Origin: an uncultured Bdellovibrionales bacterium | Lineage (GTDB): Bacteria > Patescibacteriota > Minisyncoccia > Moranbacterales > UBA1568 | Reading direction: 5' to 3' | DNA: 64,000 bases | Assembly (NCBI GenBank): GCA_964444815.1 | Contig: CAYUIR010000001.1 | Coordinates: 4,520 to 68,519 of the forward strand | Part shown: positions 1-64,000 of the stretch, piece after piece | Position numbering within the stretch: position 1 is the first letter of the stretch | Layout: each line of letters begins with the position of its first letter | Made by a program: the position numbers and the translations under genes | Notes under the pieces: generated by a model | What the model was told of the DNA's origin: nothing | The model's input: the letters and a program-made list of their open reading frames with translations, nothing else | Databases searched by the model: none

Positions 1-669
1 ATTTTCTGTGAGGGAGTGAGAGGCACCAGGGATGATGTGCTCCTGGTAGCTGTGGTAGTGAGCTCCAGCCTGGTGGTAGCTTTCGATTACCTGCGGGGGC
101 ATGTCATTGTCGAGCCCGCTTCCTACGATGAGCAGGTCACCTTTGAAGTCACTTTTACACATGCCAGATAGTGCGTAACTGTCTTCGGGGAGACGTGTTT
201 CCTCTCGCCACGTATGGAGCACTGGCCAACCCACAATCACCGCAGTGGGTTCTTCCCAGTAAACGTTTGGGTAGAGGGCAGGCGCCCGAAAGGCGAGGAG
301 CTTGAATGGTGCCGGCTGGCAGGCAAGTAGGTATGCACCATAGCTCGTGCCGAACGCACAGACTTGCTCGCGAGCAACGTCTGTTCGCTGATCGAGGTAG
401 TCGAGGGCGCACTGGATGTCCTCCAAGTGCTCTGGACGAGTCACCTTGGAGATATCTCCAGCCGAGCCTTGGTGGCCACGGAGCGAGAGTTGCATGGTGT
501 GGTAGCCGATTGACTGGAGCTTGAGCGCCAGGTTGAAGTACGTCGCGCTAGTGAAGTGGGTTGACTTCCAGCCGTGCACAATGAGCACGGCCGGCCGTCG
601 TCCCATGGCGGGCGTGTAACCGTCGGCGGGCGTAAATTGGAACGCCGCGCCAGTGGCGAGTTTTTGCAT
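1..669 (-). CDS. alpha/beta hydrolase (S9/dienelactone-hydrolase-like), 3'-partial: C-terminus runs off the window start
   Basis: I translated the minus strand by hand and found an open frame from ATG 669..667 with no stop before position 1. It reads MQKLATGAAFQFTPADGYTPAMGRRPAVLIVHGWKST...CAFGTSYGAYLL, with a GxSxG nucleophile elbow (GTSYG) and HGW oxyanion-type motif. GGAG sits upstream of the ATG. The gene is absent from the ORF track because it touches the window edge. Confidence 0.6.
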   Translation of the reverse strand, partial: MQKLATGAAFQFTPADGYTPAMGRRPAVLIVHGWKSTHFTSATYFNLALKLQSIGYHTMQLSLRGHQGSAGDISKVTRPEHLEDIQCALDYLDQRTDVAREQVCAFGTSYGAYLLACQPAPFKLLAFRAPALYPNVYWEEPTAVIVGWPVLHTWREETRLPEDSYALSGMCKSDFKGDLLIVGSGLDNDMPPQVIESYHQAGAHYHSYQEHIIPGASHSLTEN

Positions 670-865
670 GGTGATTTCTCCTTTGGACATGCAATTGAGG
701 AACGTTACGATAGCTCCCTTCTGTATCGCTTACTTCTCAGTATAGAGGAAAGGGGTGCACAGGAGAAATGTCGTAGAGCCAAGGAAGAAAAAAGCTAGTT
801 TTTAAGGGACCTAATATTATACATGCAAATTAAGAATTGTCAAGGAAGAAATATTTGATTTTTCT

Positions 866-894
866 TTGACGAGAGCCATTTTTTTGGATACTAT
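866..894 (+). promoter_or_regulatory. sigma70-like promoter upstream of proS (TTGACG, 17 nt spacer, TACTAT)
   Basis: -35 TTGACG at 866-871, 17 nt spacer, -10 TACTAT at 889-894, about 24 nt before the ATG at 918. Confidence 0.35.
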
Positions 895-917
895 GAGGGA
901 AAGTCTATCTCTACTCT

Positions 918-2153
918 ATGAAACAATCACACCTGTTTACCAAGACGAAAAAGGAGGCGCCCAAGGATGAAGTGAGCCGGAATGCCCAGCTCCTGATTCG
1001 CGCTGGCTATGTGTACAAAGTGATGGCAGGGGTCTATGCCTATACTCCGCTCGGACTACGGGTACTCGAAAAGATCAAAGCTATCGTCCGTGAGGAAATG
1101 AATGCTATCGGGGGTCAAGAGCTCATCATGACCAACCTGCAGCGGAAAGGCACTTGGGAAGTGACGGGGCGCTGGAGTGATGAAGTAGTCGACGTGTGGT
1201 TCAAGACCAAACTCCAAGATGGGGTCGAGCTCGGCCTCGCCTGGAGTCATGAGGAGGCGATCATGGAGATGATGCAGCAGTACGTCGAGAGCTACAAGGA
1301 TCTCCCTATTAGCGTCTATCAGTTTCAGACCAAACTCCGGAACGAACTGCGGGCAAAGAGTGGCATTATGCGCGGCCGTGAGTTTGTCATGAAAGACATG
1401 TACTCACTCCATGCGACCGAAGAGGACATGAATCAGTACTATGACCAGGTGATTGAGGCCTACAAAAGGATTTATGCACGATTTGGCATCGGTGATGAAA
1501 CATTTGTGACCTTTGCGAGTGGTGGCGCCTTTACCAAGTTCAGTCATGAGTTTCAGACGATTTGTAGTGCGGGTGAAGATGTGCTCTATGTGAATGCCGA
1601 CAAATCGGTAGCTGTGAACGAAGAGGTCCTCGATGATGCGACCAACGAACTCCATGTCGACAAAAGTACGCTCTCACCAGTCACGACGGCCGAAGTGGGG
1701 AATATTTTCAAATTTGGTACAGAGAAGAGTGACAAGATGAATGTCGTGTTTAAAGACAAAGAAGGAAAGCAACAGCCTATCTATCTGGCTTCCTATGGCA
1801 TCGGTATCACGCGCGTTATGGGCGTGATCGTGGAGAAGTTTGCTGATGAAGCAGGACTCGTGTGGCCGGAGAGTGTGGCGCCATTTCGGGTGCACCTCCT
1901 CTCGCTCGGGACCGATGAGAAAGCGAATGAAATCTATGAGGCTTTGACAGGGGCCGGTATCGAGGTTCTCTATGATGACCGGGAGACTCCCGCTGGGGCC
2001 AAGTTCGCCGAGAGTGATCTCCTCGGGCTCCCGTATCGTATCGTGATCGGCAAACGTTCACTCGAATCCGGCAAGGCTGAGGTGAAGAAGCGCACTGACA
2101 AAGAAGCAACCGAAGTGGCGTTCGAAGAACTGGTCGCATTTTTCAAACCATAG
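918..2153 (+). CDS. proS: proline--tRNA ligase (short form lacking the editing insertion)
   Basis: 411 aa. The class II aaRS core carries a ProRS-type N-terminus (KTKKEAPKDEVSRNAQLLIRAGYV...GLRVLEKIKAIVREEM). The C-terminal anticodon-binding domain reads HLLSLGTDEKANEIYEALTGAGIEVLYDDRETPAGAKFAESDLLGLPYRIVIG. Confidence 0.88.
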   Translation: MKQSHLFTKTKKEAPKDEVSRNAQLLIRAGYVYKVMAGVYAYTPLGLRVLEKIKAIVREEMNAIGGQELIMTNLQRKGTWEVTGRWSDEVVDVWFKTKLQDGVELGLAWSHEEAIMEMMQQYVESYKDLPISVYQFQTKLRNELRAKSGIMRGREFVMKDMYSLHATEEDMNQYYDQVIEAYKRIYARFGIGDETFVTFASGGAFTKFSHEFQTICSAGEDVLYVNADKSVAVNEEVLDDATNELHVDKSTLSPVTTAEVGNIFKFGTEKSDKMNVVFKDKEGKQQPIYLASYGIGITRVMGVIVEKFADEAGLVWPESVAPFRVHLLSLGTDEKANEIYEALTGAGIEVLYDDRETPAGAKFAESDLLGLPYRIVIGKRSLESGKAEVKKRTDKEATEVAFEELVAFFKP

Positions 2154-2156
2154 ACT

Positions 2157-2867
2157 ATGCCCAAAGCCTACCCCAAGAAAGAACGCATCATTGTCTCACT
2201 CGGTGGATCACTTCTTGTCCCAGAGAGTATCGATGCCGAGTTTGTCGCCAACTTCAAAAAGTTTATCGTATCTCACATCAAAAAGGGCTACCACTTTATC
2301 CTGGTTACGGGTGGTGGCAAGACCGCTCGCCGGTATATCGAGGCTGCTGGTCAGATCACCAAGATCACCGATGAAGACCGGGACTGGCTCGGTATCCACG
2401 CTACTCGCATGAACGCGCATCTCGTCCGTACTATTTTCCGTGAGTATGCTCATCCTCGGATTAACACCAACCCGCATGACTTGGAGGACTTTTACTCGGC
2501 ACCAGAGCCAATCCTCGTCGCCGCTGGGTGGCGTCCTGGGTTCTCGACTGACTTCGACGCGGTCGTAATCGGCAAGTATCTCGATGTGAAGAAGATTATC
2601 AACCTGTCGAATGTCGAACGGGTGTATGACAAGGATCCGCGTGTTCACGCTGACGCCACTCCGTATGATGCTATTGCCTGGAAAGACTTTCGTAAGATTG
2701 TCGGCAAGAAATGGAATCCAGGGATGAATGTACCGTTTGATCCGATTGCATCTCAGATGGCCGAGAAAGAGGGGATGGAAGTGGCGATCATGAACGGCGG
2801 CGACCTCACCAATGTGACGAACTATATTGCTGGGAAGAAATTTGTCGGTACGCTCATCAAAGACTAG
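2157..2867 (+). CDS. pyrH: UMP kinase, archaeal-type (amino-acid kinase family)
   Basis: 236 aa. Motifs IIVSLGGSLLVPE, ILVTGGGKTARRYIE and GIHATRMNAHL match archaeal-type uridylate kinase. Sits 3 nt after the proS stop. Confidence 0.75.
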   Translation: MPKAYPKKERIIVSLGGSLLVPESIDAEFVANFKKFIVSHIKKGYHFILVTGGGKTARRYIEAAGQITKITDEDRDWLGIHATRMNAHLVRTIFREYAHPRINTNPHDLEDFYSAPEPILVAAGWRPGFSTDFDAVVIGKYLDVKKIINLSNVERVYDKDPRVHADATPYDAIAWKDFRKIVGKKWNPGMNVPFDPIASQMAEKEGMEVAIMNGGDLTNVTNYIAGKKFVGTLIKD

Positions 2868-2905
2868 CGGACGATAGGAAAGACTAAGACGGTAACGCTT
2901 CTGAT

Positions 2906-3871
2906 ATGGATTCAGTGAAAAAAGTACTTCTAGCGAGTCCTCGGGGGTTTTGTGCGGGAGTCGCTCGGGCGGTCAAGGCAGTGGAGGACACAATCCAGAT
3001 CTTTGGGGCTCCGGTCTACGTGAAGCATGAGATCGTCCACAATAAATATGTGGTAGAGTCGCTCGAAAAAAAGGGTGCTATCACTATCGACTCGCTCAGT
3101 GAGGCACCCGAGGGAGCGGTCGTCGTTTTCTCAGCTCATGGCTCACCCAAGAGTCACTATGACGAGGCGCGTGCTCGTAAACAAAACCTGATCGATGCCA
3201 CCTGTCCACTCGTCACCAAGGTCCACCTCGAAGTCACGCGGTTTCTCCGTGATGGGTATACTATCGTCTATATCGGACACAAGGGCCATATCGAAGGTGT
3301 CGGTGTGCTCGGTGAAGCGCCCGAAGTGCATATCCCACTCATCGAGACGGTAGCGGATGTAGAGCGACTCGATATCGGACAACCAGAGAAGATGGTCTAT
3401 CTCACTCAGACGACGCTCTCGATCGATGATACTCGTGAAGTGATCTCGGCGCTCCAGGCCAAGTATCCTCAGATCATCGCGCCACCGCTTGAAGATATCT
3501 GTTATGCCACGACCAACCGCCAAGAAGCGGTGAAGGAGCTCGCCAAAGAGTGTGACCTGGTTCTCATCGTCGGCTCACGGTCTTCGTCCAATTCGACTCG
3601 GCTCATGGAAACAGCCAATGCCTGTGGTACTATCGCCTATCTCGTCGATGATGTGCATGATCTCGATTCGCGCTGGTTTCAGGGGGTCGAGGTGGTTGGG
3701 ATGAGTGCGGGTGCGAGTGCCCCGGAGCATCTCGTCCAGGCTATCGTCTCGCATATCACCGCTCTGGGAGCCATCGTCGAGGATCTGGTCGTCAAACCAG
3801 AAACGATGAAATTTGCCGAGCCACTCGAGCTCATGAAAATCCGAGCCACTCTCCCCAAACCTGCACTCTAA
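2906..3871 (+). CDS. ispH: 4-hydroxy-3-methylbut-2-enyl diphosphate reductase
   Basis: 321 aa. The N-terminal LASPRGFCAGVARAVKAVE signature is present, with conserved Cys positions typical of IspH/LytB. Confidence 0.9.
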   Translation: MDSVKKVLLASPRGFCAGVARAVKAVEDTIQIFGAPVYVKHEIVHNKYVVESLEKKGAITIDSLSEAPEGAVVVFSAHGSPKSHYDEARARKQNLIDATCPLVTKVHLEVTRFLRDGYTIVYIGHKGHIEGVGVLGEAPEVHIPLIETVADVERLDIGQPEKMVYLTQTTLSIDDTREVISALQAKYPQIIAPPLEDICYATTNRQEAVKELAKECDLVLIVGSRSSSNSTRLMETANACGTIAYLVDDVHDLDSRWFQGVEVVGMSAGASAPEHLVQAIVSHITALGAIVEDLVVKPETMKFAEPLELMKIRATLPKPAL

Positions 3872-3878
3872 AACCACT

Positions 3879-4247
3879 ATGACTCTCTCGAAGAAGCCAA
3901 TTATGACGGAAGTGGGCGTGGTGGTGGAGGGCACTCATCAGGCTACGGGGACGGGGTTTCCGACGGCCAATATCGCGTATACGGATGCTGACATAGCGGG
4001 AACGTATGCCGGGAGCGTCAGAGTCGGTGAGGAGGAGTATCACGCGGCTATCTATGCCAACCAGAAGCGGATGGTGCTTGAGGCCTACCTCTTTGATTTC
4101 TCAGGAGATCTCTACGGAAAGCAGATCACCATGATACTTTGGGAGCGGATGGCCGAGGATCAGACGTTTCAGGGTCTCCAGGATGAAAAGAGCTTTATCG
4201 ATTGGGCCGTGAAAGAAGTCGAACAATATTTTAATCGAGAAGAATAG
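3879..4247 (+). CDS. monofunctional riboflavin kinase (flavokinase domain only)
   Basis: 122 aa. GVVVEGTHQATGTGFPTANI and EAYLFDFSGDLYGKQI match the RibF C-terminal flavokinase domain. No FAD-synthetase domain is present. Confidence 0.7.
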   Translation: MTLSKKPIMTEVGVVVEGTHQATGTGFPTANIAYTDADIAGTYAGSVRVGEEEYHAAIYANQKRMVLEAYLFDFSGDLYGKQITMILWERMAEDQTFQGLQDEKSFIDWAVKEVEQYFNREE

Positions 4248-4248
4248 C

Positions 4249-4845
4249 ATGTTTACTGGGATTATCCAATCGGTCATGCCAGTCCTCTCGGTGGCTGCGA
4301 AAGAGGCTTGTCTCGTCGTGCGCCTCAAAAAACCCAAAGGTTGGAAACTGGTATTGGGGCAAAGTATCACTGTCGACGGTATCTGTTCGACGGTCACGCG
4401 ACTGGGCGCATCGTTTTTTGAGGTGGAATATATGCCGGAGACGCTCGCCAAGACCACGGCCGGGGATTTTACCGATGGACGATGGGTCAATCTGGAGCGC
4501 TCCCTCACCCTTCGGGACTACATCGATGGTCACTTGGTCTCGGGACATGTCGATGCCCGTGGTAAGACCACCCGGGTTGTGAGTGAAGACAATACTAAGC
4601 GTATCAGTATCGAAGTGCCAAAGGTCCTTCAAAAATATATCGCCAAAAAGGGATCGATCACGGTGAACGGTATCAGCCTCACGGTGGCCGATATCCAAAA
4701 GAATGTCTTCACTGTTGCCCTTATCCCATACACCCTCGAACATACCAACCTGGGCTTGCTCGAAAAGGGAGATGCTGTCAATGTGGAGATAGACACGGTC
4801 GCTCGCTATGTGGAGCGGATGCTCGGAAAAGATAAAGATAACTAA
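4249..4845 (+). CDS. ribE: riboflavin synthase alpha chain
   Basis: 198 aa. Begins MFTGIIQ, with two lumazine-binding repeats and a second GHLVSGHVD motif. Confidence 0.85.
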   Translation: MFTGIIQSVMPVLSVAAKEACLVVRLKKPKGWKLVLGQSITVDGICSTVTRLGASFFEVEYMPETLAKTTAGDFTDGRWVNLERSLTLRDYIDGHLVSGHVDARGKTTRVVSEDNTKRISIEVPKVLQKYIAKKGSITVNGISLTVADIQKNVFTVALIPYTLEHTNLGLLEKGDAVNVEIDTVARYVERMLGKDKDN

Positions 4846-4851
4846 ACACCT

Positions 4852-5310
4852 ATGCAACGAAAAGACGTCAAGAAGCAGGCGGGTAAAGATGGATCAAAAC
4901 TCAAAATCGGTATTGTGGTGTCGACCTACTACGATGACATCACGGGTCGGATGCTCGCGGGAGCACTCCAGACACTCAAGGAGTGGAAGGTGACCGAAAA
5001 GAATACAACGGTTGTCCGGGTGGCCGGGAGTTTTGAAATTACCTATGGTGTCTTGTCGCTCCTCAAAAGGAAGAAATATGATGCCATCATCACGCTTGGG
5101 TGTATCGTGAAAGGCGAGACCAGTCATGATGAATTCATCGCTCATGCAGTGGCACAGGGGATCGTACAGCTCATGGTAGCCTACAAAACACCGATTTCTT
5201 TTGGAGTGGTGACGACCAACGATCTGCCACAGGCGGTGGTGCGCTCGACCGGCCAGAACAACAAGGGTGTCGAGTCAGCACTCGCCGCTCTCGAAGCTGC
5301 GCTCCTTTAG
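4852..5310 (+). CDS. ribH: 6,7-dimethyl-8-ribityllumazine synthase
   Basis: 152 aa. VAGSFEIT and GCIVKGETSHDEFIAHAVAQG motifs are present. Confidence 0.88.
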   Translation: MQRKDVKKQAGKDGSKLKIGIVVSTYYDDITGRMLAGALQTLKEWKVTEKNTTVVRVAGSFEITYGVLSLLKRKKYDAIITLGCIVKGETSHDEFIAHAVAQGIVQLMVAYKTPISFGVVTTNDLPQAVVRSTGQNNKGVESALAALEAALL

Positions 5311-5325
5311 GATAGAATTTGTATC

Positions 5326-6468
5326 TTGGTAACTATGCGTATAGCAGTTCAGGCGTCGGATCTCGATCATCGTCGCATCGATGGGACGCGAGTGTACCTC
5401 CGGGAGCTCTTGAAGCGTTTCGGTGAGCTCTCACCAGAGACGGACCTCACTCTCTATCACAAGGGTGAATTCAATCCGGTCCTGGCCCCGCCTGAAGCAT
5501 CCAATTATACCGCCGTATCACTGCCATTTCCACATGCCTGGATGCAGACTCGTTTTGCACTTGAGCTGTACCTCAATCGTCCGGACAAGTTGTTTCTCCC
5601 GATTCAAGCCGCTCCGATTCTCATGCCAGGGTCCGTGGAAGTGACAGCCACGATCCATGACCTTGCCTTCAAGCGCTTTCCAGAGACGTTCCCAAAGAGA
5701 GATTTGTGGAAGCTCAACTTTATGCTCGAGACGGCCGTGAAGCGGGCCGATAAGCTGATAGCCGTGTCAGAGTCGACCAAGCATGATCTCCTTGAATTCT
5801 TCCCGTCGCTCGCGGAGTCGCGGGTGCGCGTTATCCATCATGGCTTTGATGCAGAATTTTTCGGTGAGCGTGTTGGAGATGAGGTGTTGAACCCCTTACT
5901 AAGAAGCTATAACCTAAAAGCTAAAAGCTACGTATTGTACGTCGGCGCTCTCCAGCCGCGGAAGAACCTGGTCCGACTCATCGAGGCCTTTGGGGCGATG
6001 AAGCAATCGGTGCCAGAGGCCAAGCTCGTCCTCGCAGGGGAGGAGGCATGGCTCGCCGAGACGATTACTGATGCCTGGGAACAGAGTCTGTACCGTGATG
6101 ACATTGTCCTCCCGGGACGGGTATCGTTTGAGACGCTACGCGCACTCTATCAGGGGGCGCGGATATTTGCTTTTCCGTCGCTCTACGAGGGTTTTGGACT
6201 GCCGATACTCGAAGCCTTCGCTTCGGGCATTCCGGTCCTTACGGCCGAGAATTCAAGCTTGAGTGAGGTCGCAGGGGACGTCGCGCTCTACTGTCAGGCC
6301 ACTGATACTGCCGATATGGCAACCAAACTGGAAATGCTCTGGCGAGATGAGGCTCTTCGTGAGTCCTTGGTCGCTCGGGGGACTGCTCGTCTGACACAAT
6401 TTTCCTGGGACCGTTGTGCCCGTGAGACGTTAGATTATATCCTTGACAAAAACTCAAATTTGTCCTAG
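5326..6468 (+). CDS. glycosyltransferase family 4 (GT-B fold)
   Basis: 380 aa. The C-terminal EGFGLPILEAFASGIPVLT motif is the GT4 E-x7-E signature. Confidence 0.85.
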   Translation: MVTMRIAVQASDLDHRRIDGTRVYLRELLKRFGELSPETDLTLYHKGEFNPVLAPPEASNYTAVSLPFPHAWMQTRFALELYLNRPDKLFLPIQAAPILMPGSVEVTATIHDLAFKRFPETFPKRDLWKLNFMLETAVKRADKLIAVSESTKHDLLEFFPSLAESRVRVIHHGFDAEFFGERVGDEVLNPLLRSYNLKAKSYVLYVGALQPRKNLVRLIEAFGAMKQSVPEAKLVLAGEEAWLAETITDAWEQSLYRDDIVLPGRVSFETLRALYQGARIFAFPSLYEGFGLPILEAFASGIPVLTAENSSLSEVAGDVALYCQATDTADMATKLEMLWRDEALRESLVARGTARLTQFSWDRCARETLDYILDKNSNLS

Positions 6469-6528
6469 AGTATCAGGATAGATTTGGTACCTTTTCGCCG
6501 GTAAACGGCATCAACCGAGGAGCAGATC

Positions 6529-6858
6529 ATGAGTAAGGATGTCCCGGGGCTCTTTCAAGAAGCCCAGGGCTTGGCGGCCACACTGCGCGGTGTGACTGAA
6601 GCGAAGGCATTGGTCGATCTGCTGGTCCCACAAGATCAGTCGGCGACTCTGGATCGTCTGAAGAAGCGGGATCGCTTCCATCCGGGAGTGTGGCCGACGG
6701 ACAATGTCGCACTCTTGTTGTTCACCAAATACGTGAGTCAGCTCCGTGCCATGGTGAACCAATGCCAACTGGATCAGAACGTTTCACCTATTGGCATGGA
6801 ACTTGCCGGCATTTACCTGGCATCAACTCTGCCCCGTGATGGTGGGCAGGTGGTCTGA
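6529..6858 (+). CDS. hypothetical protein
   Basis: 109 aa ORF with GAGGAG 5 nt upstream of the ATG. No recognisable domain. Confidence 0.4.
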   Translation: MSKDVPGLFQEAQGLAATLRGVTEAKALVDLLVPQDQSATLDRLKKRDRFHPGVWPTDNVALLLFTKYVSQLRAMVNQCQLDQNVSPIGMELAGIYLASTLPRDGGQVV

Positions 6859-7009
6859 CGAGCATCGCATTGAGGTGCTGACGTTTGCGGTGAGGTCGAA
6901 CGACCCACCGCTTTTTTCTTGCCAGCGTTGTTCGAGAACGACGTGGCTTGCAAATCTGATTATTCTGTGTCACAATACCTCTGCCGAAAACGGCATTTTT
7001 GTTTACCCT

Positions 7010-8467
7010 ATGGCAAAGGACAACGTTGTTCTCAGATTTGATAAGGTGTCGTTTGAATACGGACACAAGAAACCCATCTTAGATGAGGTGAGTTTCAGTT
7101 TGCGCGTGGGTTCCAAGATCACTCTCATGGGTCAGAATGGGGCCGGCAAGAGCTCACTCTTTAAGCTCATTACCCGTGAGGAACAGCCTCAGGCCGGACG
7201 GATCTCGATTGACCGGGACGCCGTCGTGGCTATCGGGCGCCAGACCATTCCGCGTGACCAGCTTGATTTGACCGTCGAAGAATACTTCCAGCAGTTTTTT
7301 CATGAGAAGCAGTGGAACCTCGCGAAGCACATCGCCGATGTCCTCGAGGTAGTCAATCTCCCCATGCCACCACTTGATAAGAAGATCCGTCAGTTTAGCG
7401 GTGGTCAGCAGGCACGCTTGCTCCTCGCCTCGGCCCTGATCCAGGATCCAGATATCCTCCTCCTCGATGAACCGACCAACAACCTCGACTACGCTGGTAT
7501 CTCACACCTGACCCAGTTTCTCATTGATTACAAAAAGACGGTCATCGTTATCTCGCACGATGCCGAATTCTTGAACGCCTTTACGGAGGGCGTGTTTTAT
7601 CTCGATATCTTTACCCACCAGATCGAACAGTATACCGGCAACTACTATGACGTGGTAGAGGAGATCGCCAAGCGCATCGCCAAGGCCCAGAGTGAAAACG
7701 TCCGACTCGAACGCACGATCCAGGAGAAAAAAGATCAGGCCAACGTCTTTGCCAACAAGGGAGGCAAGCTCCGTGCTGTCGCGAAACGGATGCGCACCCT
7801 CGCCGAAGAACTCGAGGAAAACAAAGTCGACGTCCGGCAGGAAGACAAGACGCTCTCGGCCTTCGAAATCCCTACTCATGGTATCGTCGGACCGATTGTG
7901 AATATCAAGACCGTGTCGGTACTCGGTGAATTCGGGCCAAATATCAAGCGCGTGGACATGGTCCTCAAGAAAAACACGCACCTCGTCGTCTCCGGGCCAA
8001 ATGGTATCGGCAAGTCGACGTTTCTCGAGGAGCTCGCCACTGGCAACACAGAACGGGCCGAGATTACGCCCGGGGTCAAGGTTGGCTACTATCGTCAGGA
8101 TTTTTCGACTTTGGATTTCAACAAGACCGTAGCAGAAACACTCCTTGATTCACTCCCAGAGAAGAACATCGAGCTCGCCTACAAGGTGGCGACCAAGTTT
8201 CTCGTGCCGGCCGAACTCCTTCAGAATAAGGTAGAGAGTCTCTCAGAGGGTCAAAAGGGTCTCCTCATGTTTGCTTGTCTCTATGCCGAAAAGCCCGATC
8301 TCCTTATCCTCGATGAACCGACCAACCATATCAACTTTCGTCACCTGCCAGTAATCGCTGAGGCCCTCGATAAGTATCAGGGTGCCATGATTCTCGTCTC
8401 TCACGTCCCGGACTTTGTCGCTCAGATTCGCATCGATGAGGTGCTTGATTTGGAGTCTTTGAGCTAG
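7010..8467 (+). CDS. ABC-F family ATPase (two ABC domains, no transmembrane region)
   Basis: Two sets of Walker A (GQNGAGKSS, GPNGIGKST), signature (FSGGQQARL, LSEGQKGLL) and Walker B (LLLDEPTN, LILDEPTN) motifs with a linker. The start was moved to MAKDNVV at 7010. The 73-codon upstream extension in the ORF track is not convincing. Confidence 0.85.
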   Translation: MAKDNVVLRFDKVSFEYGHKKPILDEVSFSLRVGSKITLMGQNGAGKSSLFKLITREEQPQAGRISIDRDAVVAIGRQTIPRDQLDLTVEEYFQQFFHEKQWNLAKHIADVLEVVNLPMPPLDKKIRQFSGGQQARLLLASALIQDPDILLLDEPTNNLDYAGISHLTQFLIDYKKTVIVISHDAEFLNAFTEGVFYLDIFTHQIEQYTGNYYDVVEEIAKRIAKAQSENVRLERTIQEKKDQANVFANKGGKLRAVAKRMRTLAEELEENKVDVRQEDKTLSAFEIPTHGIVGPIVNIKTVSVLGEFGPNIKRVDMVLKKNTHLVVSGPNGIGKSTFLEELATGNTERAEITPGVKVGYYRQDFSTLDFNKTVAETLLDSLPEKNIELAYKVATKFLVPAELLQNKVESLSEGQKGLLMFACLYAEKPDLLILDEPTNHINFRHLPVIAEALDKYQGAMILVSHVPDFVAQIRIDEVLDLESLS

Positions 8468-8471
8468 GGGT

Positions 8472-8557
8472 GTTTCTTTCGACCGTTACCGGTACGCTCC
8501 CTCCAGAGGCGGGCAGGCATCATGGATGTGACCGACGGCACCCGAGAAAGAAAAAAC
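8472..8557 (+). repeat. conserved intergenic motif, copy A (core ACGCTCCCTCCAGAGGCGGGCAGGCATCA...ATGTGACCG...CACCCG.AGAAAGAAAAAA)
   Basis: Identical core 29-mer plus 9-mer, 6-mer and 12-mer blocks are shared with copy C (62913-62997). Flanked by GTTTCTTTCG / CGAGAAAGAAA, which could form a closing stem. Confidence 0.6.
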
Positions 8558-8595
8558 AAATCTTCTCCTCATCTGCGAAATGCGAAACAATTTTC

Positions 8596-8628
8596 AAAAC
8601 ACAGAAATTCGCATCTCTGTGTTTTTGT
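8596..8628. terminator. bidirectional rho-independent terminator between convergent genes
   Basis: Hairpin AAAACACAGA-loop-TCTGTGTTTT with T-runs on both strands. Lies between the ABC-F stop (8467) and the minus-strand gene stop (8633). Confidence 0.5.
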
Positions 8629-8632
8629 AATA

Positions 8633-9055
8633 CTATTTTTCTTCAAAAAAGAGTTGCCAGAAGAGGTAGCCGGCAATGAGAAACAAGAGAATGATGAGAG
8701 GGATACTGAGTGGAGGGAATTTGATGAGGGAGACGACGAGGATGGAGGTACCCCAGAGGAGAGCGAGTACCAAGAGGGGATGACGAGGAGTGATGGTGAG
8801 GGGAAATGAGAGACCCAGGAATCGACCGAGGGCGGTGATGAGAAGGGTGAAGACCACAAGCACGAGGAGGAACAGTGCGAGACTAAAACGGACCGTGACA
8901 AAGGTCGGGAGGAGGGTCTCGACGGTAAAGAGCCCCAGGAAATAGAGGTAGCCGATGACGAGGGCCTCGGTCGCGAGGGCATAGAGTACCTGGAGGAGGC
9001 CAGTCTCTTTAGAGTGACGGAGTCTAGAAACGAATTGCTGGTAGAGAAATTGCAT
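8633..9055 (-). CDS. hypothetical small integral membrane protein (4 predicted TM helices)
   Basis: Hydrophobic 140-148 aa product. Start chosen at MQFLYQ (9055), 11 nt after the upstream stop; the alternative start is 9079. Confidence 0.5.
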   Translation of the reverse strand: MQFLYQQFVSRLRHSKETGLLQVLYALATEALVIGYLYFLGLFTVETLLPTFVTVRFSLALFLLVLVVFTLLITALGRFLGLSFPLTITPRHPLLVLALLWGTSILVVSLIKFPPLSIPLIILLFLIAGYLFWQLFFEEK

Positions 9056-9065
9056 AGACGGATAT

Positions 9066-10214
9066 TTAGGCGCCACCAAAGCGAGCGAGGAGGCGCTGTT
9101 TGATTTGGGAGAGGAGGGTCAGCATGTTCTCTCGGTTCTTGGCTGTTTCAAATGAAGCCGTGATGGCATTCATATCGATAGCGGTGCCACTTCTGATAGA
9201 AAGTTCAAAATCATTACCATAGAGAGTAGGGAGGGCGATCGGGAGTTCACAGAGGAGTGCCGTACCCCAGACATTGGGTGTGAGCGTGCAGGAGAGAGTG
9301 GTTTCACTCGCCGTGGTAGAAACGAGGATTGGATAGGTAGTATGTGTGAGGAGAAAGTCACGGTATGGGCTAGCGGGCAACGGACGCTTGGTACCTTCTC
9401 CGATAATGAAGTAGGTATCATTGTCGATATCTCGGAGAATTGTCCCATCGGGATGCGCGGCACCAAGGAGGATGATGCGACCACGCTCATAGACACCGAG
9501 CTCTTCTTCGCTCACGCTCACGACATCTTCAAAGTGGTACCCGAGCGCGAGAAATATTTCGGCACTTCCCACCGGGCGCACCTCGGTCTCGCTCACCACG
9601 ATAAAGACACCGGTAGCGTTGCCGAGGAGCGAGCCGACGCGGAAACCGAGCCACTGCTCTGAGATGGGATAGAGAGTGAGGAGCGACCGATCGGCCGGTA
9701 CGGCTCGTCCCTCCGGGAGGCGCGAAAGGTAGGCGGCTTGGCTCACAAAGGGATAGAGTACACCATCACGGAGGGCGTAGTAGGTATCGTCGAGTCGGTA
9801 GGCGGTCTCGGTAGGGAAGTCAGTGACGGGTGCACCGGTCGGATACAAAAAACTCTGATACGAGCGCCGAACAGAAAAATCAAGCGTCTCGGGAAAGGCG
9901 GATTTCTTTTCGAGGTTGGCTCGGACGGAGAGGAGGGAGAAATCACCTACTACGGTGGTGTCAGCGATCATGCGACCACCGGCTTCGATCTTGCCATTTT
10001 CGCGAGGCGTAGCGTCAGGTGCTCGTGGATGGAGGATGGTGTTTTTGCTTGATCCAGGCGAGCGGAAATCAAACTGCTGGGTGATCACCGGAAAGAGGAC
10101 CCGGAGCGCCATATATATCGTGACCATGGCAATCAAGAGGTAGAGGAGGCCGCGGAGCGCGAGATACGTATGGCGCCAGGGCTTGGCAATGGGGAGCGGG
10201 TAGAGGAAAGACAT
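9066..10214 (-). CDS. hypothetical membrane-anchored protein (N-terminal TM helix plus ~340 aa extracytoplasmic domain)
   Basis: 382 aa with a single N-terminal hydrophobic helix (LLYLLIAMVTIYMALRVLF). No recognisable catalytic motif. Confidence 0.5.
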   Translation of the reverse strand: MSFLYPLPIAKPWRHTYLALRGLLYLLIAMVTIYMALRVLFPVITQQFDFRSPGSSKNTILHPRAPDATPRENGKIEAGGRMIADTTVVGDFSLLSVRANLEKKSAFPETLDFSVRRSYQSFLYPTGAPVTDFPTETAYRLDDTYYALRDGVLYPFVSQAAYLSRLPEGRAVPADRSLLTLYPISEQWLGFRVGSLLGNATGVFIVVSETEVRPVGSAEIFLALGYHFEDVVSVSEEELGVYERGRIILLGAAHPDGTILRDIDNDTYFIIGEGTKRPLPASPYRDFLLTHTTYPILVSTTASETTLSCTLTPNVWGTALLCELPIALPTLYGNDFELSIRSGTAIDMNAITASFETAKNRENMLTLLSQIKQRLLARFGGA

Positions 10215-10215
10215 A

Positions 10216-11994
10216 CTAGTAGAGTTGAAAAAGAGTGTTTTTGGTTTCTATCGTGGTCGCGGTGGGGAGACGGAGTGCATCAGAGAGCGTGAGGTTTTCG
10301 AATTGATTGAGGACAAAGTTGATAGATTTGACATAGACGAGGCGCTCACCAAAGACCGCTGCATAGCGAGACTGACTCTCTTCGGGCACGAGGAGGTAGA
10401 CGCGGGTGAAGCGACTGGTGTCGAGGGCAGCGAGGTCGTAGGGATTGAAGAAGTACACGGTATTTTTGCCGGAGAGGAATTGTCCGGGACCGGAGAGCAT
10501 GGTGAATCCGTCCCCGGTCGCATGGCGATCGACCAAGATGAGGTCCGTATCAGTGAAACCCTCGGTCACGGTCGCCACTTGTTCGCGTAGTCCGCGCGCT
10601 TCGGCATAGAACAGTTGGGAGCGCCAGGCCGGGAACTCGAGGATGAGGAGGCCAGCGATAATGAGCGAGACAAAGATGAGTCTCTTGCCACCAGGTTGTT
10701 CGATCGGGAGGGAGCGCTTTCTCGCAAAAAGGAGACCGATAGTGAGCGTGGTCGCGACGAGAAGCGTCGGAAAGAGAGTAAAGAGATAGCGCCTGAGCAT
10801 CCAGGGATGATCAAGCGTGATATTGGGGAGGAAGAGATAGAGAAATGTCGGGAGGGCGAGATAGGCCGGGAGGAGGAGCTCGTAGTGCTTGTATCTGACA
10901 AAGAGGAGGAGGCCAAAGAGTCCAAAGAGCGCGAGCGCGAGAAAGCCGTAGAGAAAAAAGACAGAACCAATATGGACGGAGCTCATATCGCCTAATACAC
11001 GGGCGTTTTCATCGAAGCGGCCGAGAAATTTGAGGAGCGCCTTGCCAATCATCTTGTAGTACGGCACATTCAAGAAAAAGTCACGGAGGAAGACAAAGAG
11101 AAACAAAAGTCCCGGGAGAATGAGGGTCTGCCAGGGAGCACTGCGCCAGAGGGCTCGACCTCGCGGATGGCAGAGGAGCAGGATGAGAGTCAATCCTAAA
11201 AAGGCAAATCCTTCGATGCGGGTAAAAGCGAAGAGGGAGCTAGAGAGGAGGATACTCACGTAGGCGAGTCGGGTGCCCTGGCGGAGGAAAAGCGTGAGCG
11301 AGTAGGCGAGGAAGACAAAGAGGAAGAGCGCCAGGTTTTCGGAGAGGGTAGACTTGGCGAACCAGTTAGGGAGGAAAGAGAAGAGGGCGAGGAGGAGTCC
11401 GGCCCAAGCATAAAACTGGTCGGCAAAGAGTCGAATCAATTGGTAGAGAAAAAAGAATGAGAGAAAGAGGAGGACGGCGTTCCCGATGGCATAGCCAGTG
11501 ACACCGAAGAGCGAGATGAAGCTCCCGAGCCAAGCGGTATAGGCGAGAGGGAATTGGGTGATGAGTGTGCCCTCCTTGGTGTAGGCAAAGCCAGGGAAGT
11601 TGAGAGCTGTCCCTTCACCGTAGATAGCAAAAAATGCCTCGCTTGCCGGAGAACTAAAGGGGAGGCGTGTTTCGGCTGCTAGGCGATAGGCAGCTTCGGC
11701 GATTGAGCCCTGATCACGTCCTGAGAAGAGCGTGGGCTCACTTGAGAGTGTCACCGTGAGAGTCGCAAAGAGGATGACCCCGAGGAGAATGAGGAGAGAC
11801 CAGTGTGAGCGTTTGGCGAGACGGTAGAGGATGAGGAGAGCGAGACCGAGGGAGAGGACGAAACCGACGGCTATGAGGGGAAAGAGAAACAGGCTCCCCA
11901 AGGTGAGGGTGAGTGCGAACCAGCCATAGACGACAAAGGTCAATCCAAAAAGGACGAGGAGACCATCGCTTTTCTCAAAATGAGGCAGTTTCAT
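10216..11994 (-). CDS. polytopic membrane protein, GT-C-like glycosyltransferase candidate (PMT/ArnT-like topology)
   Basis: About 12 TM helices followed by a ~130 aa soluble C-terminal domain. Start placed at MKLPHFE (11994) with GGAGG 4 nt upstream. The 85-codon extension in the track was rejected. Confidence 0.55.
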   Translation of the reverse strand: MKLPHFEKSDGLLVLFGLTFVVYGWFALTLTLGSLFLFPLIAVGFVLSLGLALLILYRLAKRSHWSLLILLGVILFATLTVTLSSEPTLFSGRDQGSIAEAAYRLAAETRLPFSSPASEAFFAIYGEGTALNFPGFAYTKEGTLITQFPLAYTAWLGSFISLFGVTGYAIGNAVLLFLSFFFLYQLIRLFADQFYAWAGLLLALFSFLPNWFAKSTLSENLALFLFVFLAYSLTLFLRQGTRLAYVSILLSSSLFAFTRIEGFAFLGLTLILLLCHPRGRALWRSAPWQTLILPGLLFLFVFLRDFFLNVPYYKMIGKALLKFLGRFDENARVLGDMSSVHIGSVFFLYGFLALALFGLFGLLLFVRYKHYELLLPAYLALPTFLYLFLPNITLDHPWMLRRYLFTLFPTLLVATTLTIGLLFARKRSLPIEQPGGKRLIFVSLIIAGLLILEFPAWRSQLFYAEARGLREQVATVTEGFTDTDLILVDRHATGDGFTMLSGPGQFLSGKNTVYFFNPYDLAALDTSRFTRVYLLVPEESQSRYAAVFGERLVYVKSINFVLNQFENLTLSDALRLPTATTIETKNTLFQLY

Positions 11995-12102
11995 AGTACC
12001 TCCAGTATACCGTAAAAGCGCTTCTTGTTCCATCTCCATATACTTGGTTTGCCAAGGGAAACTCGTCGGGCTACAATAGAGGAAATTGCTTATATTCCCA
12101 AG

Positions 12103-13287
12103 ATGAATATTCTTGTTGTGGCGCCGACGCCGTTTTTTTCTGATCGGGGGACCCATATCCGTATCCTCGAAGAAGCGCTCGCCCTCGAAAAGCGTGGTCA
12201 TGAGGTGACGATCGCTACGTACCACATCGGCCAAAACTTGCCAGAGCATCTCGGATCACATATCGATGTCCGCCGTATCAGGCGACTTTTGTTTTGGTAC
12301 AAGAAATTGGAAGCGGGCCCAGACTGGCAAAAGATCATTCTCGATCTCCTCCTTATCAAAAAGGTGTTTTTCTTGGCGCGGACCAAGCGCCCCGACATCA
12401 TCCATGCTCATCTCCATGAGGGAGCGCTCATCGCCTGGATCGTGCAAAAGATGCTCTTCTGGCGCGGAATCAAGGTGGTAGCGGATTTCCATGGCAGTCT
12501 GACCAAGGAGATGGTGTCGCACAAATACCTCCGTGCTTCTGGTCTCGAGCGCTTATTTCGCTTTGTGGAAGAGTGGATTGACACCCTGGGAGATGCTGCT
12601 GTCGCGAGTTCGTGGAATAACGCGGAGGAGATCGCTCGGATTCGCGGAACCAAAGTCGAGGTACTCCTCGATGGGACACGTCTCTCGATGTTTGAGGGTC
12701 TACCTGAGCGTTCTCTGATTCGAGAGGAGTATGGTGTCCCCGAGTCAGCCGTCGTCGTGACCTACACGGGGGCCTTTATCCGGAACAAAGGCATCAATTT
12801 CTTTCTCGAAGCCATGCCACAAGTAGCCAAGGAATGTCCTACCGCTCATTTTGTCCTTGCTGGTTTCCCACTTGATCTCATCGAGCATGACATCCCCGAG
12901 GCGCTTCGGACACGTGTGACTATCGTGAGTCCCTCGCCGTACTTTGATCTGCCTCGGATCCTCCGGATGAGTGACATCGGGGTCGATCCCAAAGATGAGG
13001 CGACCCGAGAGGCGAGTGGTAAGACGCTTCAGTATATGGGAGCAGGACTACCGGTCGCGTGCTTTGCGACGGGTAACAATCGTGAATATCTTGGCGAGGG
13101 TGGTACTTTTGCCGAGACCGTGACGGCGAGCGCTTTGGCCGAGGCTATCCTCGTCCTGGCCAATGACGTGTCACTGTGTGCCAAGAAGGGTGCAATCAAC
13201 CGTACCCGAGCCGAGGATTTCAGTTGGGAGAAAAGCGCCGAGAAAGTAGAGGGGATGTATCAGTCACTTTTGAGACAACCATCATGA
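12103..13287 (+). CDS. glycosyltransferase family 4
   Basis: Start moved to MNILVVAPTPFFSDRGTHIR (12103). GT-B fold with a C-terminal Glycos_transf_1-like region. Confidence 0.8.
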   Translation: MNILVVAPTPFFSDRGTHIRILEEALALEKRGHEVTIATYHIGQNLPEHLGSHIDVRRIRRLLFWYKKLEAGPDWQKIILDLLLIKKVFFLARTKRPDIIHAHLHEGALIAWIVQKMLFWRGIKVVADFHGSLTKEMVSHKYLRASGLERLFRFVEEWIDTLGDAAVASSWNNAEEIARIRGTKVEVLLDGTRLSMFEGLPERSLIREEYGVPESAVVVTYTGAFIRNKGINFFLEAMPQVAKECPTAHFVLAGFPLDLIEHDIPEALRTRVTIVSPSPYFDLPRILRMSDIGVDPKDEATREASGKTLQYMGAGLPVACFATGNNREYLGEGGTFAETVTASALAEAILVLANDVSLCAKKGAINRTRAEDFSWEKSAEKVEGMYQSLLRQPS

Positions 13288-14471
13288 ATCTTTGGCGGAT
13301 CAAATTAGGCAAAGCCTGGAATGTCCTCAAGCGGGACGGACTCTGGCGGGGTGGGATGCGGGTGCTTACAGCCTTCGGTCAGTTGTTTCGGCGCGTCCGG
13401 CCAGGCGATATCCTCTTTATCTCGAATGGTGTCGGTGATAGTGCTCGCTATCGAACCGTGCATGTGGCTGAGGAGCTTGAGCAGGCTCACTTTCGGACGG
13501 CAGTGACGGTCCAGGACAATCCATTTCTCTCGTCCTATGCCGACCAGTTTTCAGTCTTTGTGTTTCATCGCGTGCTCTACACTGATCAGATTGCATCCTT
13601 TGTGGCTCGGCTCAAAGCACTCAAAAAGACGATTGTCTTTGAGACAGACGACCTCGTGTATGACCCCGAGTTTCTCCGGCACATGGACTATTACACTCAG
13701 ATGAATCCCTGGGAGAAGAAACTTTATGAGCATGGTTTGGGAGGGGAGATACTCAGTGATCCGTATGTCAAGGTGGCGACGACGACTACTTCGTTTCTGG
13801 CGGACAAGCTCCGTGAGCGAGGGAAGCAGGTTTTTGTGGTACGCAACAAACTTTCGAAGCAAGACCTCCTCTGGGCCGCCGATGCTTTGGTCAAGAAAGC
13901 TAACAGCTATAAGCTATCAGTCACTCATCCTATCCGTATTGGGTATCTCTCTGGTACTCCGAGTCACAACAAGGACTTTGCCACGATTACCCAGGCGCTG
14001 GTATCAATTCTGGAGCGTTATCCAATTGTCCGGCTCGTGCTCGCCGGGCCACTCGATACGGAGAGTGCCCTTCAGAAATTTGCCGACCGGATCGAACGGG
14101 TGCCGTTTGTGCCTCGGAGTGAACTCTTTGGGGTGATTGCGTCCCTTGATATCAATCTCGCGCCACTTGAAATCGGTAACCCTTTCTGTGAGTCCAAGTC
14201 GGAGCTCAAGTGGTTCGAAGCGGGTATTGTTGGCGTGCCCACGGTGGCTACTGCCACCCAGACGTTTCGTGAGGCGATCACCGATGGCGTGGATGGATAT
14301 GTCGCGTCGACCGAGAGTGAATGGCAGGAGAAATTGGCCCGACTCATCACTGATTCTGTGGCGCGACAGGCGATGGGTGCCCGAGCTCGCGAGACCGTGC
14401 TCGCCAAGTACGTGACCAGCGCTGGTGACCCAGCCTACGCCGAATATTTGCGACAGAGAGTCTCAAAATAG
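13284..14471 (+). CDS. glycosyltransferase (GT4-like C-terminal domain)
   Basis: Start at MNLWRIKLG (13284), overlapping the upstream stop as ATGA. C-terminal FEAGIVGVPTVATATQTFREAITDGVDGY is GT1/GT4-like. Confidence 0.75.
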   Translation: MNLWRIKLGKAWNVLKRDGLWRGGMRVLTAFGQLFRRVRPGDILFISNGVGDSARYRTVHVAEELEQAHFRTAVTVQDNPFLSSYADQFSVFVFHRVLYTDQIASFVARLKALKKTIVFETDDLVYDPEFLRHMDYYTQMNPWEKKLYEHGLGGEILSDPYVKVATTTTSFLADKLRERGKQVFVVRNKLSKQDLLWAADALVKKANSYKLSVTHPIRIGYLSGTPSHNKDFATITQALVSILERYPIVRLVLAGPLDTESALQKFADRIERVPFVPRSELFGVIASLDINLAPLEIGNPFCESKSELKWFEAGIVGVPTVATATQTFREAITDGVDGYVASTESEWQEKLARLITDSVARQAMGARARETVLAKYVTSAGDPAYAEYLRQRVSK

Positions 14472-14494
14472 GTGATCTTGTTCGGAAAAATATG

Positions 14495-14528
14495 AGACGA
14501 GTATCGTGGATGGATACTCGTCTTTTTG
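14495..14528 (+). terminator. rho-independent terminator
   Basis: AGACGAGTATC-GTGGATG-GATACTCGTCT hairpin followed by TTTTG, 24 nt after the stop at 14471. Confidence 0.6.
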
Positions 14529-14530
14529 TC

Positions 14531-14559
14531 TTGACAAGAAAGTAAAAAAGTGTTACGGT
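14531..14559 (+). promoter_or_regulatory. candidate promoter (TTGACA, 17 nt spacer, TACGGT) for the orphan gene
   Basis: Perfect -35 TTGACA with a weak -10. AGGAG lies 6 nt before the ATG at 14591. Confidence 0.35.
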
Positions 14560-14590
14560 TTCGCTACCCTTAGCAACCGCAGGAGCGGAA

Positions 14591-15487
14591 ATGACAGATA
14601 TGAGGAGGCCGAGAACTCTCGGCTCAGTAGCGTTTGATGGCGCTTATGGCAATCGCGCGCCCTCGATTCTCGTGGCAGCGGTAAAGCCTGAGCGCGAGGA
14701 AGGCACGTGGAGGATCGAGATTGGAAGCGACGCGCTCTGTGCGACGAATGTCGATGCACTCGATCACTTGACGCGGAGTGTCATGCTTCGCAATACGATG
14801 GGTCAAGAAGCATTTGGACTCTATGGTTTTGCCCATCTGGCCCTTTCCCTCAACTTCACCGATCAGCCGAGACCGCTTCTGGTCGTGATCGAGCGTTCGT
14901 GGGGAACGGCAGCGTATCCACGGCATCTTTCGCTTCCGTACGGGACTGCGGAGGGCATCGAGGAGCTGCTTGACCCTTGGCTCATCGCCAACCGCAGCTT
15001 CGGGCAGCAAATCGCCATTGGCATTGGCTCGGAGGGATATCTCCGGATGGGGAATGACCAGGATCATGCAGCCGAGGCGATAAGCCGTCTCAATCTCACG
15101 CCGGTTCGGCACGGTGTACGCTGGCAGACACCCGTTGCGGCTACGGACGCGCTCATCGCCTGCGTGACCGATAGTGTGGGACACAGGACGAGGATGAAAC
15201 GCCATACGTGCCTGATTCATCCGGACACGTCGAGCGCTCGCATCGAACTAGTGTATCTCCGAGCGATCGAATTCCCGGGTACGCTCGAAAAATGTCAGTT
15301 GCGGGATACGAACGTCGCCGTGGAGACGAATTGTCCAGTCCATCTCATCGACTATGACGGCAGAGTCGTCGCGTCGTTCGAGAACGGGAAACGCGTAGCG
15401 ACGAACTTTCCTTTGCTCGTGAAGCCCGACCTGGCCCATACACTGATGTATCTGCGCCAACACCATCAAGCGGCCGTGCCGGTGTAG
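14591..15487 (+). CDS. hypothetical protein (orphan, GC-rich, ~58% GC)
   Basis: 298 aa ORF with its own RBS, promoter and upstream terminator. No domain recognised. An antisense 198 aa ORF (14624-15220) was judged the less likely reading. Confidence 0.45.
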   Translation: MTDMRRPRTLGSVAFDGAYGNRAPSILVAAVKPEREEGTWRIEIGSDALCATNVDALDHLTRSVMLRNTMGQEAFGLYGFAHLALSLNFTDQPRPLLVVIERSWGTAAYPRHLSLPYGTAEGIEELLDPWLIANRSFGQQIAIGIGSEGYLRMGNDQDHAAEAISRLNLTPVRHGVRWQTPVAATDALIACVTDSVGHRTRMKRHTCLIHPDTSSARIELVYLRAIEFPGTLEKCQLRDTNVAVETNCPVHLIDYDGRVVASFENGKRVATNFPLLVKPDLAHTLMYLRQHHQAAVPV

Positions 15488-15548
15488 TTCGCCCGCAGTC
15501 AGGCCATTGCGTATCGATCCGGATCCTCGGGTTGGTACGCTTTTTCTT

Positions 15549-15577
15549 TTGAAGCAAAATGGCGCATGGTATATACT
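15549..15577 (+). promoter_or_regulatory. sigma70-like promoter (TTGAAG, 17 nt spacer, TATACT)
   Basis: Near-consensus elements about 30 nt upstream of the epimerase ATG. Confidence 0.5.
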
Positions 15578-15606
15578 AGGAGAGTAATTGGCTAGCGACT
15601 CAATGT

Positions 15607-16563
15607 ATGAAAGTACTCATCACTGGAGGGGCAGGATTTATAGGCTCAGCAACCGCGCGGGCACTGATGGAGCGAGGTGATACGCCCATACTCATCGACA
15701 ACTTCAACGACTACTACGACCCTCGGATTAAAGAGGACCGCATCAAGAAGTTTCTCAAAGCCTACAAAGGTGGGTTCAAGTTGTACCGGGGTGACATCCG
15801 CGATGCGAAATTTCTCGAAAAGGTGTTCAAGAAAGAGAAACCAGAAAAAGTAGTCCATCTCGCGGCTATGGCTGGAGTCCGGAATAGTCTCAAGAATCCA
15901 GCCCTCTATGTTGATGTGAATGTCATGGGGACGACACTCCTCCTCGATTTCTCGGTCAAGTACGGAATCAAGAATTTCCTCTACGCTTCGTCTTCATCAG
16001 TCTATGGCAACAACAAGAAACTACCGTTTTCGGAAACTGATCCGGTAGATACCCCTATTTCGCCGTACGCCGCCACCAAGAAGGCGACCGAGCTCCTGGC
16101 TCATGTCTACAGTCATATCCACAGTCTCCCGACCACAGGACTCCGGTTTTTCACCGTTTACGGCCCATGGGGACGACCGGATATGGCTCTCTTTGATTTT
16201 ACTCGGGCGATCTTTGCCGATGAAACTATCAAGGTCTACAATCGTGGCAACATGACCCGGAACTTTACCTATATCGATGACATTGTCTCGGGTATCCTCA
16301 CCTGTCTCGATAAAAACCTCCCGTGTGCCCTCATGAATATCGGGGGAGACAAAGAAGAGAAGCTCACCCGGTTTATCGAGGTGATTGAAAAGAACGTGGG
16401 GAAGACGGCCAAGAAAAAACTGATGCCCATGCAACCAGGCGATGTCCCATCGACCGTGGCAGATATCAAGCGCTTGCGCAATCTGGGCTGGAAGCCGACC
16501 ACTCGTATCGATGAGGGGATCAAGAACTTTGTCGATTGGTACCGGGAGTACTTCGGGGTGTAG
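15607..16563 (+). CDS. NAD-dependent epimerase/dehydratase, UDP-glucuronate 4-epimerase-like (CapI/WbnF-type)
   Basis: 318 aa. Contains GGAGFIGS, a YxxxK active site (YAATKKATE) and the C-terminal FVDWYREYF typical of UDP-GlcA 4-epimerases. Confidence 0.8.
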   Translation: MKVLITGGAGFIGSATARALMERGDTPILIDNFNDYYDPRIKEDRIKKFLKAYKGGFKLYRGDIRDAKFLEKVFKKEKPEKVVHLAAMAGVRNSLKNPALYVDVNVMGTTLLLDFSVKYGIKNFLYASSSSVYGNNKKLPFSETDPVDTPISPYAATKKATELLAHVYSHIHSLPTTGLRFFTVYGPWGRPDMALFDFTRAIFADETIKVYNRGNMTRNFTYIDDIVSGILTCLDKNLPCALMNIGGDKEEKLTRFIEVIEKNVGKTAKKKLMPMQPGDVPSTVADIKRLRNLGWKPTTRIDEGIKNFVDWYREYFGV

Positions 16564-16588
16564 TCACGAACAGAGTAAAAAAGAAAAA

Positions 16589-16618
16589 GAGGCGGCCGGT
16601 ATCCGGTCGCCTTTTGCT
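16589..16618 (+). terminator. rho-independent terminator
   Basis: GGCGGCCGG-TAT-CCGGTCGCC stem (one G-U pair) followed by TTTTG. Confidence 0.7.
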
Positions 16619-17122
16619 ATGAGGCCGAACCCTTTTCGGCACGGCGCTCAGCAATTGTCCTGATGATGTGACAGGAGTGTCTCGGGATAGCGAAGAATCC
16701 GTCGAGTCTCGTATCACGCCAACTACGTCCGACGTCAAACGTGTTCCAGTACGTTTGCATCAGTTTGTGGCTCTGCATGGCTCGAAGTGCGTCCTGTGTT
16801 TTGATTAAAACGCAGTCCGGTCTGTCTTCGAAGATCTGACCGTCCATGAATTTTAGATGTAGCCAGGCAGTCAGTTGCCCATGAGGGTGGTGAAATACAC
16901 CGTTTACGTGCGCGGGAACCCTGACTACCCGCACCCGAACGTGTTGCGCAGGGGCGTGAGGCATCTGGTCTCCTTGAGTGTGGCGCCCTCGGAAGATTCC
17001 GGGGGTAGCACCTCAAGGCGACTGAGAAGTATCTCACAGATTGGTATTTTTGTAAAGATTGGGCCTGTCAGAAAAGGGGATTTTCGAGTAGAATACAGGT
17101 ATCTGGTGATAGGTGCACACCA

Positions 17123-17151
17123 TTGACAAAGTGTCAATTTTATGCTAGAAT
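17123..17151 (+). promoter_or_regulatory. consensus sigma70 promoter for rnpB (TTGACA, 17 nt spacer, TAGAAT)
   Basis: TTGACA at 17123-17128 and TAGAAT at 17146-17151. The predicted start site lies about 15-20 nt upstream of the mature RNase P 5' end. Confidence 0.6.
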
Positions 17152-17171
17152 AGACCGTTAACCGTTCCTTT

Positions 17172-17563
17172 CCAGAACAGATTGGATTATCGCGCGGCCA
17201 AGCCCTGAAAGGGGTCTGGAGCGAGGAAAGTCCGGACACTGAGCCACAGCGTAAGCAAGTGGCAAGGGTAATGGGTAACCCCCATACGCCGTGAGGCGCG
17301 AGGTGCGAGCAGAGACGCTCTTCTCCGAAAGGAGTGAGTATCCAGCAATGGATAAGTCTTCATATAAGTTCAGGGTTTACTCTGAGCGAAGTCGAAGAGT
17401 GAAACGGCTAAATCCTTACCTCGGTGCAAGGTCGTGCCTAGATCCTCTTGGAGCTCAAGAGGGGACGGGAGAACTGCAAAGATTCGGCTGGTAACAGTCG
17501 GACAAGATAAATGATAATCTCTGCTTTCGGGCAGAACAGAATCCGGCTTATAGATCTGTTTTG
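17172..17563 (+). ncRNA. rnpB: RNase P RNA, bacterial type A
   Basis: Both P4 strands are present: GAGGAAAGTCCGGAC at the 5' side and ACAGAATCCGGCTTAT at the 3' side. GGCTGGTAACAGTCGG parallels E. coli M1 GGCUGGUAACAGUCCG. A P1 helix is formed by CAGAACAGAT and ATCTGTTTTGG. Confidence 0.85.
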
Positions 17564-17610
17564 GAAAAGAGCGTCTAACAGCGAGAGTCCAACTCCTTAA
17601 GACTTTTAGA

Positions 17611-19035
17611 ATGAAACGTTCAGAAATATACTTCAGTACGATACAGGTACCCGTCGACTTTCTTATGATTGTCCTGGCGGGGATTTCAGCGTACTACCTG
17701 CGTGGACTCCCGATGTTCGAAGGGTATGTCTCGCGGGTGTTCAATATTTCTTTTGAAGACTATCTCTGGTTCTCTCTCTCCGTGGCGCCACTCTTTCTTG
17801 TCGTGATTGCTTTTGAAGGTCTCTATACCATGCGGGCGACGCGTACCTTTGGAAAAGAAGCCTATGGCATCGCACGGGCCATCACCCTCGGACTCATTAT
17901 CTTGGTGCTTGCTGTCTTCTTGAACCGTGAGTGGTTCTCGTCACGGTTCGTCATCGTGGTCGGCTGGGCTATTGCTATCGTCTATGTCGTCCTTGCTCGC
18001 TATATTATTCAGCGCATCCAGAAATGGTTTCTCGTCAATCGGAATGTGGGTATCCATCGTATCCTCCTCATTGGGTCCAATCAAAAGGTGTATGCCTTGC
18101 GGAAGCTCCTCACCAAGAATAAGCAACTCGGGTATCGAGTCGTCGATCAGATCGATACGGCGAGTGTCGTCCAGGTCAAAGAAATCCGAGCCATGAAGGG
18201 TGTGGACGAGATTATCGTGGGTGACCCGACGCTTACTGATGATGAGCAGGAGAAACTTTTTGACTACTGTCAGATCAACAACATTACCTACAAGTATTTT
18301 CCGACCACACTCCAGACCCCGCGTTTCTCGATGAAGATCTTTAATGGGGAACCGCTCATCGAATTTCAGCATACCCCGCTCGATGGTTGGGGTCGGGTAC
18401 TCAAGCGGACCTATGATATCGTCGCGGGATTTTTCCTCACGGTGCTCTTTTCACCCATCATGCTCGTGGTGGCCATCCTCATCAAACTCGAGGATCCAGA
18501 TGGACCGATTATCTACAAGAATGAGCGCATCGGCGAAAATGGAGTGAAATTCTTTGTCTACAAGTTCCGCTATATGCAGTGGAAGTACTGCGTGACCAAG
18601 GACAATCCGCATATGGATGAGGCCATCGCCTATGAAAAGAAGTTGATTGAAGAGAAAAACGTAAGGAAGGGTGGTATCCTCTACAAAATCAAAGATGATC
18701 CGCGCAAGATGCGGGTCGGGGCCTGGATTGAACGATTTTCTTTTGATGAACTGCCACAGTTTTTTAACGTCCTCGAGGGGACGATGTCACTCGTCGGACC
18801 ACGACCCCATCAGGAGCGAGAGGTCGACCGTTATGCCGAGTATCACCGGCGCCTCCTCACTATCCGTCCTGGCGTGACCGGGATGGCTCAGGTGTCGGGA
18901 CGCTCTGACCTCGCTTTTGAGGATGAGTACCGGCTCGATGTATTCTACATTGAGAACTGGTCGCTTTGGCTCGATATCATCATCTGTCTCAAGACCGCTG
19001 GCGCCCTTCTCAGACGGCGCAAGAACGTGAAATAA
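17611..19035 (+). CDS. polyprenyl-phosphate hexose-1-phosphate transferase (WbaP/bacterial sugar transferase family), initiating enzyme
   Basis: 474 aa with N-terminal TM helices and a CoA-binding-like domain. The C-terminal Bac_transf domain reads KRTYDIVAGFFLTVLFSPIMLVVAILIKLEDPDGPIIYKNERIGENG...LPQFFNVLEGTMSLVGPRP. Confidence 0.85.
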   Translation: MKRSEIYFSTIQVPVDFLMIVLAGISAYYLRGLPMFEGYVSRVFNISFEDYLWFSLSVAPLFLVVIAFEGLYTMRATRTFGKEAYGIARAITLGLIILVLAVFLNREWFSSRFVIVVGWAIAIVYVVLARYIIQRIQKWFLVNRNVGIHRILLIGSNQKVYALRKLLTKNKQLGYRVVDQIDTASVVQVKEIRAMKGVDEIIVGDPTLTDDEQEKLFDYCQINNITYKYFPTTLQTPRFSMKIFNGEPLIEFQHTPLDGWGRVLKRTYDIVAGFFLTVLFSPIMLVVAILIKLEDPDGPIIYKNERIGENGVKFFVYKFRYMQWKYCVTKDNPHMDEAIAYEKKLIEEKNVRKGGILYKIKDDPRKMRVGAWIERFSFDELPQFFNVLEGTMSLVGPRPHQEREVDRYAEYHRRLLTIRPGVTGMAQVSGRSDLAFEDEYRLDVFYIENWSLWLDIIICLKTAGALLRRRKNVK

Positions 19036-19045
19036 CAATCGTCTC

Positions 19046-19070
19046 AAACCGCCCTCTGGGGCGGTTTTTG
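19046..19070 (+). terminator. rho-independent terminator
   Basis: AAACCGCCC-TCTG-GGGCGGTTT stem followed by TTG. Confidence 0.7.
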
Positions 19071-19127
19071 CTGGTGAAATTCTTGCTGAGTGCTATACTC
19101 TAGGTGTAAGTCAGTAAGCCAAATTCT

Positions 19128-19475
19128 ATGATACTTCTCCGCTTGATGGTGAGTGCACTCGCCTTTTTGTCGCTCTCGTATGTCATTCCGGGTATTTCGG
19201 TCAAAGGGTTTGGGACGGCCCTCATTCTGGCCCTGCTCTGGGGTGTTGTTGGGATTACGATCAAGCCAATTCTCCTCCTTCTCACCCTTCCGTTCAATCT
19301 CCTGACACTCGGACTCTTTACCTTTATTATCAATGGTTTTCTCCTCTGGATGCTTGGTGGTCTCATCAAGGGTTTTGAGGTCCATGGGTTTTGGGTCGCC
19401 GTCCTGGGCGCCCTCTTCCTCTCGGTGGTGAGCTCGCTCACACAATGGGCGCTCAGTCATAGTGATAAAGACTAA
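19128..19475 (+). CDS. small 4-TM membrane protein, phage-holin-IV/DUF360-like
   Basis: 115 aa hydrophobic product with an extended -10 (TGcTATACT) about 30 nt upstream. The competing low-complexity minus-strand ORF 19044-19796 was rejected. Confidence 0.5.
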   Translation: MILLRLMVSALAFLSLSYVIPGISVKGFGTALILALLWGVVGITIKPILLLLTLPFNLLTLGLFTFIINGFLLWMLGGLIKGFEVHGFWVAVLGALFLSVVSSLTQWALSHSDKD

Positions 19476-19493
19476 CTCGAGATAGTAGGCACT

Positions 19494-20681
19494 GTGAATT
19501 TGATAAAAAGAATTATCCGCGAGCTTCGTAAAAATAGTCTTCCTGATTTTGTATGGAAGACTCTTTTTTATACTCTTGGCAAAGGACGACATCTGTGGGC
19601 TTTGGATAAAAATTCTTGGCAGAAGAAAAAAGCAGAGAATTTTTTTGGACACTACACGCTTCCACAGCGATCTGGAAAGGAGCAGGTCATCGTTTTTATT
19701 TTGCCCGGGCTGTGGATTGCTGGGGGCATTGCTGTGATTTTGCAGCATGCCAATCTTCTCAGGAATCGCGGGTATCAAGTGAAGATTGTGACACAAGATC
19801 TCAAGACGAAAGTAGCGTGGTTTGAGAATCAGCGAGTGGAGATAGTACCCATCAGTGCCATCGAGCTCTTGCTAAAACAGGGTATAGACATACTGATTGC
19901 TACTGGGTGGAATTCTGTCCCAACGGTAGATCTATTGCCTGCACGACGCAAGATGTATTTTGTTCAGTTGGATGAAAGGCGCTTTTACCAAGATCAAACA
20001 CTACAGAGCTTCGTCGGAGAAACCTATCGAGTAGGGTTTGAATTTTTGACCATGGCGCATTTTCTCCAAGCATGGCTTCGGGAAGAATTTGATCAAGCGT
20101 CTACTTATGTACCCAACGGTTTGGACGTGGCAGTGTTTCATCCTGTAGTGGTACGACAGACAAAAACGAATAAAGTACGGGTGCTGATTGAGGGTCCAAT
20201 CAATATACCGTTTAAGGGCGTAGCAGAAGCATATGAGGCAGTTGCTGGTCTTGATTGTGAACTATGGCTGGTCAGCAGTAACGGTGTGCCGCCAGCTCAT
20301 TGGAAATACGATCAATTTTTTGAGAGAACCCCGATTCATGAAATGCCCCAAATCTACTCTTCATGTGATATTTTGCTCAAGATGAGCACGGTTGAGAGTT
20401 TTTGCTATCCGCCACTGGAAATGATGGCCTGTGGTGGAGTGCCCGTGATTCTTGAGGTGTCAGGTATCGAAGAGTACGCCAGGCACGAAGAAAACTGTCT
20501 CATCGTGCAGAGTCAACAAGAAGCACGACAGACTGTAGCTCGATTAATTAGCGATCCAGCGCTTCGTGCTCGGTTGCGGCGAGGTGGATTAGAGACTGCC
20601 AAAAAGTGGAGCTGGGAGCGTTCTGTCGATGCTCTAGAACAAGTGATACTCAGGGCTGATTCTCAGCAGGCTTATTTGTGA
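19494..20681 (+). CDS. glycosyltransferase (GT-B fold, GT1/GT4-like), GTG start
   Basis: 395 aa. C-terminal ESFCYPPLEMMACGGVPVI motif. About 40% GC. Confidence 0.7.
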   Translation: MNLIKRIIRELRKNSLPDFVWKTLFYTLGKGRHLWALDKNSWQKKKAENFFGHYTLPQRSGKEQVIVFILPGLWIAGGIAVILQHANLLRNRGYQVKIVTQDLKTKVAWFENQRVEIVPISAIELLLKQGIDILIATGWNSVPTVDLLPARRKMYFVQLDERRFYQDQTLQSFVGETYRVGFEFLTMAHFLQAWLREEFDQASTYVPNGLDVAVFHPVVVRQTKTNKVRVLIEGPINIPFKGVAEAYEAVAGLDCELWLVSSNGVPPAHWKYDQFFERTPIHEMPQIYSSCDILLKMSTVESFCYPPLEMMACGGVPVILEVSGIEEYARHEENCLIVQSQQEARQTVARLISDPALRARLRRGGLETAKKWSWERSVDALEQVILRADSQQAYL

Positions 20682-21384
20682 ACACGAGGTAGTAGGCGAG
20701 AGTGGCGCTGCCAATGACAAGGATTGAAAAGAGCGTAATGATAGACCAACCTTGGAGAAGGACTGGTTTGTATTGTGAGAGACGATCAACGAGGCGAGAG
20801 AGGTCGCCCGAGAGTGATCCACTGGTATAGGCAGGGCGCAGGAATAAAGTTTGACCTGGATAGACTTTGTTCTTGCTGGTGTCTATCAGAGTACGATCGG
20901 CAAAAACGGGATCAGGCACATCAGTAGCTGAGAGGTAGGGTTTTTCACCCTTGCGATTTTCGTCGGAAAAATAGGTAGCAGAAAAGCAGTATTTTTTATT
21001 CGTAGATTCGACAATAGCCGGAAAGGATAATACCGTGTATGTCCCTTGCATAGGTGGCTTATGGCTATAGATATCGGACGCAAGTGTATTTTGACAAGCT
21101 TCATCCAGGAGGCGGAATTCAATGTGTTCGCCGAGCTTGATGTCAGAACGTCCCAGCACGACCCGGATCTGATGGAGGTTTGACTCTTTGGCGATAAATG
21201 TCTGCGTGACGGGAGATCCTGGCGAAAGGGTTATTTTTTTTGTTTTCCCTAAGAAATTGTAGCCGGATTCGCCGAGACCAAAACTTGTGAGAAAGGTCAA
21301 AAAAATACCAATCATGCCGAGCAAAAAAATAGAGAAAAGAATTCCTTTATGGTATTTTTTAATGAGTTCAATATTTTTATTCAT
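20650..21384 (-). CDS. hypothetical bitopic membrane protein
   Basis: 244 aa with N- and C-terminal hydrophobic helices. Converges on the upstream GT with a 32 nt overlap. Confidence 0.45.
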   Translation of the reverse strand: MNKNIELIKKYHKGILFSIFLLGMIGIFLTFLTSFGLGESGYNFLGKTKKITLSPGSPVTQTFIAKESNLHQIRVVLGRSDIKLGEHIEFRLLDEACQNTLASDIYSHKPPMQGTYTVLSFPAIVESTNKKYCFSATYFSDENRKGEKPYLSATDVPDPVFADRTLIDTSKNKVYPGQTLFLRPAYTSGSLSGDLSRLVDRLSQYKPVLLQGWSIITLFSILVIGSATLAYYLVFTNKPAENQP

Positions 21385-21390
21385 ACGGCC

Positions 21391-22836
21391 CTAGAGATAG
21401 TAACGAGGGATAATGACGTTCATGATAGCGTGAATCTGGAGGAGTATCATGGCGAGGGTGAGGGCTTTCAGCGCAAAAAGAAAATACTTTTCCTGTCGTA
21501 GGAGGAATCCAATACCGGCAGCAATAATGATGAGATGAGCAATGACATTTGGAAGGAAGTAACGACCAGGCTGGCCGATAAGAATTTGGCCAGTGTAGTC
21601 AAACACGCGCCAGTCATAGAAGCGAATGGCTATTTGGAGAGCAATTATCATACCGAGAAAGAATACGAGAAACCTCTTTTCGGGAAGATACGTGAATTTT
21701 CTCTGAGAAAAGAGATACCAAACGGTCCCAATGAAACCGACAATTGTGATGAGGATAATTACTGAAAGTGTCCAGTCTGGTATTGCATTATCGAGCCAGC
21801 CGAAGTGCCCCCAATAAGACCGCGCGGTATCTCGCAGTTCGCCCGAACTGAGTGTCTTATCTAGGTATTTTCCTATGGACTCAATGGTGGAGCTGAATTT
21901 TGATTGCGCTGTGAGGTTAGTAATATTCACAAAATAGCTTTTTGGAATAATCAGAAATGTAGCGCTAGCAAGGAAGATACTTGCGCCTGCAAGAAGCGTA
22001 AGAAATTTTTTGAGAGGTAAATGGAGTGCTCTATAAGAAGTCCACGCCAAGAGAGGATAGAGCATTGCGACGAGTACGACGCCTGGACCTTTGGAAAAGA
22101 GACCAAGTATAGCGGCTGAGATGAGCAGAAGGGCGTGGCTCCACGTTAGTCCATCTCGCAGTAAGGAAACGCCAGCGAATAGAAAAAGCGAAAATGCAAA
22201 AACGAGCGCAATGTCGATATTGACTTGGGCTGCAGTCATGGCAAACATGGGCTGGAATGCCACGAGTATCGTAAAAAGGAGGCCTACAAAAGGTGAAAAT
22301 CCGGCCCTTCTTGCAATGTGGAAAGCAAGATAAACTACTCCAACACCAAAGATAGTTGCAAGTGTTCGCATCGAAAAGAGACGAGCGAATATGCTTTCAC
22401 TACTCAAAAGACGCTCTAACCAGGAGCTCAGGAGGTAATAGATTGACCGAGTGCCAGAGACATTCGTGGAGGTGGTGTCAATGTATTGTTTCCAGTCATT
22501 TTCTACAAGAGCTTGGTCAGAGAGGATGGTAGTGAAATCTGGAATATTCTGATCCGAGGTTCTTACCTCATCAAACTGATTGGCTTCCGCTGATCGAATC
22601 ACTTCTTCGGAGAAGCCATATGTTGAGATGCTCGAATGAGTGGTGGATGTACTCGGTAGATTGCGGAAAGGCCAATTTTTGTCTTGAGGTTCGGCCCAGT
22701 ATTGAGCGGTGCTGTAATGAGTTTGTTCATCAGGATTTTGAAACAAGGGAAACAGGACGGCCAAAAAAACACCCTTGAGAAGAAAGAGAAGGAGTATCCC
22801 AGTGAGGTAGAGAGCGTATTTTGAGGATGTGAACAT
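21391..22836 (-). CDS. polytopic membrane protein, GT-C-like glycosyltransferase candidate
   Basis: 481 aa with about 11 TM helices. A first extracytoplasmic loop with PDEQTHY (DE motif) follows TM1. Confidence 0.5.
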   Translation of the reverse strand: MFTSSKYALYLTGILLLFLLKGVFLAVLFPLFQNPDEQTHYSTAQYWAEPQDKNWPFRNLPSTSTTHSSISTYGFSEEVIRSAEANQFDEVRTSDQNIPDFTTILSDQALVENDWKQYIDTTSTNVSGTRSIYYLLSSWLERLLSSESIFARLFSMRTLATIFGVGVVYLAFHIARRAGFSPFVGLLFTILVAFQPMFAMTAAQVNIDIALVFAFSLFLFAGVSLLRDGLTWSHALLLISAAILGLFSKGPGVVLVAMLYPLLAWTSYRALHLPLKKFLTLLAGASIFLASATFLIIPKSYFVNITNLTAQSKFSSTIESIGKYLDKTLSSGELRDTARSYWGHFGWLDNAIPDWTLSVIILITIVGFIGTVWYLFSQRKFTYLPEKRFLVFFLGMIIALQIAIRFYDWRVFDYTGQILIGQPGRYFLPNVIAHLIIIAAGIGFLLRQEKYFLFALKALTLAMILLQIHAIMNVIIPRYYL

Positions 22837-22839
22837 GGC

Positions 22840-22868
22840 TTGTTTCTCGATTCTTTAGGCAGTATACT
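22840..22868 (+). promoter_or_regulatory. candidate promoter (TTGTTT, 17 nt spacer, TATACT)
   Basis: Lies in the divergent region, about 30 nt upstream of ATG 22898. Confidence 0.3.
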
Positions 22869-22897
22869 ATAAAAGTACCCTTTTCTAAAGCCTTTTT

Positions 22898-24637
22898 ATG
22901 GAGCGGACCGTACAAAATATTTTGGTAGGTGGTTCGGGGTTTATCGGCTCTGAGCTTGCTCTGGAATTGGCGCGTAGAGGAGAGAGTGTCGTCAGTATTT
23001 CTCGAAACGGTGGAGTCGTCATACCTGGTGTCAAAAACATAATTCTAGATATATCGGAGCAGCGGGCGCTTGAACAAAAGTTTCCCACTGGGGAGACTGT
23101 CTATATTCTGGTTGGCCAAAATCACCCGGAATTCGATGCGGAAGCGGAACTGGAGGCTTTACGAAGACTGATCGTTGTGCTGAATGTGAAACGTCCCAAA
23201 AAAGTACTCTATCTATCTTCGGTGCTGGTGTATGGAGAGACCGATGCTCCAGCAGGCGAAGAAACCCCGTGTTGTCCAGCGGATCAGTATAGTCAGTTTA
23301 AGTGTTCTGCCGAGGCACTGTTACGAGAGAGTTTGAGCCCGCAGATAGTCCTTGGTATTTTACGTCTGGCAAATGTTTATGGCGGGAAGAAAAATCGAGG
23401 ATTCATCGGACTGGTTATGGATCGCTTGGCTCAAGAGCAAAGTATTGAGCTGAAAGTCAATGGTGACGGGCTACAAGAGCGAGACTATATGTTTATCGAC
23501 GATGTGGTGGCCGCACTACTATCGGTGAAAAAACATCTGATAGAGAATGATATTGTTAATATTGCGACAGGGCAGAGTCATACGCTGCTAGATATTCTCG
23601 ATCAAGTGTCACGTATAACTGGTCGTCAATTTCCATACAAGAATAATGGCAAAGGAGTGGTAGAAATTGGAAAGAGCAGGGTTAAAAATGAGAAACTGGG
23701 ACAGCGATACCACTTCTCGCCGAAGTATGGACTGAGCACAGGATTAGAGGAAACCTATTTGCGATCGGTGGTTTATCAGGAAAAGGTTTCTGGGAAGCGA
23801 ATGCTCTTTATCGGCGGGGAAGGATTCATAGGAAGAAACTTGGCCAGATATTTTGCGAATGAGAATGAGTGCATTTCGGTGGGTCAGCGCCAGTCTGTAT
23901 TTGCAGATCGGCGGGATAGGTATATCGAAGTTGATCCCTATAAGAATAGAGTCGAGGGTGAATATGACGTGGTGGTACATCTGATTGACAATAAAGTTCC
24001 TCTCTCGGTGTTCGAGCTCCAAGAGGAGCAATTGACAAAAAACTTCTCACTTCGATCAGGTGGGCAGTTGGTAGTATTTTCATCGGCAGTCGTGTATGTG
24101 AATCCAAATTCGGAGTATGGCAAGAGAAAGCAACTACTCGAGGCATTTTACAAACGATACTGCAAAGAGTACGGCATTACGCTCACGATTTTTCGCCCGT
24201 TTAATATATTTGGTCCCTTTCAGTTACCCAATCGCCAGGGGAGTTTGATAGCGAACTTGATGTGCAACTTTCTTCTGGATGAAAGTACTGAGATAAACGA
24301 CATGGGCGCTCGACGTGATTTTATGTGTGTGACTGATATTGCCAAGTTTGTCGAATGCGCTTTGGCGAGAAAGCAGGAAGGTGTTTTTGATATAGGATCA
24401 GGGACATTGGTATCTATCAGAGAGCTGATTGATTATTTGAATCACCATATCTTTTTTTCAAAGGGGAAAATCACGGATCGACAGGCAAAAGAACAAACTA
24501 ACGAACAGCCCGCCAAGAGGACTTTATCACCCGTACTTCCCATGGTAGACTTTGACGAGGGACTGAAAAGGACGTTTGCATTCTACAAAAATAACCTCCA
24601 TCTCCTCAAAGATTATGTCAAACGAAAGGGCAATTAA
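22898..24637 (+). CDS. tandem fusion of two NAD(P)-dependent epimerase/dehydratase (extended SDR) domains
   Basis: 579 aa. Two Rossmann motifs: GGSGFIGSELA at the N-terminus and GGEGFIGRNLA near residue 300, each followed by an SDR-like catalytic region. Confidence 0.7.
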   Translation: MERTVQNILVGGSGFIGSELALELARRGESVVSISRNGGVVIPGVKNIILDISEQRALEQKFPTGETVYILVGQNHPEFDAEAELEALRRLIVVLNVKRPKKVLYLSSVLVYGETDAPAGEETPCCPADQYSQFKCSAEALLRESLSPQIVLGILRLANVYGGKKNRGFIGLVMDRLAQEQSIELKVNGDGLQERDYMFIDDVVAALLSVKKHLIENDIVNIATGQSHTLLDILDQVSRITGRQFPYKNNGKGVVEIGKSRVKNEKLGQRYHFSPKYGLSTGLEETYLRSVVYQEKVSGKRMLFIGGEGFIGRNLARYFANENECISVGQRQSVFADRRDRYIEVDPYKNRVEGEYDVVVHLIDNKVPLSVFELQEEQLTKNFSLRSGGQLVVFSSAVVYVNPNSEYGKRKQLLEAFYKRYCKEYGITLTIFRPFNIFGPFQLPNRQGSLIANLMCNFLLDESTEINDMGARRDFMCVTDIAKFVECALARKQEGVFDIGSGTLVSIRELIDYLNHHIFFSKGKITDRQAKEQTNEQPAKRTLSPVLPMVDFDEGLKRTFAFYKNNLHLLKDYVKRKGN

Positions 24638-26030
24638 GAATATATTGATTATAGGTGCTGGTAAGGCTGGACGACTCCTTAAGAAGGATATTGAACTTTA
24701 TCATCCCGAGTGTCAGTTTGTTGGCTATGTGGACGACAAATTAGACGCAAAGAATCGGCTCTTATTAGGGAGTATCGCCGATACCAGTAAACTAGCAAAG
24801 CTGTTTAGAATAGATGAGATGGTTATTGCTATCCCGTCGACTGATGGCCAGTTAGTACGCAGGATCCTGCTTGAGAACATCAAGAATCATATCCCAATTA
24901 AAATAGTACCTCGGAGTCAAAAGATCATTCGTCTCAGTCACGTTCGGTATTCGGAGGTGAAAGATGTCACGGGTGAAGATATGCTGGGGCGTCCTTTTGT
25001 GCGTCAGAGCATTGATCGAGTGAAGAAATTTTATCAAGGGAAAACGGTTTTTATTACCGGAGGTGCTGGCTCTATTGGTTCGGATATCGTGAGGCAATTA
25101 CTAGATCTTGATGTTAAGAAGGTGATTGTGTATGACAATTCGGAGTACCTGATTTTCCTATTAGAGCAGGAGCTTAAGGTGCTTGGTCTGCGTGATCGCT
25201 GCGAATTGATTGTAGGGAGCATTCTGCATTACAACAAGCTCAACATACTCATGAAGGAACGACGCCCAGACGTTGTTTTTCATGCGGCTGCATATAAACA
25301 CGTTCATCTCATGCAGGATAATATAGATGAGGCCGTGTATAATAACGTAATTGGAACGAAGCGGGTTATTGAGGCTGCCATCAGCGGTGGCGTGAAGCTG
25401 TTCACTTTTATTTCGACCGATAAGGTGGTCAATCCCACGAGTGTCATGGGTGCCACCAAGAAGCTTTGCGAGTACTATATACAGTGCCTCAAGCCCAAGG
25501 GGATGCAATTCAATATAGTTCGTTTTGGGAATGTCATAAATTCCAACGGTTCTGCTCTGCCACTTTTTGAACGTCAAATTGCCGGTCAGGGCTACGTGAC
25601 GGTGACACACAAGAAAATGAAGCGGTTTTTTATGTCTATCCGTGAGGCAGCTCAGCTCGTGATTGAAAGTACGGCCAATGGCAAGAAAGATGCTATCCAT
25701 ATACTGAATATGGGAGAGCTCATCAATATCTATGAAGTGGCACTTTGCCTTATACGTTCTAGAGGGTATGTCCCCGGAAAAGACATAGAGGTGCGAATCA
25801 CAGGGTTACGTAAGGGGGAAAAGATGATTGAGGAGCTCTATACGGAAAACGAACGGGGGAATATGGTGAAAACTGGCATGGATCGAATCTATTCATTAAA
25901 AAACTATGATCGCTGCCCAGTTGATATTTTGCAGACCATCGCTGTCTTGGAGGACTTGGTCAAAACTGGGGCACCACAGGCGGAATTGCGGAAGCATCTG
26001 AAAAGAATATTCCCTTCCATTAAAAATTAG
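24615..26030 (+). CDS. UDP-GlcNAc 4,6-dehydratase-like (CapD/PglF/WbpM family), soluble form
   Basis: Start at MSNERAIKNILIIGAGKAG (24615). The Polysacc_synt_2 core contains TGGAGSIGS...MGATKKLCE. Confidence 0.8.
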   Translation: MSNERAIKNILIIGAGKAGRLLKKDIELYHPECQFVGYVDDKLDAKNRLLLGSIADTSKLAKLFRIDEMVIAIPSTDGQLVRRILLENIKNHIPIKIVPRSQKIIRLSHVRYSEVKDVTGEDMLGRPFVRQSIDRVKKFYQGKTVFITGGAGSIGSDIVRQLLDLDVKKVIVYDNSEYLIFLLEQELKVLGLRDRCELIVGSILHYNKLNILMKERRPDVVFHAAAYKHVHLMQDNIDEAVYNNVIGTKRVIEAAISGGVKLFTFISTDKVVNPTSVMGATKKLCEYYIQCLKPKGMQFNIVRFGNVINSNGSALPLFERQIAGQGYVTVTHKKMKRFFMSIREAAQLVIESTANGKKDAIHILNMGELINIYEVALCLIRSRGYVPGKDIEVRITGLRKGEKMIEELYTENERGNMVKTGMDRIYSLKNYDRCPVDILQTIAVLEDLVKTGAPQAELRKHLKRIFPSIKN

Positions 26031-26044
26031 TAGAAGATTATCCT

Positions 26045-27319
26045 GTGTCTGAAATGTTAGAAAAACGGCCTTTACTCTCACGAATAAGTCAGTTAGTAGG
26101 ACTGGATATTCAATATTTCTTTGGAGCTGGAATAGTTGTTTCGTTCCGCTATATCATTGTATCTTTCTTGGGATTGGTGCTTTCGGTAGGATTTGCTCGT
26201 CTTGGTAGTAAGGAACTCTTCGGCCAATATCAGACCATACTTGCTTTGTTGAGTCTGATTTCTGTGTTTTCACTTCCTGGTTTGAATTTAGCTGCACTTA
26301 AGTCTGTAGTGGAGGGGAATACTACTGTCGTGCTACAAGCAGTGCGACTCAGTTTTTATGGGTCATTATTTGGGGTACCTGTAATATGGCTTTATGCGGG
26401 ATATAATTTCTTTCTGACACGAGATTTGACGTTTGCAGTTGCGGTTGCTATTGCTAGTATTCTCTTCCCATTTTATTACGCGTTCAATACCTGGTATGTT
26501 TTTTATGAGGGGCGCTCACAGTTTTTTCCTGTAGCGTGGCGAACAATCGGGCTTAATGCTTTGGTTACGACTATTCTTTTGGGAGCGTTGTATAGGCAAG
26601 AGAATCTTACTATACTGATACTGCTTTTTTTGGGGATTAACGTCGTTTTAAGTGGCAGATTTCTTTTTGAGGCGTCTCGTGCTGTAAGCGGGAGTTTTTT
26701 TCAGGGGACGAGTGGAGAACTCGATGTGAGGTATGGCCTCTCGGTTACCCTGCAAAAATTTGTTCTCTCTCTGGCAGAGAATGTTCCAGTGATACTCATC
26801 TCTTTCATGTTTGGGTTTGAGAAAGTGGCTATTTTTCAAATTGCTTTTTTCTTTGTGAGTGCCGTTTCTGGTTTTTTGAGTGGAATTTCCGCTACGTATA
26901 TGCCGCTCCTCTTTCGCTATAAGAAGCTCGCGTACGTTAAAGTGCTTTTGCAACAATTTACTTTGGGGCTAATTTTGTTTTTGATATTTCGTGTCTTTGT
27001 GGAGAAATTCTTTATAGCTTTTTATGGTGCATCGTATCAGGAAAGTCTTGAGATTGTTAGGAATCTCTCTTTTCTAGTGTTCCTTTTCCCACTCAAAACT
27101 TTCTTGATAAATTTCTTTACGGCAAAAAGACAAAACCTTCTTGTAGCGTCAATTTTTCTTTCTGCTAATCTATTGGCAGTATTCGCTCTGTACTGGACTC
27201 GAGAGGCGTCAGTAGGTACGAGTGCCACGGCGTATCTTTATACGTTAAATGTCCTTCTTAGCACCTCTTTACTAGTTACGTATTTGTACCAGGTGTACAG
27301 AGAGAAGAGGCTTATCTAA
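26045..27319 (+). CDS. Wzx-like oligosaccharide flippase (MOP superfamily)
   Basis: 424 aa with about 12 TM helices. About 40% GC. Confidence 0.65.
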   Translation: MSEMLEKRPLLSRISQLVGLDIQYFFGAGIVVSFRYIIVSFLGLVLSVGFARLGSKELFGQYQTILALLSLISVFSLPGLNLAALKSVVEGNTTVVLQAVRLSFYGSLFGVPVIWLYAGYNFFLTRDLTFAVAVAIASILFPFYYAFNTWYVFYEGRSQFFPVAWRTIGLNALVTTILLGALYRQENLTILILLFLGINVVLSGRFLFEASRAVSGSFFQGTSGELDVRYGLSVTLQKFVLSLAENVPVILISFMFGFEKVAIFQIAFFFVSAVSGFLSGISATYMPLLFRYKKLAYVKVLLQQFTLGLILFLIFRVFVEKFFIAFYGASYQESLEIVRNLSFLVFLFPLKTFLINFFTAKRQNLLVASIFLSANLLAVFALYWTREASVGTSATAYLYTLNVLLSTSLLVTYLYQVYREKRLI

Positions 27320-27396
27320 GGGGCGATACGAGTTGTCTGGTTTGTCAAAGGGGGGTATAATGGAAGAAATTCAGGATTTTTGATGTTTCTGACCGT

Positions 27397-28326
27397 ATGA
27401 CTGATTTCGATGCTATTCCGTGTCCGCTGTGCGCCGCTTCGACCTACGATGTCGTTTACCCAGGGAAGTTTCCCGAAACACTTTCGCACGAATTTCTGAC
27501 AGAAGTCTATCGCTCATCGAGTGATCAGGCGCTTTTTGAGCAGGTAGTGAAGTGTCGGGAGTGTGGAGTAGTGTACCTCAATCCGCGCCTGCGCTCCGAT
27601 CTCATTGTGAGTTCATATGCCGATGGTGAAGACAGAACTTTTATCGAGCAAGACGCTTTTCGGATCAGAACATTTGCGGAGGCACTGAAGAAGCTGCGTG
27701 ATGAATATGGCCTTCTTTTTTCACCGGAGACCAAGACTCTTGATATCGGGTGTGCCGGTGGGGCGTTTTTGCGGGCTGCCAGAGAATGTCAGCTTTCCGC
27801 TATCGGTATCGAGCCAAGTCGCTTCCTCGGGAACTACGCACGGACCACACATAACCTCGATGTTCGGAGCGGTGTACTTGCTGATTTTTCTTTTCCGGCC
27901 CACAGTTTCGACCTGATCACGCTCTGGGATGTTATTGAACATGTGCCGGATCCCAAGGAAGAATTGAGAACGATTCAACAGCTTCTCAAGCCGGATGGTC
28001 TTTTTGTTGTCAACTATCCGGACTTCGGTAGCCTGCCAGCGAAGCTGCTTGGTCGGAAGTGGCCGTTTCTTCTGAGCGTCCATCTTGTGTACTATACGCC
28101 GGAAACTATCAGGCGCCAGCTTTTGAAAAGTGGTTTCCGGGTGATCGGTATGAAAAGACACTGGCAGACACTGGAACTCGGGTATGTGATCAAGAGAGCC
28201 TCGCAGTATTTTTCAGGATTTCGTTTTCTTGGTTTTTTGACTGAAAAACTCGGACTGGCGACACTACCGATTAAGTATTGGATTGGACAGACTCAGGTAA
28301 TTGCCAAGCGTTATGATACTCGATAG
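27397..28326 (+). CDS. class I SAM-dependent methyltransferase with N-terminal Cys4 zinc-ribbon (sugar C-/O-methyltransferase-like)
   Basis: CPLC...CREC zinc pairs, followed by LDIGCAGGAF motif I and LWDVIEHVPDP. Confidence 0.7.
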   Translation: MTDFDAIPCPLCAASTYDVVYPGKFPETLSHEFLTEVYRSSSDQALFEQVVKCRECGVVYLNPRLRSDLIVSSYADGEDRTFIEQDAFRIRTFAEALKKLRDEYGLLFSPETKTLDIGCAGGAFLRAARECQLSAIGIEPSRFLGNYARTTHNLDVRSGVLADFSFPAHSFDLITLWDVIEHVPDPKEELRTIQQLLKPDGLFVVNYPDFGSLPAKLLGRKWPFLLSVHLVYYTPETIRRQLLKSGFRVIGMKRHWQTLELGYVIKRASQYFSGFRFLGFLTEKLGLATLPIKYWIGQTQVIAKRYDTR

Positions 28327-28972
28327 GAAGAAAGTACAAGCAGTGATTTTCGACATGGATGGTGTGTTGTTTCTTTCGAATGGTTGTCATGAGCGGGCCT
28401 GGCGAGAAACGTTCCAGAGTATCGGGATCACGGACTTCTCGTATGCGGCTATTGCTGGGATGCGGACAGATGATGCTCTTGCCAGGGTGATTCTTGAGCA
28501 TGGCAAGCAGGTAGAAAATTATGATATCGAGGTGCTGACAGCGAAAAAGAGGCAATTGGCCTTACAGTTTCTTGAGGCAGAGAGTGAGGTGGCGCCAGAA
28601 AGTGCTACGCTTATCGCCTACCTCAGGAAAAAGTATCGTCTTGCCCTAGCCTCGTCCGCTTCGCCCAAAACGGTGGCGCTTTTTTTAAAAAAGAGTGGCT
28701 ATGCTGATGCATTTGAGGTGGTACTTGATGGTTCCTCGGTGGAGTACTCAAAGCCGGCTCCGGATATTTACCAGTTGGCACTGAGCAAACTCGGGCTTCG
28801 GGGAGAGTGCTGCGTGGTGGTTGAAGATTCCGGCAATGGAATCAGAGCGGCACAGGATGCTGGTATCCCAGTCATTGCTCTGTCCCAGATAGCCGAGGAA
28901 GTAGAAAAAATAAAATCTTTACAGCCGACAGTAATAGTAACGATGCTTTCTGAAATTCAAAAGATTTTATAG
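28301..28972 (+). CDS. HAD-IA hydrolase, beta-phosphoglucomutase-like
   Basis: FDMDGVL motif I, and a motif III/IV region VVVEDSGNGIRAAQDAGIPVIA. Confidence 0.8.
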   Translation: MPSVMILDRKKVQAVIFDMDGVLFLSNGCHERAWRETFQSIGITDFSYAAIAGMRTDDALARVILEHGKQVENYDIEVLTAKKRQLALQFLEAESEVAPESATLIAYLRKKYRLALASSASPKTVALFLKKSGYADAFEVVLDGSSVEYSKPAPDIYQLALSKLGLRGECCVVVEDSGNGIRAAQDAGIPVIALSQIAEEVEKIKSLQPTVIVTMLSEIQKIL

Positions 28973-28975
28973 TGT

Positions 28976-31786
28976 ATGAGAGAATATACTGAGGAAGATA
29001 TTGAGAAATATTTCTTTGATCAACCCAATCCTGATTTTTGGACGGTTATTATTCCGGCTGCTGGTAAGGGGACGCGTCTTGGTTACGACAAGCCGAAGAT
29101 CCTGTATCCGATTGCAGGACGGACGATTCTTGATCGAATGATTGATCTACTGGAGCCACGTTTCAGTCAATTTGTATTAGCACTTTCTCCGGTAGGGGCG
29201 CCCGATGTCATTCCGGAGCTCGAGAAAAGGATTCCTGGTCGTTTCGAAACGGTAACGCTTCAGTCGCGAGGCATGGCTGATTCTATTTATCAGGCTCTTC
29301 ACAAGGTGACTACGCCTTATGTTTTGATTATCTGGGGTGACCAAGTGGCAATCAGTGACCGTACCATCGTAGCAGTTCAGAAAATACTACAATTCACTCC
29401 GGGGGCCAAACTGGCGTTTCCAGTGGTGAAGCGTGAGCAGCCCTACGTGCATTATGAAGTGGACGAACATGGTTCCTTTACGCATGTGCTCGAGAGACGG
29501 GAGGGAGCGAATATGCCGCCACAGGGGAGGAGTGACTGTGGAGTGTTTGCATTCGAGACTCGTCGTCTGCGTGAGGTATATGATGATGAAGTTACGAAGG
29601 GCATCACCCTCAGTCGAGGAACAAAAGAGTGGAATTTTTTGCCGATGTTGCCACGCTTTGAAGCTGGTGGAACCAGTGTGAATGCATACCAGCTTGATGC
29701 GGTAGAAGAGACTATTGGTGTTAACGATGTCAGTGATGCTCTTATGTTGGAAAAACATTTTAACTTATCACAACGTCCTATGAAGGAACGACAAGAGAAA
29801 GTGAAGGTAGCGATGTTTTCGGGTGGGCGCGGGACGGGTGCTATCACGGATGCGCTGCTTCGCTATCCGGATATCGAGTTGACGTTGCTCGTCAATACGT
29901 ACGATGATGGTCTCTCAACGGGATTGCTCCGGCGATTTATCCCAGGAATGCTTGGTCCGTCGGATGTGCGGAAGAATATTTCTCGCTTTCTCCATCATAG
30001 AAAAGATCGAGCCTCACAGGCGCTCTTGTATCTTATCGAGTATCGCTTTCCTGACCCGTATGAAGCGACTGCGGCTCTGGCGCTCCTGCGTGCTTTCAGT
30101 GATTTGAAAAATACCGAATACGCGACCAACGAAATCCTGCAAGCCCGGGAGAATCTGTCTCTCAACCAGATCAAGGCGGCAGCCACGTACCTCGAGGCGT
30201 TTCTCGCATACTACCAAGCTCATCCCGAGAATCATAGCTGGTTCCCTTTTGGTGATGTCTCACTCGGTAATCTCTTGTTTGCAGGGTGTTACTTGGTAAA
30301 TGGCGAGGATTTCAACCGAGCTGTGGCGGACTTCTCTCATTTTGCTGAAATTGGTGACCGAGTGCTCAATCTTACCAATGGGGAAAATCGTGTCTTAGTT
30401 GCTATAAAAGAAAATGGACTATACCTTCATGACGAGGCAAGTGTGGTTGGCCCACAAGACACTTCTCGCATTGAAGAAATCTTTCTCCTCCCGCGTTATC
30501 TGGAGCCAGGAGAACTTGCTGATACGATGACGAAATCGGAAAAAATTGCCTATCTGAGGAGTGTCGAGGCGCTCCCGAGCTTAAGTGAAGCGGCGCGTCA
30601 GGCTCTTCTTGATGCTGACATCATCATTTACGGCCCGGGCACTCAGTACTCGTCACTCCTCCCTTCGTACCTGACACTTGGTGTAGCAGAGGCTATTGAG
30701 CGAAATGCTAAGGCTGAGAAGGTGTTCATTGCCAATATCGCTCGGGACTACGATATTTTGGGTGAGGACGCTACCACGCTCACACGTGCCTTTCTTTGGA
30801 ATATGAGTCGTAAGGGAGCTTATCCGGTGGTGTGTCAGAAGTTTATATCCCGGTTCTTTTTTCAGAAGCCGGAGGCTACATCGTCCGGTGAAACCCCGTA
30901 CGTCCCTTTCAATGCAGCTGAATTTGAGTATCCGCTCGATAAAGTGCGTTGGATTGACTGGGAGGGTGATAAGGGTAAGCATCTCGGAGCCAAAACGATT
31001 TCTGAACTTCTTATTCATGTTGAGGGCGAGATGGAGAAACGGGTGCACCATGTGGCACACCGGGTGTCTATTGTGGTGCCGGTTCTGAATGAAGTACGGA
31101 CGGTTGGTCAGGTACTGAAAAACCTGAAGGTGCTTGACCTCTCACAAATGAAACTTGATAAGGAGATTATCGTAGTAGATGGTGGCTCAACGGATGGGAC
31201 ACTCGACATATTGGCTCAAGAGTCAGATATTCGGGTGTATGAAACTACTGGGGGCCGCGGGAAGGCGCTCGGAACCGGTATTATCAAGGCTAAGGGCGAC
31301 ATCGTCGTTTTTTTCCCGTCAGACGGAGAGTACAATGAGGAGGATATTCTGCGGGTGGTCGCACCGCTCGTCAATCAGGAGTTCCCTGTTGTGCTGGGGA
31401 GCCGTGCGTTTCACACTCACGATTTGAACCGAACACTGAAGCGTGTGTACGGCAGTCATGGCATACTCTTTTATGTGAGCAAGTATGGTGGAATCGCTCT
31501 CTCTATTCTGATGCTGGTGATGTACCATCGCTTCATCAGTGATCCATTCACAACGCTCCGAGGATTTAACATGCGTGTATTTCGAGGTATGCGTTTCGAG
31601 AATACCGGAGCAGAGTTTGATATGGAGCTTATCGCAAAGATCATCCGTCGCGGTCATGTTATACTGGAAGTACCCGTGAGTTACAAAGCCAGAACCGTAG
31701 CAGAAGGAAAGAAGACAACTGTGTGGGACGGTCTCCGATATCTGTGGACGTTGTTGCGTTATTCCTTGTGGAAGCCGAAACAGTAA
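28976..31786 (+). CDS. three-domain fusion: MobA/IspD-like nucleotidyltransferase, CofD/YvcK-family domain, and GT2 (DPM1-like) glycosyltransferase
   Basis: 936 aa. The nucleotidyltransferase domain (aa ~22-250) has VIIPAAGKGTRLGYDKPK. The CofD/YvcK-like domain (aa ~276-620) has MFSGGRGTGAI...LLVNTYDDGLSTGLLRR...IIYGPGTQYSSLLPSYL. The GT2 domain (aa ~696-910) has SIVVPVLNE...VVDGGSTDGT...DGEY. Confidence 0.8.
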   Translation: MREYTEEDIEKYFFDQPNPDFWTVIIPAAGKGTRLGYDKPKILYPIAGRTILDRMIDLLEPRFSQFVLALSPVGAPDVIPELEKRIPGRFETVTLQSRGMADSIYQALHKVTTPYVLIIWGDQVAISDRTIVAVQKILQFTPGAKLAFPVVKREQPYVHYEVDEHGSFTHVLERREGANMPPQGRSDCGVFAFETRRLREVYDDEVTKGITLSRGTKEWNFLPMLPRFEAGGTSVNAYQLDAVEETIGVNDVSDALMLEKHFNLSQRPMKERQEKVKVAMFSGGRGTGAITDALLRYPDIELTLLVNTYDDGLSTGLLRRFIPGMLGPSDVRKNISRFLHHRKDRASQALLYLIEYRFPDPYEATAALALLRAFSDLKNTEYATNEILQARENLSLNQIKAAATYLEAFLAYYQAHPENHSWFPFGDVSLGNLLFAGCYLVNGEDFNRAVADFSHFAEIGDRVLNLTNGENRVLVAIKENGLYLHDEASVVGPQDTSRIEEIFLLPRYLEPGELADTMTKSEKIAYLRSVEALPSLSEAARQALLDADIIIYGPGTQYSSLLPSYLTLGVAEAIERNAKAEKVFIANIARDYDILGEDATTLTRAFLWNMSRKGAYPVVCQKFISRFFFQKPEATSSGETPYVPFNAAEFEYPLDKVRWIDWEGDKGKHLGAKTISELLIHVEGEMEKRVHHVAHRVSIVVPVLNEVRTVGQVLKNLKVLDLSQMKLDKEIIVVDGGSTDGTLDILAQESDIRVYETTGGRGKALGTGIIKAKGDIVVFFPSDGEYNEEDILRVVAPLVNQEFPVVLGSRAFHTHDLNRTLKRVYGSHGILFYVSKYGGIALSILMLVMYHRFISDPFTTLRGFNMRVFRGMRFENTGAEFDMELIAKIIRRGHVILEVPVSYKARTVAEGKKTTVWDGLRYLWTLLRYSLWKPKQ

Positions 31787-31796
31787 TTGTTGATAT

Positions 31797-32534
31797 ATGC
31801 CGAAAGTATCTATCGTCATTCCAGCTTATAATGAAGAGGCACTTATTGGGAAACTGCTTGAAGTGATTCTGGAAGTTGATATTCGGTCAATTGGTTTTGA
31901 GCGTGAGATTATTGTGGTGGATAATGGGTCACATGATAAAACCTCAGAAATCGTAGCTCGTTTTCCCGAGGTTCGTTTGCTTCGGATCGAGGTCAACAAG
32001 GGAAAGGGTGATGGCGTGCGCCATGGTATCGCTCATGCGACAGGAGATTATATCCTCATCCAGGATGCTGATCTCGAGTATGATCCCCATGATTATCTCG
32101 TACTGCTACAGCCGCTTTTGACAGCTAATAAGCCGATGTCTGTATATGGGAGTAGAATCTTAGGAGAAATGGAACGGGACAGTAGTTCTTTTTTTGGAAA
32201 GCACCCAGATAAATCGCTCCCTACTTTTATTGCAAATTTCCTCCTTTCTTTTTGGGCGTATTTTTTATTTGGTCAGTGGATTACTGACACTCTGACCGGT
32301 TACAAGATTTATCCTACCAAACTCCTGCAGGGCTTTACCATTCAAACGACTGGCTTCGAAACGGATCATGAGTTGACCGCAAAGCTCATTCGTTCAGGCG
32401 TTTCGATTGTTGAAGTGCCTGTGTCCTATACGCCCCGCACAGTTGAACAAGGCAAAAAAATTCGATACTCTGATTTCTTCATCGCTCTTTCCACATTTTT
32501 CAAATTTCGCTTCGTGTCAAAGCAGGCATTCTAA
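31797..32534 (+). CDS. GT2 polyprenyl-phosphate hexose synthase (GtrB/DPM1-like)
   Basis: VSIVIPAYNEE, VVDNGSHDKT and QDADLEY motifs. Confidence 0.85.
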   Translation: MPKVSIVIPAYNEEALIGKLLEVILEVDIRSIGFEREIIVVDNGSHDKTSEIVARFPEVRLLRIEVNKGKGDGVRHGIAHATGDYILIQDADLEYDPHDYLVLLQPLLTANKPMSVYGSRILGEMERDSSSFFGKHPDKSLPTFIANFLLSFWAYFLFGQWITDTLTGYKIYPTKLLQGFTIQTTGFETDHELTAKLIRSGVSIVEVPVSYTPRTVEQGKKIRYSDFFIALSTFFKFRFVSKQAF

Positions 32535-32545
32535 GACCTCAAAAA

Positions 32546-32953
32546 ATGCTCCGTATACTCCTGGGACGGTTTCCATTTTGGAAGCTGGTAAAATTTGTCA
32601 TCACCGGTGGGATCGCCTTGGGGATTGATGTGGTTTTGTACTACCTTCTTACTCGTTATGGACATGTCTACTATCTTTTGGCGCGGACACTTTCGCTGGG
32701 AGTAGCTATTATTTGGAGCTTTACGGTCAATCGTCAGTGGACCTTCCGTGCTATAGAGGGCGATACTCGTAAACAGGCAGTCAAGTTTATCACTGTGATA
32801 CTCGCCACCTCGCTTCTCAGTCTCGGGCTTATGCATGTGGGCGTGACGCTACTTCATTTTCATGACCTAGTAGTCATTTTGTTTGCTGCTGTCATTACAA
32901 CCCTTATCAACTTCACCGCCCACTCCTTGTGGAGCTACGCCAAAAAAGCATGA
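32546..32953 (+). CDS. GtrA-family small membrane protein
   Basis: 135 aa with 4 TM helices. FVITGGIALGIDVVLYYLL is typical of GtrA. Confidence 0.75.
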   Translation: MLRILLGRFPFWKLVKFVITGGIALGIDVVLYYLLTRYGHVYYLLARTLSLGVAIIWSFTVNRQWTFRAIEGDTRKQAVKFITVILATSLLSLGLMHVGVTLLHFHDLVVILFAAVITTLINFTAHSLWSYAKKA

Positions 32954-34596
32954 ATGATGTATTTAAGTGTTTTTCACTAAACTCCGTCTTTATTTTTTTA
33001 ATACTACTTCTTTTCGAAGTTAGTATTCACCCATTGGGCATGGGGCCGGATCGTCGGATTCATGACCCTGCTGTCTATCGGCTTGCTGATGCGAGCTATA
33101 TGCCTGCGGATTGGTATACCAACATGGCAGTTGAAAGTGGCGTCTATACGTTTTATGCTAAGCTCGTGAATGTATACCAGGTACTTTCGATATCTGAGGA
33201 GTTTTGGCGTATGGCGCTCTATCTCCTATCACTAGGAGTTTTGTATGTTGCCCTAATCAAGATTGCCCGACTTTTTTCTGAGAGTGTGCTCGTGGTGCCG
33301 ATTGTAGCGTTTTTTCATGCTATTGTGATCGTGGTGGCCCCACCTATCTGGCTCTATGGTCCGTTTATCCAGGTTGATGGTGGATTGGCACCACGTTCGA
33401 TCGGCATCGCGCTTTCTTTTCTCGCTCTGTATTTTCTATTGATGCAAGCGCGATATATGCCGTGGGTGCTCCTAGGCCTCGCTACCTTGGTGCATGTGTC
33501 CAACTCTCTCATTATTTTCACGCTCTATTTTGGGGCTTGGCTGCTCTTGGCACTTCTGAATCGGGACAGCATCACTCCATGGAGGACACATCTCAGTCTG
33601 CTGTTTCGCCAGGGGAGTACGGCGTTTCTCATCTACCTGCTTGCTGGTGGTTGGTTTGCTCTGTCTGTTTCTTTACGGAATACCGGAGTTTCGGATTTTC
33701 CAGACGCAAAATTCATCTGGACGTGGATCTATTTTCGGGCACCCTACATGGCACTGCCGCTCATGCCCTGGAAGGCCTGGCTCCTCTTTGGGCTCCATAT
33801 TGGCGCTCTCACGGTCTCTTGGTATCTGCTCAGGCAAAGGAGTGCCGAGACTGCCCGAAAGATGCTCGATCTCTTGGCTTTGATTGGGCTGGGAGCAGTC
33901 CTGTATTTCTTTGCTTTTTACGCCTTTGCCTTTATCTATCCCTGGCTGCCTGGGTTCCAGTTTTATTCGTTACGTGTTATTTACCTCATGCACTTTGTAG
34001 CCTATCTTTTTTCAGCCCTAGTACTTATTGTCTGGATGCGACGGTTTGGTATACATCGAACTTTGATAGTGTTCGGATGTTTGGTGCTTACCATGGTCTA
34101 CCTCTTCGCACCCATACAGAATCAGACCAAGAAGATGATTGGAAATCTGAAAACGAGCGTCAATTATCTCCTTCGTCAGCAAACATCATATACTCTGTCA
34201 CCAACGACGAGGGCGCTCTCAACTCTACAGGAGCCGTTCTTGGCACCACCGAATTGGTACGGCTCTCCACGGTATCTGCCGAGTGTGGTGAGTTATAAAA
34301 TGTTTGGGTTTACCCCAGCGGGCCTGAAAGAATGGTACGAGCGTATGAATGACGTGAGCGGGAGCGAGCTTGAACGCTCATATTTGGCACAAGAAGAAGT
34401 AGGTCGTTTTCAGCCAGTGACGCTTAGCTGGGGAGTGCTCTATACTCGCTTGACTACCGAAGAAATAATAACCCTCTCAAAGAAGTATCGCTTTACGCTG
34501 TTCCTAGCCTTACAGTCATCGGAGTATCCGTTTGAGGTGATAGCGGAGGACCCGGACTATCGGCTTTATCGGATTACGACTGGAGAGCCTCGTTAA
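32950..34596 (+). CDS. polytopic membrane protein, GtrC-like / GT-C candidate
   Basis: Start at MNDVFK (32950), overlapping the gtrA stop as ATGA. About 14 TM helices. Its position directly after GtrB and GtrA supports the call. Confidence 0.5.
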   Translation: MNDVFKCFSLNSVFIFLILLLFEVSIHPLGMGPDRRIHDPAVYRLADASYMPADWYTNMAVESGVYTFYAKLVNVYQVLSISEEFWRMALYLLSLGVLYVALIKIARLFSESVLVVPIVAFFHAIVIVVAPPIWLYGPFIQVDGGLAPRSIGIALSFLALYFLLMQARYMPWVLLGLATLVHVSNSLIIFTLYFGAWLLLALLNRDSITPWRTHLSLLFRQGSTAFLIYLLAGGWFALSVSLRNTGVSDFPDAKFIWTWIYFRAPYMALPLMPWKAWLLFGLHIGALTVSWYLLRQRSAETARKMLDLLALIGLGAVLYFFAFYAFAFIYPWLPGFQFYSLRVIYLMHFVAYLFSALVLIVWMRRFGIHRTLIVFGCLVLTMVYLFAPIQNQTKKMIGNLKTSVNYLLRQQTSYTLSPTTRALSTLQEPFLAPPNWYGSPRYLPSVVSYKMFGFTPAGLKEWYERMNDVSGSELERSYLAQEEVGRFQPVTLSWGVLYTRLTTEEIITLSKKYRFTLFLALQSSEYPFEVIAEDPDYRLYRITTGEPR

Positions 34597-35767
34597 AGAC
34601 ACTCTCAATTTTCTGGCTGATGAGATCTTGGTGAAACTTATCTTGGTAGAGGGAGAGTGCGTTTTGAGAATACGTATGAAGCAAAGTGGAATCTAGAAGG
34701 AATTTTTCGATGGAAGCAAACAGAAAGTCTTCGACGGGACGGAGACCGCCATTTTTTTGTAGGGCGATGAGATCACTGTAGAAATCTCTGGGATGAGTAT
34801 ACTTGCCTCGGAGTCGATAGGTATCGAGATCGTAGTCCTTGAGTGGGTGATTGGGATAGACCATAGCATTGTAGCCGTCGAGTGCGACTTCGGTAGTAGC
34901 GTATTGATCAGTGCAGATGATGGGCATCCCAAACGAGATTGCCTCGACCAAGACTAGTCCAAAGCCATCGCGGAAGGTCGGAAGCATGAAGATATCATGG
35001 CGAAGGTACATTTCATTCATAGCGTCACCGTTCAGGTTGGCTTCGACGAGGTTGAGGCCCGGGATAGCGCGCATCATCTCGAGGTCACTCTTTTTGACAG
35101 TGTGAAGCGGAGTAATGATCGTGAGTTCAACACCGGTGTATTGCTCTCGAATACGGGAAAAGGCATGGACGAGCTCGATACCACCTTTCATGTAAAACAT
35201 ACCTGCAAAGAGGAGTTTCAATGTCCCTTGAAATTGTTTCGGACTCAGATTCTTACTCTCAATAAGAGGGTAAATTTGGATTGATTTTTTTTCTGCTATG
35301 GCGCGAGTCTGGGCGCCATAAGGGACGGTCGCAAAAAAGCTCTTTTGTCCAGCTTCGCTCATGAAAATGAGTCGTCGGCATGATTTTTGTCGGACGAGGA
35401 AGGAGAAAAAGATTCGTGCTAGGGGGTTTGCAGCGATTGTAGTGTCGTAGTTGTACAGCGCGACGCCGTTCTCAATATAGACACAGTAGGGTTTGTTAGT
35501 AAGGAGCATGCATCCATAGGTAAAAAACATGTCTGCGTCCTGATCAAATTTAATGCGCACATTGAGAATACCGAACAGTCGCCTCAGCTCATTAATGCGA
35601 CTCGATTTGACGCGCACAATCTCTTGCTCATAGGGAGGGAGCATAGATTGGTAGAAGTTACCGCTACTTGGTTTCTTAATGATGAACTCAAAGTCCTTCA
35701 GAAACTTTCCAAAGTTCACGATGTGCTTTCGGAGATATGGCTGGAAAAGGACAATTCGGTGTTTCAT
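34574..35767 (-). CDS. glycosyltransferase family 4
   Basis: Start at MKHRIVLFQPY (35767), ATGA-coupled to the upstream methyltransferase. C-terminal FRDGFGLVLVEAISFGMPIICTD. Confidence 0.8.
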   Translation of the reverse strand: MKHRIVLFQPYLRKHIVNFGKFLKDFEFIIKKPSSGNFYQSMLPPYEQEIVRVKSSRINELRRLFGILNVRIKFDQDADMFFTYGCMLLTNKPYCVYIENGVALYNYDTTIAANPLARIFFSFLVRQKSCRRLIFMSEAGQKSFFATVPYGAQTRAIAEKKSIQIYPLIESKNLSPKQFQGTLKLLFAGMFYMKGGIELVHAFSRIREQYTGVELTIITPLHTVKKSDLEMMRAIPGLNLVEANLNGDAMNEMYLRHDIFMLPTFRDGFGLVLVEAISFGMPIICTDQYATTEVALDGYNAMVYPNHPLKDYDLDTYRLRGKYTHPRDFYSDLIALQKNGGLRPVEDFLFASIEKFLLDSTLLHTYSQNALSLYQDKFHQDLISQKIESVFNEALQS

Positions 35768-36561
35768 GATTTCTTTCGGAGAACGAGTAAAACAGCGTGA
35801 CCAGCCACCGGTGCAAAGAGGACGGAAAAAATATAACACAATCCTTGACCAAGAAGACTCTTGTTGTTGTAAAGACGCTGGAAAATTGGCTTGAGAACAC
35901 CACTTTCATCCTTGAGCCCCTTGAATCCTTCGTAGGGTCTCTTTTCTACGAGTTCGAATCCCAATCTTTGAAATGTGGCGATAGTGCGATCGGCAGAAAG
36001 AGCAAATTGGTAGAAGTGATTGCAATCAAAAGTAGTCTGATTAAAAAGTGGATAGGTACCGAGCGATGCTTTGAGTTTCCGTAGGGGAGACATGTAGGGA
36101 AAGGTCAGAAAAAGATAACCACCAGGCTTGAGGACTCGGTGCATCTCTTTTGCTATGGATTCATATCCCTCCGGAAAGTGCTCAATAACTCCGAGTGACC
36201 AGTAGCCGTCAAAAGTAGCTTCGTCAAAATCAAGTTTTCGTACATCACCAAGCGTGATGGTGAGGTCTGGCAGGAGAGTGTTGATTTGGCGCACTGTTTT
36301 TTCTGCAAAATCCACGCCCTGTGCGAGGTAGCCTTTGGAGACAAGTGAGTAGACATATTGACCTTTGCCACAGCCACCCTCAAGAATTCGAGCACCTCGT
36401 TTGAGGTATTCCTTCGTTATACCCGAGACAAAGTGCTCTTTCGCTCCAGCGAGGATGCTTTTCTTGAGCTGTTCATCCTCCCATTGGCGGTCCCAAAATT
36501 CGGGCGTAGCGCGCTCTTCGATGTAGACAAGCTGATCGTGCTCTCGGTCGTAGTAACGCAT
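35764..36561 (-). CDS. class I SAM-dependent methyltransferase
   Basis: ILEGGCGKGQY motif I and LKPGGYLFLTFP. Confidence 0.8.
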   Translation of the reverse strand: MRYYDREHDQLVYIEERATPEFWDRQWEDEQLKKSILAGAKEHFVSGITKEYLKRGARILEGGCGKGQYVYSLVSKGYLAQGVDFAEKTVRQINTLLPDLTITLGDVRKLDFDEATFDGYWSLGVIEHFPEGYESIAKEMHRVLKPGGYLFLTFPYMSPLRKLKASLGTYPLFNQTTFDCNHFYQFALSADRTIATFQRLGFELVEKRPYEGFKGLKDESGVLKPIFQRLYNNKSLLGQGLCYIFSVLFAPVAGHAVLLVLRKKS

Positions 36562-36565
36562 AGGA

Positions 36566-37300
36566 TTAAGGTTTCTTGGCGATAAGGATGCAGTTGAGGG
36601 TCAATCCACGAAAAATTAATTGGTCGAGTTTCTTCATCCCTGGTAGACCACTTCTTCCGAGAGTAAAACAGAACCAGTCAAAACATATCCCGATAATGTT
36701 GTTGATCAGGTACAGAGGAGCAAATAGGAGACCTAAACCAAATGATGCGAGAAAATAATTCCAGAGCTGAATGAGGGTTGTCAAATAACTATTTGATTCT
36801 TCCAGCTTTTCTATGTGAAAATCTTTAAAGAGAAGAGCAAGACCAAATTTAGTAAAACGCCAGTAGTCTACATTCCAAAAAGAAAGCGTCTTTGAGTCAA
36901 AATTGTGCACCGGCGCTTCGCTCGGACGGAGCGGAATACCGTGATTCCGTACGGTTTGCGGGACCGTCACCAATACAAGGCCACCGGGCTTCAAGATACG
37001 TTCAATTTCCTTGATGGTTGCCGATGTATCAGAGATATGTTCGAGCGACTGATTTAGAACAATACCATCGATACTATTGTTCGGGAGTCCTGTGTCCCAA
37101 GCATCGCGGATGATGTCGGCCTTGGTACCCGGGAAGGGATCAACTCCAACGTATCTAGCGGAAAAATAGTGCGCGTATGGCTTGTCACCACAGCCGATAT
37201 CGACCACTGTCATTGCTGAAGTGAAATGAGTAGCAAAGTCAGCCACAGCCTGTTCAACGGGCTTGCGGGCGAGATAGTTGCTGGAGAAGAGGGAAATCAT
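36566..37300 (-). CDS. class I SAM-dependent methyltransferase with C-terminal membrane anchor
   Basis: VVDIGCGDKPY motif I and LKPGGLVLVTVP, followed by 2 hydrophobic helices. Confidence 0.7.
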   Translation of the reverse strand: MISLFSSNYLARKPVEQAVADFATHFTSAMTVVDIGCGDKPYAHYFSARYVGVDPFPGTKADIIRDAWDTGLPNNSIDGIVLNQSLEHISDTSATIKEIERILKPGGLVLVTVPQTVRNHGIPLRPSEAPVHNFDSKTLSFWNVDYWRFTKFGLALLFKDFHIEKLEESNSYLTTLIQLWNYFLASFGLGLLFAPLYLINNIIGICFDWFCFTLGRSGLPGMKKLDQLIFRGLTLNCILIAKKP

Positions 37301-38307
37301 ACTGACAGGGATTTATTAAGGGCGGATTGATATTCGTCTATCATACGTTCGAGTGAAAAGCGAAGGAGGGAATTCTCTCGACAATGACGCTTATATTCGG
37401 GCAATGTCAACGTGAGTTCGTACAGTTGTCGAGCAAAAAGAGCGGGGTCAATTTGTCGTCGTTTCCAGAAGGCATCTCCCTGTGTGGAGAGGAGGAGTCC
37501 AGTTTGGCCATGCTCGACTATTTCAGGCATTGCCCCATCACCGATCCCGCAGATAGGTAGTCCACAGGCAAGTGCCTCGAGAACATTGTTTGGACAGGGA
37601 GGGTTCAGATGGCTCAAGAGAAAAACATCGCACCCGCGTTCATACTTCGGTAGATCACTGTTGGCAATTTTACCAAGAAATACCACATTACTAAAGTGTG
37701 CGTACTCTTGAGGGATATGGGCCACTTCACGGCTAAATTGTCCCGCGATAACAAAGCGAAATCGATTATTGTACAGTTTTTTGTATTGAGCGATAGCTTG
37801 TAAGAGCGGGAGTATCTGATCCTTTCTGCGAAAATCAGAAACAGTAAAAAATACCATCTGATCCGGGTACTCACGGAGTGAGAGGGTTTCACCTTCGGGG
37901 CTGAAGAGTTGTGTATCGACCCCATTAAAAATGGTCGTACTGGGATCGGGATTTATTTTTCCGAGAAATGCTTCCACACAGCGCTGACTATATTTGCTCT
38001 GATAAATGCTGAAATCGGCAAAAAACCAGCGAGTGAGCATGGCTTTGAGATTGTAGAAAGGAAACTTCCAAGAGGCAACAGACCAATAGTACGTACCATC
38101 TAGACGTTGAACAATCTTTTTCCCACGCTTCTTGGCATCTAAGAGGTAGCGGAATGGCCCCTGCACGATAAGGAAAAGAACGTCGTAGTCCTCACGATAT
38201 TCAAAGAATACTTCATGACCATGCTTTTCCATGCCCGCTTTAAATTTGCTGGCAAAAATAGAAGTGCCACCAATATCTCTACGTGCAAATGGAATAAATA
38301 TCTTCAT
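37297..38307 (-). CDS. glycosyltransferase (GT4-like)
   Basis: 336 aa GT-B fold protein. ATGA overlaps at both ends. Confidence 0.7.
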   Translation of the reverse strand: MKIFIPFARRDIGGTSIFASKFKAGMEKHGHEVFFEYREDYDVLFLIVQGPFRYLLDAKKRGKKIVQRLDGTYYWSVASWKFPFYNLKAMLTRWFFADFSIYQSKYSQRCVEAFLGKINPDPSTTIFNGVDTQLFSPEGETLSLREYPDQMVFFTVSDFRRKDQILPLLQAIAQYKKLYNNRFRFVIAGQFSREVAHIPQEYAHFSNVVFLGKIANSDLPKYERGCDVFLLSHLNPPCPNNVLEALACGLPICGIGDGAMPEIVEHGQTGLLLSTQGDAFWKRRQIDPALFARQLYELTLTLPEYKRHCRENSLLRFSLERMIDEYQSALNKSLSV

Positions 38308-39107
38308 AAGTATGCTCGCTTACAACGTTTGATCCAATTCGGTGTCAGTATGACGATGAGTGGTTCGAGTATTGCCATATAATCAGTGAACGGTCGATTG
38401 TATGTCTTGAGATATTTCAATTGAGTCTTGATACACTGTCTCATTTGTGCGTTTTGCTTCGTTTGTGAGATACCTCCCTCGGCGTTACGGTAACAGAGTG
38501 TACTCTGTAAATTATACATTTTAGTATGCGGGAGCAGTCGAAGCCAGAGATCGTAGTCCTGACCGAATCTGACTTGCGTATCATAGCCACCAAGTTGTTG
38601 TACCAGCGCGGTATTAAATACGACACAGCTATGGGCAAAGGGGTTACGAATAAATATTCTTTTTCGTATCGCTGCATCATCCTCTGGACAGGTAATCTGT
38701 CGTTCACGGTGACGAGTCACGTTGGTGTAATTGCAACCGATGAGTCCGTATGAGGGATGCTCTTCCAAAAAGCTCCTCTGTTCAGCGAGTTTGGTAGCGT
38801 GCCACCAATCATCGGCATCGAGTCGAGCAGTATACTGAGTACTAATGCGTTTGAGGCCAGCATTGAGAGATCGAGTAAGACCGATATTTGTCTCGTTGTT
38901 GATGAGTAAAAAGCGATCATGACCGAAGTAAGATTGCCATTGATTGAGTCGGGCAGCGGTATCATCAGTAGAGCCGTCATTGACAGCGACAATACAGAAT
39001 TCTTGCCATGTTTGATCACGCAGACTTTCAAAAGTCCGGTCAAGGGTGTGTGCACTATTATACAGGGAAATAAGTACTGTGATACTCGCTTTAGATGGGA
39101 TCATCAT
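38304..39107 (-). CDS. GT2 glycosyltransferase
   Basis: ITVLISLYN...VAVNDGSTDDT...DADDWW. Start chosen at MMIPSK (39107), ATGA-coupled. Confidence 0.8.
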   Translation of the reverse strand: MMIPSKASITVLISLYNSAHTLDRTFESLRDQTWQEFCIVAVNDGSTDDTAARLNQWQSYFGHDRFLLINNETNIGLTRSLNAGLKRISTQYTARLDADDWWHATKLAEQRSFLEEHPSYGLIGCNYTNVTRHRERQITCPEDDAAIRKRIFIRNPFAHSCVVFNTALVQQLGGYDTQVRFGQDYDLWLRLLPHTKMYNLQSTLCYRNAEGGISQTKQNAQMRQCIKTQLKYLKTYNRPFTDYMAILEPLIVILTPNWIKRCKRAYL

Positions 39108-40219
39108 GATTGGGTCGCCGTCAAGAAATATTGCTTCCATCGGTCTGCCGTCGCATGAAGTTCATAGCGTTCCTCTATGCTCCGTGCGGCCGACCTCCCC
39201 AATCGCTCTCTTGCTTCAGAATCATTGAGCAGCGTGTCGAGCGCCTGTGTCAGGCTGGTAGTATCACCTACTGGACAGAGGAGACCGGTCTCGTTGTGGG
39301 TGACCAGCTCGCGATTCTCAGGAATATTTGTAGTTACGACTGGAAGTCCGGAGGCCATGGCTTCCATAATGGCGTTACACATGCCTTCAAAAAATGTGGG
39401 CAAGACAAAAACATGTGCTAGCTTGAGGAGTTTCGGGACATCAGATCTTTTCCCGAGAAATACAATGGATGCGTGAGAGAGATAATGTTCTCGTTGTTGC
39501 TCAAGTGAGTTTCGCTCATCTCCATCCCCAACAAGAAGAAGCTTGATATTTTGATTTCTCTGGAACAGTTGTTCAAACGCTTCGAGGAGATATCTGTGAC
39601 CTTTGTTGATATGCAAGTTGGCGACACAGATAAACACAATGTCTGTTGGTTGGATGCCTACTTCCTGGCGAAGTTGAGCGTCTGGTATCAGTGATCGAAA
39701 CAGCGAAGTATCCATGCCGGTGGTGAGAACGGTGATCTTTTGCTCAGGCACGTGAAATTTTTGTACGTAGGTCTCTTTGACGATGTGAGCGTTGGCGATG
39801 TACCCTTGGCAGAAATATCGTGTGAATCGCTCAATGAGGCGAGCATACCAATAACGAGGGAAGTTGTACGTGGTGGCAAGCGAAGAAACGACTTGGCAAG
39901 GGACAAAAGGTTGGACTATGAATCGTCCGACGAGATCTGCCACCAAGAGGTGAGAGACAATCAGGTCCGGCGCCAGTTTGTTGAGAAGTTCAATGAGTTT
40001 GATATAGGAATGAATATCAAGGAGGTGGGCCTGATGGAGGGAAAAAACGCGCAGACCACGCTCTTCAAATTGTGGGGAAAGCGAGCCACTCTGTCTGAGT
40101 GTCACAAACACGTGCTCAATATCTTTGCCAAGAAGAGGGAGCATACGGAGTTGTGACATTTCTGAACCGCCCCTTTCCAGCGTTGGAATGAGGTGTACAA
40201 CCTTGTGTCTAATGCTCAT
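39104..40219 (-). CDS. glycosyltransferase family 4
   Basis: FFEGMCNAIMEAMASGLPVVTTN. Confidence 0.85.
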   Translation of the reverse strand: MSIRHKVVHLIPTLERGGSEMSQLRMLPLLGKDIEHVFVTLRQSGSLSPQFEERGLRVFSLHQAHLLDIHSYIKLIELLNKLAPDLIVSHLLVADLVGRFIVQPFVPCQVVSSLATTYNFPRYWYARLIERFTRYFCQGYIANAHIVKETYVQKFHVPEQKITVLTTGMDTSLFRSLIPDAQLRQEVGIQPTDIVFICVANLHINKGHRYLLEAFEQLFQRNQNIKLLLVGDGDERNSLEQQREHYLSHASIVFLGKRSDVPKLLKLAHVFVLPTFFEGMCNAIMEAMASGLPVVTTNIPENRELVTHNETGLLCPVGDTTSLTQALDTLLNDSEARERLGRSAARSIEERYELHATADRWKQYFLTATQS

Positions 40220-41303
40220 AAGTACCTATGCAAGTTATGCCCGCTTCTGGGTGTTCGTATGCGTCGATACTATGGAGTTTGGCCGCATGAAACCATTGAC
40301 CAATTTCTTCCACAGTGTAGTAGTTGCTTTTTGGTGTGGCGAGGACGTCAAATGCATCGTTTAACTTCATATTGAAGGGGAAATTGGCATAATACGCGAA
40401 AGGAAGCTTTCTGGCATATTGCCCGAGTCCTAACGTTTCAAGGAATTTCCCAAAAAGGTTGATGGAATGGACTATGCCGCCAGGAATGTAGCACAGTTTG
40501 AAGAGTAGGGGCTTGGAGAGGTGACGAAGGACAGAACGTAGCGGCTCATAGAAATAAAGTGCTCGGGCGTTGTTGCGACGGTTGTAGACCCAGATAAGCA
40601 TCTGGCCTCCTCGCTTCAAGACTTTGGGTAGCGCAGTAAAACCATTTTGTGGCTCAGGGAGATGATGGAGGACACCGATGGAATAGGCGATATCAAAAAT
40701 ATTTTGAAATGGCATGGCATAGATATCTGCCTGAACGATACATACATTGGGAAGGGTATAGGTCATTTGATACGCGACCTCGACACTTTCTCCGAGATCG
40801 GAACCGAAAGATACTTTGGTTCCAGAGAGAGCAGCCCATTTGGTGAATCGACCAGACCCGCAGCCGATATCAAGTGTCGTTTGACCGGCGAGACTTTCTT
40901 CTTTGAGAAATGGCGCAAGAAAATGAAAAAAGTTGTTTTTTTCATAAGTGTTCTCCTTGTAGATGTATTTCCATTCGTATGCGAAGCTTTCGGCAGTTTT
41001 CTTCTGATGTTTGAGGAAGGCATCGAGATCAGAAATGGCGTCGATAGCTTGCTGCCATTCACTCCGAACATGTTCAGGCATCTCTCCTTTGTACTTTTCG
41101 AAAAAAGCGTAGCGAGATTGTAGTGCTTGTACCTTGAGTTCTCCCAAAAGAATGCGAGGAATGCTGTTCACGATGGGGTACCAGTTTGTACCGCTTATGA
41201 GCAGGCCCGATATGACATGTCCGTCGGCTTCCTTGAATTTGAGAATTTGAAATGGGGTGGCGGTCGTTGGGTCTGAGAGGTACGGGAGATGTGCTTCACG
41301 CAT
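40209..41303 (-). CDS. SAM-dependent methyltransferase (class I) with N-terminal extra domain
   Basis: LDIGCGSGRFT motif I and LKRGGQMLIWVY. Confidence 0.7.
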   Translation of the reverse strand: MREAHLPYLSDPTTATPFQILKFKEADGHVISGLLISGTNWYPIVNSIPRILLGELKVQALQSRYAFFEKYKGEMPEHVRSEWQQAIDAISDLDAFLKHQKKTAESFAYEWKYIYKENTYEKNNFFHFLAPFLKEESLAGQTTLDIGCGSGRFTKWAALSGTKVSFGSDLGESVEVAYQMTYTLPNVCIVQADIYAMPFQNIFDIAYSIGVLHHLPEPQNGFTALPKVLKRGGQMLIWVYNRRNNARALYFYEPLRSVLRHLSKPLLFKLCYIPGGIVHSINLFGKFLETLGLGQYARKLPFAYYANFPFNMKLNDAFDVLATPKSNYYTVEEIGQWFHAAKLHSIDAYEHPEAGITCIGTYEH

Positions 41304-41357
41304 AGCTTTGTCTTACGGCTTATCGGAGATTAACAGTTGCTTATCTCAGCCATTTTA

Positions 41358-43250
41358 TCATTCTTTGAAGAATTCTTCAAACCAGAGTTCGAGGGTGAGG
41401 AGTGCCCAGATATGAGGAGAAAAGTTGATGTCCGTGGAGGTGTGAGAGTGGAGAATATCCTCTATAGCATCACGTTTGAAAAGGTTCCGCTTCACGAGTT
41501 GGCCATCCAAGAGTTTCCCCGCGGCATAGTCTTTGAGTTCACCCCGAAACCAAGCGTCAATAGGGACGCCAAACCCCATCTTGGGTCGGAACATGACTTC
41601 ATCAGGGAGGATGCCACGGAGAGCCTCCTTCAGGATGTACTTCTTGTTATTCAGACCTTTGAGCTTGAGAGAGAAAGGGATTTGAGCCGAAAGTTCGAGG
41701 AGTTCATGGTCGAGAAATGGAGAGCGTCCTTCGAGAGCTACTGACATAGTAGCAATATCGACTTTTGTCAAAAGATCTTCGGGGAGATAGGTAGCAAAAT
41801 CAGCGTACACCGCTTGTTCTGTTCGATTGTTTGATCCTGATTCCAGGAAGCGAGAGGCGATGATGTCGTAGGTATCATGACCCGCTATTTTTTTCTTGAA
41901 CGTATCGGTATAGAGATTGTCTTTCTGCTCATTGGTGAAATAGGCTGTGTAGGAGAGATAGCGACGTCGATAGTCGTCCGAGAGACTCTGTGAAAACCGG
42001 TAGAGACGATCAAAAAAAGTATTTTTGACATATCGAGCCAAGAGTCGGGTGGCTGGTATGCCTACGAGGTGGTTGAGCCAGTCGAAGTGATCGAGTACTG
42101 TAGAAACCTGAAAGGCTGAATAGCGGGTGTAGCCAGCGAAGTTCTCGTCACCACCATCACCATTGAGAGCCACAGTCACATGATCTCTTGTGAGCTTGGA
42201 GACATAGTACGTGGGGAGGGCACTTGAGTCAGCAAAGGGCTCTTCATACTGACGAACAAGCATGGGGAGGAGCTCGACAGCATCGGGTTTGACGATGAAT
42301 TCAGTGTGATTGGTTTTGAATTTTTCTGCGATGATTTTGGCGTACTTGAGCTCATTGTATTTCTCTTCCTCGAAGCCAATAGAGAAGGTTTTAATAGGGG
42401 ATTTCGAATGTTTGGCCATCAAAGCCACGATGGCGCTCGAATCAATACCTCCGGAAAGAAACGCACCGATTGGAACATCGGAAATCATGCGGAGTCTGAC
42501 AGATTCGTCGAGTTTTTCGAGAATACGTTTCTTCCACTCTGATTCAGAAAGGCGGACCTTTTTTGAATAATCGAGTTTCCAGTAGCGTTCCTTTTTGACG
42601 GACTTGGTCTTGAGGTCGATAGTGAGAGAGTGGGCAGGCTCGAGTTTCTTGATACCTACGAACCCGGTGAGGGGCGCTGGAACGTACTGGAGGGTCAAAT
42701 AATGATGAATAGCGAGGTAATCAGGCTCTTTGTGGTATTCCGGCTGAGTCAGGATGGCCTTGAGCTCTGAGGCGAATAGAAAGACGTTGTCGTCGTGGTA
42801 GTACTTGAAAGGCTTTTTCCCGACACGGTCACGGGCACAGAAAAGTATTTGCTCTTGTTCGTCATAGATGGCAAAGGCAAACATGCCACGGAGATGATCG
42901 AGGCAATGTTCTCGGTATTTGTCGTAGAGTGCCAGGATGACCTCGGTATCGGAGTGTGAAGCAAATGTATAGCCATCCTGCTCGAGCATGGTTCGTTTCT
43001 CCTCAAAATTGTAGATTTCACCGTTGAATACAATCTCGTACCGGTCCAAATAACGCATAGGCTGATGACCGAGAGGGGAGAGGTCGATGATAGAGAGGCG
43101 CCGGTGACCCAGGCCAACTTTACTATCAGGCGAGATATAGACTCCGTCGTCATCGGGACCACGGTGCTTGATAGCATCATTCATCATCTCAATTTCTTGA
43201 GGTGAGACATTGTGATCTTTATAGGAAATTTTTCCAGCGATACCGCACAT
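41358..43250 (-). CDS. asnB: asparagine synthase (glutamine-hydrolysing)-family amidotransferase
   Basis: Start at MCGIAG (43250, the Cys2 nucleophile), with an Ntn glutaminase domain. The SGGIDSS PP-loop motif of the synthetase domain is present. Confidence 0.88.
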   Translation of the reverse strand: MCGIAGKISYKDHNVSPQEIEMMNDAIKHRGPDDDGVYISPDSKVGLGHRRLSIIDLSPLGHQPMRYLDRYEIVFNGEIYNFEEKRTMLEQDGYTFASHSDTEVILALYDKYREHCLDHLRGMFAFAIYDEQEQILFCARDRVGKKPFKYYHDDNVFLFASELKAILTQPEYHKEPDYLAIHHYLTLQYVPAPLTGFVGIKKLEPAHSLTIDLKTKSVKKERYWKLDYSKKVRLSESEWKKRILEKLDESVRLRMISDVPIGAFLSGGIDSSAIVALMAKHSKSPIKTFSIGFEEEKYNELKYAKIIAEKFKTNHTEFIVKPDAVELLPMLVRQYEEPFADSSALPTYYVSKLTRDHVTVALNGDGGDENFAGYTRYSAFQVSTVLDHFDWLNHLVGIPATRLLARYVKNTFFDRLYRFSQSLSDDYRRRYLSYTAYFTNEQKDNLYTDTFKKKIAGHDTYDIIASRFLESGSNNRTEQAVYADFATYLPEDLLTKVDIATMSVALEGRSPFLDHELLELSAQIPFSLKLKGLNNKKYILKEALRGILPDEVMFRPKMGFGVPIDAWFRGELKDYAAGKLLDGQLVKRNLFKRDAIEDILHSHTSTDINFSPHIWALLTLELWFEEFFKE

Positions 43251-43259
43251 AGATTGCAA

Positions 43260-44423
43260 TTAAGTTTTTTTGTCAGACACCATGCGCTGAAATATTTCTA
43301 TATACCTGATTGCAGATATGTCCCAGTTGAATTTGTTTCGGACCTCTTCATACGCATTCTGCGAAAATGTGTTTCGGAGTTCCGGATTTTCGACAAGAAG
43401 AGTGATTTTCTCGGCAATCAAACTGGATTGACCTGGCGGGATAAGAAATCCATCATGAGTACCTGAGATGACCTCTGGTGTGCCACCTACTTCCGTGGCG
43501 ATAATCGCTTTGCGACATAGAGCTGCTTCCGTAACAGAAGTAGGGAGGCCCTCAGTGTAGCTCGGATTGACGACAATATCTGAAGTTTTCAATGTGCTTA
43601 TGGCTTCTTCATATGCCAGATTGCCAAAGAAAACAACCTGGTCGTTCAATTGGTGCATGCTAACCATTTCCTTGAGTCGAGCTTCATCTGGACCGCTGCC
43701 GATAATATAGGTGAGGATATCGGTTCGTCTAAGGAGCGCTAGAGCTGAGATGAGATCATGTGCTCCTTTGCCGTCAATCAGGCGTCCGATAAAGGCGATG
43801 ATTGTTTTCCCCTGATATCGATGGACAAGTTCTTGACGCGGCGCGAAACTTTCGATGAGTTCGCTGTTTGCTCCGCGATAGATAACTGCTACATCGGACC
43901 TCCCTGAGAGGTATGATACAAACTGGGCAGAGGCTTTTGAATTGGCTACGATGGTATCGGCATATTTCAAAACTAGACGTCCGATGAGCCAATCATAGAG
44001 TTTGCCAATCGCTGTTTTAACTCGACTGTGAAAGTGAGCAAAATCTGAACCGTGTTCTATATGGAGGAGTGGAGTAGTACGAGTTTTGGCGTACCAGAGA
44101 GCCATCAGTGATGGAAAGAAAAAGCGAGTTCGTGAGATGACGACATCATAGTTATCAGAACAAAGCGTCGCCCATAATTGCCAAAATCGTATGCTCCAAA
44201 ATGCTGGGAAAGGGTAGTTGTGAAATAGTTCACAAGCAGGAAAACGAATGATGCGAACATTCTGAAAGCGAACTTCAGAAGCTGAAGCATGACTCGGTAG
44301 TTGAGGCGTGAATACCGTAATCTGAACACCACGAGCTGATACGTGCTTGTTGAATTCATCGCTATGACTTTCGAGTCCGCCAACGTGTGGTGGATAAAAG
44401 GGTGAGAAAACAAGTATGTGCAT
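43260..44423 (-). CDS. glycosyltransferase family 4
   Basis: Start at MHILVFSPFYPPHVGG (44423). C-terminal YTEGLPTSVTEAALCRKAIIAT. Confidence 0.8.
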   Translation of the reverse strand: MHILVFSPFYPPHVGGLESHSDEFNKHVSARGVQITVFTPQLPSHASASEVRFQNVRIIRFPACELFHNYPFPAFWSIRFWQLWATLCSDNYDVVISRTRFFFPSLMALWYAKTRTTPLLHIEHGSDFAHFHSRVKTAIGKLYDWLIGRLVLKYADTIVANSKASAQFVSYLSGRSDVAVIYRGANSELIESFAPRQELVHRYQGKTIIAFIGRLIDGKGAHDLISALALLRRTDILTYIIGSGPDEARLKEMVSMHQLNDQVVFFGNLAYEEAISTLKTSDIVVNPSYTEGLPTSVTEAALCRKAIIATEVGGTPEVISGTHDGFLIPPGQSSLIAEKITLLVENPELRNTFSQNAYEEVRNKFNWDISAIRYIEIFQRMVSDKKT

Positions 44424-44427
44424 ATCG

Positions 44428-46533
44428 CTATTGTAGCACTTTCCAGAGAACGATTTCATCTCCTGGAGCGGAGTAGACTCGTCTGAACTTATCGGGAAGT
44501 TGGTCAAATATGAGTATGTCGAAACTCTGGCTAGCCTTAGAATATGGACGATTTACATAAGGATTGAGGGGGTTTTCTTTTGAAAAGTACACGTACACGT
44601 TCTCGATTTCGCACGGTACCTCCTTCGGCGCTTTGCTGTCATCAAGAATGCTTTTCACGACTGTAACTTCTTGGGATATCTTGTCGAGCTCTCGGATAGC
44701 CGATGGTAGGTCGGATACCAGGTACCCCCCAAGCAGACTTACGGACTCTTGGATCTGTAGCCACTGCTCATGTGTATGGCTAGTCGTTGTGCTGCACTGC
44801 TCTTGGACTGTGGTTAATATCGTACGGTCGAGGACCGTGAGGTCAGTATACAGCGCACTGTTTTGTACATCGACAATATGTTTGTTCGTAAACGTGCGCA
44901 GTATACTCCAGTCCCTGCTCGTGAGGATGGTACTCTCATTTGATAGTTCAGATTCGATCCATTTGGCTGATGGGAGCGCATACGCCGGTACCAGGTGTTT
45001 CTTAAGTGAGTTGACATATGTTGCAGCAATGATGTTGATGCCAATAGTCAGGCAGAAGATGACCGAAATCACGCGTAATTGCCCCAGTGTGAGATATGGC
45101 ATCATAACTGGCACAAGAAGTAGTAGAATCACGCCAGCAAACCCCCAGGCACGTTCAGGCAGAAAGGCTATACTCAGAAGTCGAGGTAACACTTCAGCCA
45201 AGGTAAAAAAGAAAACAAAGAGAAGCGCTAAAATGAGCGGGGTGTCAGTAGGTCGGATAGACCTCAAACGATGGCGGTTCTTCCAAACGAGGTACAACAG
45301 AAGGACACAAGCAGCAGCAACTGCTGGGCCAACGTAGTATGTGTAGTATTTGAGTAAACCAATACCGTTTCCCCACCCGACAGACCGACCATCGATGTTT
45401 ACGTATGTGAGTGGAAATGACCAGTTGCTATGCCAGTTGCTCATGGAGTGAAGAATCCTGACCCCCCAATTTTTGAAAAACAGGAGCATGGGAAGGAATT
45501 TTTCACCGTGAGAAATGAAGAGTATGGCGAGTAACAAACTCGTAGTTTTGTGGTCGAGTATCCAGTTTTTGAGACCATTGCGATAGAGCCATAGTGTTCC
45601 GATGAGCCATGGTGCGAATAAGAGTACAGACATCTCGTGATAAAAGTAGGCGAGTATGAGTATGAGCCCACCAATCAGATGAAAATATGTTTGTTTGGTG
45701 AGCCAAGAATAAACCGTAAATTGAAGTGAAAAAATTAGACAAATACTAAATATTGCCTGTGGAATTGGAAGGGTATAGTACAGAATGGTCGATGCACTTG
45801 AGAGCGGGAGGAGGAGCAACATGAGCTGGACGCGAGGATGACGGTACTGTGTGGCTATGAGTAGACTCGGGAGCAATATCAAAAGAAACATCCCTGGGAT
45901 GACAAACTTGAAGAAGGTAAAAATATTCGGCGCAATACTGATAGTAAAGATATAGGTGAACGAAGAGAGTAGGGGGCGGTACGAACCAAGTGTGGCAAGC
46001 TGATTCGCATCGAGTTCGTCTCGAATTTTGAGGAGCCAGTAATAAGGATCGCTATCAGGAAGTGTAGGGTAACTTGATACGATGATGATATAGGTGGTGA
46101 AATAACAGAATATAGCGCCTACGAGCGGCCAAGTGGCATTTGCGCGAAAAAGAGACGTTGTAGAAAGAGATTGACCTAAAAATTGTGGGTTGACTGTTAT
46201 AGCCACTAGGAATGTGATCAACGTGTTGAGAACAATGATTTCCCGGGATACGATTCCCAATAGAGAGTATTCAATCGTAACCAGAAGCGGTTGCAAGAGA
46301 AGGGCAAAGACGGCCACGAGAGAGATTTTCTCGAGGGGATCCCACGTTTTACGAAGCATTTTTTCTACAATCGAGAGAACGTTGAAACTTATGAGTGGGA
46401 GCGCAATCACAAAAACAACACCTCTCATGAGAGGGTTCAGGGCGTTAAAGGACAGCGCCTCGAGTATGAGCAAAATACCGTAAAGCAAAAAACTCGAAAC
46501 GTTTATCCAAAACAGATTGCCAAAAGTGTTCAT
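44428..46533 (-). CDS. large polytopic membrane protein, O-antigen-polymerase/GT-C-like
   Basis: 701 aa with at least 14 TM helices and a ~170 aa soluble C-terminal domain. Confidence 0.5.
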   Translation of the reverse strand: MNTFGNLFWINVSSFLLYGILLILEALSFNALNPLMRGVVFVIALPLISFNVLSIVEKMLRKTWDPLEKISLVAVFALLLQPLLVTIEYSLLGIVSREIIVLNTLITFLVAITVNPQFLGQSLSTTSLFRANATWPLVGAIFCYFTTYIIIVSSYPTLPDSDPYYWLLKIRDELDANQLATLGSYRPLLSSFTYIFTISIAPNIFTFFKFVIPGMFLLILLPSLLIATQYRHPRVQLMLLLLPLSSASTILYYTLPIPQAIFSICLIFSLQFTVYSWLTKQTYFHLIGGLILILAYFYHEMSVLLFAPWLIGTLWLYRNGLKNWILDHKTTSLLLAILFISHGEKFLPMLLFFKNWGVRILHSMSNWHSNWSFPLTYVNIDGRSVGWGNGIGLLKYYTYYVGPAVAAACVLLLYLVWKNRHRLRSIRPTDTPLILALLFVFFFTLAEVLPRLLSIAFLPERAWGFAGVILLLLVPVMMPYLTLGQLRVISVIFCLTIGINIIAATYVNSLKKHLVPAYALPSAKWIESELSNESTILTSRDWSILRTFTNKHIVDVQNSALYTDLTVLDRTILTTVQEQCSTTTSHTHEQWLQIQESVSLLGGYLVSDLPSAIRELDKISQEVTVVKSILDDSKAPKEVPCEIENVYVYFSKENPLNPYVNRPYSKASQSFDILIFDQLPDKFRRVYSAPGDEIVLWKVLQ

Positions 46534-46904
46534 TATTTGGTGTTCTTGATTGAATCGATGTTCGCACGTTCGAGGGTCTTTTGTCGGGTCAAAATAGTCA
46601 TTTGTTGCTCGAGGCGCTCAATGGCAGCCAGAAGTTTAAAAATCATGAGAAACACAAGAATAAATCCGGTGAGTATGACAGCGTTAATATTTCCCTCTAT
46701 GCCAATGATGTCGGCAAGGACGTTACTAAAATCTGGAAAGAGTACAATTGTTGCCATTCCGCCCCATACAATAACCCTTACCCCTAGCTTGAGAATAGTC
46801 TGGTGGTTTTTTCCTTTCATGAAATCGCTGATACCTTGAAAGAGCATGAACCCAGCAAGGATTAGTATAATGACTTGGTAGAGCTGTAAGTGACTCAGAT
46901 TCAT
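46533..46904 (-). CDS. DUF2304-like small membrane protein (partner of GT2)
   Basis: 123 aa with 3-4 TM helices and a C-terminal coiled segment. Lies immediately downstream of a soluble GT2. Confidence 0.5.
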   Translation of the reverse strand: MNLSHLQLYQVIILILAGFMLFQGISDFMKGKNHQTILKLGVRVIVWGGMATIVLFPDFSNVLADIIGIEGNINAVILTGFILVFLMIFKLLAAIERLEQQMTILTRQKTLERANIDSIKNTK

Positions 46905-46914
46905 ATGCGTGCGA

Positions 46915-47586
46915 TTAAGAAATGAGGTTGAATATTATTTTGTAGATTGTTTTTAGGCCATTCACAAATCCTTGCTTCTGTACTTTTCCCATGGAGTACT
47001 CAGTGTAGCGCACTTCGATAGGAACTTCTTTGTATTTTAATTTATAAAGGTATATTTCTCGAATGACTTCGCTATCGTATTCATACCGGTCTGTTTTGGT
47101 ATTGATGAGTTCAGAAGCATGTCGAGAGTAGGCGCGAAATCCGGACTGACTATCAGAAACGTAGAGTCCGTAGAAGTACCAAGTGAGTGCGTTGCCGATA
47201 TGATTGGCGATTATTTTGTACCAGGGCATACCCTTGGGATTCTTCAGGCGCGTTCCGAGGACTACATCACAGTGATTCTTCCTAATTGGTTCGATGAGGC
47301 GGGCGATATCGCTTGGATTGTGCTGACCGTCGCTATCCATGGTGACTATGATACCTGCTCCAAGCAGTTTGGCGGCTTCAATGCCGGTTTTAGTGGCGGC
47401 GCCTTTGCCCCGGTTGATAGGATGACGGAGCGATATAACTCCATCCATCGTCTGTACTTTTTCGTAGGTATCATCACTACTACCGTCATCAACAACAATG
47501 ATATTTCGATATCCAACAGCTTGAATTTCCCGGAGGACATCTTGGATAATTTTGGCTTCATTGTAGGCTGGCAGAACGATCCACAT
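46915..47586 (-). CDS. GT2 glycosyltransferase (DPM1-like, soluble)
   Basis: WIVLPAYNE, VVDDGSSDDT and TMDSDGQH motifs. Confidence 0.85.
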   Translation of the reverse strand: MWIVLPAYNEAKIIQDVLREIQAVGYRNIIVVDDGSSDDTYEKVQTMDGVISLRHPINRGKGAATKTGIEAAKLLGAGIIVTMDSDGQHNPSDIARLIEPIRKNHCDVVLGTRLKNPKGMPWYKIIANHIGNALTWYFYGLYVSDSQSGFRAYSRHASELINTKTDRYEYDSEVIREIYLYKLKYKEVPIEVRYTEYSMGKVQKQGFVNGLKTIYKIIFNLIS

Positions 47587-47589
47587 AGG

Positions 47590-48339
47590 CTAGTCTTTGG
47601 GAAATTGATACTCACCAGTCCAGTCATACCATTTGATCTTGAGAAGAGAGCCGAGCATATCTATCGAATCACCCAGCATACGAACATTGCTGTTTCGGAT
47701 ATCCTTTCGAATTCTGACCGGTAGGACAGCTACCGTCGCTTCAATTTTTTTGGCGAGAAAAAGCAATTCTGCGTCAAAGGCAAAGCGTTTAATGCGTGAC
47801 TGAGCAAAAAGCTTACAACCGACATCACGTCGGAAGAGCTTGAATCCACATTGTGTGTCGGAGTATTCAAAGTTACCTAAGAGGAGCATTTGTAACACAT
47901 AAAATCCACGAGCGAGAAGAGTACGATACCACGGCGATGCCTCTTCGAAGCGAGCACCTGGCACCAAGCGTGACGCTATAGCGATGTCACTGATTTTGAT
48001 GGCAGACATGAAGTAATCCAGTTCTTCGATTGGAATCGTCAGGTCAGCATCTATGTAAAGTATTGGATCGTAGCGAGAGGCGAGTACGCCCTCTTTGACA
48101 GCGGCTCCCTTGCCTTGATTATGTTTGAAAGAGATTAACTTGAGAGGCATCGTCGGATTACTCCTACCTAATGCATGAACCTTGGTAGGTGTGTCATCCG
48201 GACTCCCATCTGTGACGATAATGATCTCAAATCGTTCGAAATGATCTGTGAGGTAGGAAGCGACCGAATGGATGCTATCTTCGATGACCGCAGATTCTCT
48301 GTAGCAGGGGATAATGACGGATATTTCGGGGTATTTCAT
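47590..48339 (-). CDS. GT2 glycosyltransferase
   Basis: ISVIIPCYRE, IVTDGSPDDT and IDADL motifs. Confidence 0.8.
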   Translation of the reverse strand: MKYPEISVIIPCYRESAVIEDSIHSVASYLTDHFERFEIIIVTDGSPDDTPTKVHALGRSNPTMPLKLISFKHNQGKGAAVKEGVLASRYDPILYIDADLTIPIEELDYFMSAIKISDIAIASRLVPGARFEEASPWYRTLLARGFYVLQMLLLGNFEYSDTQCGFKLFRRDVGCKLFAQSRIKRFAFDAELLFLAKKIEATVAVLPVRIRKDIRNSNVRMLGDSIDMLGSLLKIKWYDWTGEYQFPKD

Positions 48340-48421
48340 AAGGAGAAAATCGGTGTTTCAGACGTGTTACAATAAGTATAACAGCAATTTTTAACCTCAC
48401 AAAGTCTAATTTTATCGTTAT

Positions 48422-48450
48422 TTGGCAGATAATGGACTTTTTGATACTAT
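48422..48450 (+). promoter_or_regulatory. promoter TTGGCA, 17 nt spacer, TACTAT; predicts a leaderless or near-leaderless transcript
   Basis: The -10 element ends 0 nt before ATG 48451 and 6 nt before ATG 48457. The predicted start site falls at about 48457. Confidence 0.4.
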
Positions 48451-49398
48451 ATGCGTATGAACGAAAATACTCCTTATCTCTCGGTTGTTGTTCCTCTCTA
48501 CAATGAAGAGGGGAATGTGACGGAACTCCATCGCAAGATTTATGAGGCGGTCCAAAAAATTGGTCGGCCCTTTGAAATTATCTTTGTGGATGATGGTTCC
48601 AAGGACGGGACGCTCGCAGAGGCCAAGAGACTCTCTCCACTCAAGCTCATTGCGTTCCGCAAAAACTTTGGTCAGACGGCCGCCTTTGATGCGGGCTTCA
48701 AGGAGGCCAAAGGTGAGATAATCATCACGCTTGATGGTGACCTCCAGAATGACCCAGCGGATATCCCACTTCTCCTCGAAAAAATGGCCGAAGGGTACGA
48801 CGTTGTTTCCGGATGGCGTCATAAGCGTCAGGATCCATGGAGCAAAAAAATTCCTTCTCGCATTGCGAACGCGCTCCGCAAGGTGCTTATCCAAGACAAT
48901 ATCCATGACTCCGGGTGTAGCCTCAAGGCTTACAAACGGGAGTGTTTTAAGGACGTCGATCTCTTTGGTGAGATGCATCGCTTTATACCAGCCATTCTCG
49001 AGCTTGAAGGGTACAAGGTAGGCGAGGTCAAGGTATCACATCATCCCCGTGTCCACGGTGTGACCAAGTACAACTGGAAGCGTGGCTTCAAGGGCTTTGT
49101 TGATATGGTATCTATCTGGTTTTGGCGCAAGTACTCGCATCGACCGCTCCACCTTTTTGGAGCAACGGGCGTCGTTTTGTCAAGTCTCGGCGTAGCTATC
49201 CTCATCTGGATGCTCGTCGAAAAGCTCTACTTTGGGGCGTCACTTTCTGAGCGTATTTGGCCACTCATTGGTATCTTCTTTACCCTGGTCGGAGTACAGT
49301 TGTTTATTTCCGGGCTCCTTGCTGACATCTCAGTTCGCAACTACTACCAGGTGCGACATCGGATGAACTACAATGTGCGAGAAGTGCTTGAACAGTAG
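48451..49398 (+). CDS. GT2 polyprenyl-phosphate sugar synthase (ArnC/GtrB-like) with 2 C-terminal TM helices
   Basis: LSVVVPLYNEE, FVDDGSKDGT and LDGDLQND motifs. The true start is possibly 48457. Confidence 0.85.
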   Translation: MRMNENTPYLSVVVPLYNEEGNVTELHRKIYEAVQKIGRPFEIIFVDDGSKDGTLAEAKRLSPLKLIAFRKNFGQTAAFDAGFKEAKGEIIITLDGDLQNDPADIPLLLEKMAEGYDVVSGWRHKRQDPWSKKIPSRIANALRKVLIQDNIHDSGCSLKAYKRECFKDVDLFGEMHRFIPAILELEGYKVGEVKVSHHPRVHGVTKYNWKRGFKGFVDMVSIWFWRKYSHRPLHLFGATGVVLSSLGVAILIWMLVEKLYFGASLSERIWPLIGIFFTLVGVQLFISGLLADISVRNYYQVRHRMNYNVREVLEQ

Positions 49399-49420
49399 GT
49401 AAATCTCTAAAATTTCCGCT

Positions 49421-50731
49421 ATGAAGGTAACATTTTTGGGCACGGGATATGTAGGATTGGTTTCGGGGGCATGTTTGGCCGAGATTGGGCATGAGGTTAT
49501 CTGTGCTGATATCGACAAGAAGAAGATAGCTATGCTGAAGAAAGGCATTATTCCTATCTACGAAATTGGCCTCGAAGAAATTGTGGATCGGAATGTCAAA
49601 GAGGGTAGACTCACCTTTACTACCGATCTCAAGAAAGCGATCCAGGAGTCCGAAGTAGTTTTTATGGCGGTAGGGACCCCAGAAGACAAGGTGACTGGTC
49701 AAGCCGACCTCCAGTATGTGTTTGCGGTGGCGGAGACTTTTGGTAAGCATTTGAATGGCTATAAGCTCTTTGTCGACAAATCAACGGTGCCAGTTGGTAC
49801 CGCTGAAAGAGTAGAAGAAATCATCAAAAAAGCCTCAAAAGGGAAGCATCCATTTGAGGTCGTTTCCAACCCAGAATTTCTCCGTGAAGGAGCCGCGGTC
49901 AAGGACTTTCAGAACCCGGATCGAGTGGTGCTCGGAGTGAAGTCCGACAAAGCACGGAAGATGATGGAACAGATCTACCGTCCGATTGCGAGAAATGGTC
50001 GCCCGATTCTCTTCACGGATGTGCGGAGTGCCGAGATTATCAAGTACGCTGCCAACGCCTTTTTGGCCATGAAAATTACGTTTATCAATGAGGTAGCCAA
50101 CTTCTGTGATGTGGCTGGTGGGAATGTCAAAGAAGTGGCCAAGGGTCTCGGCTATGACAATCGTATCGGAGAGCGCTTCCTCTACGCTGGTATCGGCTAT
50201 GGTGGATCCTGCTTCCCGAAGGACGTGAAGGCGTTTATTGAGACGGGGCGTGAATACAACTCTCACTTTCATATCATCGAAACTGTGAGTGAAGTGAACC
50301 AGGCGCAGCGCATTAAGCCTTTCATAAAATTGAAGGAAGTACTTGGTGACAAACTTAAGGGGAAGACCATCGCGGTCTGGGGATTGGCCTTTAAGCCACG
50401 TACTGATGATACTCGTGAGGCACCTGGCATCGAAAATATCAAGCTCTTTCTGGAGGAAGGCTGTAAAGTGAAGGCCTTTGATCCGGTAGCGATGCCGAAT
50501 ACCAAGAAGCAACTACAGCACAAGAACCTGACCTATACCAAAAAAGCCCTCGATGCTCTGAAGGGTGCGGATATTCTCGTTATTGCGACAGAGTGGGATG
50601 AGTTCCGAGTCGTGAGCTATGCCGATTTGAAGAGACTTATGAAGGGGACGACTATCTACGATGGTCGCAATGTGCTTGAGCGCTCTGAGGCTGAAGCCCA
50701 CGGTTTTACCTATTACGGTATCGGGGTGTAA
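49421..50731 (+). CDS. ugd: UDP-glucose 6-dehydrogenase
   Basis: MKVTFLGTGYVGLV and the catalytic GYGGSCFPKDV motif. Confidence 0.9.
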   Translation: MKVTFLGTGYVGLVSGACLAEIGHEVICADIDKKKIAMLKKGIIPIYEIGLEEIVDRNVKEGRLTFTTDLKKAIQESEVVFMAVGTPEDKVTGQADLQYVFAVAETFGKHLNGYKLFVDKSTVPVGTAERVEEIIKKASKGKHPFEVVSNPEFLREGAAVKDFQNPDRVVLGVKSDKARKMMEQIYRPIARNGRPILFTDVRSAEIIKYAANAFLAMKITFINEVANFCDVAGGNVKEVAKGLGYDNRIGERFLYAGIGYGGSCFPKDVKAFIETGREYNSHFHIIETVSEVNQAQRIKPFIKLKEVLGDKLKGKTIAVWGLAFKPRTDDTREAPGIENIKLFLEEGCKVKAFDPVAMPNTKKQLQHKNLTYTKKALDALKGADILVIATEWDEFRVVSYADLKRLMKGTTIYDGRNVLERSEAEAHGFTYYGIGV

Positions 50732-50734
50732 AGT

Positions 50735-51895
50735 ATGAAAATTCTGTTTCTCAACTACGAGTATCCGCCGCTTGGGGGTGGGGCGGCCAATGCCACTGCT
50801 TGTATTCTCGAAGAATGGGTAACCGACGAGACACTCGAGGTGCATCTCGTGACTTCAAGTACGGGGAGCACGCTCGAGAAGACTACGCCTGGTGGTAGGG
50901 TGCACATTCATCGCTTGCCTATCGGCAAGAATGCCCACAATCTGCACCATCAGTCCATCAAAGACCTCCTCATGTATAGCCTGCGGGGCTGGTGGTATGC
51001 CCGTCGCCTCATCCGTGACCAAGCGGTGCCGTTTGATGCTACGCTTGCCTTTTTTGGGGTGCCCTGTGGCTTCATGGCGCTTCTTCTCCGATTCGAATTT
51101 GGTCTACCGTATATCGTAGCGCTCCGAGGATCAGATGTCCCCGGGTATAGCCTCAAGTATAATTGGCTTTATCCACTCATCCGTCCTATCATCCGGGTGA
51201 TTTGGTCACGAGCCATGGCAGTAGTCCCGAATAGCGTCGGACTCGCCGAGCTCGCCAGGCAAACAGCTCCCAAACAATCGTTTACCATTATCGAAAATGG
51301 AGTCGATATCAGACGCTTTGTGCCCGACACGAGTAAGCGTAGCCCCGATCAGTTTATCATCACTCCTGGAGCATCGCGTGTGACTGAACGAAAGGGACTC
51401 AATTTCCTCATTGAAGCGGTGGCACTCCTCACACCGAAGTATCCAACACTTCGTCTCAAGGTGATGGGTGATGGGAGTGCGCGACCAGCTCTCGAAGCAC
51501 TCGTGAAAGAGCGGGGTCTTGAAGGAAAGGTTGTCTTCTTGGGGCGTATCCCTCGCGAAGAGACCTCTGCCTACTATCAAGAAGCCTCGCTCTTTGTGCT
51601 CCCATCGCTCAATGAGGGGATGTCGAACGCTATGCTTGAAGCACTCGCTACGGGCCTCCCAATTATCGCGACACCAACTGGTGGCACGGCCGAGCTCGTG
51701 ACTGAGGGCAAGAATGGTACTGTGGTACCCGAGCAGTCCGTGACGGCGCTCGTCCAGGCTATTGAACCGTTTCTCCAGAGTCCTGAGCTCGTGACCGCGT
51801 ATGGGGCAGAAAGTCGCAAGCGGGCCGAAGCCCAAGGTTGGGATATCGTGGCGCACCGTTTTAAGCAAGCATTGGAATCAACGACCCCCTCGTAA
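50735..51895 (+). CDS. glycosyltransferase family 4
   Basis: MKILFLNYEYPPLGGGAA and NEGMSNAMLEALATGLPIIATPTGG. Confidence 0.85.
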   Translation: MKILFLNYEYPPLGGGAANATACILEEWVTDETLEVHLVTSSTGSTLEKTTPGGRVHIHRLPIGKNAHNLHHQSIKDLLMYSLRGWWYARRLIRDQAVPFDATLAFFGVPCGFMALLLRFEFGLPYIVALRGSDVPGYSLKYNWLYPLIRPIIRVIWSRAMAVVPNSVGLAELARQTAPKQSFTIIENGVDIRRFVPDTSKRSPDQFIITPGASRVTERKGLNFLIEAVALLTPKYPTLRLKVMGDGSARPALEALVKERGLEGKVVFLGRIPREETSAYYQEASLFVLPSLNEGMSNAMLEALATGLPIIATPTGGTAELVTEGKNGTVVPEQSVTALVQAIEPFLQSPELVTAYGAESRKRAEAQGWDIVAHRFKQALESTTPS

Positions 51896-51901
51896 TACGC
51901 T

Positions 51902-52837
51902 ATGAATAAGAACCTCCTAACGCTCGGGAAAGTGGCAGTGACGCTTGGGCTGGTCTACTGGCTTATTGTGCGGGTGGACTGGGTGGGGGTGCGCCATGAG
52001 CTCTCGGAAGTGTCCTACATGCTTCTTTTCCTCTACGTGGTGTTCCAGCTCACGGGGAACGTCATCTCGGCCCGTAAGTGGCAAATTATCGCTTCCTACA
52101 AGGAGCTCCATTTTAGTCTCAAGGAGGGATTCTTTACCTATCTCACCGGGGCTTTTATCAACAACTTTCTGCCATCAACCATCGGGGGCGATGCCTATCG
52201 GGGACTATGGCTCGCCAAGCGCTCCGGGGCGCGAGCGGCCGCGCTGTCGACGGTCGTGTTTGACCGATTTATTGGTCTCTGGACCACAGCCCTGTTGGCG
52301 CTCGTCTTTAGTTTTGTCCTCTGGTCGCATATCGCGACCAGTCTCCCGCTCCTCGTCACTCTCGTTGCACTCCTCGGGTTCTTGGTCGTAGATCTCGTGG
52401 TGACTTACCTCTACTGTCAGAGCTGGTTCCAGGGGTATGTGGCGCGGATTCCTTTCTTCAAACTGCGACGCTTTCTTGAGGAGATTATTTTTTATACCCA
52501 AAAGCACCTCTGGCTCCGGACCAGTCTCTGGTCGAGTCTCTTTGTCTTTGTGGGTCTCGGACTGTCGAACTACACGCTTTTTCATGCGCTCGGAAGCGAG
52601 ATCGCGTTTCTGCCGTTTTTTTCGGCTATCCTCCTTGTGGCGATCGTGTCCAATATCCCAATTTCTATCAACAACATCGGCATCAAGGAATGGGCTTATG
52701 TCACTTTTTTTGGTCTCATCGGAGTCTCTATCGAAACAGCCGTGACGGCAGCTCTCCTCTCCCGCTTTATCCAGATGTTTCTCTCGTTCATCGCTTTACC
52801 GCAGTACCTGAGTACCAGGAGGAACGAAGAAGAGTAA
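51902..52837 (+). CDS. flippase-like membrane protein (LPG-synthase-TM / UPF0104 family)
   Basis: 311 aa with about 8 TM helices. The conserved central region GAFINNFLPSTIGGDAYRGLWL is present. Confidence 0.55.
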   Translation: MNKNLLTLGKVAVTLGLVYWLIVRVDWVGVRHELSEVSYMLLFLYVVFQLTGNVISARKWQIIASYKELHFSLKEGFFTYLTGAFINNFLPSTIGGDAYRGLWLAKRSGARAAALSTVVFDRFIGLWTTALLALVFSFVLWSHIATSLPLLVTLVALLGFLVVDLVVTYLYCQSWFQGYVARIPFFKLRRFLEEIIFYTQKHLWLRTSLWSSLFVFVGLGLSNYTLFHALGSEIAFLPFFSAILLVAIVSNIPISINNIGIKEWAYVTFFGLIGVSIETAVTAALLSRFIQMFLSFIALPQYLSTRRNEEE

Positions 52838-52882
52838 TATGTGGTACAAAAAAGCAGACCGCCGGGTCTGCTTTCCTTTGTT

Positions 52883-55162
52883 TTAGTACGTTTCTTTGGG
52901 GTCAAAGGAGAAGACTTTGACGTAGTGCGAGGGTCGCTCGTTGATATTGATTTCGTAGACCGGGTTCTCACGGTCATAGTAGCGATCGAAGCGGATGATG
53001 CCCGGCTTGTTATTGGCGATGTCGCCTCCCATCATCTTGCCAGTGCGACTCTGGCGTCCGGCAGAAACGACGATGTAGTCGAGTCCACGCTCACGGAGGG
53101 TGAGGTAACTCTGACTGCTGGAGCAGCGTCCGACAAAGAATTTGCAGACCCCATCCTTGTCTGTCCAGACGAGCATGTCTTCGGCACCGGGGAGGGTGTT
53201 TAAGTAGGCAGCTGCCTCATAGCTCCCGGCGCCCATATCTTTGACATCAGTGTGGTAGCGCGCCGGGAGAAACGAAGAGGCGTAGGAGAGAGGGAAGGGC
53301 GTCGTGATGAGGGTGAGTGTACCGAGTACCACGAGGATGAGCGCGGTGCCCACAGGAGTCGGGGCGTTCCTCAGTTTGAAATAGTGGTGGCCATGGGCGA
53401 GGAGGTACTCGATCGTGATACCGGCGATGATCGCGGCGAGGGGGAAGAGAATAATCTGGTAGCGGACAATCGCGGCCACGTTATTTACTGTGGTGCCGAG
53501 GTAGTAGAGGAGGATAAAGATAATGAGGTAAAACGAGGTGCGGAGAGCATCGGATTCGCTCCAGTGTTTGCGGAAGAAGAGGAGTGGCGTGAGGAAGAGT
53601 GCCACAAAGACAATCGGCGCAACACCAAAGATAAATGGATAGAAGTTGGTGAGAAAGATGCCGATGAAGTCGCTCTGACCGGCGATGGTTTTGGGGGAAG
53701 AGAGGAGCTCAGAAAACGAGTAGAGGGGCATCCCTGACCAGGTGTTGCCGACGGTGAAGAGGAGAGCGAGGAGAAAGACGCCACCAATGAACCAGGCGAG
53801 GTACTGCTTGCCTCGGGCGAGAACCGAGAGGATGCCTGTGGTGAGGCGAGAGCGGTTCCACCATTGGTCAAGGAGAATGACGAGGAGGATGATACCAAAG
53901 AGCGGGGCGACTTTCTCAAAGGCCTGACTCAAGAGCGTGGAGGTAACGACCTTGTAGGGCTTGATCCATACCGCTGGAAAGAGGAGATAAAACGTGGTGA
54001 GCGCTGCAAAAGCGAGGAGGGCGAGATGCTTGAGAGAACGTTTGAGGTAGAGGGCAAAGGGGACGAGAGCGTACTTCGCGTGATAGAGGTACTCGAGAAA
54101 AATGAGACCAAGGAAGAAAACAAAGAGGATGTTTGAGACATACTTGGTGAGGAGAGCGAGACCGAGGAAGATGCCAGCAAAGATGAGATAGCGGTACGAA
54201 CCACGTTTTTGAAACACCAAGTAGGAGAGGAGAGAGAGCGGGGTAAAGAGCCAGAGGAGAGCGTCCGGATTGATGATTTTTGACATGCCGATCAAGATCG
54301 GGGAGGTAGCGATGAGGACATAGGAGAGGAGAGCGCTCCGCCTCCCGAGGAGTCGCTCGAGAAAAAAGTAAAAGAGTGGGAGAAGGAGCGTGATCACGAT
54401 GAGGAGCGGGAGACGATAAGCGAGATAAAAACTCTCGACGTCGTTCTTGAGACTGATGACTTCACCACCGACGTGGGCGGTTTTGTAGTCTTTGGTACCC
54501 TTAAACCAGAGTGCCGGTCCGGTAGCGAGGGCGACGGTGATACCGGGCTTGTCGCTAATATTGGTACCCTTCCAATCACGCTCCCCGATATTTTTCCAGT
54601 ATCGGGCGATGCGACCATCAAACCAGAGTGGTTCATCGACGGCAGCGAACTCGGTCAGACGATACATGCCGGTCGAAAAGAAAAGACCGGTAGCAAAGAG
54701 AACAACGAGAAGAGTAGGAAGCCCTTGGGCGCGCCACCAAGCTCGAGGTGTGAGCGCGTCACGATCTAGTTCCCGCTCGGCGCGTTCCCGACTGATAAAA
54801 ATAGCTGAAATGAGTATACCAGCCAAGATGACATAGAGACCGAGACCGATAAGGAAGATATAGTGAAAATTTTTGGATTCGGAGAGACCATAGGCCAAAA
54901 TAGTGGCACTAGGGAGCCACATGAGGAGGAGAGTAGTGCCAGTTTTTTCCGAAAAGAGTACCTCGCTGAAATACGCCACCGCGCCCAGGGAAAGAATGCC
55001 GAAAATAAGAAAGCCGATGTAAAATGGGGTGTTGGTTGTGCCAAAATCAAGGAGGGTCAGAAATTTGGTCTGAGGAGCAATAAAGAAGAGAGTGACGAGT
55101 GCTCCTAAAACTGTCAGTGCGGAGTAGAAGCGCTCCGCTTGACCCTCAAAAAATGTGCGCAT
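52883..55162 (-). CDS. GT-C glycosyltransferase (GT39/GT83, PMT/ArnT-like)
   Basis: 759 aa with about 13 TM helices. A first extracytoplasmic loop (AAVDEPLWFDGRIARYW) carries the DE motif, and the large C-terminal domain is soluble. Confidence 0.65.
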   Translation of the reverse strand: MRTFFEGQAERFYSALTVLGALVTLFFIAPQTKFLTLLDFGTTNTPFYIGFLIFGILSLGAVAYFSEVLFSEKTGTTLLLMWLPSATILAYGLSESKNFHYIFLIGLGLYVILAGILISAIFISRERAERELDRDALTPRAWWRAQGLPTLLVVLFATGLFFSTGMYRLTEFAAVDEPLWFDGRIARYWKNIGERDWKGTNISDKPGITVALATGPALWFKGTKDYKTAHVGGEVISLKNDVESFYLAYRLPLLIVITLLLPLFYFFLERLLGRRSALLSYVLIATSPILIGMSKIINPDALLWLFTPLSLLSYLVFQKRGSYRYLIFAGIFLGLALLTKYVSNILFVFFLGLIFLEYLYHAKYALVPFALYLKRSLKHLALLAFAALTTFYLLFPAVWIKPYKVVTSTLLSQAFEKVAPLFGIILLVILLDQWWNRSRLTTGILSVLARGKQYLAWFIGGVFLLALLFTVGNTWSGMPLYSFSELLSSPKTIAGQSDFIGIFLTNFYPFIFGVAPIVFVALFLTPLLFFRKHWSESDALRTSFYLIIFILLYYLGTTVNNVAAIVRYQIILFPLAAIIAGITIEYLLAHGHHYFKLRNAPTPVGTALILVVLGTLTLITTPFPLSYASSFLPARYHTDVKDMGAGSYEAAAYLNTLPGAEDMLVWTDKDGVCKFFVGRCSSSQSYLTLRERGLDYIVVSAGRQSRTGKMMGGDIANNKPGIIRFDRYYDRENPVYEININERPSHYVKVFSFDPKETY

Positions 55163-55245
55163 AGCGATGTTGCGAGACAGTTAAAAATATCGTAGAATAA
55201 AGGAAAGTTTACCCTCATCCTAGCGTAAAAAGTGAAAAAAAGGAA

Positions 55246-57042
55246 GTGTCTTCCCATCTCTCTCACAAGCGTGTCATTTTGCTTCTCCTCGTCATTATCG
55301 GCTTGGGATTTTTTCTCCGTGCGTATCACTTTTCCCCCTGGCTCCATTTTGAGCTCGATCAGGCGAGGGATGCACGCATCGTCGATGACGGGCTCCGAGG
55401 TGACTTCTTGGATCTGCCGCTTCTCGGTCCCAAGGCAGGAGGGACATCGCTACGGCTTCCTCCAGCGTTTTATTATCTGGAGTATGTGAGCGCCAGAGTC
55501 TTTGGCGGTACGCCGGCGGGGATAGCGACCCTTGGTATGCTCCTCTCGGTCGCGAGTATCGCGGTCTTTTTTCTCCTGTTACGCCGGTACTTTCCGGTAG
55601 GCATGAGTCTCGGACTGACGCTCCTCTTTGCCGTCTCGGAGTTTTTTGTCATGTATGGCCGTTTCGCCTGGAATCCCAACCTCATACCATTTTTTGTGCT
55701 CCTCGGTACGTACGCGCTCCTCCGAGCGGTTGATCATGAGACGTCACACCGGGGCAGATGGTTCGTCCTCTCGAGTGCGAGTATCGCGCTTGCCATGCAG
55801 TTTCACTTTTTGGCCTTTGTCTCATTACCAGTTATTGTTGGCCTCTTTCTTCTCATACGACGACCACACTTTTCACTCCGAGCTTGGGTAGGAGCGATCC
55901 TCGTGGCTCTTTTCCTCTTCTTTCCGATGTTTTTGAATGAATGGGAGACCAGTTTCGCCAATAGTCGAGCCTTTGTCTCAGCTGTGACCGAAAAGTCGAC
56001 CAAGAAAGATTATTCCTTGGCGGAGAAGGGCATCAAGGTATTTTCGGAGCATGCGCTCTACGGTCTCGTCGTGACGACGGGCTTTGAACGGGCGACCTTT
56101 CCCAAGATTGTGCTCGGGACTGATGAAGGGGAAGTGATCGGATGGGCTTGTGATGCTCGCTGTGACGCTGGCAAGTGGTATGGGGTTCTCTCGGTCGTTG
56201 TCCTTGGGCTCATGGTCCTGTCACTTGTGGTCCTCTGGTATCGTGAGACAATACAGAAGCACCGAGATTTCCTCCTCTTCGGGGCTCTCTGGTTTGGGGT
56301 GACGCTCCTTGTGTTTACGCCACTCGCCTATGATATGGTCCCGCGATTTTTCCTTCTCTCGGGCCCACTCTTCTTGGTGTTTCTAGGACTCCTCTTTGTC
56401 CTCTTGGGGCAGTGGTGTCATCGCAAACGACTCGTAATGAGCCTCTTTCTTGTGGTGATGGCATTCCTTGCCGTGAGTAATCTGGTGTCGCTCGCGGAGC
56501 GCTTTCAGGAGCTGTCGCTCGCGAGTACGATGGCAGTGGACAGTCCACCGGATCGCATCTTGAAGGAGCGGATCCGTGTGACTCTCGAACAACAGTATCA
56601 AATCATCGGTTTCCTCCAAAGTCGTTCGGAAGAAACGGGGTATCCGGTCTATATGTGGAGTGAGCCTCAGTACCGGCGGGCGCTCAAATACCTCTTGGAG
56701 CGGCAAGGGGTGCAAAATGCCGTACTCGGGATAGATGGTATCTACAAAGAAGGGGTGTACTATATGATTCTCCGCACCCAGTCTGATATCGAGGATGCAC
56801 TCAAGAAGTATCGAGCGAGTTATGATATTGGTACGACGACGTCCTTTGGGACGCTGGTCGCCATTGAGCTTTTCCCCAAACCTGAAGCCATACAAAAAGT
56901 GCGTCAGGATTTTTCGATTGTGAAGCCCAATGACTCGCAGGGCCTGCCGCGCTATACCTGGCGGGAATTCTTTGGGAGACAAGGGGCCTCATCAGCTGAA
57001 CCAGATGCTTCTGATGAAGAAAGTATCGATGGAGATAAATAA
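55246..57042 (+). CDS. GT-C glycosyltransferase (ArnT/PMT-like)
   Basis: 598 aa. Loop 1 reads HFELDQARDARIVDD, with about 11 TM helices and a C-terminal soluble domain. Confidence 0.6.
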   Translation: MSSHLSHKRVILLLLVIIGLGFFLRAYHFSPWLHFELDQARDARIVDDGLRGDFLDLPLLGPKAGGTSLRLPPAFYYLEYVSARVFGGTPAGIATLGMLLSVASIAVFFLLLRRYFPVGMSLGLTLLFAVSEFFVMYGRFAWNPNLIPFFVLLGTYALLRAVDHETSHRGRWFVLSSASIALAMQFHFLAFVSLPVIVGLFLLIRRPHFSLRAWVGAILVALFLFFPMFLNEWETSFANSRAFVSAVTEKSTKKDYSLAEKGIKVFSEHALYGLVVTTGFERATFPKIVLGTDEGEVIGWACDARCDAGKWYGVLSVVVLGLMVLSLVVLWYRETIQKHRDFLLFGALWFGVTLLVFTPLAYDMVPRFFLLSGPLFLVFLGLLFVLLGQWCHRKRLVMSLFLVVMAFLAVSNLVSLAERFQELSLASTMAVDSPPDRILKERIRVTLEQQYQIIGFLQSRSEETGYPVYMWSEPQYRRALKYLLERQGVQNAVLGIDGIYKEGVYYMILRTQSDIEDALKKYRASYDIGTTTSFGTLVAIELFPKPEAIQKVRQDFSIVKPNDSQGLPRYTWREFFGRQGASSAEPDASDEESIDGDK

Positions 57043-57057
57043 TTTGAATAGCGTTCT

Positions 57058-58584
57058 ATGCGTATCACTTGGAAGCAAACATGGCAGTGGCTCCTCGTAA
57101 TCGTGGTCCTCGGGCTGGGCCTCCGGCTCTACGGTATCGGTACCAATTCGTTTGTCGCGGATGAGTTCCTCGATATCAACTCAAGCTACGGCTATTTCCA
57201 GACGGGTACATGGAAGGCCTGGGATTTCAACTTTGGCGTGCCGGCCGTGATGAATGAGAATGATGCTCGCGATGAGCGCGCTTTTGTCTACAAGTGGCAG
57301 GTCGCCACACTCTTTCAGTTTGTGTCACCGACAGAGGGCCATGCTCGCCTGGTGAGTGTCGCCTGGGGTGTCATCTCGATTCTCGCTATGTTTTGGGCGG
57401 GCTACTTTTACACCCGTAAGAAATCTATTGGTCTCATCGCTGCTATACTCTTTGCAGTCAGTATCTCAGCGATTATCTTTGATCGGCGCCTGCGCATGTA
57501 TGCTATGTTTTTTCCGGTGTACCTCGCTTTGGCTACGGTTCTCTTTGCGGTCTTTGAGCGTGAGTATCAGGGTAAGGTAGCGTGGCTACGGCGGGTGTGG
57601 GAGCGATATGGCCTCAATATCTCGTATGCACTACCACTCCTCGCTCTCGTGACCCTCGGCGCGCTCGTACACGGACTATCCCTCAGCGTGATACCGGTCT
57701 TTGGGGTGTATGCGCTCGTGATGATGGTCCGCACGTGGCGAAAGGGAGGGCGTCTCATGACCAAGTATGGCATAGTTGTACTCTTGGGAATCCTTGGTGC
57801 CATTGGTGCCATCTTGTTTGCACCACAGTTGGTGCGTCTGGCTCTCGGCAGTGTCGTCTTCTTTGACGACCACTACTCATACTTTGGCTATGTGCTCCGT
57901 GATTTCGCTCATCCGCTTTTGGGTGCTCTCATTATCCTCTACGGTATCCGGGTGGCCTGGAAGCGTCTCGGCTTGACGCGTGAGGCACTGTGGCTCGCGC
58001 TCTCTCTTTTGGTGCCTCTTGCTATGGCCGTATGGCTCTGGCGACGCAATGCTGGTCCGCAGTACATATTTTTTGTGCAGTCATTTGCGCTCCTCCTTGC
58101 TTCTATCGGGGTGTATGGCTTGGCCAAGCTCGTGAAAGAGCGCTTCTCTGAGTGGGGACAACGGGGTCTCTTGGGAGTATTCCTCCTTTCGATGCTCCTT
58201 CTACCGAACTGGGGCTATTTTCTCGAGGAAAACAATACCTACCATGAGACGTCATCGGGGGGCAATCCGAATTATCGAAAGGTGTTTGACTATGTCAAGA
58301 AAAATAAATCAAATGAGGATGTGATTATCACTCGGAATTTCCGGAACTACTATCTCTCTGGCGCCAAGATGCCGGTCTACGACTTTGGCGGGGAACTGTC
58401 TGAGAGCAAATTTTCACTGGTGGAACTCGAGACTATCGTAGGCAAGCACCCACATGGCTGGGTAGTCCTTTCGACCAATGACTATGACTATATCTCGCGG
58501 GACGCTGAGCTGTATATCAAAAAGCGCATGGAGCTTGTGAGTAATGCCCAGGTCCGTGGTGCCATCGAGGTCTACCGCTGGTAG
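57058..58584 (+). CDS. GT-C glycosyltransferase (ArnT/PMT-like)
   Basis: 508 aa. Loop 1 reads FVADEFLD (DE motif), with about 11 TM helices and a C-terminal soluble domain. Confidence 0.6.
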   Translation: MRITWKQTWQWLLVIVVLGLGLRLYGIGTNSFVADEFLDINSSYGYFQTGTWKAWDFNFGVPAVMNENDARDERAFVYKWQVATLFQFVSPTEGHARLVSVAWGVISILAMFWAGYFYTRKKSIGLIAAILFAVSISAIIFDRRLRMYAMFFPVYLALATVLFAVFEREYQGKVAWLRRVWERYGLNISYALPLLALVTLGALVHGLSLSVIPVFGVYALVMMVRTWRKGGRLMTKYGIVVLLGILGAIGAILFAPQLVRLALGSVVFFDDHYSYFGYVLRDFAHPLLGALIILYGIRVAWKRLGLTREALWLALSLLVPLAMAVWLWRRNAGPQYIFFVQSFALLLASIGVYGLAKLVKERFSEWGQRGLLGVFLLSMLLLPNWGYFLEENNTYHETSSGGNPNYRKVFDYVKKNKSNEDVIITRNFRNYYLSGAKMPVYDFGGELSESKFSLVELETIVGKHPHGWVVLSTNDYDYISRDAELYIKKRMELVSNAQVRGAIEVYRW

Positions 58585-58597
58585 ACAGAGAAGGTGT

Positions 58598-58784
58598 GAG
58601 ATCCTGTACATTCTCTCATATCTTAAGAAAATGTTCAGATTTCGAGGGGAAGATCTTGAAAAGTGAGCGAGGGCTATATTCATAACCCGACGAGCTTTGA
58701 AAGATTTTACACCGAAATATGGACATTTTGTAAGATAAGCTCTTTTTGCTATTTCTATTGGCGTTGAGAGAATGTACAGGATCT
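58598..58784. repeat. 187 bp element bounded by 19 bp near-perfect inverted repeats (MITE-like or long structured RNA)
   Basis: GAGATCCTGTACATTCTCTC at 58598-58617 is the reverse complement of GAGAGAATGTACAGGATCT at 58766-58784 (19 of 20 positions). A nested second inverted-repeat pair is ATCTTAAGAAAATGT and ACATTTTGTAAGAT. Confidence 0.5.
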
Positions 58785-58790
58785 AAGAAA

Positions 58791-58830
58791 AAAGCCCGGG
58801 GTCCTCGCGCGGAGGGCCTCGGGTTGTTCG
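58791..58830. terminator. GC-rich hairpin with flanking A-run/T-run (likely bidirectional terminator)
   Basis: The sequence is AAAAAAGCCCGGGGTCCTCGCGCGGAGGGCCTCGGGTTGTT. On the minus strand it reads as hairpin followed by TTTTTT. Confidence 0.45.
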
Positions 58831-59073
58831 TGTGCCAGCTACCGGGTGATGGCCAGTGCAGACGTGAGACGGCGTCTGGCGTCTTCTGCGAGCAGAGCAT
58901 TGTGGGCAATCTGTCGACGCCACTGTTCGCTCCCTGTAACGAGGTTGGACCACCACTCAAAGGACCAGAGCCACAGGGACAAAGGAGTAGGTATCATCTT
59001 CGTCTCCCAATCGCACCAGGGTGGCGCGTCATGCCTTGAGTGTAGTCCCAAGCGAAAAAGGATGCAAGACCCT

Positions 59074-60549
59074 CTAAGATCCTCTTCGTAGGAGCTTCTG
59101 GAGCGGGGCGATATCAGTGTCACTGAGCTCCTTCACCAGACGGAGGTAGACGAAGTAGAGGGCAAAAAGGAAGCCACCTGAGAGGAAAAAGGAGATCGGA
59201 CCGTGAGGCAGGTATGGAGCTATAAGGGCAATCATAAGCGTGCCAAGGAGCGAGAGGAGGACGGTTCGTAAGGAGAGCTTCACATAAAAGTGTCGAGCGG
59301 TCGCCACCAGGATAGCAACCATGAGAAAAAAAGAAGTAATGGTCGTCGAGAGCGCCGCGCCGACGAGCCCAAAGACCGGGATCAAGAAGAGATTGAAGAG
59401 AATCATGAGGAGAAATCCGCCAGAGGCGAGATACATGGGAATTTTGACTAATCCAGCGCCATTTAGGGCAAAGGAGAGGACGTAAAAGACGGTGAGGAAT
59501 CCGACTCCAACCGCAAAAACACTCATGGGAGCGAGGGCCTCGGCATAACGGGCGCCATAGAAGAAATGAAGGACCTGAGATCCAAAGGCTATGAGAAGCG
59601 TTACCATCGGAAAGAGGAGAAAGGTCATGAGACGGAGAGAGCGGTTGACGAGGCTCTCGGTGCCAGCTGTGTCCGCTTCAGCCGTGGTTTTGGAGATAGC
59701 GGGGAGGAGGATGATAGTGAGCGCGTAAAAGAGGAAATAAGGGATGCGTCCGACGGTGATGGCGGCGTTGTAGATGCCGGTTAGGTAGTCACTACCGAGC
59801 ATACTCTTCACAAAGTAGAGGTCGAGGGTGAGGATAAGTTCATAGAAAAGGAGAAATGCAGTCAGTGGTCCCGCGTAGGCGAGGATGGTTTTGCCTGAGA
59901 AGAGCTCTACTTCTTTGCGTCTAGTGTCTCTTAGAGTTGGGAAATAGCGATGGGTGACCAAGAGGTCAAAGAGGATAGCTATCCCAAAGACAAAGAGCGG
60001 GGCGATGATATAGCCTGTGATGGCTCCTTCAACCCCAAAGATTGAGGCGAGAAGAACGATAAAGACCACCCGGCTGATTGCTCGCAGGGTTTTGAGGGCC
60101 GCTTGAACTCGGAAGAAGTGGAGCCCAGTAAAGTAGTAGAAATAAAACGAGGCGGCAGCAAAGGCGGGGATAATTAGTGAGGAGAGCTGAAAGAGCGGCG
60201 TAAGCGATGGATCGCGGAGGACCCAAGCAATAAGCGGTGACGCGAAGAAGAAAACGGCGGTCACTGAGAGCATGAGGATGGCCTGGAGGCGGAGCGCTTG
60301 GTACTTGATGCCGAGGATTTTCCCCGGGGCGGACTCAAAGATCTCGCTTAGGTATTTGGACATGGCCGTGGGGATGCCGTTTCCGATCAGGATGATAATC
60401 ATGGTGGTGAGCGTCACCACGAGACCATAGCGACCATACTCCTCAGGGCCGAGGATGCGGCCGAGTGACGACTGGATGATGTAGCCACCGATGTTGTAGA
60501 TGACCTCTGAGAGGGTCAACCACACCAATGCTTGAGAGAATTTTTTCAT
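59074..60549 (-). CDS. Wzx-like polysaccharide flippase (MOP superfamily)
   Basis: 491 aa with about 14 TM helices. Confidence 0.7.
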   Translation of the reverse strand: MKKFSQALVWLTLSEVIYNIGGYIIQSSLGRILGPEEYGRYGLVVTLTTMIIILIGNGIPTAMSKYLSEIFESAPGKILGIKYQALRLQAILMLSVTAVFFFASPLIAWVLRDPSLTPLFQLSSLIIPAFAAASFYFYYFTGLHFFRVQAALKTLRAISRVVFIVLLASIFGVEGAITGYIIAPLFVFGIAILFDLLVTHRYFPTLRDTRRKEVELFSGKTILAYAGPLTAFLLFYELILTLDLYFVKSMLGSDYLTGIYNAAITVGRIPYFLFYALTIILLPAISKTTAEADTAGTESLVNRSLRLMTFLLFPMVTLLIAFGSQVLHFFYGARYAEALAPMSVFAVGVGFLTVFYVLSFALNGAGLVKIPMYLASGGFLLMILFNLFLIPVFGLVGAALSTTITSFFLMVAILVATARHFYVKLSLRTVLLSLLGTLMIALIAPYLPHGPISFFLSGGFLFALYFVYLRLVKELSDTDIAPLQKLLRRGS

Positions 60550-60611
60550 ACTATGTTGTTACACGTTCTCTTTAAAATCTTCCTTTTCCTACCCTTGCGT
60601 ATCCGTCGAAC

Positions 60612-60737
60612 ATTTCTTTGCTCGCTTCGCCGAACGGGGAGCTGTCTTGTACCGAGGTGTCAATCACGCTCGACCGTTACCGGCACGCTCACAAGAAATG
60701 TTACCGACGTCACATCGGGAGTACAGAAAAGAAAGAT
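60612..60737 (+). repeat. conserved intergenic motif, copy B (diverged, internal deletion/insertion)
   Basis: Shares CGACCGTTACCGGCACGCTC with copy A (CGACCGTTACCGGTACGCTC). The 3' block ATGTTACCGACGTCAC...AGAAAAGAAAGA is also shared. Confidence 0.45.
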
Positions 60738-60756
60738 TTCAAGAGAACGTCCCGTC

Positions 60757-61380
60757 TCAAACATTTAATTTCCGTGTGATTTCTTGAAAAATACTTTCTT
60801 TGCTCTGATGAGCGTCGATCACGATCAAATCCCACTCGGCGGTACGATTTTTGAAGAGTTCCATCTTGGCACGGAGGTAGTCGATGCCTTGCTCTGGGGC
60901 ACGCTCACGAGTCATGATAGCTTCTGGAGTGAGGTCAAAGTAGAAACAGACATCGCCCTTGGGCGTATACTTCGCGAGCCATGCGATACCCAAGCGGATA
61001 GGCCGAAAGAAGAATCGGACGTCTCGTGCGAGATACTCGAGATTCACGACAGAGTCGTAGAATGAACGATCGGACAAGAGGTAATCATACCCTTGCCCCT
61101 CGAGTGATCGGCGGAGAAACATAAAGCGAATCATATCGATCAAAAGAAACTTCTCGCGGAGCACAAGAGACAGCCAGGAGGCCTTTGTAACAGCCTTTTC
61201 TTGGCCAGGTTCGAAATGCTTCTTTCCGTGCAAACATCTCGAAATTTTATTGGCCAACGAAAATTCAACCGCATGAAAATATGCCACTTTCTTGCCTGAT
61301 TGTTCCAGTTTGCTGCGGAGGAGTTCGAGCTGAGTGGATTTACCCGACCCATCGACTCCAGAAAGCGTAATGAACCGCAT
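60757..61380 (-). CDS. thymidylate-kinase-family P-loop kinase (divergent)
   Basis: Start at MRFITLSGVDGSGKSTQ (61380), 4 nt after the upstream stop. DRSFYDS is Tmk DRY-like. The canonical TREPGG lid is absent. Confidence 0.6.
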   Translation of the reverse strand: MRFITLSGVDGSGKSTQLELLRSKLEQSGKKVAYFHAVEFSLANKISRCLHGKKHFEPGQEKAVTKASWLSLVLREKFLLIDMIRFMFLRRSLEGQGYDYLLSDRSFYDSVVNLEYLARDVRFFFRPIRLGIAWLAKYTPKGDVCFYFDLTPEAIMTRERAPEQGIDYLRAKMELFKNRTAEWDLIVIDAHQSKESIFQEITRKLNV

Positions 61381-61384
61381 GACG

Positions 61385-62911
61385 TTAGTACATGATGACT
61401 GAGATAGGCTCAAGTTTGACGACAGGCTTGACGACATTATTTGCGACGACGCTTTCAATGACATCTTCGGCACGTTTGTAGTGCGATGAATCCTGTTCGA
61501 TTACCTTGGAGGAGCGACCATTGTAGAGTTTAACACCCCGGGTAGCCAATTTCTCATGGAGAGCTTCTTTACTCTCTGGTACGACATCGTCTGATTTCTT
61601 GACTGACTTACCAGCTCCGTGATTACAGGAGTAAAAGCTCGAGTCATTACCGTCTTGGCCGACGCAGAGATAGGCCTCGGTACTCATGGAGGTCGGAATA
61701 AAAGCCGGCTCGCCAGTGTCCTTGAATGTCGGGTGAGTGGTCATGCGACTTGGACCATAGGCGCGACTGGTGCCATTGCGGTGCACCCACACATTCTTAC
61801 CGTAGTGTTCTTCTTGGGAAACAAGGATATGAGGCATGTCGTAGAGGAGATCGGCCTCGATGGTCCTCCCCAGCACTTTCTCGGCCGTAGTGATGAAATT
61901 ATGCGTGATGGTGGCACGGTTGGCGTGAGCAAAGTTGGAGCACGCGCGTCTTGCTGCCATATAGAGCCGGCCGTCTTCGCCAGCGCCATCAAAGGTGATG
62001 AGTGGTTCAGCCTTGCCAAAATCCGAGGCACGAATCTTGTCGGCTATACGAGCGATCGTTTTCTTGAAAGGAGTGAGCCAGAAGAAGCGACCAATGTTCA
62101 TGAGGATGGCCGTCGAGAGGTGCTCACGCTTTTTGGCGGTAAACATGTACATTGTGTACTGACCGAGGATGCCTGAGCCACAGTGAACCATGAGGATGTA
62201 CTGGCCTTTGCGGAGGTTGAATCGCGCTGCTACCTCTGGGTCAACGACGTCAGTCACCTTCATGAGATCGAGGAAGTGGTTGCCGGCTGCGCCGATGATG
62301 CCCGAGCGGAACTGAGCAAAAAAGAGAAAGAGGGGCGGGATGATATTCATGATGCCCCGACGGGTAGGCGCCTCGTCAAAGAAGTTGCCTCGGTCAATGC
62401 TGTTCTCCGCTTCGTGTTTCGTCTTGATGCCGAGGTACTCGATGAGGGGAGCGATACCGAGGCGGCCGATATCGACAATCACTCGGAAAGGAAGGACTGT
62501 GCCGACTACTTTTTTGGTCGGGACCGTCTTGGTTGCTTTCTGGAAAATTCGGTCTATTTCCTCTGGGGTAATATTGGTGTCATAGAGGTCGAGCCGGACG
62601 AGACGCATCCCACAGGCCGGGTCACTGTCGTTCACCTGGGGAAGGATGTACTGCTCGGAAGCGACTGTGGTGCCCGTGGCGTTTTTGCGACCGGGCTTGG
62701 AGTGTACATCCGCCATGGCCGCGACGTGATGAAAGATGCAACCATTGGCTGCCACGCTCTCCAGTTGTTTCATGGTCTCGTCACCGGGCATGAGCTTGTC
62801 ACCCACATGAAAAACAACCGGAACTTTCATCTTGTCCGTTTTGAATTCGCTTTTATGAGGGGAGAGTTTAGTAATATTTGATTCGTACATAGAGATTTTG
62901 GTGAGTTTCAC
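61385..62911 (-). CDS. rtcB: RtcB-family RNA ligase
   Basis: Motifs ADVHSKPG, FDGAGEDG, HANR and NHGAGK (the NHGAGR position) are present. The start is GTG 62911 or ATG 62890. Confidence 0.85.
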   Translation of the reverse strand: MKLTKISMYESNITKLSPHKSEFKTDKMKVPVVFHVGDKLMPGDETMKQLESVAANGCIFHHVAAMADVHSKPGRKNATGTTVASEQYILPQVNDSDPACGMRLVRLDLYDTNITPEEIDRIFQKATKTVPTKKVVGTVLPFRVIVDIGRLGIAPLIEYLGIKTKHEAENSIDRGNFFDEAPTRRGIMNIIPPLFLFFAQFRSGIIGAAGNHFLDLMKVTDVVDPEVAARFNLRKGQYILMVHCGSGILGQYTMYMFTAKKREHLSTAILMNIGRFFWLTPFKKTIARIADKIRASDFGKAEPLITFDGAGEDGRLYMAARRACSNFAHANRATITHNFITTAEKVLGRTIEADLLYDMPHILVSQEEHYGKNVWVHRNGTSRAYGPSRMTTHPTFKDTGEPAFIPTSMSTEAYLCVGQDGNDSSFYSCNHGAGKSVKKSDDVVPESKEALHEKLATRGVKLYNGRSSKVIEQDSSHYKRAEDVIESVVANNVVKPVVKLEPISVIMY

Positions 62912-62912
62912 G

Positions 62913-62997
62913 GAAATTCTTCATGCGGGACGCTCCCTCCAGAGGCGGGCAGGCATCAGATATGTGACCGGCCTTCACCCGGAGAAAGAAAAAATTC
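62913..62997 (+). repeat. conserved intergenic motif, copy C
   Basis: ACGCTCCCTCCAGAGGCGGGCAGGCATCA is identical to copy A, followed by ATGTGACCG, CACCCG and AGAAAGAAAAAA. Confidence 0.6.
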
Positions 62998-63022
62998 TTT
63001 TGCAGGGATGCTGAGCGGCAGA

Positions 63023-64000
63023 TCAAAGCGATGAATATATTTCACTATATTGCTTGGCAGTATTTTTGAGGTCAAAGTGGTCTTTGACGTAGCGACGGGC
63101 ATTGTCGCCGAGACGGTGCTGTTCTTCGATATTATCCTTTAGATAAGCCAAAGATTCGATGAGTTTATCACCAGAATCTTTCGGGATTGTAACACAAATA
63201 TCAGGGTTTGTAAATTCAGCAAACTGGGGGAGATTGGAGAGGATAACTGGTTTACCGCAGGCATAAGCCTCGATGATGATAAGTGGGACATCAAACTTTC
63301 CTTTGAGATTTTCAACCGGAAAGATGACGACATCCGCGGTGTTGTAGAGCGAGGGCATATCGGTCGTAGCGCTCTGTTCGTCGAAGAGAATATGCTTTTC
63401 TAGGCCCGCGCTTTTTACTCTGGCCCTGATGTCTTCGCGCTTGGCGCGGTCGGCTTCATTTTTGATCCGACAGGCAAAGAGAAACTTCATGTTGGACTCG
63501 GGGTGTTCGGTGAAATAACGGAGAAACGTCTCAGCGAGCATGTCGGTGGCACCGAGGCGAGTGTATTCGCCGGGGTAGATAACCAAGAAGTCATCGGGAG
63601 TGAGGCCGTAGGTCGCGAGAACAGCCGGATTCTTATCTCTGGGTTGGTAGAGGTCGAGGTCGATGCCAGGGTAGATGCGGCTGACGTTCCGAAAGCCGAG
63701 TGCCTCGAGCTTGTTCTTGGTGCGGTCGGTATAGACGATAATCCGATCAGCAAAGAGGAGGGAACGGAGTTCTGTGGGCGTGTAGAGGTCTTCACGGAGC
63801 GTCGCTACCGTCTGGAGGGTACGTCCGGTTGGTCGTGCTAGCCATTTGATGAGGTTGGTGTTTTGTTTGGTCGGGGTAAAGAGATAGTGAGTGACATCAT
63901 AGTCCCGTCTGGTCCGGCGGAGATAGGCGAGCAGGCGGAGCTTGGTCGCTAGGTCAAAGTGGCCATGAGAAAAGATACGCTCTTCATGAGCACTCGCCGG
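63023..64000 (-). CDS. glycosyltransferase family 4, 5'-partial: N-terminus lies beyond the window end
   Basis: My hand translation of the minus strand is open from 64000 down to the stop at 63023. GT-B C-terminal domain ADVVIFPVEN...IEAYACGKPVILSN. The track's 63586 start is an internal TTG. Confidence 0.7.
   Translation of the reverse strand, partial: PASAHEERIFSHGHFDLATKLRLLAYLRRTRRDYDVTHYLFTPTKQNTNLIKWLARPTGRTLQTVATLREDLYTPTELRSLLFADRIIVYTDRTKNKLEALGFRNVSRIYPGIDLDLYQPRDKNPAVLATYGLTPDDFLVIYPGEYTRLGATDMLAETFLRYFTEHPESNMKFLFACRIKNEADRAKREDIRARVKSAGLEKHILFDEQSATTDMPSLYNTADVVIFPVENLKGKFDVPLIIIEAYACGKPVILSNLPQFAEFTNPDICVTIPKDSGDKLIESLAYLKDNIEEQHRLGDNARRYVKDHFDLKNTAKQYSEIYSSL

Follow-up and report, generated by a model that had tools for sequence, protein, structure and literature searches.

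Very short G+C-rich palindromes are known as mobile G+C clusters, or palindromic mini-elements, of fungal mitochondria. The CGTC/TGTC-tagged REP super-family is defined by an unpaired CGTC, TGTC, or CCTC tag at one end, an AT-initial stem of 8–9 bp, a loop of 4–5 nt, and a 3-nt tail (PMC3733652). In such REPs, TGTC precedes an AT-led 8-bp stem that closes a loop of 4–5 nt, and CCA forms the tail (Di Nocera et al. 2013, PMC3733652); a dedicated transposase is not known for the CGTC type (PMC3733652). IS200/IS605 elements, PATEs, and REP/RAYT systems are associated with HUH Y1 enzymes (PMC6006769); among these, IS200/IS605 elements span ≥100 nt, carry two distinct subterminal hairpins along with guide sequences, and use a fixed tetra- or pentanucleotide target. 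Finally, BoxC/TMECO repeats follow the pattern CCCTCNCCC-N3-6-GGGNGAGGG-N3-GGGNGAGGG (PMC4666352).

Here, we describe a 19-nt module that has the appearance of a mobile DNA element of extremely small size rather than of an RNA gene, and for which we found no description in the literature searched by sequence string and topic. Like REPs (including BIMEs and NIMEs), it is a small, multicopy intergenic palindrome that occurs in several phyla, in either orientation and in inverted doublets, preferentially between convergent or co-directional genes. Unlike REPs, it has no GTAG or CGTC tag, combines a mismatched 6-bp stem with a CAGGC tail, can sit inside REP loops, and is identical across phyla, whereas REP families are species- or genus-specific. 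It shares with the fungal mitochondrial clusters clean insertion in A+T-rich spacers and nesting inside one another, but the latter are organellar, longer (30–50 nt or more), and of different sequence, and homology is not implied. With IS200/IS605 elements, PATEs, and REP/RAYT (PMC6006769), the module has in common that it inserts next to a short specific sequence and duplicates no target, that it is seamlessly present or absent, and that it has an imperfect hairpin and an orientation bias related to replication (GC skew being the proxy). However, a single weak hairpin stands in place of distinct left and right ones, the target is about one base (YC), and no Y1 gene was matched near any module copy using approximate query sequences. 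No target duplication of the kind expected of MITEs was detected beyond a single ambiguous C. BoxC/TMECO repeats (PMC4666352) are likewise intergenic, highly conserved in many genomes, built from a C-rich and a G-rich arm around a short loop, tied to local genome variability, and found away from mobility genes. They differ in being longer and of another consensus: the module, with its 6-nt arms, does not match the BoxC pattern, a second G-arm for a triplex is available only where its host happens to supply AGG, and descriptions of BoxC do not include insertion into other repeats.

The window analyzed here, i.e., the whole 64,000-nt stretch of DNA, had been described in an initial annotation as carrying three copies (A, B, and C) of a conserved intergenic motif. 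As stated there, A and C share an exact 29-mer, ACGCTCCCTCCAGAGGCGGGCAGGCATCA. It lies on the + strand in both cases (8494-8522 in A, 62930-62958 in C), and such a match was found in 0/100 shuffles. The two align with 87% identity over 69 nt, and this pair (family D6) was the sole sizeable non-coding repeat in a scan of the whole window. B does retain the 5′ block of A (CGACCGTTACCGG(C/T)ACGCTC at 60671-60690, 20/21 positions identical) and the A-rich tail, and also has ATGT(G/T)ACCGACG in common with it. It is not the rearranged copy that it had been taken for, however: after in silico removal of 8500-8518, A became colinear with B over ~65 nt, with a score of 60 (reached by 0/500 shuffles) compared to 38 for intact A. 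When its 19-mer was removed, C scored 58 against the A host and 42 against B, each reached by 0/500 shuffles. Since A and C align colinearly to B once the 19-mers are removed, B is the uninterrupted form of the host repeat. On the basis of these alignments, we consider A, B, and C to be members of one lineage-specific intergenic repeat of ~80 nt, and the 19-nt module within the 29-nt core to be a separate unit that forms no part of this repeat. The corresponding features are as follows.

8500..8518, + strand: copy A of the 19-nt module CCTCCAGAGGCGGGCAGGC; exact match, absent at the colinear position of B.
8481..8557, + strand: host repeat of A, from GACCGTTACCGG to GAGAAAGAAAAAAC; left limit set by contig L205, right limit by the point where similarity to C and B stops.
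62936..62954, + strand: copy C of the 19-nt module; exact match, unchanged at the L027 orthologous locus and in L206 and L207.
62913..62997, + strand: host repeat of C, supported by 19-mer-removed alignment to the A host and B.
60671..60745, + strand: right arm of B, an empty host repeat colinear with A and C minus their 19-mers.
60563..60650, − strand: left arm of B, a diverged and inverted host-repeat copy, supported by a self reverse-complement match.

The boundary of copy A carries a 1-nt ambiguity (8499-8517 is equally possible), and the position equivalent to the insertion in the right arm of B is 60690/60691 (...ACGCTC/ACAAG...). Over 60563-60750, the B region can be aligned with the reverse complement of itself, both arms end in the tail (A/G)GAAAAG(A/G)AAGATTT.AAAGAGAACGT, and a long hairpin is predicted by folding. 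Judged from this self-match, the two arms form a long imperfect palindrome, i.e., an inverted doublet of the host repeat, and the plus-strand placement originally given to all copies holds for A, C, and the right arm of B but not for the diverged left arm. The host repeat in the window falls outside the definition of CGTC/TGTC-tagged REPs.

The gene context was confirmed for all three copies. A follows an ABC-F ATPase gene (stop at 8467) and precedes a convergent gene, with a hairpin at ~8596-8625, 3′ of its host repeat, that we read by eye as a terminator. C falls in the spacer that separates two minus-strand genes, one for a glycosyltransferase and the other rtcB, and is 21 nt upstream of the longest rtcB ORF (GTG at 62911; called start ATG at 62890), while B separates a thymidylate-kinase-like gene from a Wzx/MurJ-like flippase gene, both again on the minus strand. 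Contig L027 (labelled Bdellovibrionales) is 94% identical to the window at the nucleotide level over 59667-64000. Conservation does exceed that of neighboring intergenic DNA, as had been proposed: C differs from L027 by 3 substitutions while the adjoining 100 nt are only 75% identical, and the B region (60564-60754) shows zero substitutions between flanking genes that are 93-96% identical. The perfect conservation of the B spacer could be functional or could stem from gene conversion or a recent transfer. The end of Logan contig L206 falls within B, as would be expected of a repeat.

At copy A, contigs L203 and L204 show no difference from the window. By contrast, in L205, whose ABC-F gene specifies the same protein but is 94.9% identical in nucleotides, GTTTC(C)TTC is retained and the whole A element is missing from 8481 on. 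The closing stem previously noted around A, TTTCTTTC/GAAAGAAA, does exist, but its left arm is also present in L205 and therefore belongs to the flanking DNA rather than to the element. A separate difference was observed between L205 2118-2226 and window 8468-8632, where another terminator-like hairpin, GCTTGCTTGCCCCTGCGAGGCAAG, replaces AAAACACAGAAATTCGCATCTCTGTGTTTTT while the genes are conserved on both sides.

Within the module, an imperfect 6+6 inverted repeat, CCCTCC-AGA-GGCGGG, whose first C is the base preceding the insertion, is followed by the tail CAGGC, and the 6-bp stem includes a U·C mismatch. A search for further copies, which the initial annotation had suggested, recovered the same 19-mer, letter for letter, at >200 other sites in uncultured bacteria, with otherwise unrelated flanks. 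All collection searches used exact matches only, so that diverged copies are under-sampled, and the taxonomy of the loci was taken from record titles alone. When the 22-mer CTCCCTCCAGAGGCGGGCAGGC was used for an exact-match scan of 185,579 species genomes, each species being represented once, 81 loci were obtained. Their titles name many Patescibacteria lineages, Dehalococcoidia, Kiritimatiellae, Bacteroidales, and Cryomorphaceae, along with MAGs titled Bdellovibrionales or Gammaproteobacteria. A metagenome scan with the bare 19-mer, free of the CTC bias of the first pattern, gave at least 120 loci, and the labels across the >200 sites comprise Patescibacteria, Dehalococcoidia, Kiritimatiellae, Bacteroidota, and “Bdellovibrionales”. 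The module was missing from IMG/VR, PLSDB plasmids, and GenBank phages when searched for exact matches.

The module is multicopy within single MAGs, several of which provide 3–5 module-bearing contigs each. Within one genome, the copies have longer, genome-specific flanks in common, while flanks are wholly different between lineages. In L140, L180, and L158, copies are arranged head-to-tail in tandem. We also identified variants with other loops and compensated stems (CCCGCC-AGA-GGCGGG, TCCGCC...GGCGGA, and CCCGCC-TTA-GGAGGG). Among these, pair 1-15 of the inner helix is C-G 12 times and U-A three times, and most variants have a U·C mismatch at pair 4-12, with G-C in its place in four, providing modest covariation support for this helix. 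A sister form in L185, L137, and L153 has the same arms and the tail TAAAC in place of CAGGC (e.g., CCCTCC-AGA-GGCGGG-TAAAC), and long loops of the type TTCG...CTTCG in other relatives hint at additional nesting.

Several other origins were considered. An assembly artefact is unlikely, as the same insertion is found in independent assemblies from several pipelines and samples. No reading frame is consistently open across sites, as a protein-coding motif would require. An origin from rRNA, prompted by a resemblance to 23S rRNA, was dropped, since the best match to the E. coli rrn operon is 15/20, equaled by 5% of shuffled cores. Hairpin plus CAGGC as a general “tag” is only weakly enriched (287 vs 170-237 for control tails).

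We then asked whether the module occurs as a precise insertion by deleting CCTCCAGAGGCGGGCAGGC in silico from each site and searching with the joined flanks. Empty relatives with the exact junction were recovered, and at least 15 host families exist in both states, including the following.

Filled L003 4255; empty L003 4085-4134; 49/50 identical.
Filled L079 363; empty L079 1305-1338; 34/34 identical.
Filled L076 1356; empty L076 3512-3420; 90/93 identical.
Filled Kiritimatiellae copies; empty L060 6502-6478; 25/25 identical.
Filled L089, L095, L104, and L143; empty classical REPs, e.g., TCTGGATTCCCGCTTTC/GCGGGAATGACA.
Filled A and C in the window; empty B in the window.

Empty relatives of L014 were also found in L023, and one of L030 and L031 in L076. 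The L076 host is a duplicated coding 3′ end whose reading frame is shifted by the inserted module. The junctions are thus seamless, and the target is essentially a single base: among the matches listed, 113 of 117 unique metagenome sites have C at position −1. At position −2, T accounts for 50% and C for 26%, and at position +1, A accounts for 53% and G for 26%; no other flank position is conserved, giving a YC^R target. Because of the near-constant C at −1, the conserved unit is 20 nt, i.e., a 19-nt insertion with a one-base ambiguity.

Although unrelated in sequence, the flanks frequently form stems. Pairing with a helix score ≥14 was observed for 33% of sites, compared to 5.6% for mismatched flank pairs, and the module usually sits in the loop of the host hairpin, often against its 3′ arm. 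Many hosts are CGTC/TGTC-tagged REPs as defined in PMC3733652, for example TGTCATTCCTGC-GAAG-GCAGGAAT-CCA in L104. Module and host together form a nested palindromic mosaic. A short sequence that would encode ...LYGLTPEEIKIVE, presumably a methyltransferase-like C-terminus, recurs in CPR spacers with no long ORF upstream (L030 1530, L031 2215, L081, L076, and L103). Three of these genomes have the 19-mer at the same position in this sequence, which may be a preferred target of the module; in L076, a 38-39 nt relative of the module precedes it.

The imperfect inverted repeat of the module is reminiscent of joined ends, and IS elements that target REP loops are known (IS1397 and the IS1111 group). 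The 19 nt might thus be a scar, or solo end, left by excision of a larger hairpin-loop-targeting element bounded by CCCTCC... and ...GGCGGGCAGG. This appears highly improbable, however, given that the length is always exactly 19 nt, no locus was found in which a longer insert splits the two halves (isolated halves were variants or chance matches), and no recurrent transposase-like family was identified among the 1,666 neighboring ORFs.

Next, we evaluated the orientation of the module relative to genes and to replication, using GC skew as a proxy for the direction of the latter and crude ORFs as gene calls. With respect to its flanking genes, the module was same/same in 17 cases, opposite/opposite in 16, convergent in 13, and divergent in 4; orientation to the nearest long ORFs is therefore random, and convergent spacers are preferred over divergent ones. 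The written strand of the module is the G-rich strand in 94/142 loci based on local GC skew (p = 1.4e-4) and agrees with third codon position skew in 90/142. This effect holds when coding-strand bias is accounted for (likelihood ratio p = 8e-5; reverse test p = 0.38), and in the 41 loci where skew and coding strand conflict, orientation goes with skew in 29. The window is in line with this trend: GC skew is positive throughout its + strand (+0.06 to +0.14), which bears A, C, and the right arm of B, and because of this uniformity the window probably lies in a single replichore. The bias is ~2:1 rather than absolute, with opposite-orientation pairs in L037 and L095. Taken together, orientation points to DNA rather than to transcripts. 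A bias of this kind is expected of elements such as IS608 and ISDra2 that use the lagging-strand template, and the bias may reflect the same use here.

A correlation with GC skew that is independent of genes would also be expected if the module were a chromosomal DNA signal, i.e., a polar, putative site for a replication, segregation, or repair protein whose function would itself cause the bias; the strictly kept sequence fits such a site, and the inverted-repeat layout would suit a dimeric protein. We give this explanation little credence. Known polar motifs are short and dense, whereas the module has 2 copies in 64 kb and its 22-mer only 81 matches in 185,579 species genomes. It is also dispensable, as indicated by the empty alleles and by L205, and it occurs in tandem and nested in other repeats.

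Overall, we consider it somewhat likely, with a probability of about 60%, that the module is a miniature non-autonomous DNA element that spreads via single-stranded DNA tied to replication, with a putative enzyme acting in trans. This reading would account for filled and empty pairs with exact junctions across at least 15 host families, for the module alone being common to sites whose flanks pair around it, for multiple and tandem copies with genome-specific flanks, for orientation along the GC skew, and for the absence of both the A element in L205 and the signs of an RNA gene. The initial annotation offered three options: a small structured RNA, a DNA site for protein binding or of partition type, and the termini ("ends") of a small mobile element. 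Of these, the last is the nearest, although “ends” needs rewording: the core is a complete 19-nt insertion, and its hosts occur with and without it. The data show a discrete unit with a seamless junction, a one-base target, a hairpin-loop context, a wide distribution, and an orientation that correlates with GC skew; that it moves via single-stranded DNA, and which class of enzyme would move it, we infer. The module may spread in a manner similar to IS200/IS605 “peel and paste” or to REP/RAYT, in which case a putative trans-acting nuclease or transposase would recognize the small hairpin and its tail and would act on hairpin loops exposed in the lagging-strand template. It gives no sign of serving the neighboring genes and would at most add a G+C-rich hairpin to untranslated regions.

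Several observations weigh against this mobile-element reading. One weak 19-nt hairpin is far below the two subterminal hairpins needed by IS200/IS605, and as DNA the inner hairpin reaches only −1 to −3 kcal/mol, no better than shuffles, with modest covariation. The skew bias is incomplete, as illustrated by the opposite-orientation pairs, and letter-for-letter identity across phyla fits poorly with an enzyme that co-evolves within each lineage. In addition, tblastn searches of 1.29 Mb of flanks and the window with approximate query sequences (RayT, IS200 TnpA, and IS608 TnpA) returned nothing better than E = 0.4, although the partner need not be nearby. A more specific version, possible but put forward tentatively, is that the module is the smallest mobile genetic element yet described: a single imperfect hairpin with a 5-nt tail would insert into and exit from loops in the lagging-strand template seamlessly and next to a C, and would be kept identical across phyla through dependence on an enzyme, either conserved or shared horizontally, whose kind has so far not been tied to transposition.

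Small GIY-YIG nucleases were the most recurrent neighbors, found in 10 loci (~8 per Mb of flank). In L035 (7205-7489) and L039 (5628-5918), these genes (94-96 aa) have CGTC/TGTC-type REP hairpins directly on both sides; the L035 gene has three tandem REPs upstream and one filled and one empty REP downstream, an arrangement that resembles RAYT genes between their REPs. The association of GIY-YIG genes with module-bearing REPs is a lead, not a result. A structure-specific nuclease of this type might cut empty loops, with repair then copying the 19 nt, so that the module would spread in a homing-like manner by gene conversion between repeats of one family and without transposition. The seamless junctions fit this scheme, as do the 10 GIY-YIG loci, two of them bracketed by CGTC-type REPs (one with the module), and the fact that most filled/empty pairs come from one repeat family in one genome with near-identical arms. 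Yet the ~70 unrelated flank types have a single C in common, so entry into new hosts cannot rest on homology; the GC-skew bias is not predicted either, and the GIY-YIG frequency is a raw figure. We thus regard homing-like spread as rather unlikely.

The reading as a structured RNA (either a small RNA or a UTR element that acts in cis), with a conserved loop that would bind a conserved cellular partner, seems quite unlikely. In its favor, stems vary around an invariant sequence, which would count as covariation, the module is found in untranslated regions (3′ or 5′), C is better conserved than the spacer next to it, and one L027 substitution would create a U-G pair on the minus strand. But these “covarying” stems are unrelated host repeats that are also found without the module, and their changes are therefore not compensatory within one RNA; by mimicking covariation, the module can also mislead structured-RNA searches. 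Stems contain no excess of G-U pairs (G-U vs A-C counts of 14 vs 20 and 23 vs 13), both orientations to genes are equally common, and neither a promoter-like site nor a terminator belonging to the module was detected at A or C. Folding, a check suggested by the initial annotation, gave energies (RNA and DNA, both strands) with z-scores of −0.1 to −1.5, within ~1.5 sd of shuffles. Similarly, Rfam searches returned no motif match in the whole window at the gathering threshold (RNase P alone), noise only for 8400-8700 at E up to 10, and tRNAs and noise for eight module-bearing loci at E up to 1. The earlier statement that the motif matches no recognizable RNA family thus stands, including its rejection of SRP RNA; 6S RNA, tmRNA, and self-cleaving ribozymes were likewise among the families covered. 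Removal at the RNA level (intron-like or bypass), considered because of rtcB next to C, was rejected, as in silico deletion of the 19 nt opened a long ORF at only 2/211 sites, both in high-GC DNA.

If the module is mobile as proposed, the known size limit for a precisely movable DNA unit drops, and orphan CGTC-type REPs gain a candidate mechanism. The question is then what recognizes and moves 19 nt at a one-base target while keeping it identical across phyla. A possible route to the enzyme is to profile the presence of the module against gene families for CGTC-type REPs with no known transposase. In uncultured lineages such as the CPR and Dehalococcoidia, the module would also be a natural probe of hairpin loops exposed as single strands when DNA replicates. 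In practice, such repeats break assemblies, as for L206 within B, and frameshift gene ends, as in L076.

The window contains other features distinct from the module. ARAGORN predicted no tRNA gene in the 64 kb. The RNase P hit at 17174-17566 (+) corresponds to bacterial RNase P RNA class A, with a score of 106.1 against a gathering threshold of 100 and a large unaligned stretch after approximately model position 120. Finally, a perfect 20-nt inverted repeat, AGATCCTGTACATTCTCTCA / TGAGAGAATGTACAGGATCT, is located at 58599-58618 / 58765-58784, with 146 nt between its arms.

Follow-up and report, generated by a model that had tools for sequence, protein, structure and literature searches.

A fused nucleotidyltransferase, YvcK/CofD-like and GT2 protein encoded in a widespread, uncharacterised gene cassette of surface-glycan loci

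The fused gene and its neighbours

The locus contains a complete open reading frame (ORF) of 936 amino acids in which a nucleotidyltransferase (NT), a YvcK/CofD-like domain and a GT2 domain follow one another (Table 1). The window referred to below is the whole stretch of 64,000 nucleotides that was analysed. The three-domain architecture, already read from the ORF in the original prediction, was confirmed by Pfam and by an AlphaFold model in which all three domains are confidently folded (pLDDT 87), with a pTM of 0.61 that leaves the inter-domain geometry uncertain. The sole segment with pLDDT <50 is the short linker behind the NT, i.e., the site of gene fusion. In split relatives the NT stops and the CofD-GT2 protein starts at this position, in different frames.

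In most relatives the NT and the CofD-GT2 protein are encoded by separate overlapping genes, so that one indel, introduced by a sequencing or assembly frameshift, could fuse them. The chance of such an artefact is negligible here. Independent assemblies encode the very same 936-aa protein, another 13 species-level genomes have the fused form, 24 fused protein clusters are 57 to 92% identical to this protein, and the fused forms share a conserved linker region. Given this identity across assemblies and the many fused orthologues, the ORF is an intact, real protein and not an artefact of assembly.

Table 1. Features of the fused gene and the surrounding locus (positions in the window).
Feature	Position	Strand	Basis
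Complete ORF, 936 aa, NT + YvcK/CofD-like domain + GT2	28976..31786	+	ORF listing, translation, Pfam, AlphaFold model
Domain 1, residues 1-266, predicted GlmU-type sugar-1-phosphate nucleotidyltransferase	28976..29773	+	Profile, Foldseek, invariant residues
Inter-domain linker, residues 267-272, gene-fusion site	29774..29791	+	pLDDT and split relatives
Domain 2, residues 273-690, CofD/YvcK superfamily, distinct subfamily	29792..31045	+	
Helical insert of ~90 residues, approx. residues 335-425	29978..30250	+	Alignment gap and model helices
Domain 3, residues 691-936, DPMS/ArnC/AglJ-like GT2 without transmembrane helices	31046..31783	+	Pfam, NCBIfam, phmmer, Foldseek
Hydrophobic interface helix, residues 830-848, ILFYVSKYGGIALSILMLV	31463..31519	+	Kyte-Doolittle
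Small GT2, 245 aa, canonical DAD motif, core cassette partner	31797..32534	+	Paralogue of domain 3
HAD-IA hydrolase/mutase, beta-phosphoglucomutase subgroup, core partner	28301..28972	+	Pfam HAD, profiles
SAM methyltransferase, invariant N-terminal 4-Cys motif, frequent partner	27397..28326	+	Pfam Methyltransf_23
GtrA-family small membrane protein	32546..32953	+	Pfam GtrA_DPMS_TM 1.3e-22
Polytopic membrane protein, 555 aa, candidate GT-C-type transferase (position only)	32929..34596	+	
PMT-family GT-C glycosyltransferase	21391..22836	-	Pfam PMT 1.1e-9
Wzx-type flippase, directly upstream of cassette	26045..27319	+	Pfam Polysacc_synt

The HAD gene (true start probably at 28313) encodes a protein with invariant catalytic DxD, Lys and ED residues. 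Its profile matched beta-phosphoglucomutases (beta-PGM), sugar-phosphate phosphatases and CbbY proteins in the PDB at 1e-36 to 5e-31, mutases and phosphatases equally well, but the NCBIfam scores stayed below the equivalog cut-offs (105.9 vs. 189.4 for TIGR01990 and 119 vs. 153 for TIGR02009). It belongs to the beta-PGM subgroup, in line with the beta-PGM-like enzyme of the original prediction, and may be a mutase or a phosphatase. In the methyltransferase the four Cys are C9, C12, C53 and C56; TcaB9 and TylC3, two C-methyltransferases of NDP-sugars, are among its PDB matches.

The downstream genes had been interpreted as a GtrB/GtrA/GtrC module. GtrA was recovered clearly; however, the small GT2 has none of the transmembrane helices of GtrB (nor has domain 3), and the supposed GtrC, the 555-aa protein, is unclassified and a candidate by its position. 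Its orthologues have 8–10 hydrophobic segments, and it matched no family in Pfam or NCBIfam except, weakly, DUF6798. An iterative HMM search seeded with it recovered Patescibacteria members only and no cross-phylum GT-C partner. The GtrA family is associated with the flipping of lipid-linked sugars, and as in GtrA/GtrB/GT-C systems a GtrA gene and a candidate GT-C-type gene are adjacent to the cassette here, although the latter has no recognisable family. At this position the GtrA gene is found only in Patescibacteria-type loci. In these the PMT-family GT-C gene is also conserved, and its product is a possible second user of a polyprenyl-P-sugar donor. The Wzx-type gene holds the same position in related loci. 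The window also encodes a canonical Bac_transf initiating transferase (17611-19035) and contains no tRNA genes.

Outside Patescibacteria, the cassettes of Acidobacteriota are flanked by PMT_2 and YfhO-like proteins, and the polytopic proteins adjacent to the cassette in other phyla were mostly without a Pfam match. A large polytopic protein is encoded nearby in 57 of 80 loci, a count made without a background control.

Three domains and their closest relatives

The profile of the NT family matched GlmU in the PDB over its full length (5e-33, aligned over 22–267), and Foldseek matched the domain to 1g97 at 9e-16. It shares with the N-terminal uridyltransferase domain of GlmU the catalytic Lys and Asp and the G-rich loop: K41, G99, D122 and N250, all of them invariant, correspond to K25, G81, D105 and an Asn of GlmU, which we take to be a metal ligand, and A29, G30 and R34 of the loop are invariant too. 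By homology and catalytic residues, domain 1 is thus predicted to be a GlmU-type sugar-1-phosphate nucleotidyltransferase. Unlike GlmU, it has no left-handed beta-helix acetyltransferase domain, and the family-specific invariant residues W120, Q123, R175, E176, D187 and F191 stand in place of those that contact GlcNAc, therefore its substrate is probably not GlcNAc-1-P; in this sugar-contact region, different GlmU structures give conflicting alignments. The uracil-contacting Gln (equivalent to GlmU Q76) is kept in most of the family, with a small deletion at this base-specifying residue in the clade of the window, where it is shifted. A CofC-like identity of the NT was considered and rejected, since the profile matched GlmU over its full length and neither Pfam nor NCBIfam nor the profile comparison with the PDB gave a CofC match.

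The assignment of the middle domain to the CofD/YvcK superfamily (PF01933) proved correct: modelling, done on database proteins, and profile comparison (YvcK at 6.5e-27) revealed a shared fold and significant similarity in sequence and structure to solved members. By both measures its nearest relative is YvcK/GlmR (UPF0052; Bacillus subtilis, Listeria monocytogenes, CuvA of Mycobacterium tuberculosis). However, it scores far below the YvcK equivalog TIGR01826 (82 bits vs. a cut-off of 196) and contains an additional helical insert, seen as a gap against 2hzb, 2o2z and 2ppv between profile positions ~92 and 157 and modelled as the helices H345-355, H364-375, H386-391 and H396-415. Also unlike YvcK/GlmR, it is fused to a GT2 in all the 80 genome loci, lies in a glycan cassette and extends to phyla beyond Firmicutes and Actinobacteria. 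The gene yvcK sits in a conserved three-gene operon, yvcJ-yvcK-whiA, an arrangement absent here. The domain has ~47 invariant residues. Among them the pair D310/D311 matches D40/D41 of L. monocytogenes GlmR, which are predicted to be catalytic (a triple mutant including them is inactive), and N587 aligns with the nucleotide-contacting N217 of the Bacillus halodurans YvcK.

The likeness to CofD/FbiA, the LPPG or EPPG:FO phospho-transferase of F420 biosynthesis, is in contrast restricted to a profile match at E 0.63 over the N-terminal loop of true CofD (3c3d), and the middle domain did not match the CofD equivalog in NCBIfam. Neither the window nor the 80 related loci contain F420 genes (cofC/fbiD, cofE, cofG/H), and the partner NT is GlmU-like rather than CofC/FbiD-like. 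The analogy with the CofC/CofD pair put forward in the original prediction was abandoned on these grounds.

Domain 3 was recognised by Pfam as a GT2 (1.2e-21), had AglJ and DolP-hexose transferase as best NCBIfam matches and ArnC and DPMS as best structural matches in Foldseek, and matched the PfDPMS structure 5mlz at 3.6e-8 in phmmer. In PfDPMS, D91 and Q93 are metal ligands, R117 and S135 position the Dol-P phosphate, R202 belongs to the A-loop and D89 is a sugar contact and not a metal ligand (PMC5526996). D783/E785 align with D91/Q93, R810 with R117 and R906 with R202, all four being invariant, and the nearly invariant S835 corresponds to S135 once the SKYGG/SKGA motifs are realigned by hand. 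At the position of D89, the first Asp of the DXD motif, the fused GT2 has Pro (PSD vs. DAD). The interface helix is the most hydrophobic 19-residue window of the whole protein in the Kyte-Doolittle scale (1.83; family mean 1.30) and aligns around R131-K136 of PfDPMS, beside the phosphate-positioning residues. The small GT2 is AglJ/DPMS-like and aligns with the whole of domain 3 at 33% identity (E 9e-40). The two have in common with the polyprenyl-phosphate GT2s (DPMS, ArnC, GtrB, AglJ, PpgS, GacI/CsbB) the catalytic domain, metal ligands, Dol-P-phosphate-positioning residues and interface helix, and domain 3 is accordingly a predicted polyprenyl-phosphate GT2 of the DPMS/ArnC/GtrB type. They differ from them in having no transmembrane helices and in being paired paralogues, and domain 3 also in the PSD motif and in its covalent fusion to a YvcK/CofD-like domain.

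Distribution and composition of the cassette

The architecture had been thought unprecedented, which it is not. The CofD-like+GT2 core is found in 877 protein clusters, 508 species genomes and ~306 representatives at 50% identity, and dozens carry the same three-domain fusion; it is present in ~14 of the 80 loci whose neighbourhoods we examined. That it had not been characterised was correct, since full-text literature searches found neither the fusion nor the cassette described. The fused forms are polyphyletic and their junction corresponds to two adjacent overlapping genes; the three-domain fusion has arisen or reverted repeatedly. Many phyla share the cassette: Patescibacteria, Acidobacteriota, Bdellovibrionota, Magnetococcales, Margulisiibacteriota, Elusimicrobiota, Dependentiae, Myxococcota and one archaeon. 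The taxonomic labels of the related contigs are inconsistent; the window itself comes most likely from a Patescibacteria-type genome.

The conserved cassette reads (B12-radical SAM) - methyltransferase - HAD - NT - [YvcK/CofD-like + GT2] - small GT2. Of the 55 loci whose flanks were long enough, 98% contained the NT, 96% the small GT2, 89% the HAD and 55% the methyltransferase, the last of these, like the B12-radical-SAM gene, being a frequent addition. The HAD is in some loci fused to the NT or to the methyltransferase, and besides NT+CofD+GT2 we found MT+HAD, HAD+NT and HAD+NT+CofD+GT2, Rosetta-stone-type fusions that, at the level of sequence, tie the predicted steps of the cassette together. 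Only the enzymatic core is universal across phyla. A phosphonate pathway was considered in view of the weak likeness of the radical SAM partner to P-methyltransferases and was discarded; scores were far below the cut-offs and neighbour clustering found no PEP-mutase-like family. The one tangential find in the literature is the polysaccharide region of Mycoplasma fermentans PG18, of Clostridial origin, in which a GT2 synthase has a CofD-family pseudogene and an NDP-nucleotidyltransferase as neighbours (PMC11658790); there, however, the genes are separate and the GT2 is of the processive synthase type, the likeness being one of description.

A possible pathway and its alternatives

The cassette probably yields a lipid-linked sugar for cell-surface decoration. 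A fuller scheme, in which fused genes would lead from an NDP-sugar through a polyprenyl-P-sugar and a CofD-type phosphodiester step to a surface glycan, seems to us plausible if somewhat short of probable. The HAD would supply a hexose-1-phosphate, either as mutase or as sugar-bisphosphate phosphatase, and domain 1, whose fold and catalytic residues are those of GlmU, would combine it with an NTP, probably UTP, into an NDP-sugar that the methyltransferase could then modify. Domain 3, seated on the membrane by its interface helix, would move the sugar from the NDP-sugar to polyprenyl phosphate, and the small GT2 may make a second lipid-linked sugar or pair with domain 3. Domain 2 might then transfer the sugar-1-phosphate of the NDP-sugar made by domain 1 to a hydroxyl of the lipid-linked sugar, releasing NMP and forming a phosphodiester. 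Finally, GtrA or Wzx could flip the product, and GT-C-type proteins, judging from the gene context, would transfer it to the surface glycan. Of the two products initially envisaged, an NDP-activated sugar or a phospho-acid decoration, the former, placed on a lipid-linked glycan, is the better supported, and nothing was found in favour of a phospholactate or phosphoglycerate substrate.

The transfer by domain 2 is the least certain step and our leading guess for this domain. CofD/FbiA offers a chemical precedent, in which an alcohol receives a phospho-group whose donor is an NDP-X compound. Against this transfer, the middle domain has YvcK/GlmR and not CofD as its closer relative, and the activities reported for YvcK/GlmR (UDP-sugar binding, GlmS activation or uridyl transfer) do not form a phosphodiester. 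Against the pathway in general, the fused GT2 carries Pro in its DXD motif and the clade of the window the deletion at the base-specifying Gln, and apart from the PMT_2/YfhO-like examples the neighbouring membrane proteins outside Patescibacteria are not conserved and belong to no recognisable family. We consider it somewhat unlikely that domain 2 is the founding member of a new type of soluble, GT2-tethered phosphotransferases, which would take sugar-1-phosphate (or X-phosphate) from an NDP-activated donor and pass it to polyprenyl-phosphate-linked sugars. If true, phosphodiester-bridged cell-surface glycan decorations would be present in hundreds of bacterial species, and the activity would reveal an ancestral catalytic function of the YvcK/GlmR branch.

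Within the same pathway, domain 2 could instead resemble its nearest relatives in function and bind UDP-sugars, as a sensor or a scaffold, so as to gate or supply the fused GT2; it could also be an accessory uridylyltransferase. Both UDP-Glc and UDP-GlcNAc are ligands of YvcK, UDP-GlcNAc is a product of GlmR in L. monocytogenes, N587 falls on a nucleotide-contact residue, and a GlmU-like NT with a possible hexose-phosphate mutase is the metabolic neighbourhood of GlmR. We nevertheless judge this role unlikely: a second uridylyltransferase would be redundant beside a dedicated NT, the number of invariant residues exceeds what a sensor domain usually needs, and the low equivalog score, the insert and the missing operon context all separate domain 2 from YvcK. 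Quite improbable, in our opinion, is a soluble initiating phosphoglycosyltransferase that would pass sugar-1-phosphate to polyprenyl phosphate or polyprenol, the GT2s extending the lipid-PP-glycan before Wzx flips it. CofD-type chemistry with NMP release, the constant tether to a GT2 whose hydrophobic helix should hold the membrane, the Wzx gene directly upstream in Patescibacteria loci and two GT2s in series, suited to stepwise extension, would fit such an enzyme, but both GT2s keep signatures for a polyprenyl-monophosphate acceptor (R810, S835, R906 and the helix) and not those for a sugar acceptor, the GtrA and GT-C partners speak for single sugars linked through a monophosphate, and the window already has its Bac_transf enzyme. 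It is very improbable that the NT and domain 2 use a phospho-acid (2-phospholactate, PEP or 3-phosphoglycerate) in the manner of CofC and CofD to add a phospho-acid decoration, or that the product is a soluble glycosyl-phospho solute made by a GpgS-like GT2 with the HAD as final phosphatase. Besides the failed CofC and CofD matches and the absence of F420 genes, the GT2s have a membrane-interface helix and are more like DPMS/ArnC than like GpgS, the HAD belongs to a sugar-phosphate (beta-PGM/CbbY) subgroup, and the cassette is embedded in surface-glycan loci that also encode flippases and GT-C enzymes.

For two decades, opinions on the biochemical role of YvcK/GlmR have differed between UDP-sugar sensor, GlmS activator and accessory uridyltransferase. 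The fusion and linkage of domain 2 to a predicted polyprenyl-phosphate GT2, a GlmU-like NT and a beta-PGM-like HAD suggest that this fold acts on NDP-sugars and lipid-linked sugars, an idea that becomes directly testable. The cassette is present in ~500 species, including abundant soil Acidobacteriota and the Patescibacteria, for whose episymbiotic life surface glycans are probably important. With its product known, a recurring but so far unexplained part of surface-glycan loci would be annotated, and a new route by which phosphodiester-linked or methylated sugar decorations are made might come to light. If domain 2 turned out to be regulatory, it would be an example of UDP-sugar sensing hard-wired to a glycosyltransferase.

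A three-domain protein and its relatives

The original prediction had described one ORF joining a nucleotidyltransferase (NT), a CofD/YvcK-like domain and a GT2 domain. The ORF listing and translation bear this out, with 936 codons read without interruption, all the motifs then quoted present in the product and three Pfam domains above their gathering thresholds (see the table). The three folded domains that were expected are also seen in an AlphaFold model (input alignment of 73 sequences; mean pLDDT 87), in which the linker at residues 267–272 is the sole disordered stretch of the protein. An artefactual ORF is essentially excluded: the identical 936-aa protein is found on independently assembled contigs from two sources, so that the reading frame is no artefact of this assembly. 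The neighbors were as described too, i.e., a methyltransferase, a HAD hydrolase, the fusion, a small GT2, GtrA and a 555-aa polytopic membrane protein, with their genes tightly packed in the same direction.

What did not hold was the view of this architecture as unprecedented. A database search gave 877 related protein clusters. The same three-domain form occurs in 24 clusters at 57–92% identity to the fusion protein, and a Bacteriovoracaceae-type group has it at about 40%; in addition, databases contain hundreds of two-domain CofD-like+GT2 proteins, each about 670 aa in length. When one genome per species was scanned, relatives were found in 508 genomes. An exhaustive search through 1.84 billion representatives retrieved 306 at E ≤ 1e-30, mostly 640–700 aa long, with a few of about 930–960 aa and one of 1148 aa. 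The fusion protein is, therefore, a member of a widespread family already in databases and not a unique architecture. The annotations of family members are generic only, and we found no published study of the CofD-like+GT2 family in the literature searched. There is a passing remark that in M. fermentans a CofD-family pseudogene and an NDP-nucleotidyltransferase adjoin a GT2 synthase (PMC11658790). The database proteins P0155, P0156, P0160, P0164, P0174 and P0187 (about 380–430 aa) match the whole CofD-like domain including its insert (E 1e-60 to 1e-68), and may be stand-alone subfamily members without the GT2, or gene fragments.

The cassette and its glycan locus

We called ORFs in 80 related loci and labeled them by BLASTP with the window's proteins. 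The core order of the cassette was HAD, NT, [CofD-like+GT2] and small GT2, and the CofD-like domain was joined to the GT2 in every one of the 80 loci. Frequencies were taken only from the 55 loci with enough flanking sequence: nearly all of these had the NT (98%) and the small GT2 (96%), most had the HAD (89%), over half had the methyltransferase (55%), and a class-B radical SAM gene was found in 20%. On the tree of the CofD+GT2 part the NT-fused forms turn up at scattered points, each of them sister to split forms, and in the split relatives the NT gene stops in another frame, only a few codons from where the CofD-GT2 gene starts. The window's protein is therefore one instance of a repeated fusion of neighboring genes. 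P0147 unites more of the cassette than any other fusion, and the various fusion states together are strong evidence that the four activities serve one pathway.

Features of the window and of related loci (MT, methyltransferase; window positions unless a locus or residues are named)
Feature	Location	Strand	Length (aa)	Remark
ORF without family assignment	9066-10214	-	382	
ORF without family assignment	10216-12249	-	677	weak match to LA_3751/LA_3752 putative glycosyltransferase family
ORF without family assignment	14591-15487	+	298	
ORF without Pfam or NCBIfam match	20650-21384	-	244	always beside a PMT-like gene in Patescibacteria-type loci
PMT/PMT_2-family GT-C	21391-22836	-		
Tandem NAD-dependent epimerase/dehydratase	22898-24637	+	579	two domains
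Cassette methyltransferase	27397-28326	+		
Fusion protein	28976-31786	+	936	
NTP_transf_3	residues 24-160 of fusion protein			Pfam
CofD	residues 278-590 of fusion protein			Pfam
Glycos_transf_2	residues 698-822 of fusion protein			Pfam
Unclassified polytopic protein	32929-34596	+	555	
AsnB-like glutamine amidotransferase	41358-43259	-		
ORF without family assignment	44428-46533	-	701	
PMT/PMT_2-family GT-C	52883-55162	-		
PMT/PMT_2-family GT-C	55246-57042	+		
MT+HAD fusion				2 loci
HAD+NT fusion				10 loci, mostly Bryobacteraceae
NT+CofD+GT2 fusion				13 loci plus window
HAD+NT+CofD+GT2 fusion (P0147)	L066 4405-7851		about 1149	one Methanosarcinales MAG
Class-B radical SAM	L003 4924-6441; L031 1865-3373		about 500	
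AsnB-like glutamine amidotransferase	L088 1991-3877			

In the archaeal MAG an 11-TM protein lies directly upstream of the four-domain ORF. Among the carriers of the cassette that can be cultured are Bacteriovorax sp. BSW11_IV, Fluviispira multicolorata 33A1-SZDP and Bryobacterales F-183 (plasmid pF-183-2). In loci outside Patescibacteria (L003, L031 and similar ones), a class-B (B12-binding) radical SAM enzyme is often the first member of the cassette; of its named relatives the closest are P-methyltransferases, BchE and HpnJ, which all score far under the cut-off. GtrA, the 555-aa membrane protein, Wzx, a CapD-like dehydratase and a PMT-family GT-C stand beside the cassette only in Patescibacteria-type loci; elsewhere large polytopic proteins of other kinds, PMT_2 and YfhO-like ones among them, are often found in the flanks. 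In gene content, gene order and tree position, several loci labeled as uncultured Bdellovibrionales (L009, L011, L014–L016, L018–L021 and L028) agree with those labeled Patescibacteria or Moraniibacteriota; the taxonomic labels of these MAGs look unreliable.

The whole window is one large surface-glycan locus, containing an initiating Bac_transf enzyme, many GT4 and GT2 genes, five methyltransferases and two Wzx-type flippases. The presence of three PMT/PMT_2 GT-C enzymes and one unclassified polytopic protein suggests that the organism makes heavy use of polyprenyl-P-sugar donors. GC is 0.44–0.48 over the core (20000–48000) vs. about 0.52 in the flanks, and this core may be a variable or horizontally exchanged island. 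With the tandem epimerase/dehydratase the same operon has a second gene fusion specific to the lineage, since several related loci hold two separate genes (about 290–330 aa) in its place. In 11 loci, one of them on a Bryobacterales plasmid, an AsnB-like enzyme is encoded near the cassette; it may serve to amidate a uronic acid of the same glycan.

Catalytic sites and partner enzymes

The NT-family profile gave a full-length match to the uridyltransferase domain of GlmU (E 5e-33, positions 22–267); the matches to IspD, RmlA and inositol-phosphate cytidylyltransferase were far weaker and CofC gave no match, which speaks against the F420-style CofC/CofD reading of the original prediction. K41, G99 and D122 of domain 1 are invariant and align with GlmU K25, G81 and D105. 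So is N250, opposite a GlmU Asn that we take to be the second metal ligand. The uracil-contacting Gln (GlmU Q76) is kept in most of the family, but there is a small deletion here in the clade to which the window belongs. The aligned residues mark domain 1 as a GlmU-type nucleotidyltransferase whose catalytic core is intact.

Domain 3 resembles DPMS, ArnC and AglJ, and was aligned to the polyprenyl-phosphate GT2 of P. furiosus (DPMS), using the published residue roles (PMC5526996). The invariant D783 and E785 correspond to the metal ligands D91 and Q93, R810 to the Dol-P-positioning R117 and R906 to the A-loop Arg R202, the last two being also invariant; S835-K836 probably correspond to S135-K136. 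The position of D89, which in DPMS contacts the sugar and is no metal ligand (PMC5526996), is a Pro in domain 3. No other 19-residue stretch of the protein is as hydrophobic as residues 830–848 (Kyte-Doolittle 1.83), which lie at the position of the DPMS interface helices. Domain 3 has no transmembrane helices. Judged from sequence, domain 3 is a DPMS-type GT2 with metal and acceptor-phosphate sites intact and a membrane-interface helix. The small GT2 is paralogous to it over the full length (33% identity, E 9e-40) and carries a canonical DAD motif.

The HAD profile matched beta-phosphoglucomutases, sugar-phosphate phosphatases and CbbY about equally (1e-36 to 5e-31), with scores under the beta-PGM equivalog cut-offs. 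At their N-termini the cassette methyltransferase and its orthologues all carry an invariant motif of four Cys (4-Cys), which is probably a zinc ribbon. Among the PDB matches of the methyltransferase are the NDP-sugar C-methyltransferases TcaB9 and TylC3, a hint that the nucleotide sugar is its substrate.

The step of the middle domain

The middle domain is a strongly constrained YvcK/CofD fold that has kept the nucleotide and metal motifs of the superfamily, and it is tightly coupled, both genetically and physically, to the NT and the GT2, along with the sugar-phosphate HAD and the second GT2. The HAD would supply a hexose-1-phosphate and domain 1 an NDP-sugar, probably a UDP-sugar, that the methyltransferase may modify. 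Domain 3 would load polyprenyl phosphate with sugar, and the lipid-linked product would be flipped and transferred by GT-C enzymes. This overall frame, in which an NDP-sugar and a polyprenyl-phosphate-linked sugar are followed by flipping and GT-C transfer, we consider reasonably probable; the GlmU-type core of the NT and the DPMS-type sites of the GT2 support the NDP-sugar and lipid-linked glycan reading of the original prediction.

For the middle domain itself we favor, tentatively, a CofD-type step, in which the sugar-1-phosphate of the NDP-sugar would be passed on to the lipid-linked sugar and NMP would be released. No other transferase chemistry is, to our knowledge, established for the superfamily, and such a step would explain both the coupling of the NT to the middle domain and that of the middle domain to the GT2. 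The main alternative is a role like that of GlmR, in which the domain would bind UDP-sugars as a regulator or act as an accessory uridylyltransferase. A soluble initiating phosphoglycosyltransferase is less likely, and so is the phospho-acid or CofC–CofD variant first proposed. The CofD-like+GT2 family is uncharacterised and has a bearing on the debated function of YvcK/GlmR.

Follow-up and report, generated by a model that had tools for sequence, protein, structure and literature searches.

The ERIC, Correia (NEMIS) and RUP/BOX repeats are intergenic foldback sequences of Enterobacteria, Neisseria and Streptococcus, and each of these families numbers tens to hundreds of copies in a genome. 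The genomes of CPR/Patescibacteria are small and compact and are thought to be poor in mobile DNA. A full-text literature search for MITEs in Patescibacteria returned incidental mentions only. As regards the insertion sequences that are relevant to the present case, the IS1031 group of the IS5 family has been reported to use three-base target sites (PMC2516522).

This article describes a 186-bp foldback element found in the window, a term used here for the whole 64-kb stretch of DNA that was analysed. The element lies in a 489-nt gap between two convergent genes, and we are confident that this gap is a composite of a MITE relic, a two-way terminator and a conserved 52-aa gene. The element is an insertion, it has homologous copies elsewhere, its ends are shared with other elements, and it has no coding capacity. 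On sequence evidence, its best-supported reading is a MITE with ends of the IS1182/IS5 type (GAnCCTGT...). The resemblance to a MITE had already been pointed out in a first-pass annotation of this DNA, and it gains support because the orthologous sites are empty in relatives, copies are present at other loci, the ends are shared with IS1182/IS5-like transposons, and some copies are flanked by 3-bp duplications.

The Gap between the Convergent Operons

The first-pass annotation had noted an unusually long intergenic region at this place. The length of 489 nt is confirmed, and the other junctions between large ORFs of the window are mostly short. On the + strand, the gap follows a gene encoding a 508-aa membrane protein, for which a Pfam match of its own was not found, and which is preceded by two PMT_2 (GT-C fold) genes. 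The homologues of this protein belong to Candidatus Moranbacteria/Moraniibacteriota (CPR/Patescibacteria), and it is conserved across Candidatus Moranbacteria. On the - strand, a polysaccharide flippase gene is directed towards the gap. The convergent 508-aa/flippase pair is kept in most of the 80 Moranbacteria genomes fetched, with a gap that varies between about 60 nt and more than 2 kb. Three assemblies (Logan SRR10036080, Logan SRR10036081 and GCA_013565575.1) contain the region in identical form, and it is therefore not an artefact of one assembly.

The 508-aa/flippase junction is a variable slot in this lineage, which is empty in some genomes and is occupied in others by a Metallophos gene or by the MITE-like element. 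This variable slot sits within a conserved cell-surface glycosylation cluster. The features of the gap and of its neighbouring genes are collected in Table 1.

Table 1. Features of the 508-aa/flippase junction, in positions of the window.
Feature	Position	Strand	Basis
508-aa membrane protein gene ("GT-C gene" of the first-pass annotation)	57058..58584	+	ORF call, conservation
14-nt spacer ACAGAGAAGGTGTG after the 508-aa stop codon	58585..58598	+	direct reading
TGA, candidate left copy of a 3-bp target-site duplication (ends taken as GA...TC)	58597..58599	.	analogy with L035, L207 and L269
186-bp foldback element, non-coding, probable MITE with IS1182-type ends	58599..58784	+	inverted repeats, fold, covariance models, empty sites
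Left terminal inverted repeat AGATCCTGTACATTCTCTCA	58599..58618	+	inverted-repeat search
Hairpin apical core GAGCGAGGGCTATATTCATAACCCGACGAGCTTTGAA; conservation with the L035 copy is highest in this block	58664..58703	+	alignment, covariance model
27-nt pyrimidine-rich unpaired segment of the right arm; in the L029 copy, absent from the L035 copy	58738..58764	+	fold, covariance model
Right terminal inverted repeat, perfect complement of the left one	58765..58784	-	inverted-repeat search
TAA, candidate right copy of the 3-bp target-site duplication	58784..58786	.	direct reading
Two-way intrinsic terminator: A6 tract (U-run on the - strand) and GC hairpin	58788..58824	.	fold, conservation
Unannotated 52-aa protein gene: MIPTPLSLWLWSFEWWSNLVTGSEQWRRQIAHNALLAEDARRRLTSALAITR	58839..58997	-	ORF, conservation, pN/pS
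Leader of the small gene: Shine-Dalgarno site GGGAGA (59008-59003) and conserved block	58998..59073	-	direct reading, relatives
Polysaccharide flippase gene (Polysacc_synt; MurJ-like and MATE-like matches)	59074..60549	-	Pfam

Empty Sites and Related Copies in Other Genomes

The junctions were taken from blastn coordinates and from direct reading, MAFFT misplacing gaps across large indels. Positions 58300-58583 of the window align with L004 9243-9526 at 94.7% identity, and positions 58785-59300 align with L004 10567-11077 at 89%, homology restarting exactly at the right end of the element. In L004-L007, L009, L010 and L070, the slot is filled by a Metallophos (PF00149) gene of about 340 aa; these carriers include relatives with 96-97% protein identity as well as the 72% relative L009. 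At the orthologous site of L008 and L023, which are 80-81% relatives, there is neither the element nor the Metallophos gene. The L008 junction reads ...CGCTGGTAAAGAGAGATGTGAAAAAAGAAAAAGCCCGGGG, and L023 is like it, while in the window the corresponding junction reads ...CGCTGGTAGACAGAGAAGGTGTG, followed by the 186 bp and then by AAGAAAAAAGCCCGGGG. Given the empty site in L008 and L023, the element is a clean 186-bp insertion relative to the gene-less allele. Moreover, the spacer that precedes it in the window resembles the empty-site allele of L008 (AGAGAGATGTG) and not the Metallophos-bearing allele of L004.

Copies of the element were sought with covariance models. One model (R1) had the window copy as its only sequence; in about 775 kb of Moranbacteria loci from 80 genomes, it detected L029 8412-8595 over its full length, including the unpaired 27-nt segment (88.8 bits, E = 2.5e-18), and L035 6231-6069 (60 bits, E = 1.7e-11). 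A three-sequence model (R2) detected a 144-bp copy at L207 5741-5884 (54 bits, E ~1e-11). The L207 contig is high in GC and carries GH2-like and aldo-keto-reductase genes, which indicates that it is not from a CPR organism. Other long hairpins among the Moranbacteria loci (L056, L058, L064, L073, L074 and L076) were considered as well and set aside, their sequences being unrelated to the family.

The window, L029 and L035 copies occupy three different junctions. In L029, the copy separates a divergent gene from the start codon of a Tmk-like gene; the two flanks adjoin each other in L038, where the site is thus empty. In L035, the copy directly adjoins the flippase stop codon and is oriented opposite to the cluster. 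L031 was examined as an empty site for the L035 copy and was rejected, as it has a truncated copy at the same place. As a separate observation, one contig with an identical copy of the window region (L003) stops within the 186-bp element.

Additional copies had been named in the first-pass annotation as the mark of a MITE. None was found within the 64-kb window, which amounts to about 5-10% of a typical CPR genome, and homologous copies are present at other loci of other genomes. Neither the GTDB species genomes (genome_contigs) nor the JGI metagenomes (metagenome_contigs) contain the exact 20-mer end, and the end taken as an 18-mer is absent from IMG/VR (viral_contigs). With no match in these three public collections, the sub-type present in the window is rare. 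In viral_contigs, the central conserved block had no match, and the end motif was found in 59 stretches, all of them with a single end, the inverse end never exceeding 13/19, which is the chance level. A sequence profile found no family member among these 59 stretches.

Ends of the Element and Target-Site Duplications

The L029 and L035 copies have ends of the form AGAG[TT/CC]TGT[C/T]GGAAAAGTC. Ends of this type were sought in the metagenome collection with the motif AGAGYYTGTYGRAAAAKTC, and among the matches listed, most single matches are due to chance. The matches listed also include paired-end elements of 120-150 bp in L207, L141, L181, L168, L206 and L105, as well as at least two elements in which the inverse end lies beyond a transposase gene. 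One of the latter, in L121, is about 1.9 kb long, and the IS1182-family model NF033551 (cutoff 270) gives its transposase 291 bits. The other, in L186, is about 984 bp long and encodes a DDE_Tnp_1, IS5-like transposase.

Because the L121 and L186 loci were selected by the motif itself, an independent check was made by protein similarity. The closest relative of the L121 transposase in a plasmid database, chosen by protein similarity only, is from Pseudoalteromonas piscicida (NZ_CP074588; L269). Its ends, GAGGCTGTAGAATTAC and GAGCCTGTAGAATAAC, are inverted, lie 1.84 kb apart and have the form GAG[G/C]CTGTAGAAT, and they are flanked by a perfect 3-bp duplication, GTT/GTT. The window end GATCCTGTACATTCTC agrees with the L269 end at 11 of 16 bases (GA-CCTGTA-A-T), and the bases shared between the window ends and the transposon ends are only GA-CCTGT. 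The family ends (GAGCCTGT...) agree with those of IS1182-family and IS5-like transposons.

The flanking duplications were read with the ends taken as GAG...CTC. In this register, they are perfect in L035 (TAA/TAA), in L207 (TAA/TAA) and in L141 (ACAA/ACAA, 4 bp), and they agree at two of three bases in the window (TGA/TAA) and in L029 (ATA/TTA). Other registers, namely a TA or an 8-bp duplication, or no duplication with ends of the AGA...TCT type, fit more poorly than GAG...CTC with 3 bp. Ends like those of IS6/IS26 (CTGTTGCAAA) with an 8-bp duplication were also considered and rejected, as no 8-bp repeat is present at any copy and the transposases are IS1182-like or IS5-like. A homologue of the L121 or L186 transposase was not found in the window or in the approximately 775 kb of Moranbacteria loci.

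Folding of the Element and Alternative Explanations

The inverted repeat that bounds the element had been described in the first-pass annotation as a near-perfect pair of 19 bp. The repeat is real, and its size and coordinates require correction, since the two arms are 20 nt long and 100% complementary (Table 1). The number of perfect 20-nt inverted repeats expected was 0, as estimated from 100 dinucleotide-preserving shuffles of the window. The nested inverted repeats noted earlier are also real, and they lie at 58628-58644/58713-58729 (88%) and 58619-58630/58726-58737 (83%). The RNA of positions 58590-58835 is predicted to fold with -105.8 kcal/mol on the + strand (z = -9.8) and with -78.6 kcal/mol on the - strand (z = -8.0), and the 186-bp element alone with -76.2 kcal/mol (+) and -62.3 kcal/mol (-). 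The long bulged RNA stem that had been proposed is correct as a prediction of the fold, and nothing was found that favours a dedicated RNA function. The longest ORFs inside the element comprise 29 and 34 aa, and neither of them matches a protein family.

Such a fold raises the question of whether the 186-nt hairpin could be a dedicated structured RNA, acting in cis as a 3'-UTR stabiliser, as an RNase III site or as a small RNA and maintained through selection on its transcript, in which case the transposon-like ends would be secondary or coincidental. We consider this quite unlikely. Apart from the very strong folding of the + strand, this explanation can draw on the comparison of the three copies, in which pairing extends to 93% of cells and both partners differ in 28 of 64 pairs; this pairing statistic was reached by 0 of 500 shuffles, and slid registers were only 30-51% paired. 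However, the alignment behind these pair counts was fitted to the structure of the model, and any foldback DNA would show paired changes, so that the counts demonstrate that the foldback is maintained and not why it is maintained.

The position and orientation of the copies can be weighed in a similar manner. The window and L035 copies agree in the homologous strand on which they fold somewhat better and on which G-U pairs are more numerous (4 vs 2). Both lie in the sense orientation just downstream of a gene (the 508-aa gene in the window and the flippase gene in L035), and both retain the apical core with its GA/GA internal loops. These features would suit a functional transcript. In L029, by contrast, the copy is antisense to the Tmk-like gene and sits upstream of the promoter-like region that belongs to the + strand gene, and orientation is therefore not consistent between copies. 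Moreover, the occurrence of the element is sporadic: about 775 kb of sequence from 80 genomes contain three copies, no two of them at one site, and there are empty orthologous sites. The same ends with a different interior are found in an unrelated high-GC organism (L207), and these ends match those of real transposons, all of which speaks against a dedicated RNA gene.

The search of Rfam likewise speaks against a dedicated RNA. At permissive as well as gathering thresholds, a relevant family was not found for the element (best E = 0.068), and no family reached its gathering score; the best matches are miRNA-like or lncRNA-like and score 17-24 bits, against gathering thresholds of 40-135. A hammerhead-like reading of "CCGACGAG" was rejected, with no hammerhead match at E up to 10, a changed U4 and no stem II. 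The only gathering-level Rfam match of the whole window is RNase P.

A second alternative would regard the palindrome as a lineage-specific accident in a chance-rich, large terminator region, with no mobile or functional history. The element is indeed single-copy in the window, and its exact end sequence occurs nowhere else in the three public collections. Nevertheless, this explanation is very improbable and is already refuted by the homologous copies, which are full-length, reach E = 1e-11 to 1e-18 and are situated at other sites in other genomes; in addition, the indel boundaries are clean against L008 and L023, and none of the 100 shuffles produced a perfect 20-nt inverted repeat.

Finally, it is scarcely credible that the gap is the remnant of a decayed Metallophos gene with a palindrome that arose where the deletion was joined, template switching being one possible route: close relatives do carry this gene exactly between the stop codon and the terminator, and its in-frame upstream ATG at 58544 is kept in the window, though inside the 508-aa gene, but the spacer and junction match the gene-less L008/L023 allele, homologues of the element are found at unrelated sites of other genomes, the homology of the 240-nt tract is with sequence downstream of the Metallophos gene and not with the gene itself, and positions 58585-58784 have no similarity to the Metallophos region in a sensitive blastn search of L004, L009 and L008 on both strands (best E >= 0.07, at unrelated places).

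Proposed Course and Effects of the Insertion

If the element is a MITE, which is the best-supported reading, a DDE transposase acting in trans would bind both of its terminal inverted repeats. The element would then be pasted into a 3-bp staggered cut, T[G/A]A, at a point 12 nt past the 508-aa stop codon, immediately in front of the A-tract of the terminator. This position places the insertion in the 3' untranslated part of the + operon, both genes and the terminator being intact. The copy in the window is probably immobile now, because no transposase of the corresponding type lies nearby. Transcription of the element would give a hairpin of about -76 kcal/mol in front of the terminator, and this hairpin could alter the stability of the 3' end or its processing by RNase III.

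The palindromy of the element extends over its full length across diverged copies, which goes beyond transposase binding at the ends. It could be due to the origin of the element, to correction between the arms or to selection on the transcript. The last of these possibilities can be extended to a mobile hairpin family in which selection on the transcript preserves the palindrome from end to end, which occurs across phyla (from CPR Moranbacteria to a high-GC bacterium), and which is retained in 3' UTRs through altered mRNA stability or processing. We regard this extended version as unlikely; if it is true, the streamlined CPR genomes, otherwise poor in repeats, would contain a portable RNA module.

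The probable MITE family, with its IS1182-type ends, empty sites and decaying copies, shows that such elements do reach Moranbacteria and persist in them, and the covariance model obtained from this family is usable for counting such elements. None of these findings is surprising to a specialist in mobile elements.

The Terminator and the 52-aa Gene

Directly beyond the element, the first-pass annotation had placed a GC-rich hairpin flanked by an A-run and a T-run. The hairpin (58794-58824, with a 13-bp stem and the 5-nt loop GCGCG) and the A-run upstream of it on the + strand are present as described, but the supposed T-run of the + strand amounts to no more than TTGTTCGT. It is the - strand that has the true T-run, TTTTTTCTT, directly after the stem (58824-58794). 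On this strand, 14 nt separate the stop codon of the small gene described below from the start of the hairpin; on the + strand, it follows the 508-aa gene, or the Metallophos gene in the relatives that carry one. The G-U pairs of the stem on the + strand correspond to A-C mismatches on the - strand. The hairpin is kept in L004, L008, L023 and L018, with changes in the inner stem pairs and in the loop. It was not called by a simple consensus terminator scanner. The plain reading is that it constitutes a conserved two-way intrinsic terminator of the convergent operons.

The rest of the gap is a GC-rich tract of 240 nt. The tract is real, and the earlier statement that it has no convincing ORF is wrong, as a conserved 52-aa ORF lies on its - strand. 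This ORF begins with an ATG at 58997, with the Shine-Dalgarno site GGGAGA located 5 nt upstream. The 52-aa protein is 98% identical in L004, L010 and L070, and homologues are present in L008 (74%), L018 (42%) and L015 (36%), each copy with an AAGGAG-type ribosome-binding site. Relative to L004, nine of the 10 nucleotide differences in the ORF fall at third codon positions, and pN/pS is 0.04; relative to L008, pN/pS is 0.24. The L008 homologue has already been called as a 52-aa gene, and a protein collection contains one 52-aa cluster for it. A Pfam family for the 52-aa protein was not found. Its N-terminal segment (WLW/FEWW) could enter the membrane beside the flippase. The CGTCT direct repeat that had been noticed in the tract lies inside this ORF, in codons for D-A-R-R-R-L.

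The suggestion that the tract might be a decayed gene does not hold, since it contains an intact, conserved small gene with a leader and has its homologue in the corresponding tract of relatives and not in the Metallophos gene. The leader comprises the 76 nt from the flippase stop codon to the start of the small gene and includes the block TACACTCAAGGCATGAC...GGTGCG (TACACTCRAGG...GGTGCG), which is also found in L008 and L018. This block may contain a -10-like element and could belong to a promoter or a leader. The 240-nt tract is a conserved 52-aa gene with its own ribosome-binding site and leader, situated downstream of the flippase gene and ending at the terminator. In effect, the analysis adds an unannotated conserved 52-aa protein that is linked to the flippase gene.

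Comparison with Known Systems

The GC hairpin resembles known Rho-independent two-way terminators in having a GC-rich 13-bp stem with an A-tract and a T-tract, in its location between convergent operons, and in being kept in relatives with changed inner pairs. It is unlike them in the tail of the + strand (UUGUUCGU), which makes a poor U-tract.

The ERIC, Correia and RUP/BOX families offer a second comparison. Like the present element, they are imperfect palindromes of about 100-200 bp that are transcribed, intergenic and located near gene ends, that are predicted to form long RNA hairpins, and that occur sporadically between related genomes. The present element has no sequence similarity to these families, and no Rfam-curated motif matches it. 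It also differs in its frequency, with one copy per approximately 10-64 kb sampled.

The closest parallel is provided by bacterial MITEs of the IS5/IS1182 superfamily. The present element departs from them in having one copy in the window, with flanking triplets that are off by one base, in the partner transposase, which was not found in the window or in the Moranbacteria loci searched (about 775 kb), in being palindromic over its whole length and not at its ends alone, and in its host, a CPR (Moranbacteria) genome. It agrees with them in being 186 bp long and non-coding, in having perfect 20-bp terminal inverted repeats, in its presence or absence at orthologous sites, and in the differing intergenic positions of its copies between genomes. 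The likeness extends to the GAGCCTGT-type ends, which are common to the IS1182-family elements L121 and L269 and to the IS5-like element L186, and to the 3-bp duplications that flank several copies of the family.

Allelic variation beside the terminator

The interval between the 508-aa gene and the two-way intrinsic terminator is a variable slot, which is occupied by a Metallophos gene in some genomes, is empty in others, and holds the miniature inverted-repeat element (MITE) in the window. The 14-nt spacer of the window is closer to the gene-less allele of an 81% relative than to the allele of the 96% relative (L004). This likeness hints at recombination or at repeated gain and loss at the slot.

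At L035 (6230-6233), a Moranbacteria locus carrying a homologous MITE copy, the MITE contributes its final base, and its TAA duplication the initial two, to the minus-strand flippase stop codon TAG. Therefore the insertion re-made the end of the flippase gene in L035.

One public contig with an identical copy of the region (L003; GCA_013565575.1, contig JACCDM011286831.1) terminates within the element, at window position about 58743. This break is of the type that assemblers produce at repeats or strong palindromes, and it is no proof on copy number.

Neighboring genes and composition of the window

Downstream of the flippase gene lies an unannotated gene for a conserved 52-aa protein, with a hydrophobic and Trp-rich N-terminus and a charged, helix-like C-terminal half. 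Its conserved upstream block, TACACTCRAGG...GGTGCG, is common to the window, L008 (a relative without the insert) and L018 (another Moranbacteria locus).

The RtcB gene is whole in the window (508 aa, 61385-62911); in L004 (13014-14603, JGI sample 3300056624), it is broken into fragments of 197, 184 and 92 aa. The sole Rfam family detected in the window is RNase P RNA, whose score barely exceeds the gathering score; the 64 kb yielded no tRNA genes. A block of about 30 kb (about 18000-50000) has a G+C content of 0.44-0.49, lower than that of its flanks (0.51-0.55).

Features of the window and of the compared loci
Feature	Locus	Coordinates	Strand	Remarks
Variable slot	window	58585-58787		compared with L004 9527-10566, L009, L008 and L023
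Conserved 52-aa protein gene	window	58839-58997	-
Leader of 52-aa gene	window	58998-59073	-
Bacterial RNase P class A RNA	window	17174-17566	+	106 bits; gathering score 100
AT-rich foldback	L074	3870-3961
AT-rich foldback	L076	7860-7980
AT-rich foldback	L056	7187-7319
AT-rich foldback	L064	5047-5146
AT-rich foldback	L058	3808-3971
AT-rich foldback	L073	7499-7861
23-nt near-palindrome	L062	5452-5474, 5695-5717, 5971-5993, 6164-6186		spacing about 190-280 nt

Other foldbacks in Moranbacteria

Further long, AT-rich foldbacks occupy intergenic positions in Moranbacteria loci, and their sequences are unrelated to the MITE of the window. In another Moranbacteria genome (L062), a 23-nt near-palindrome occurs four times in the stretch that separates the 508-aa gene from the flippase gene. 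The foldback copies of L074 and L076 share 77% identity across 124 nt, yet their junctions differ, and this likeness at differing junctions suggests that Moranbacteria harbor at least one additional family of mobile hairpins.
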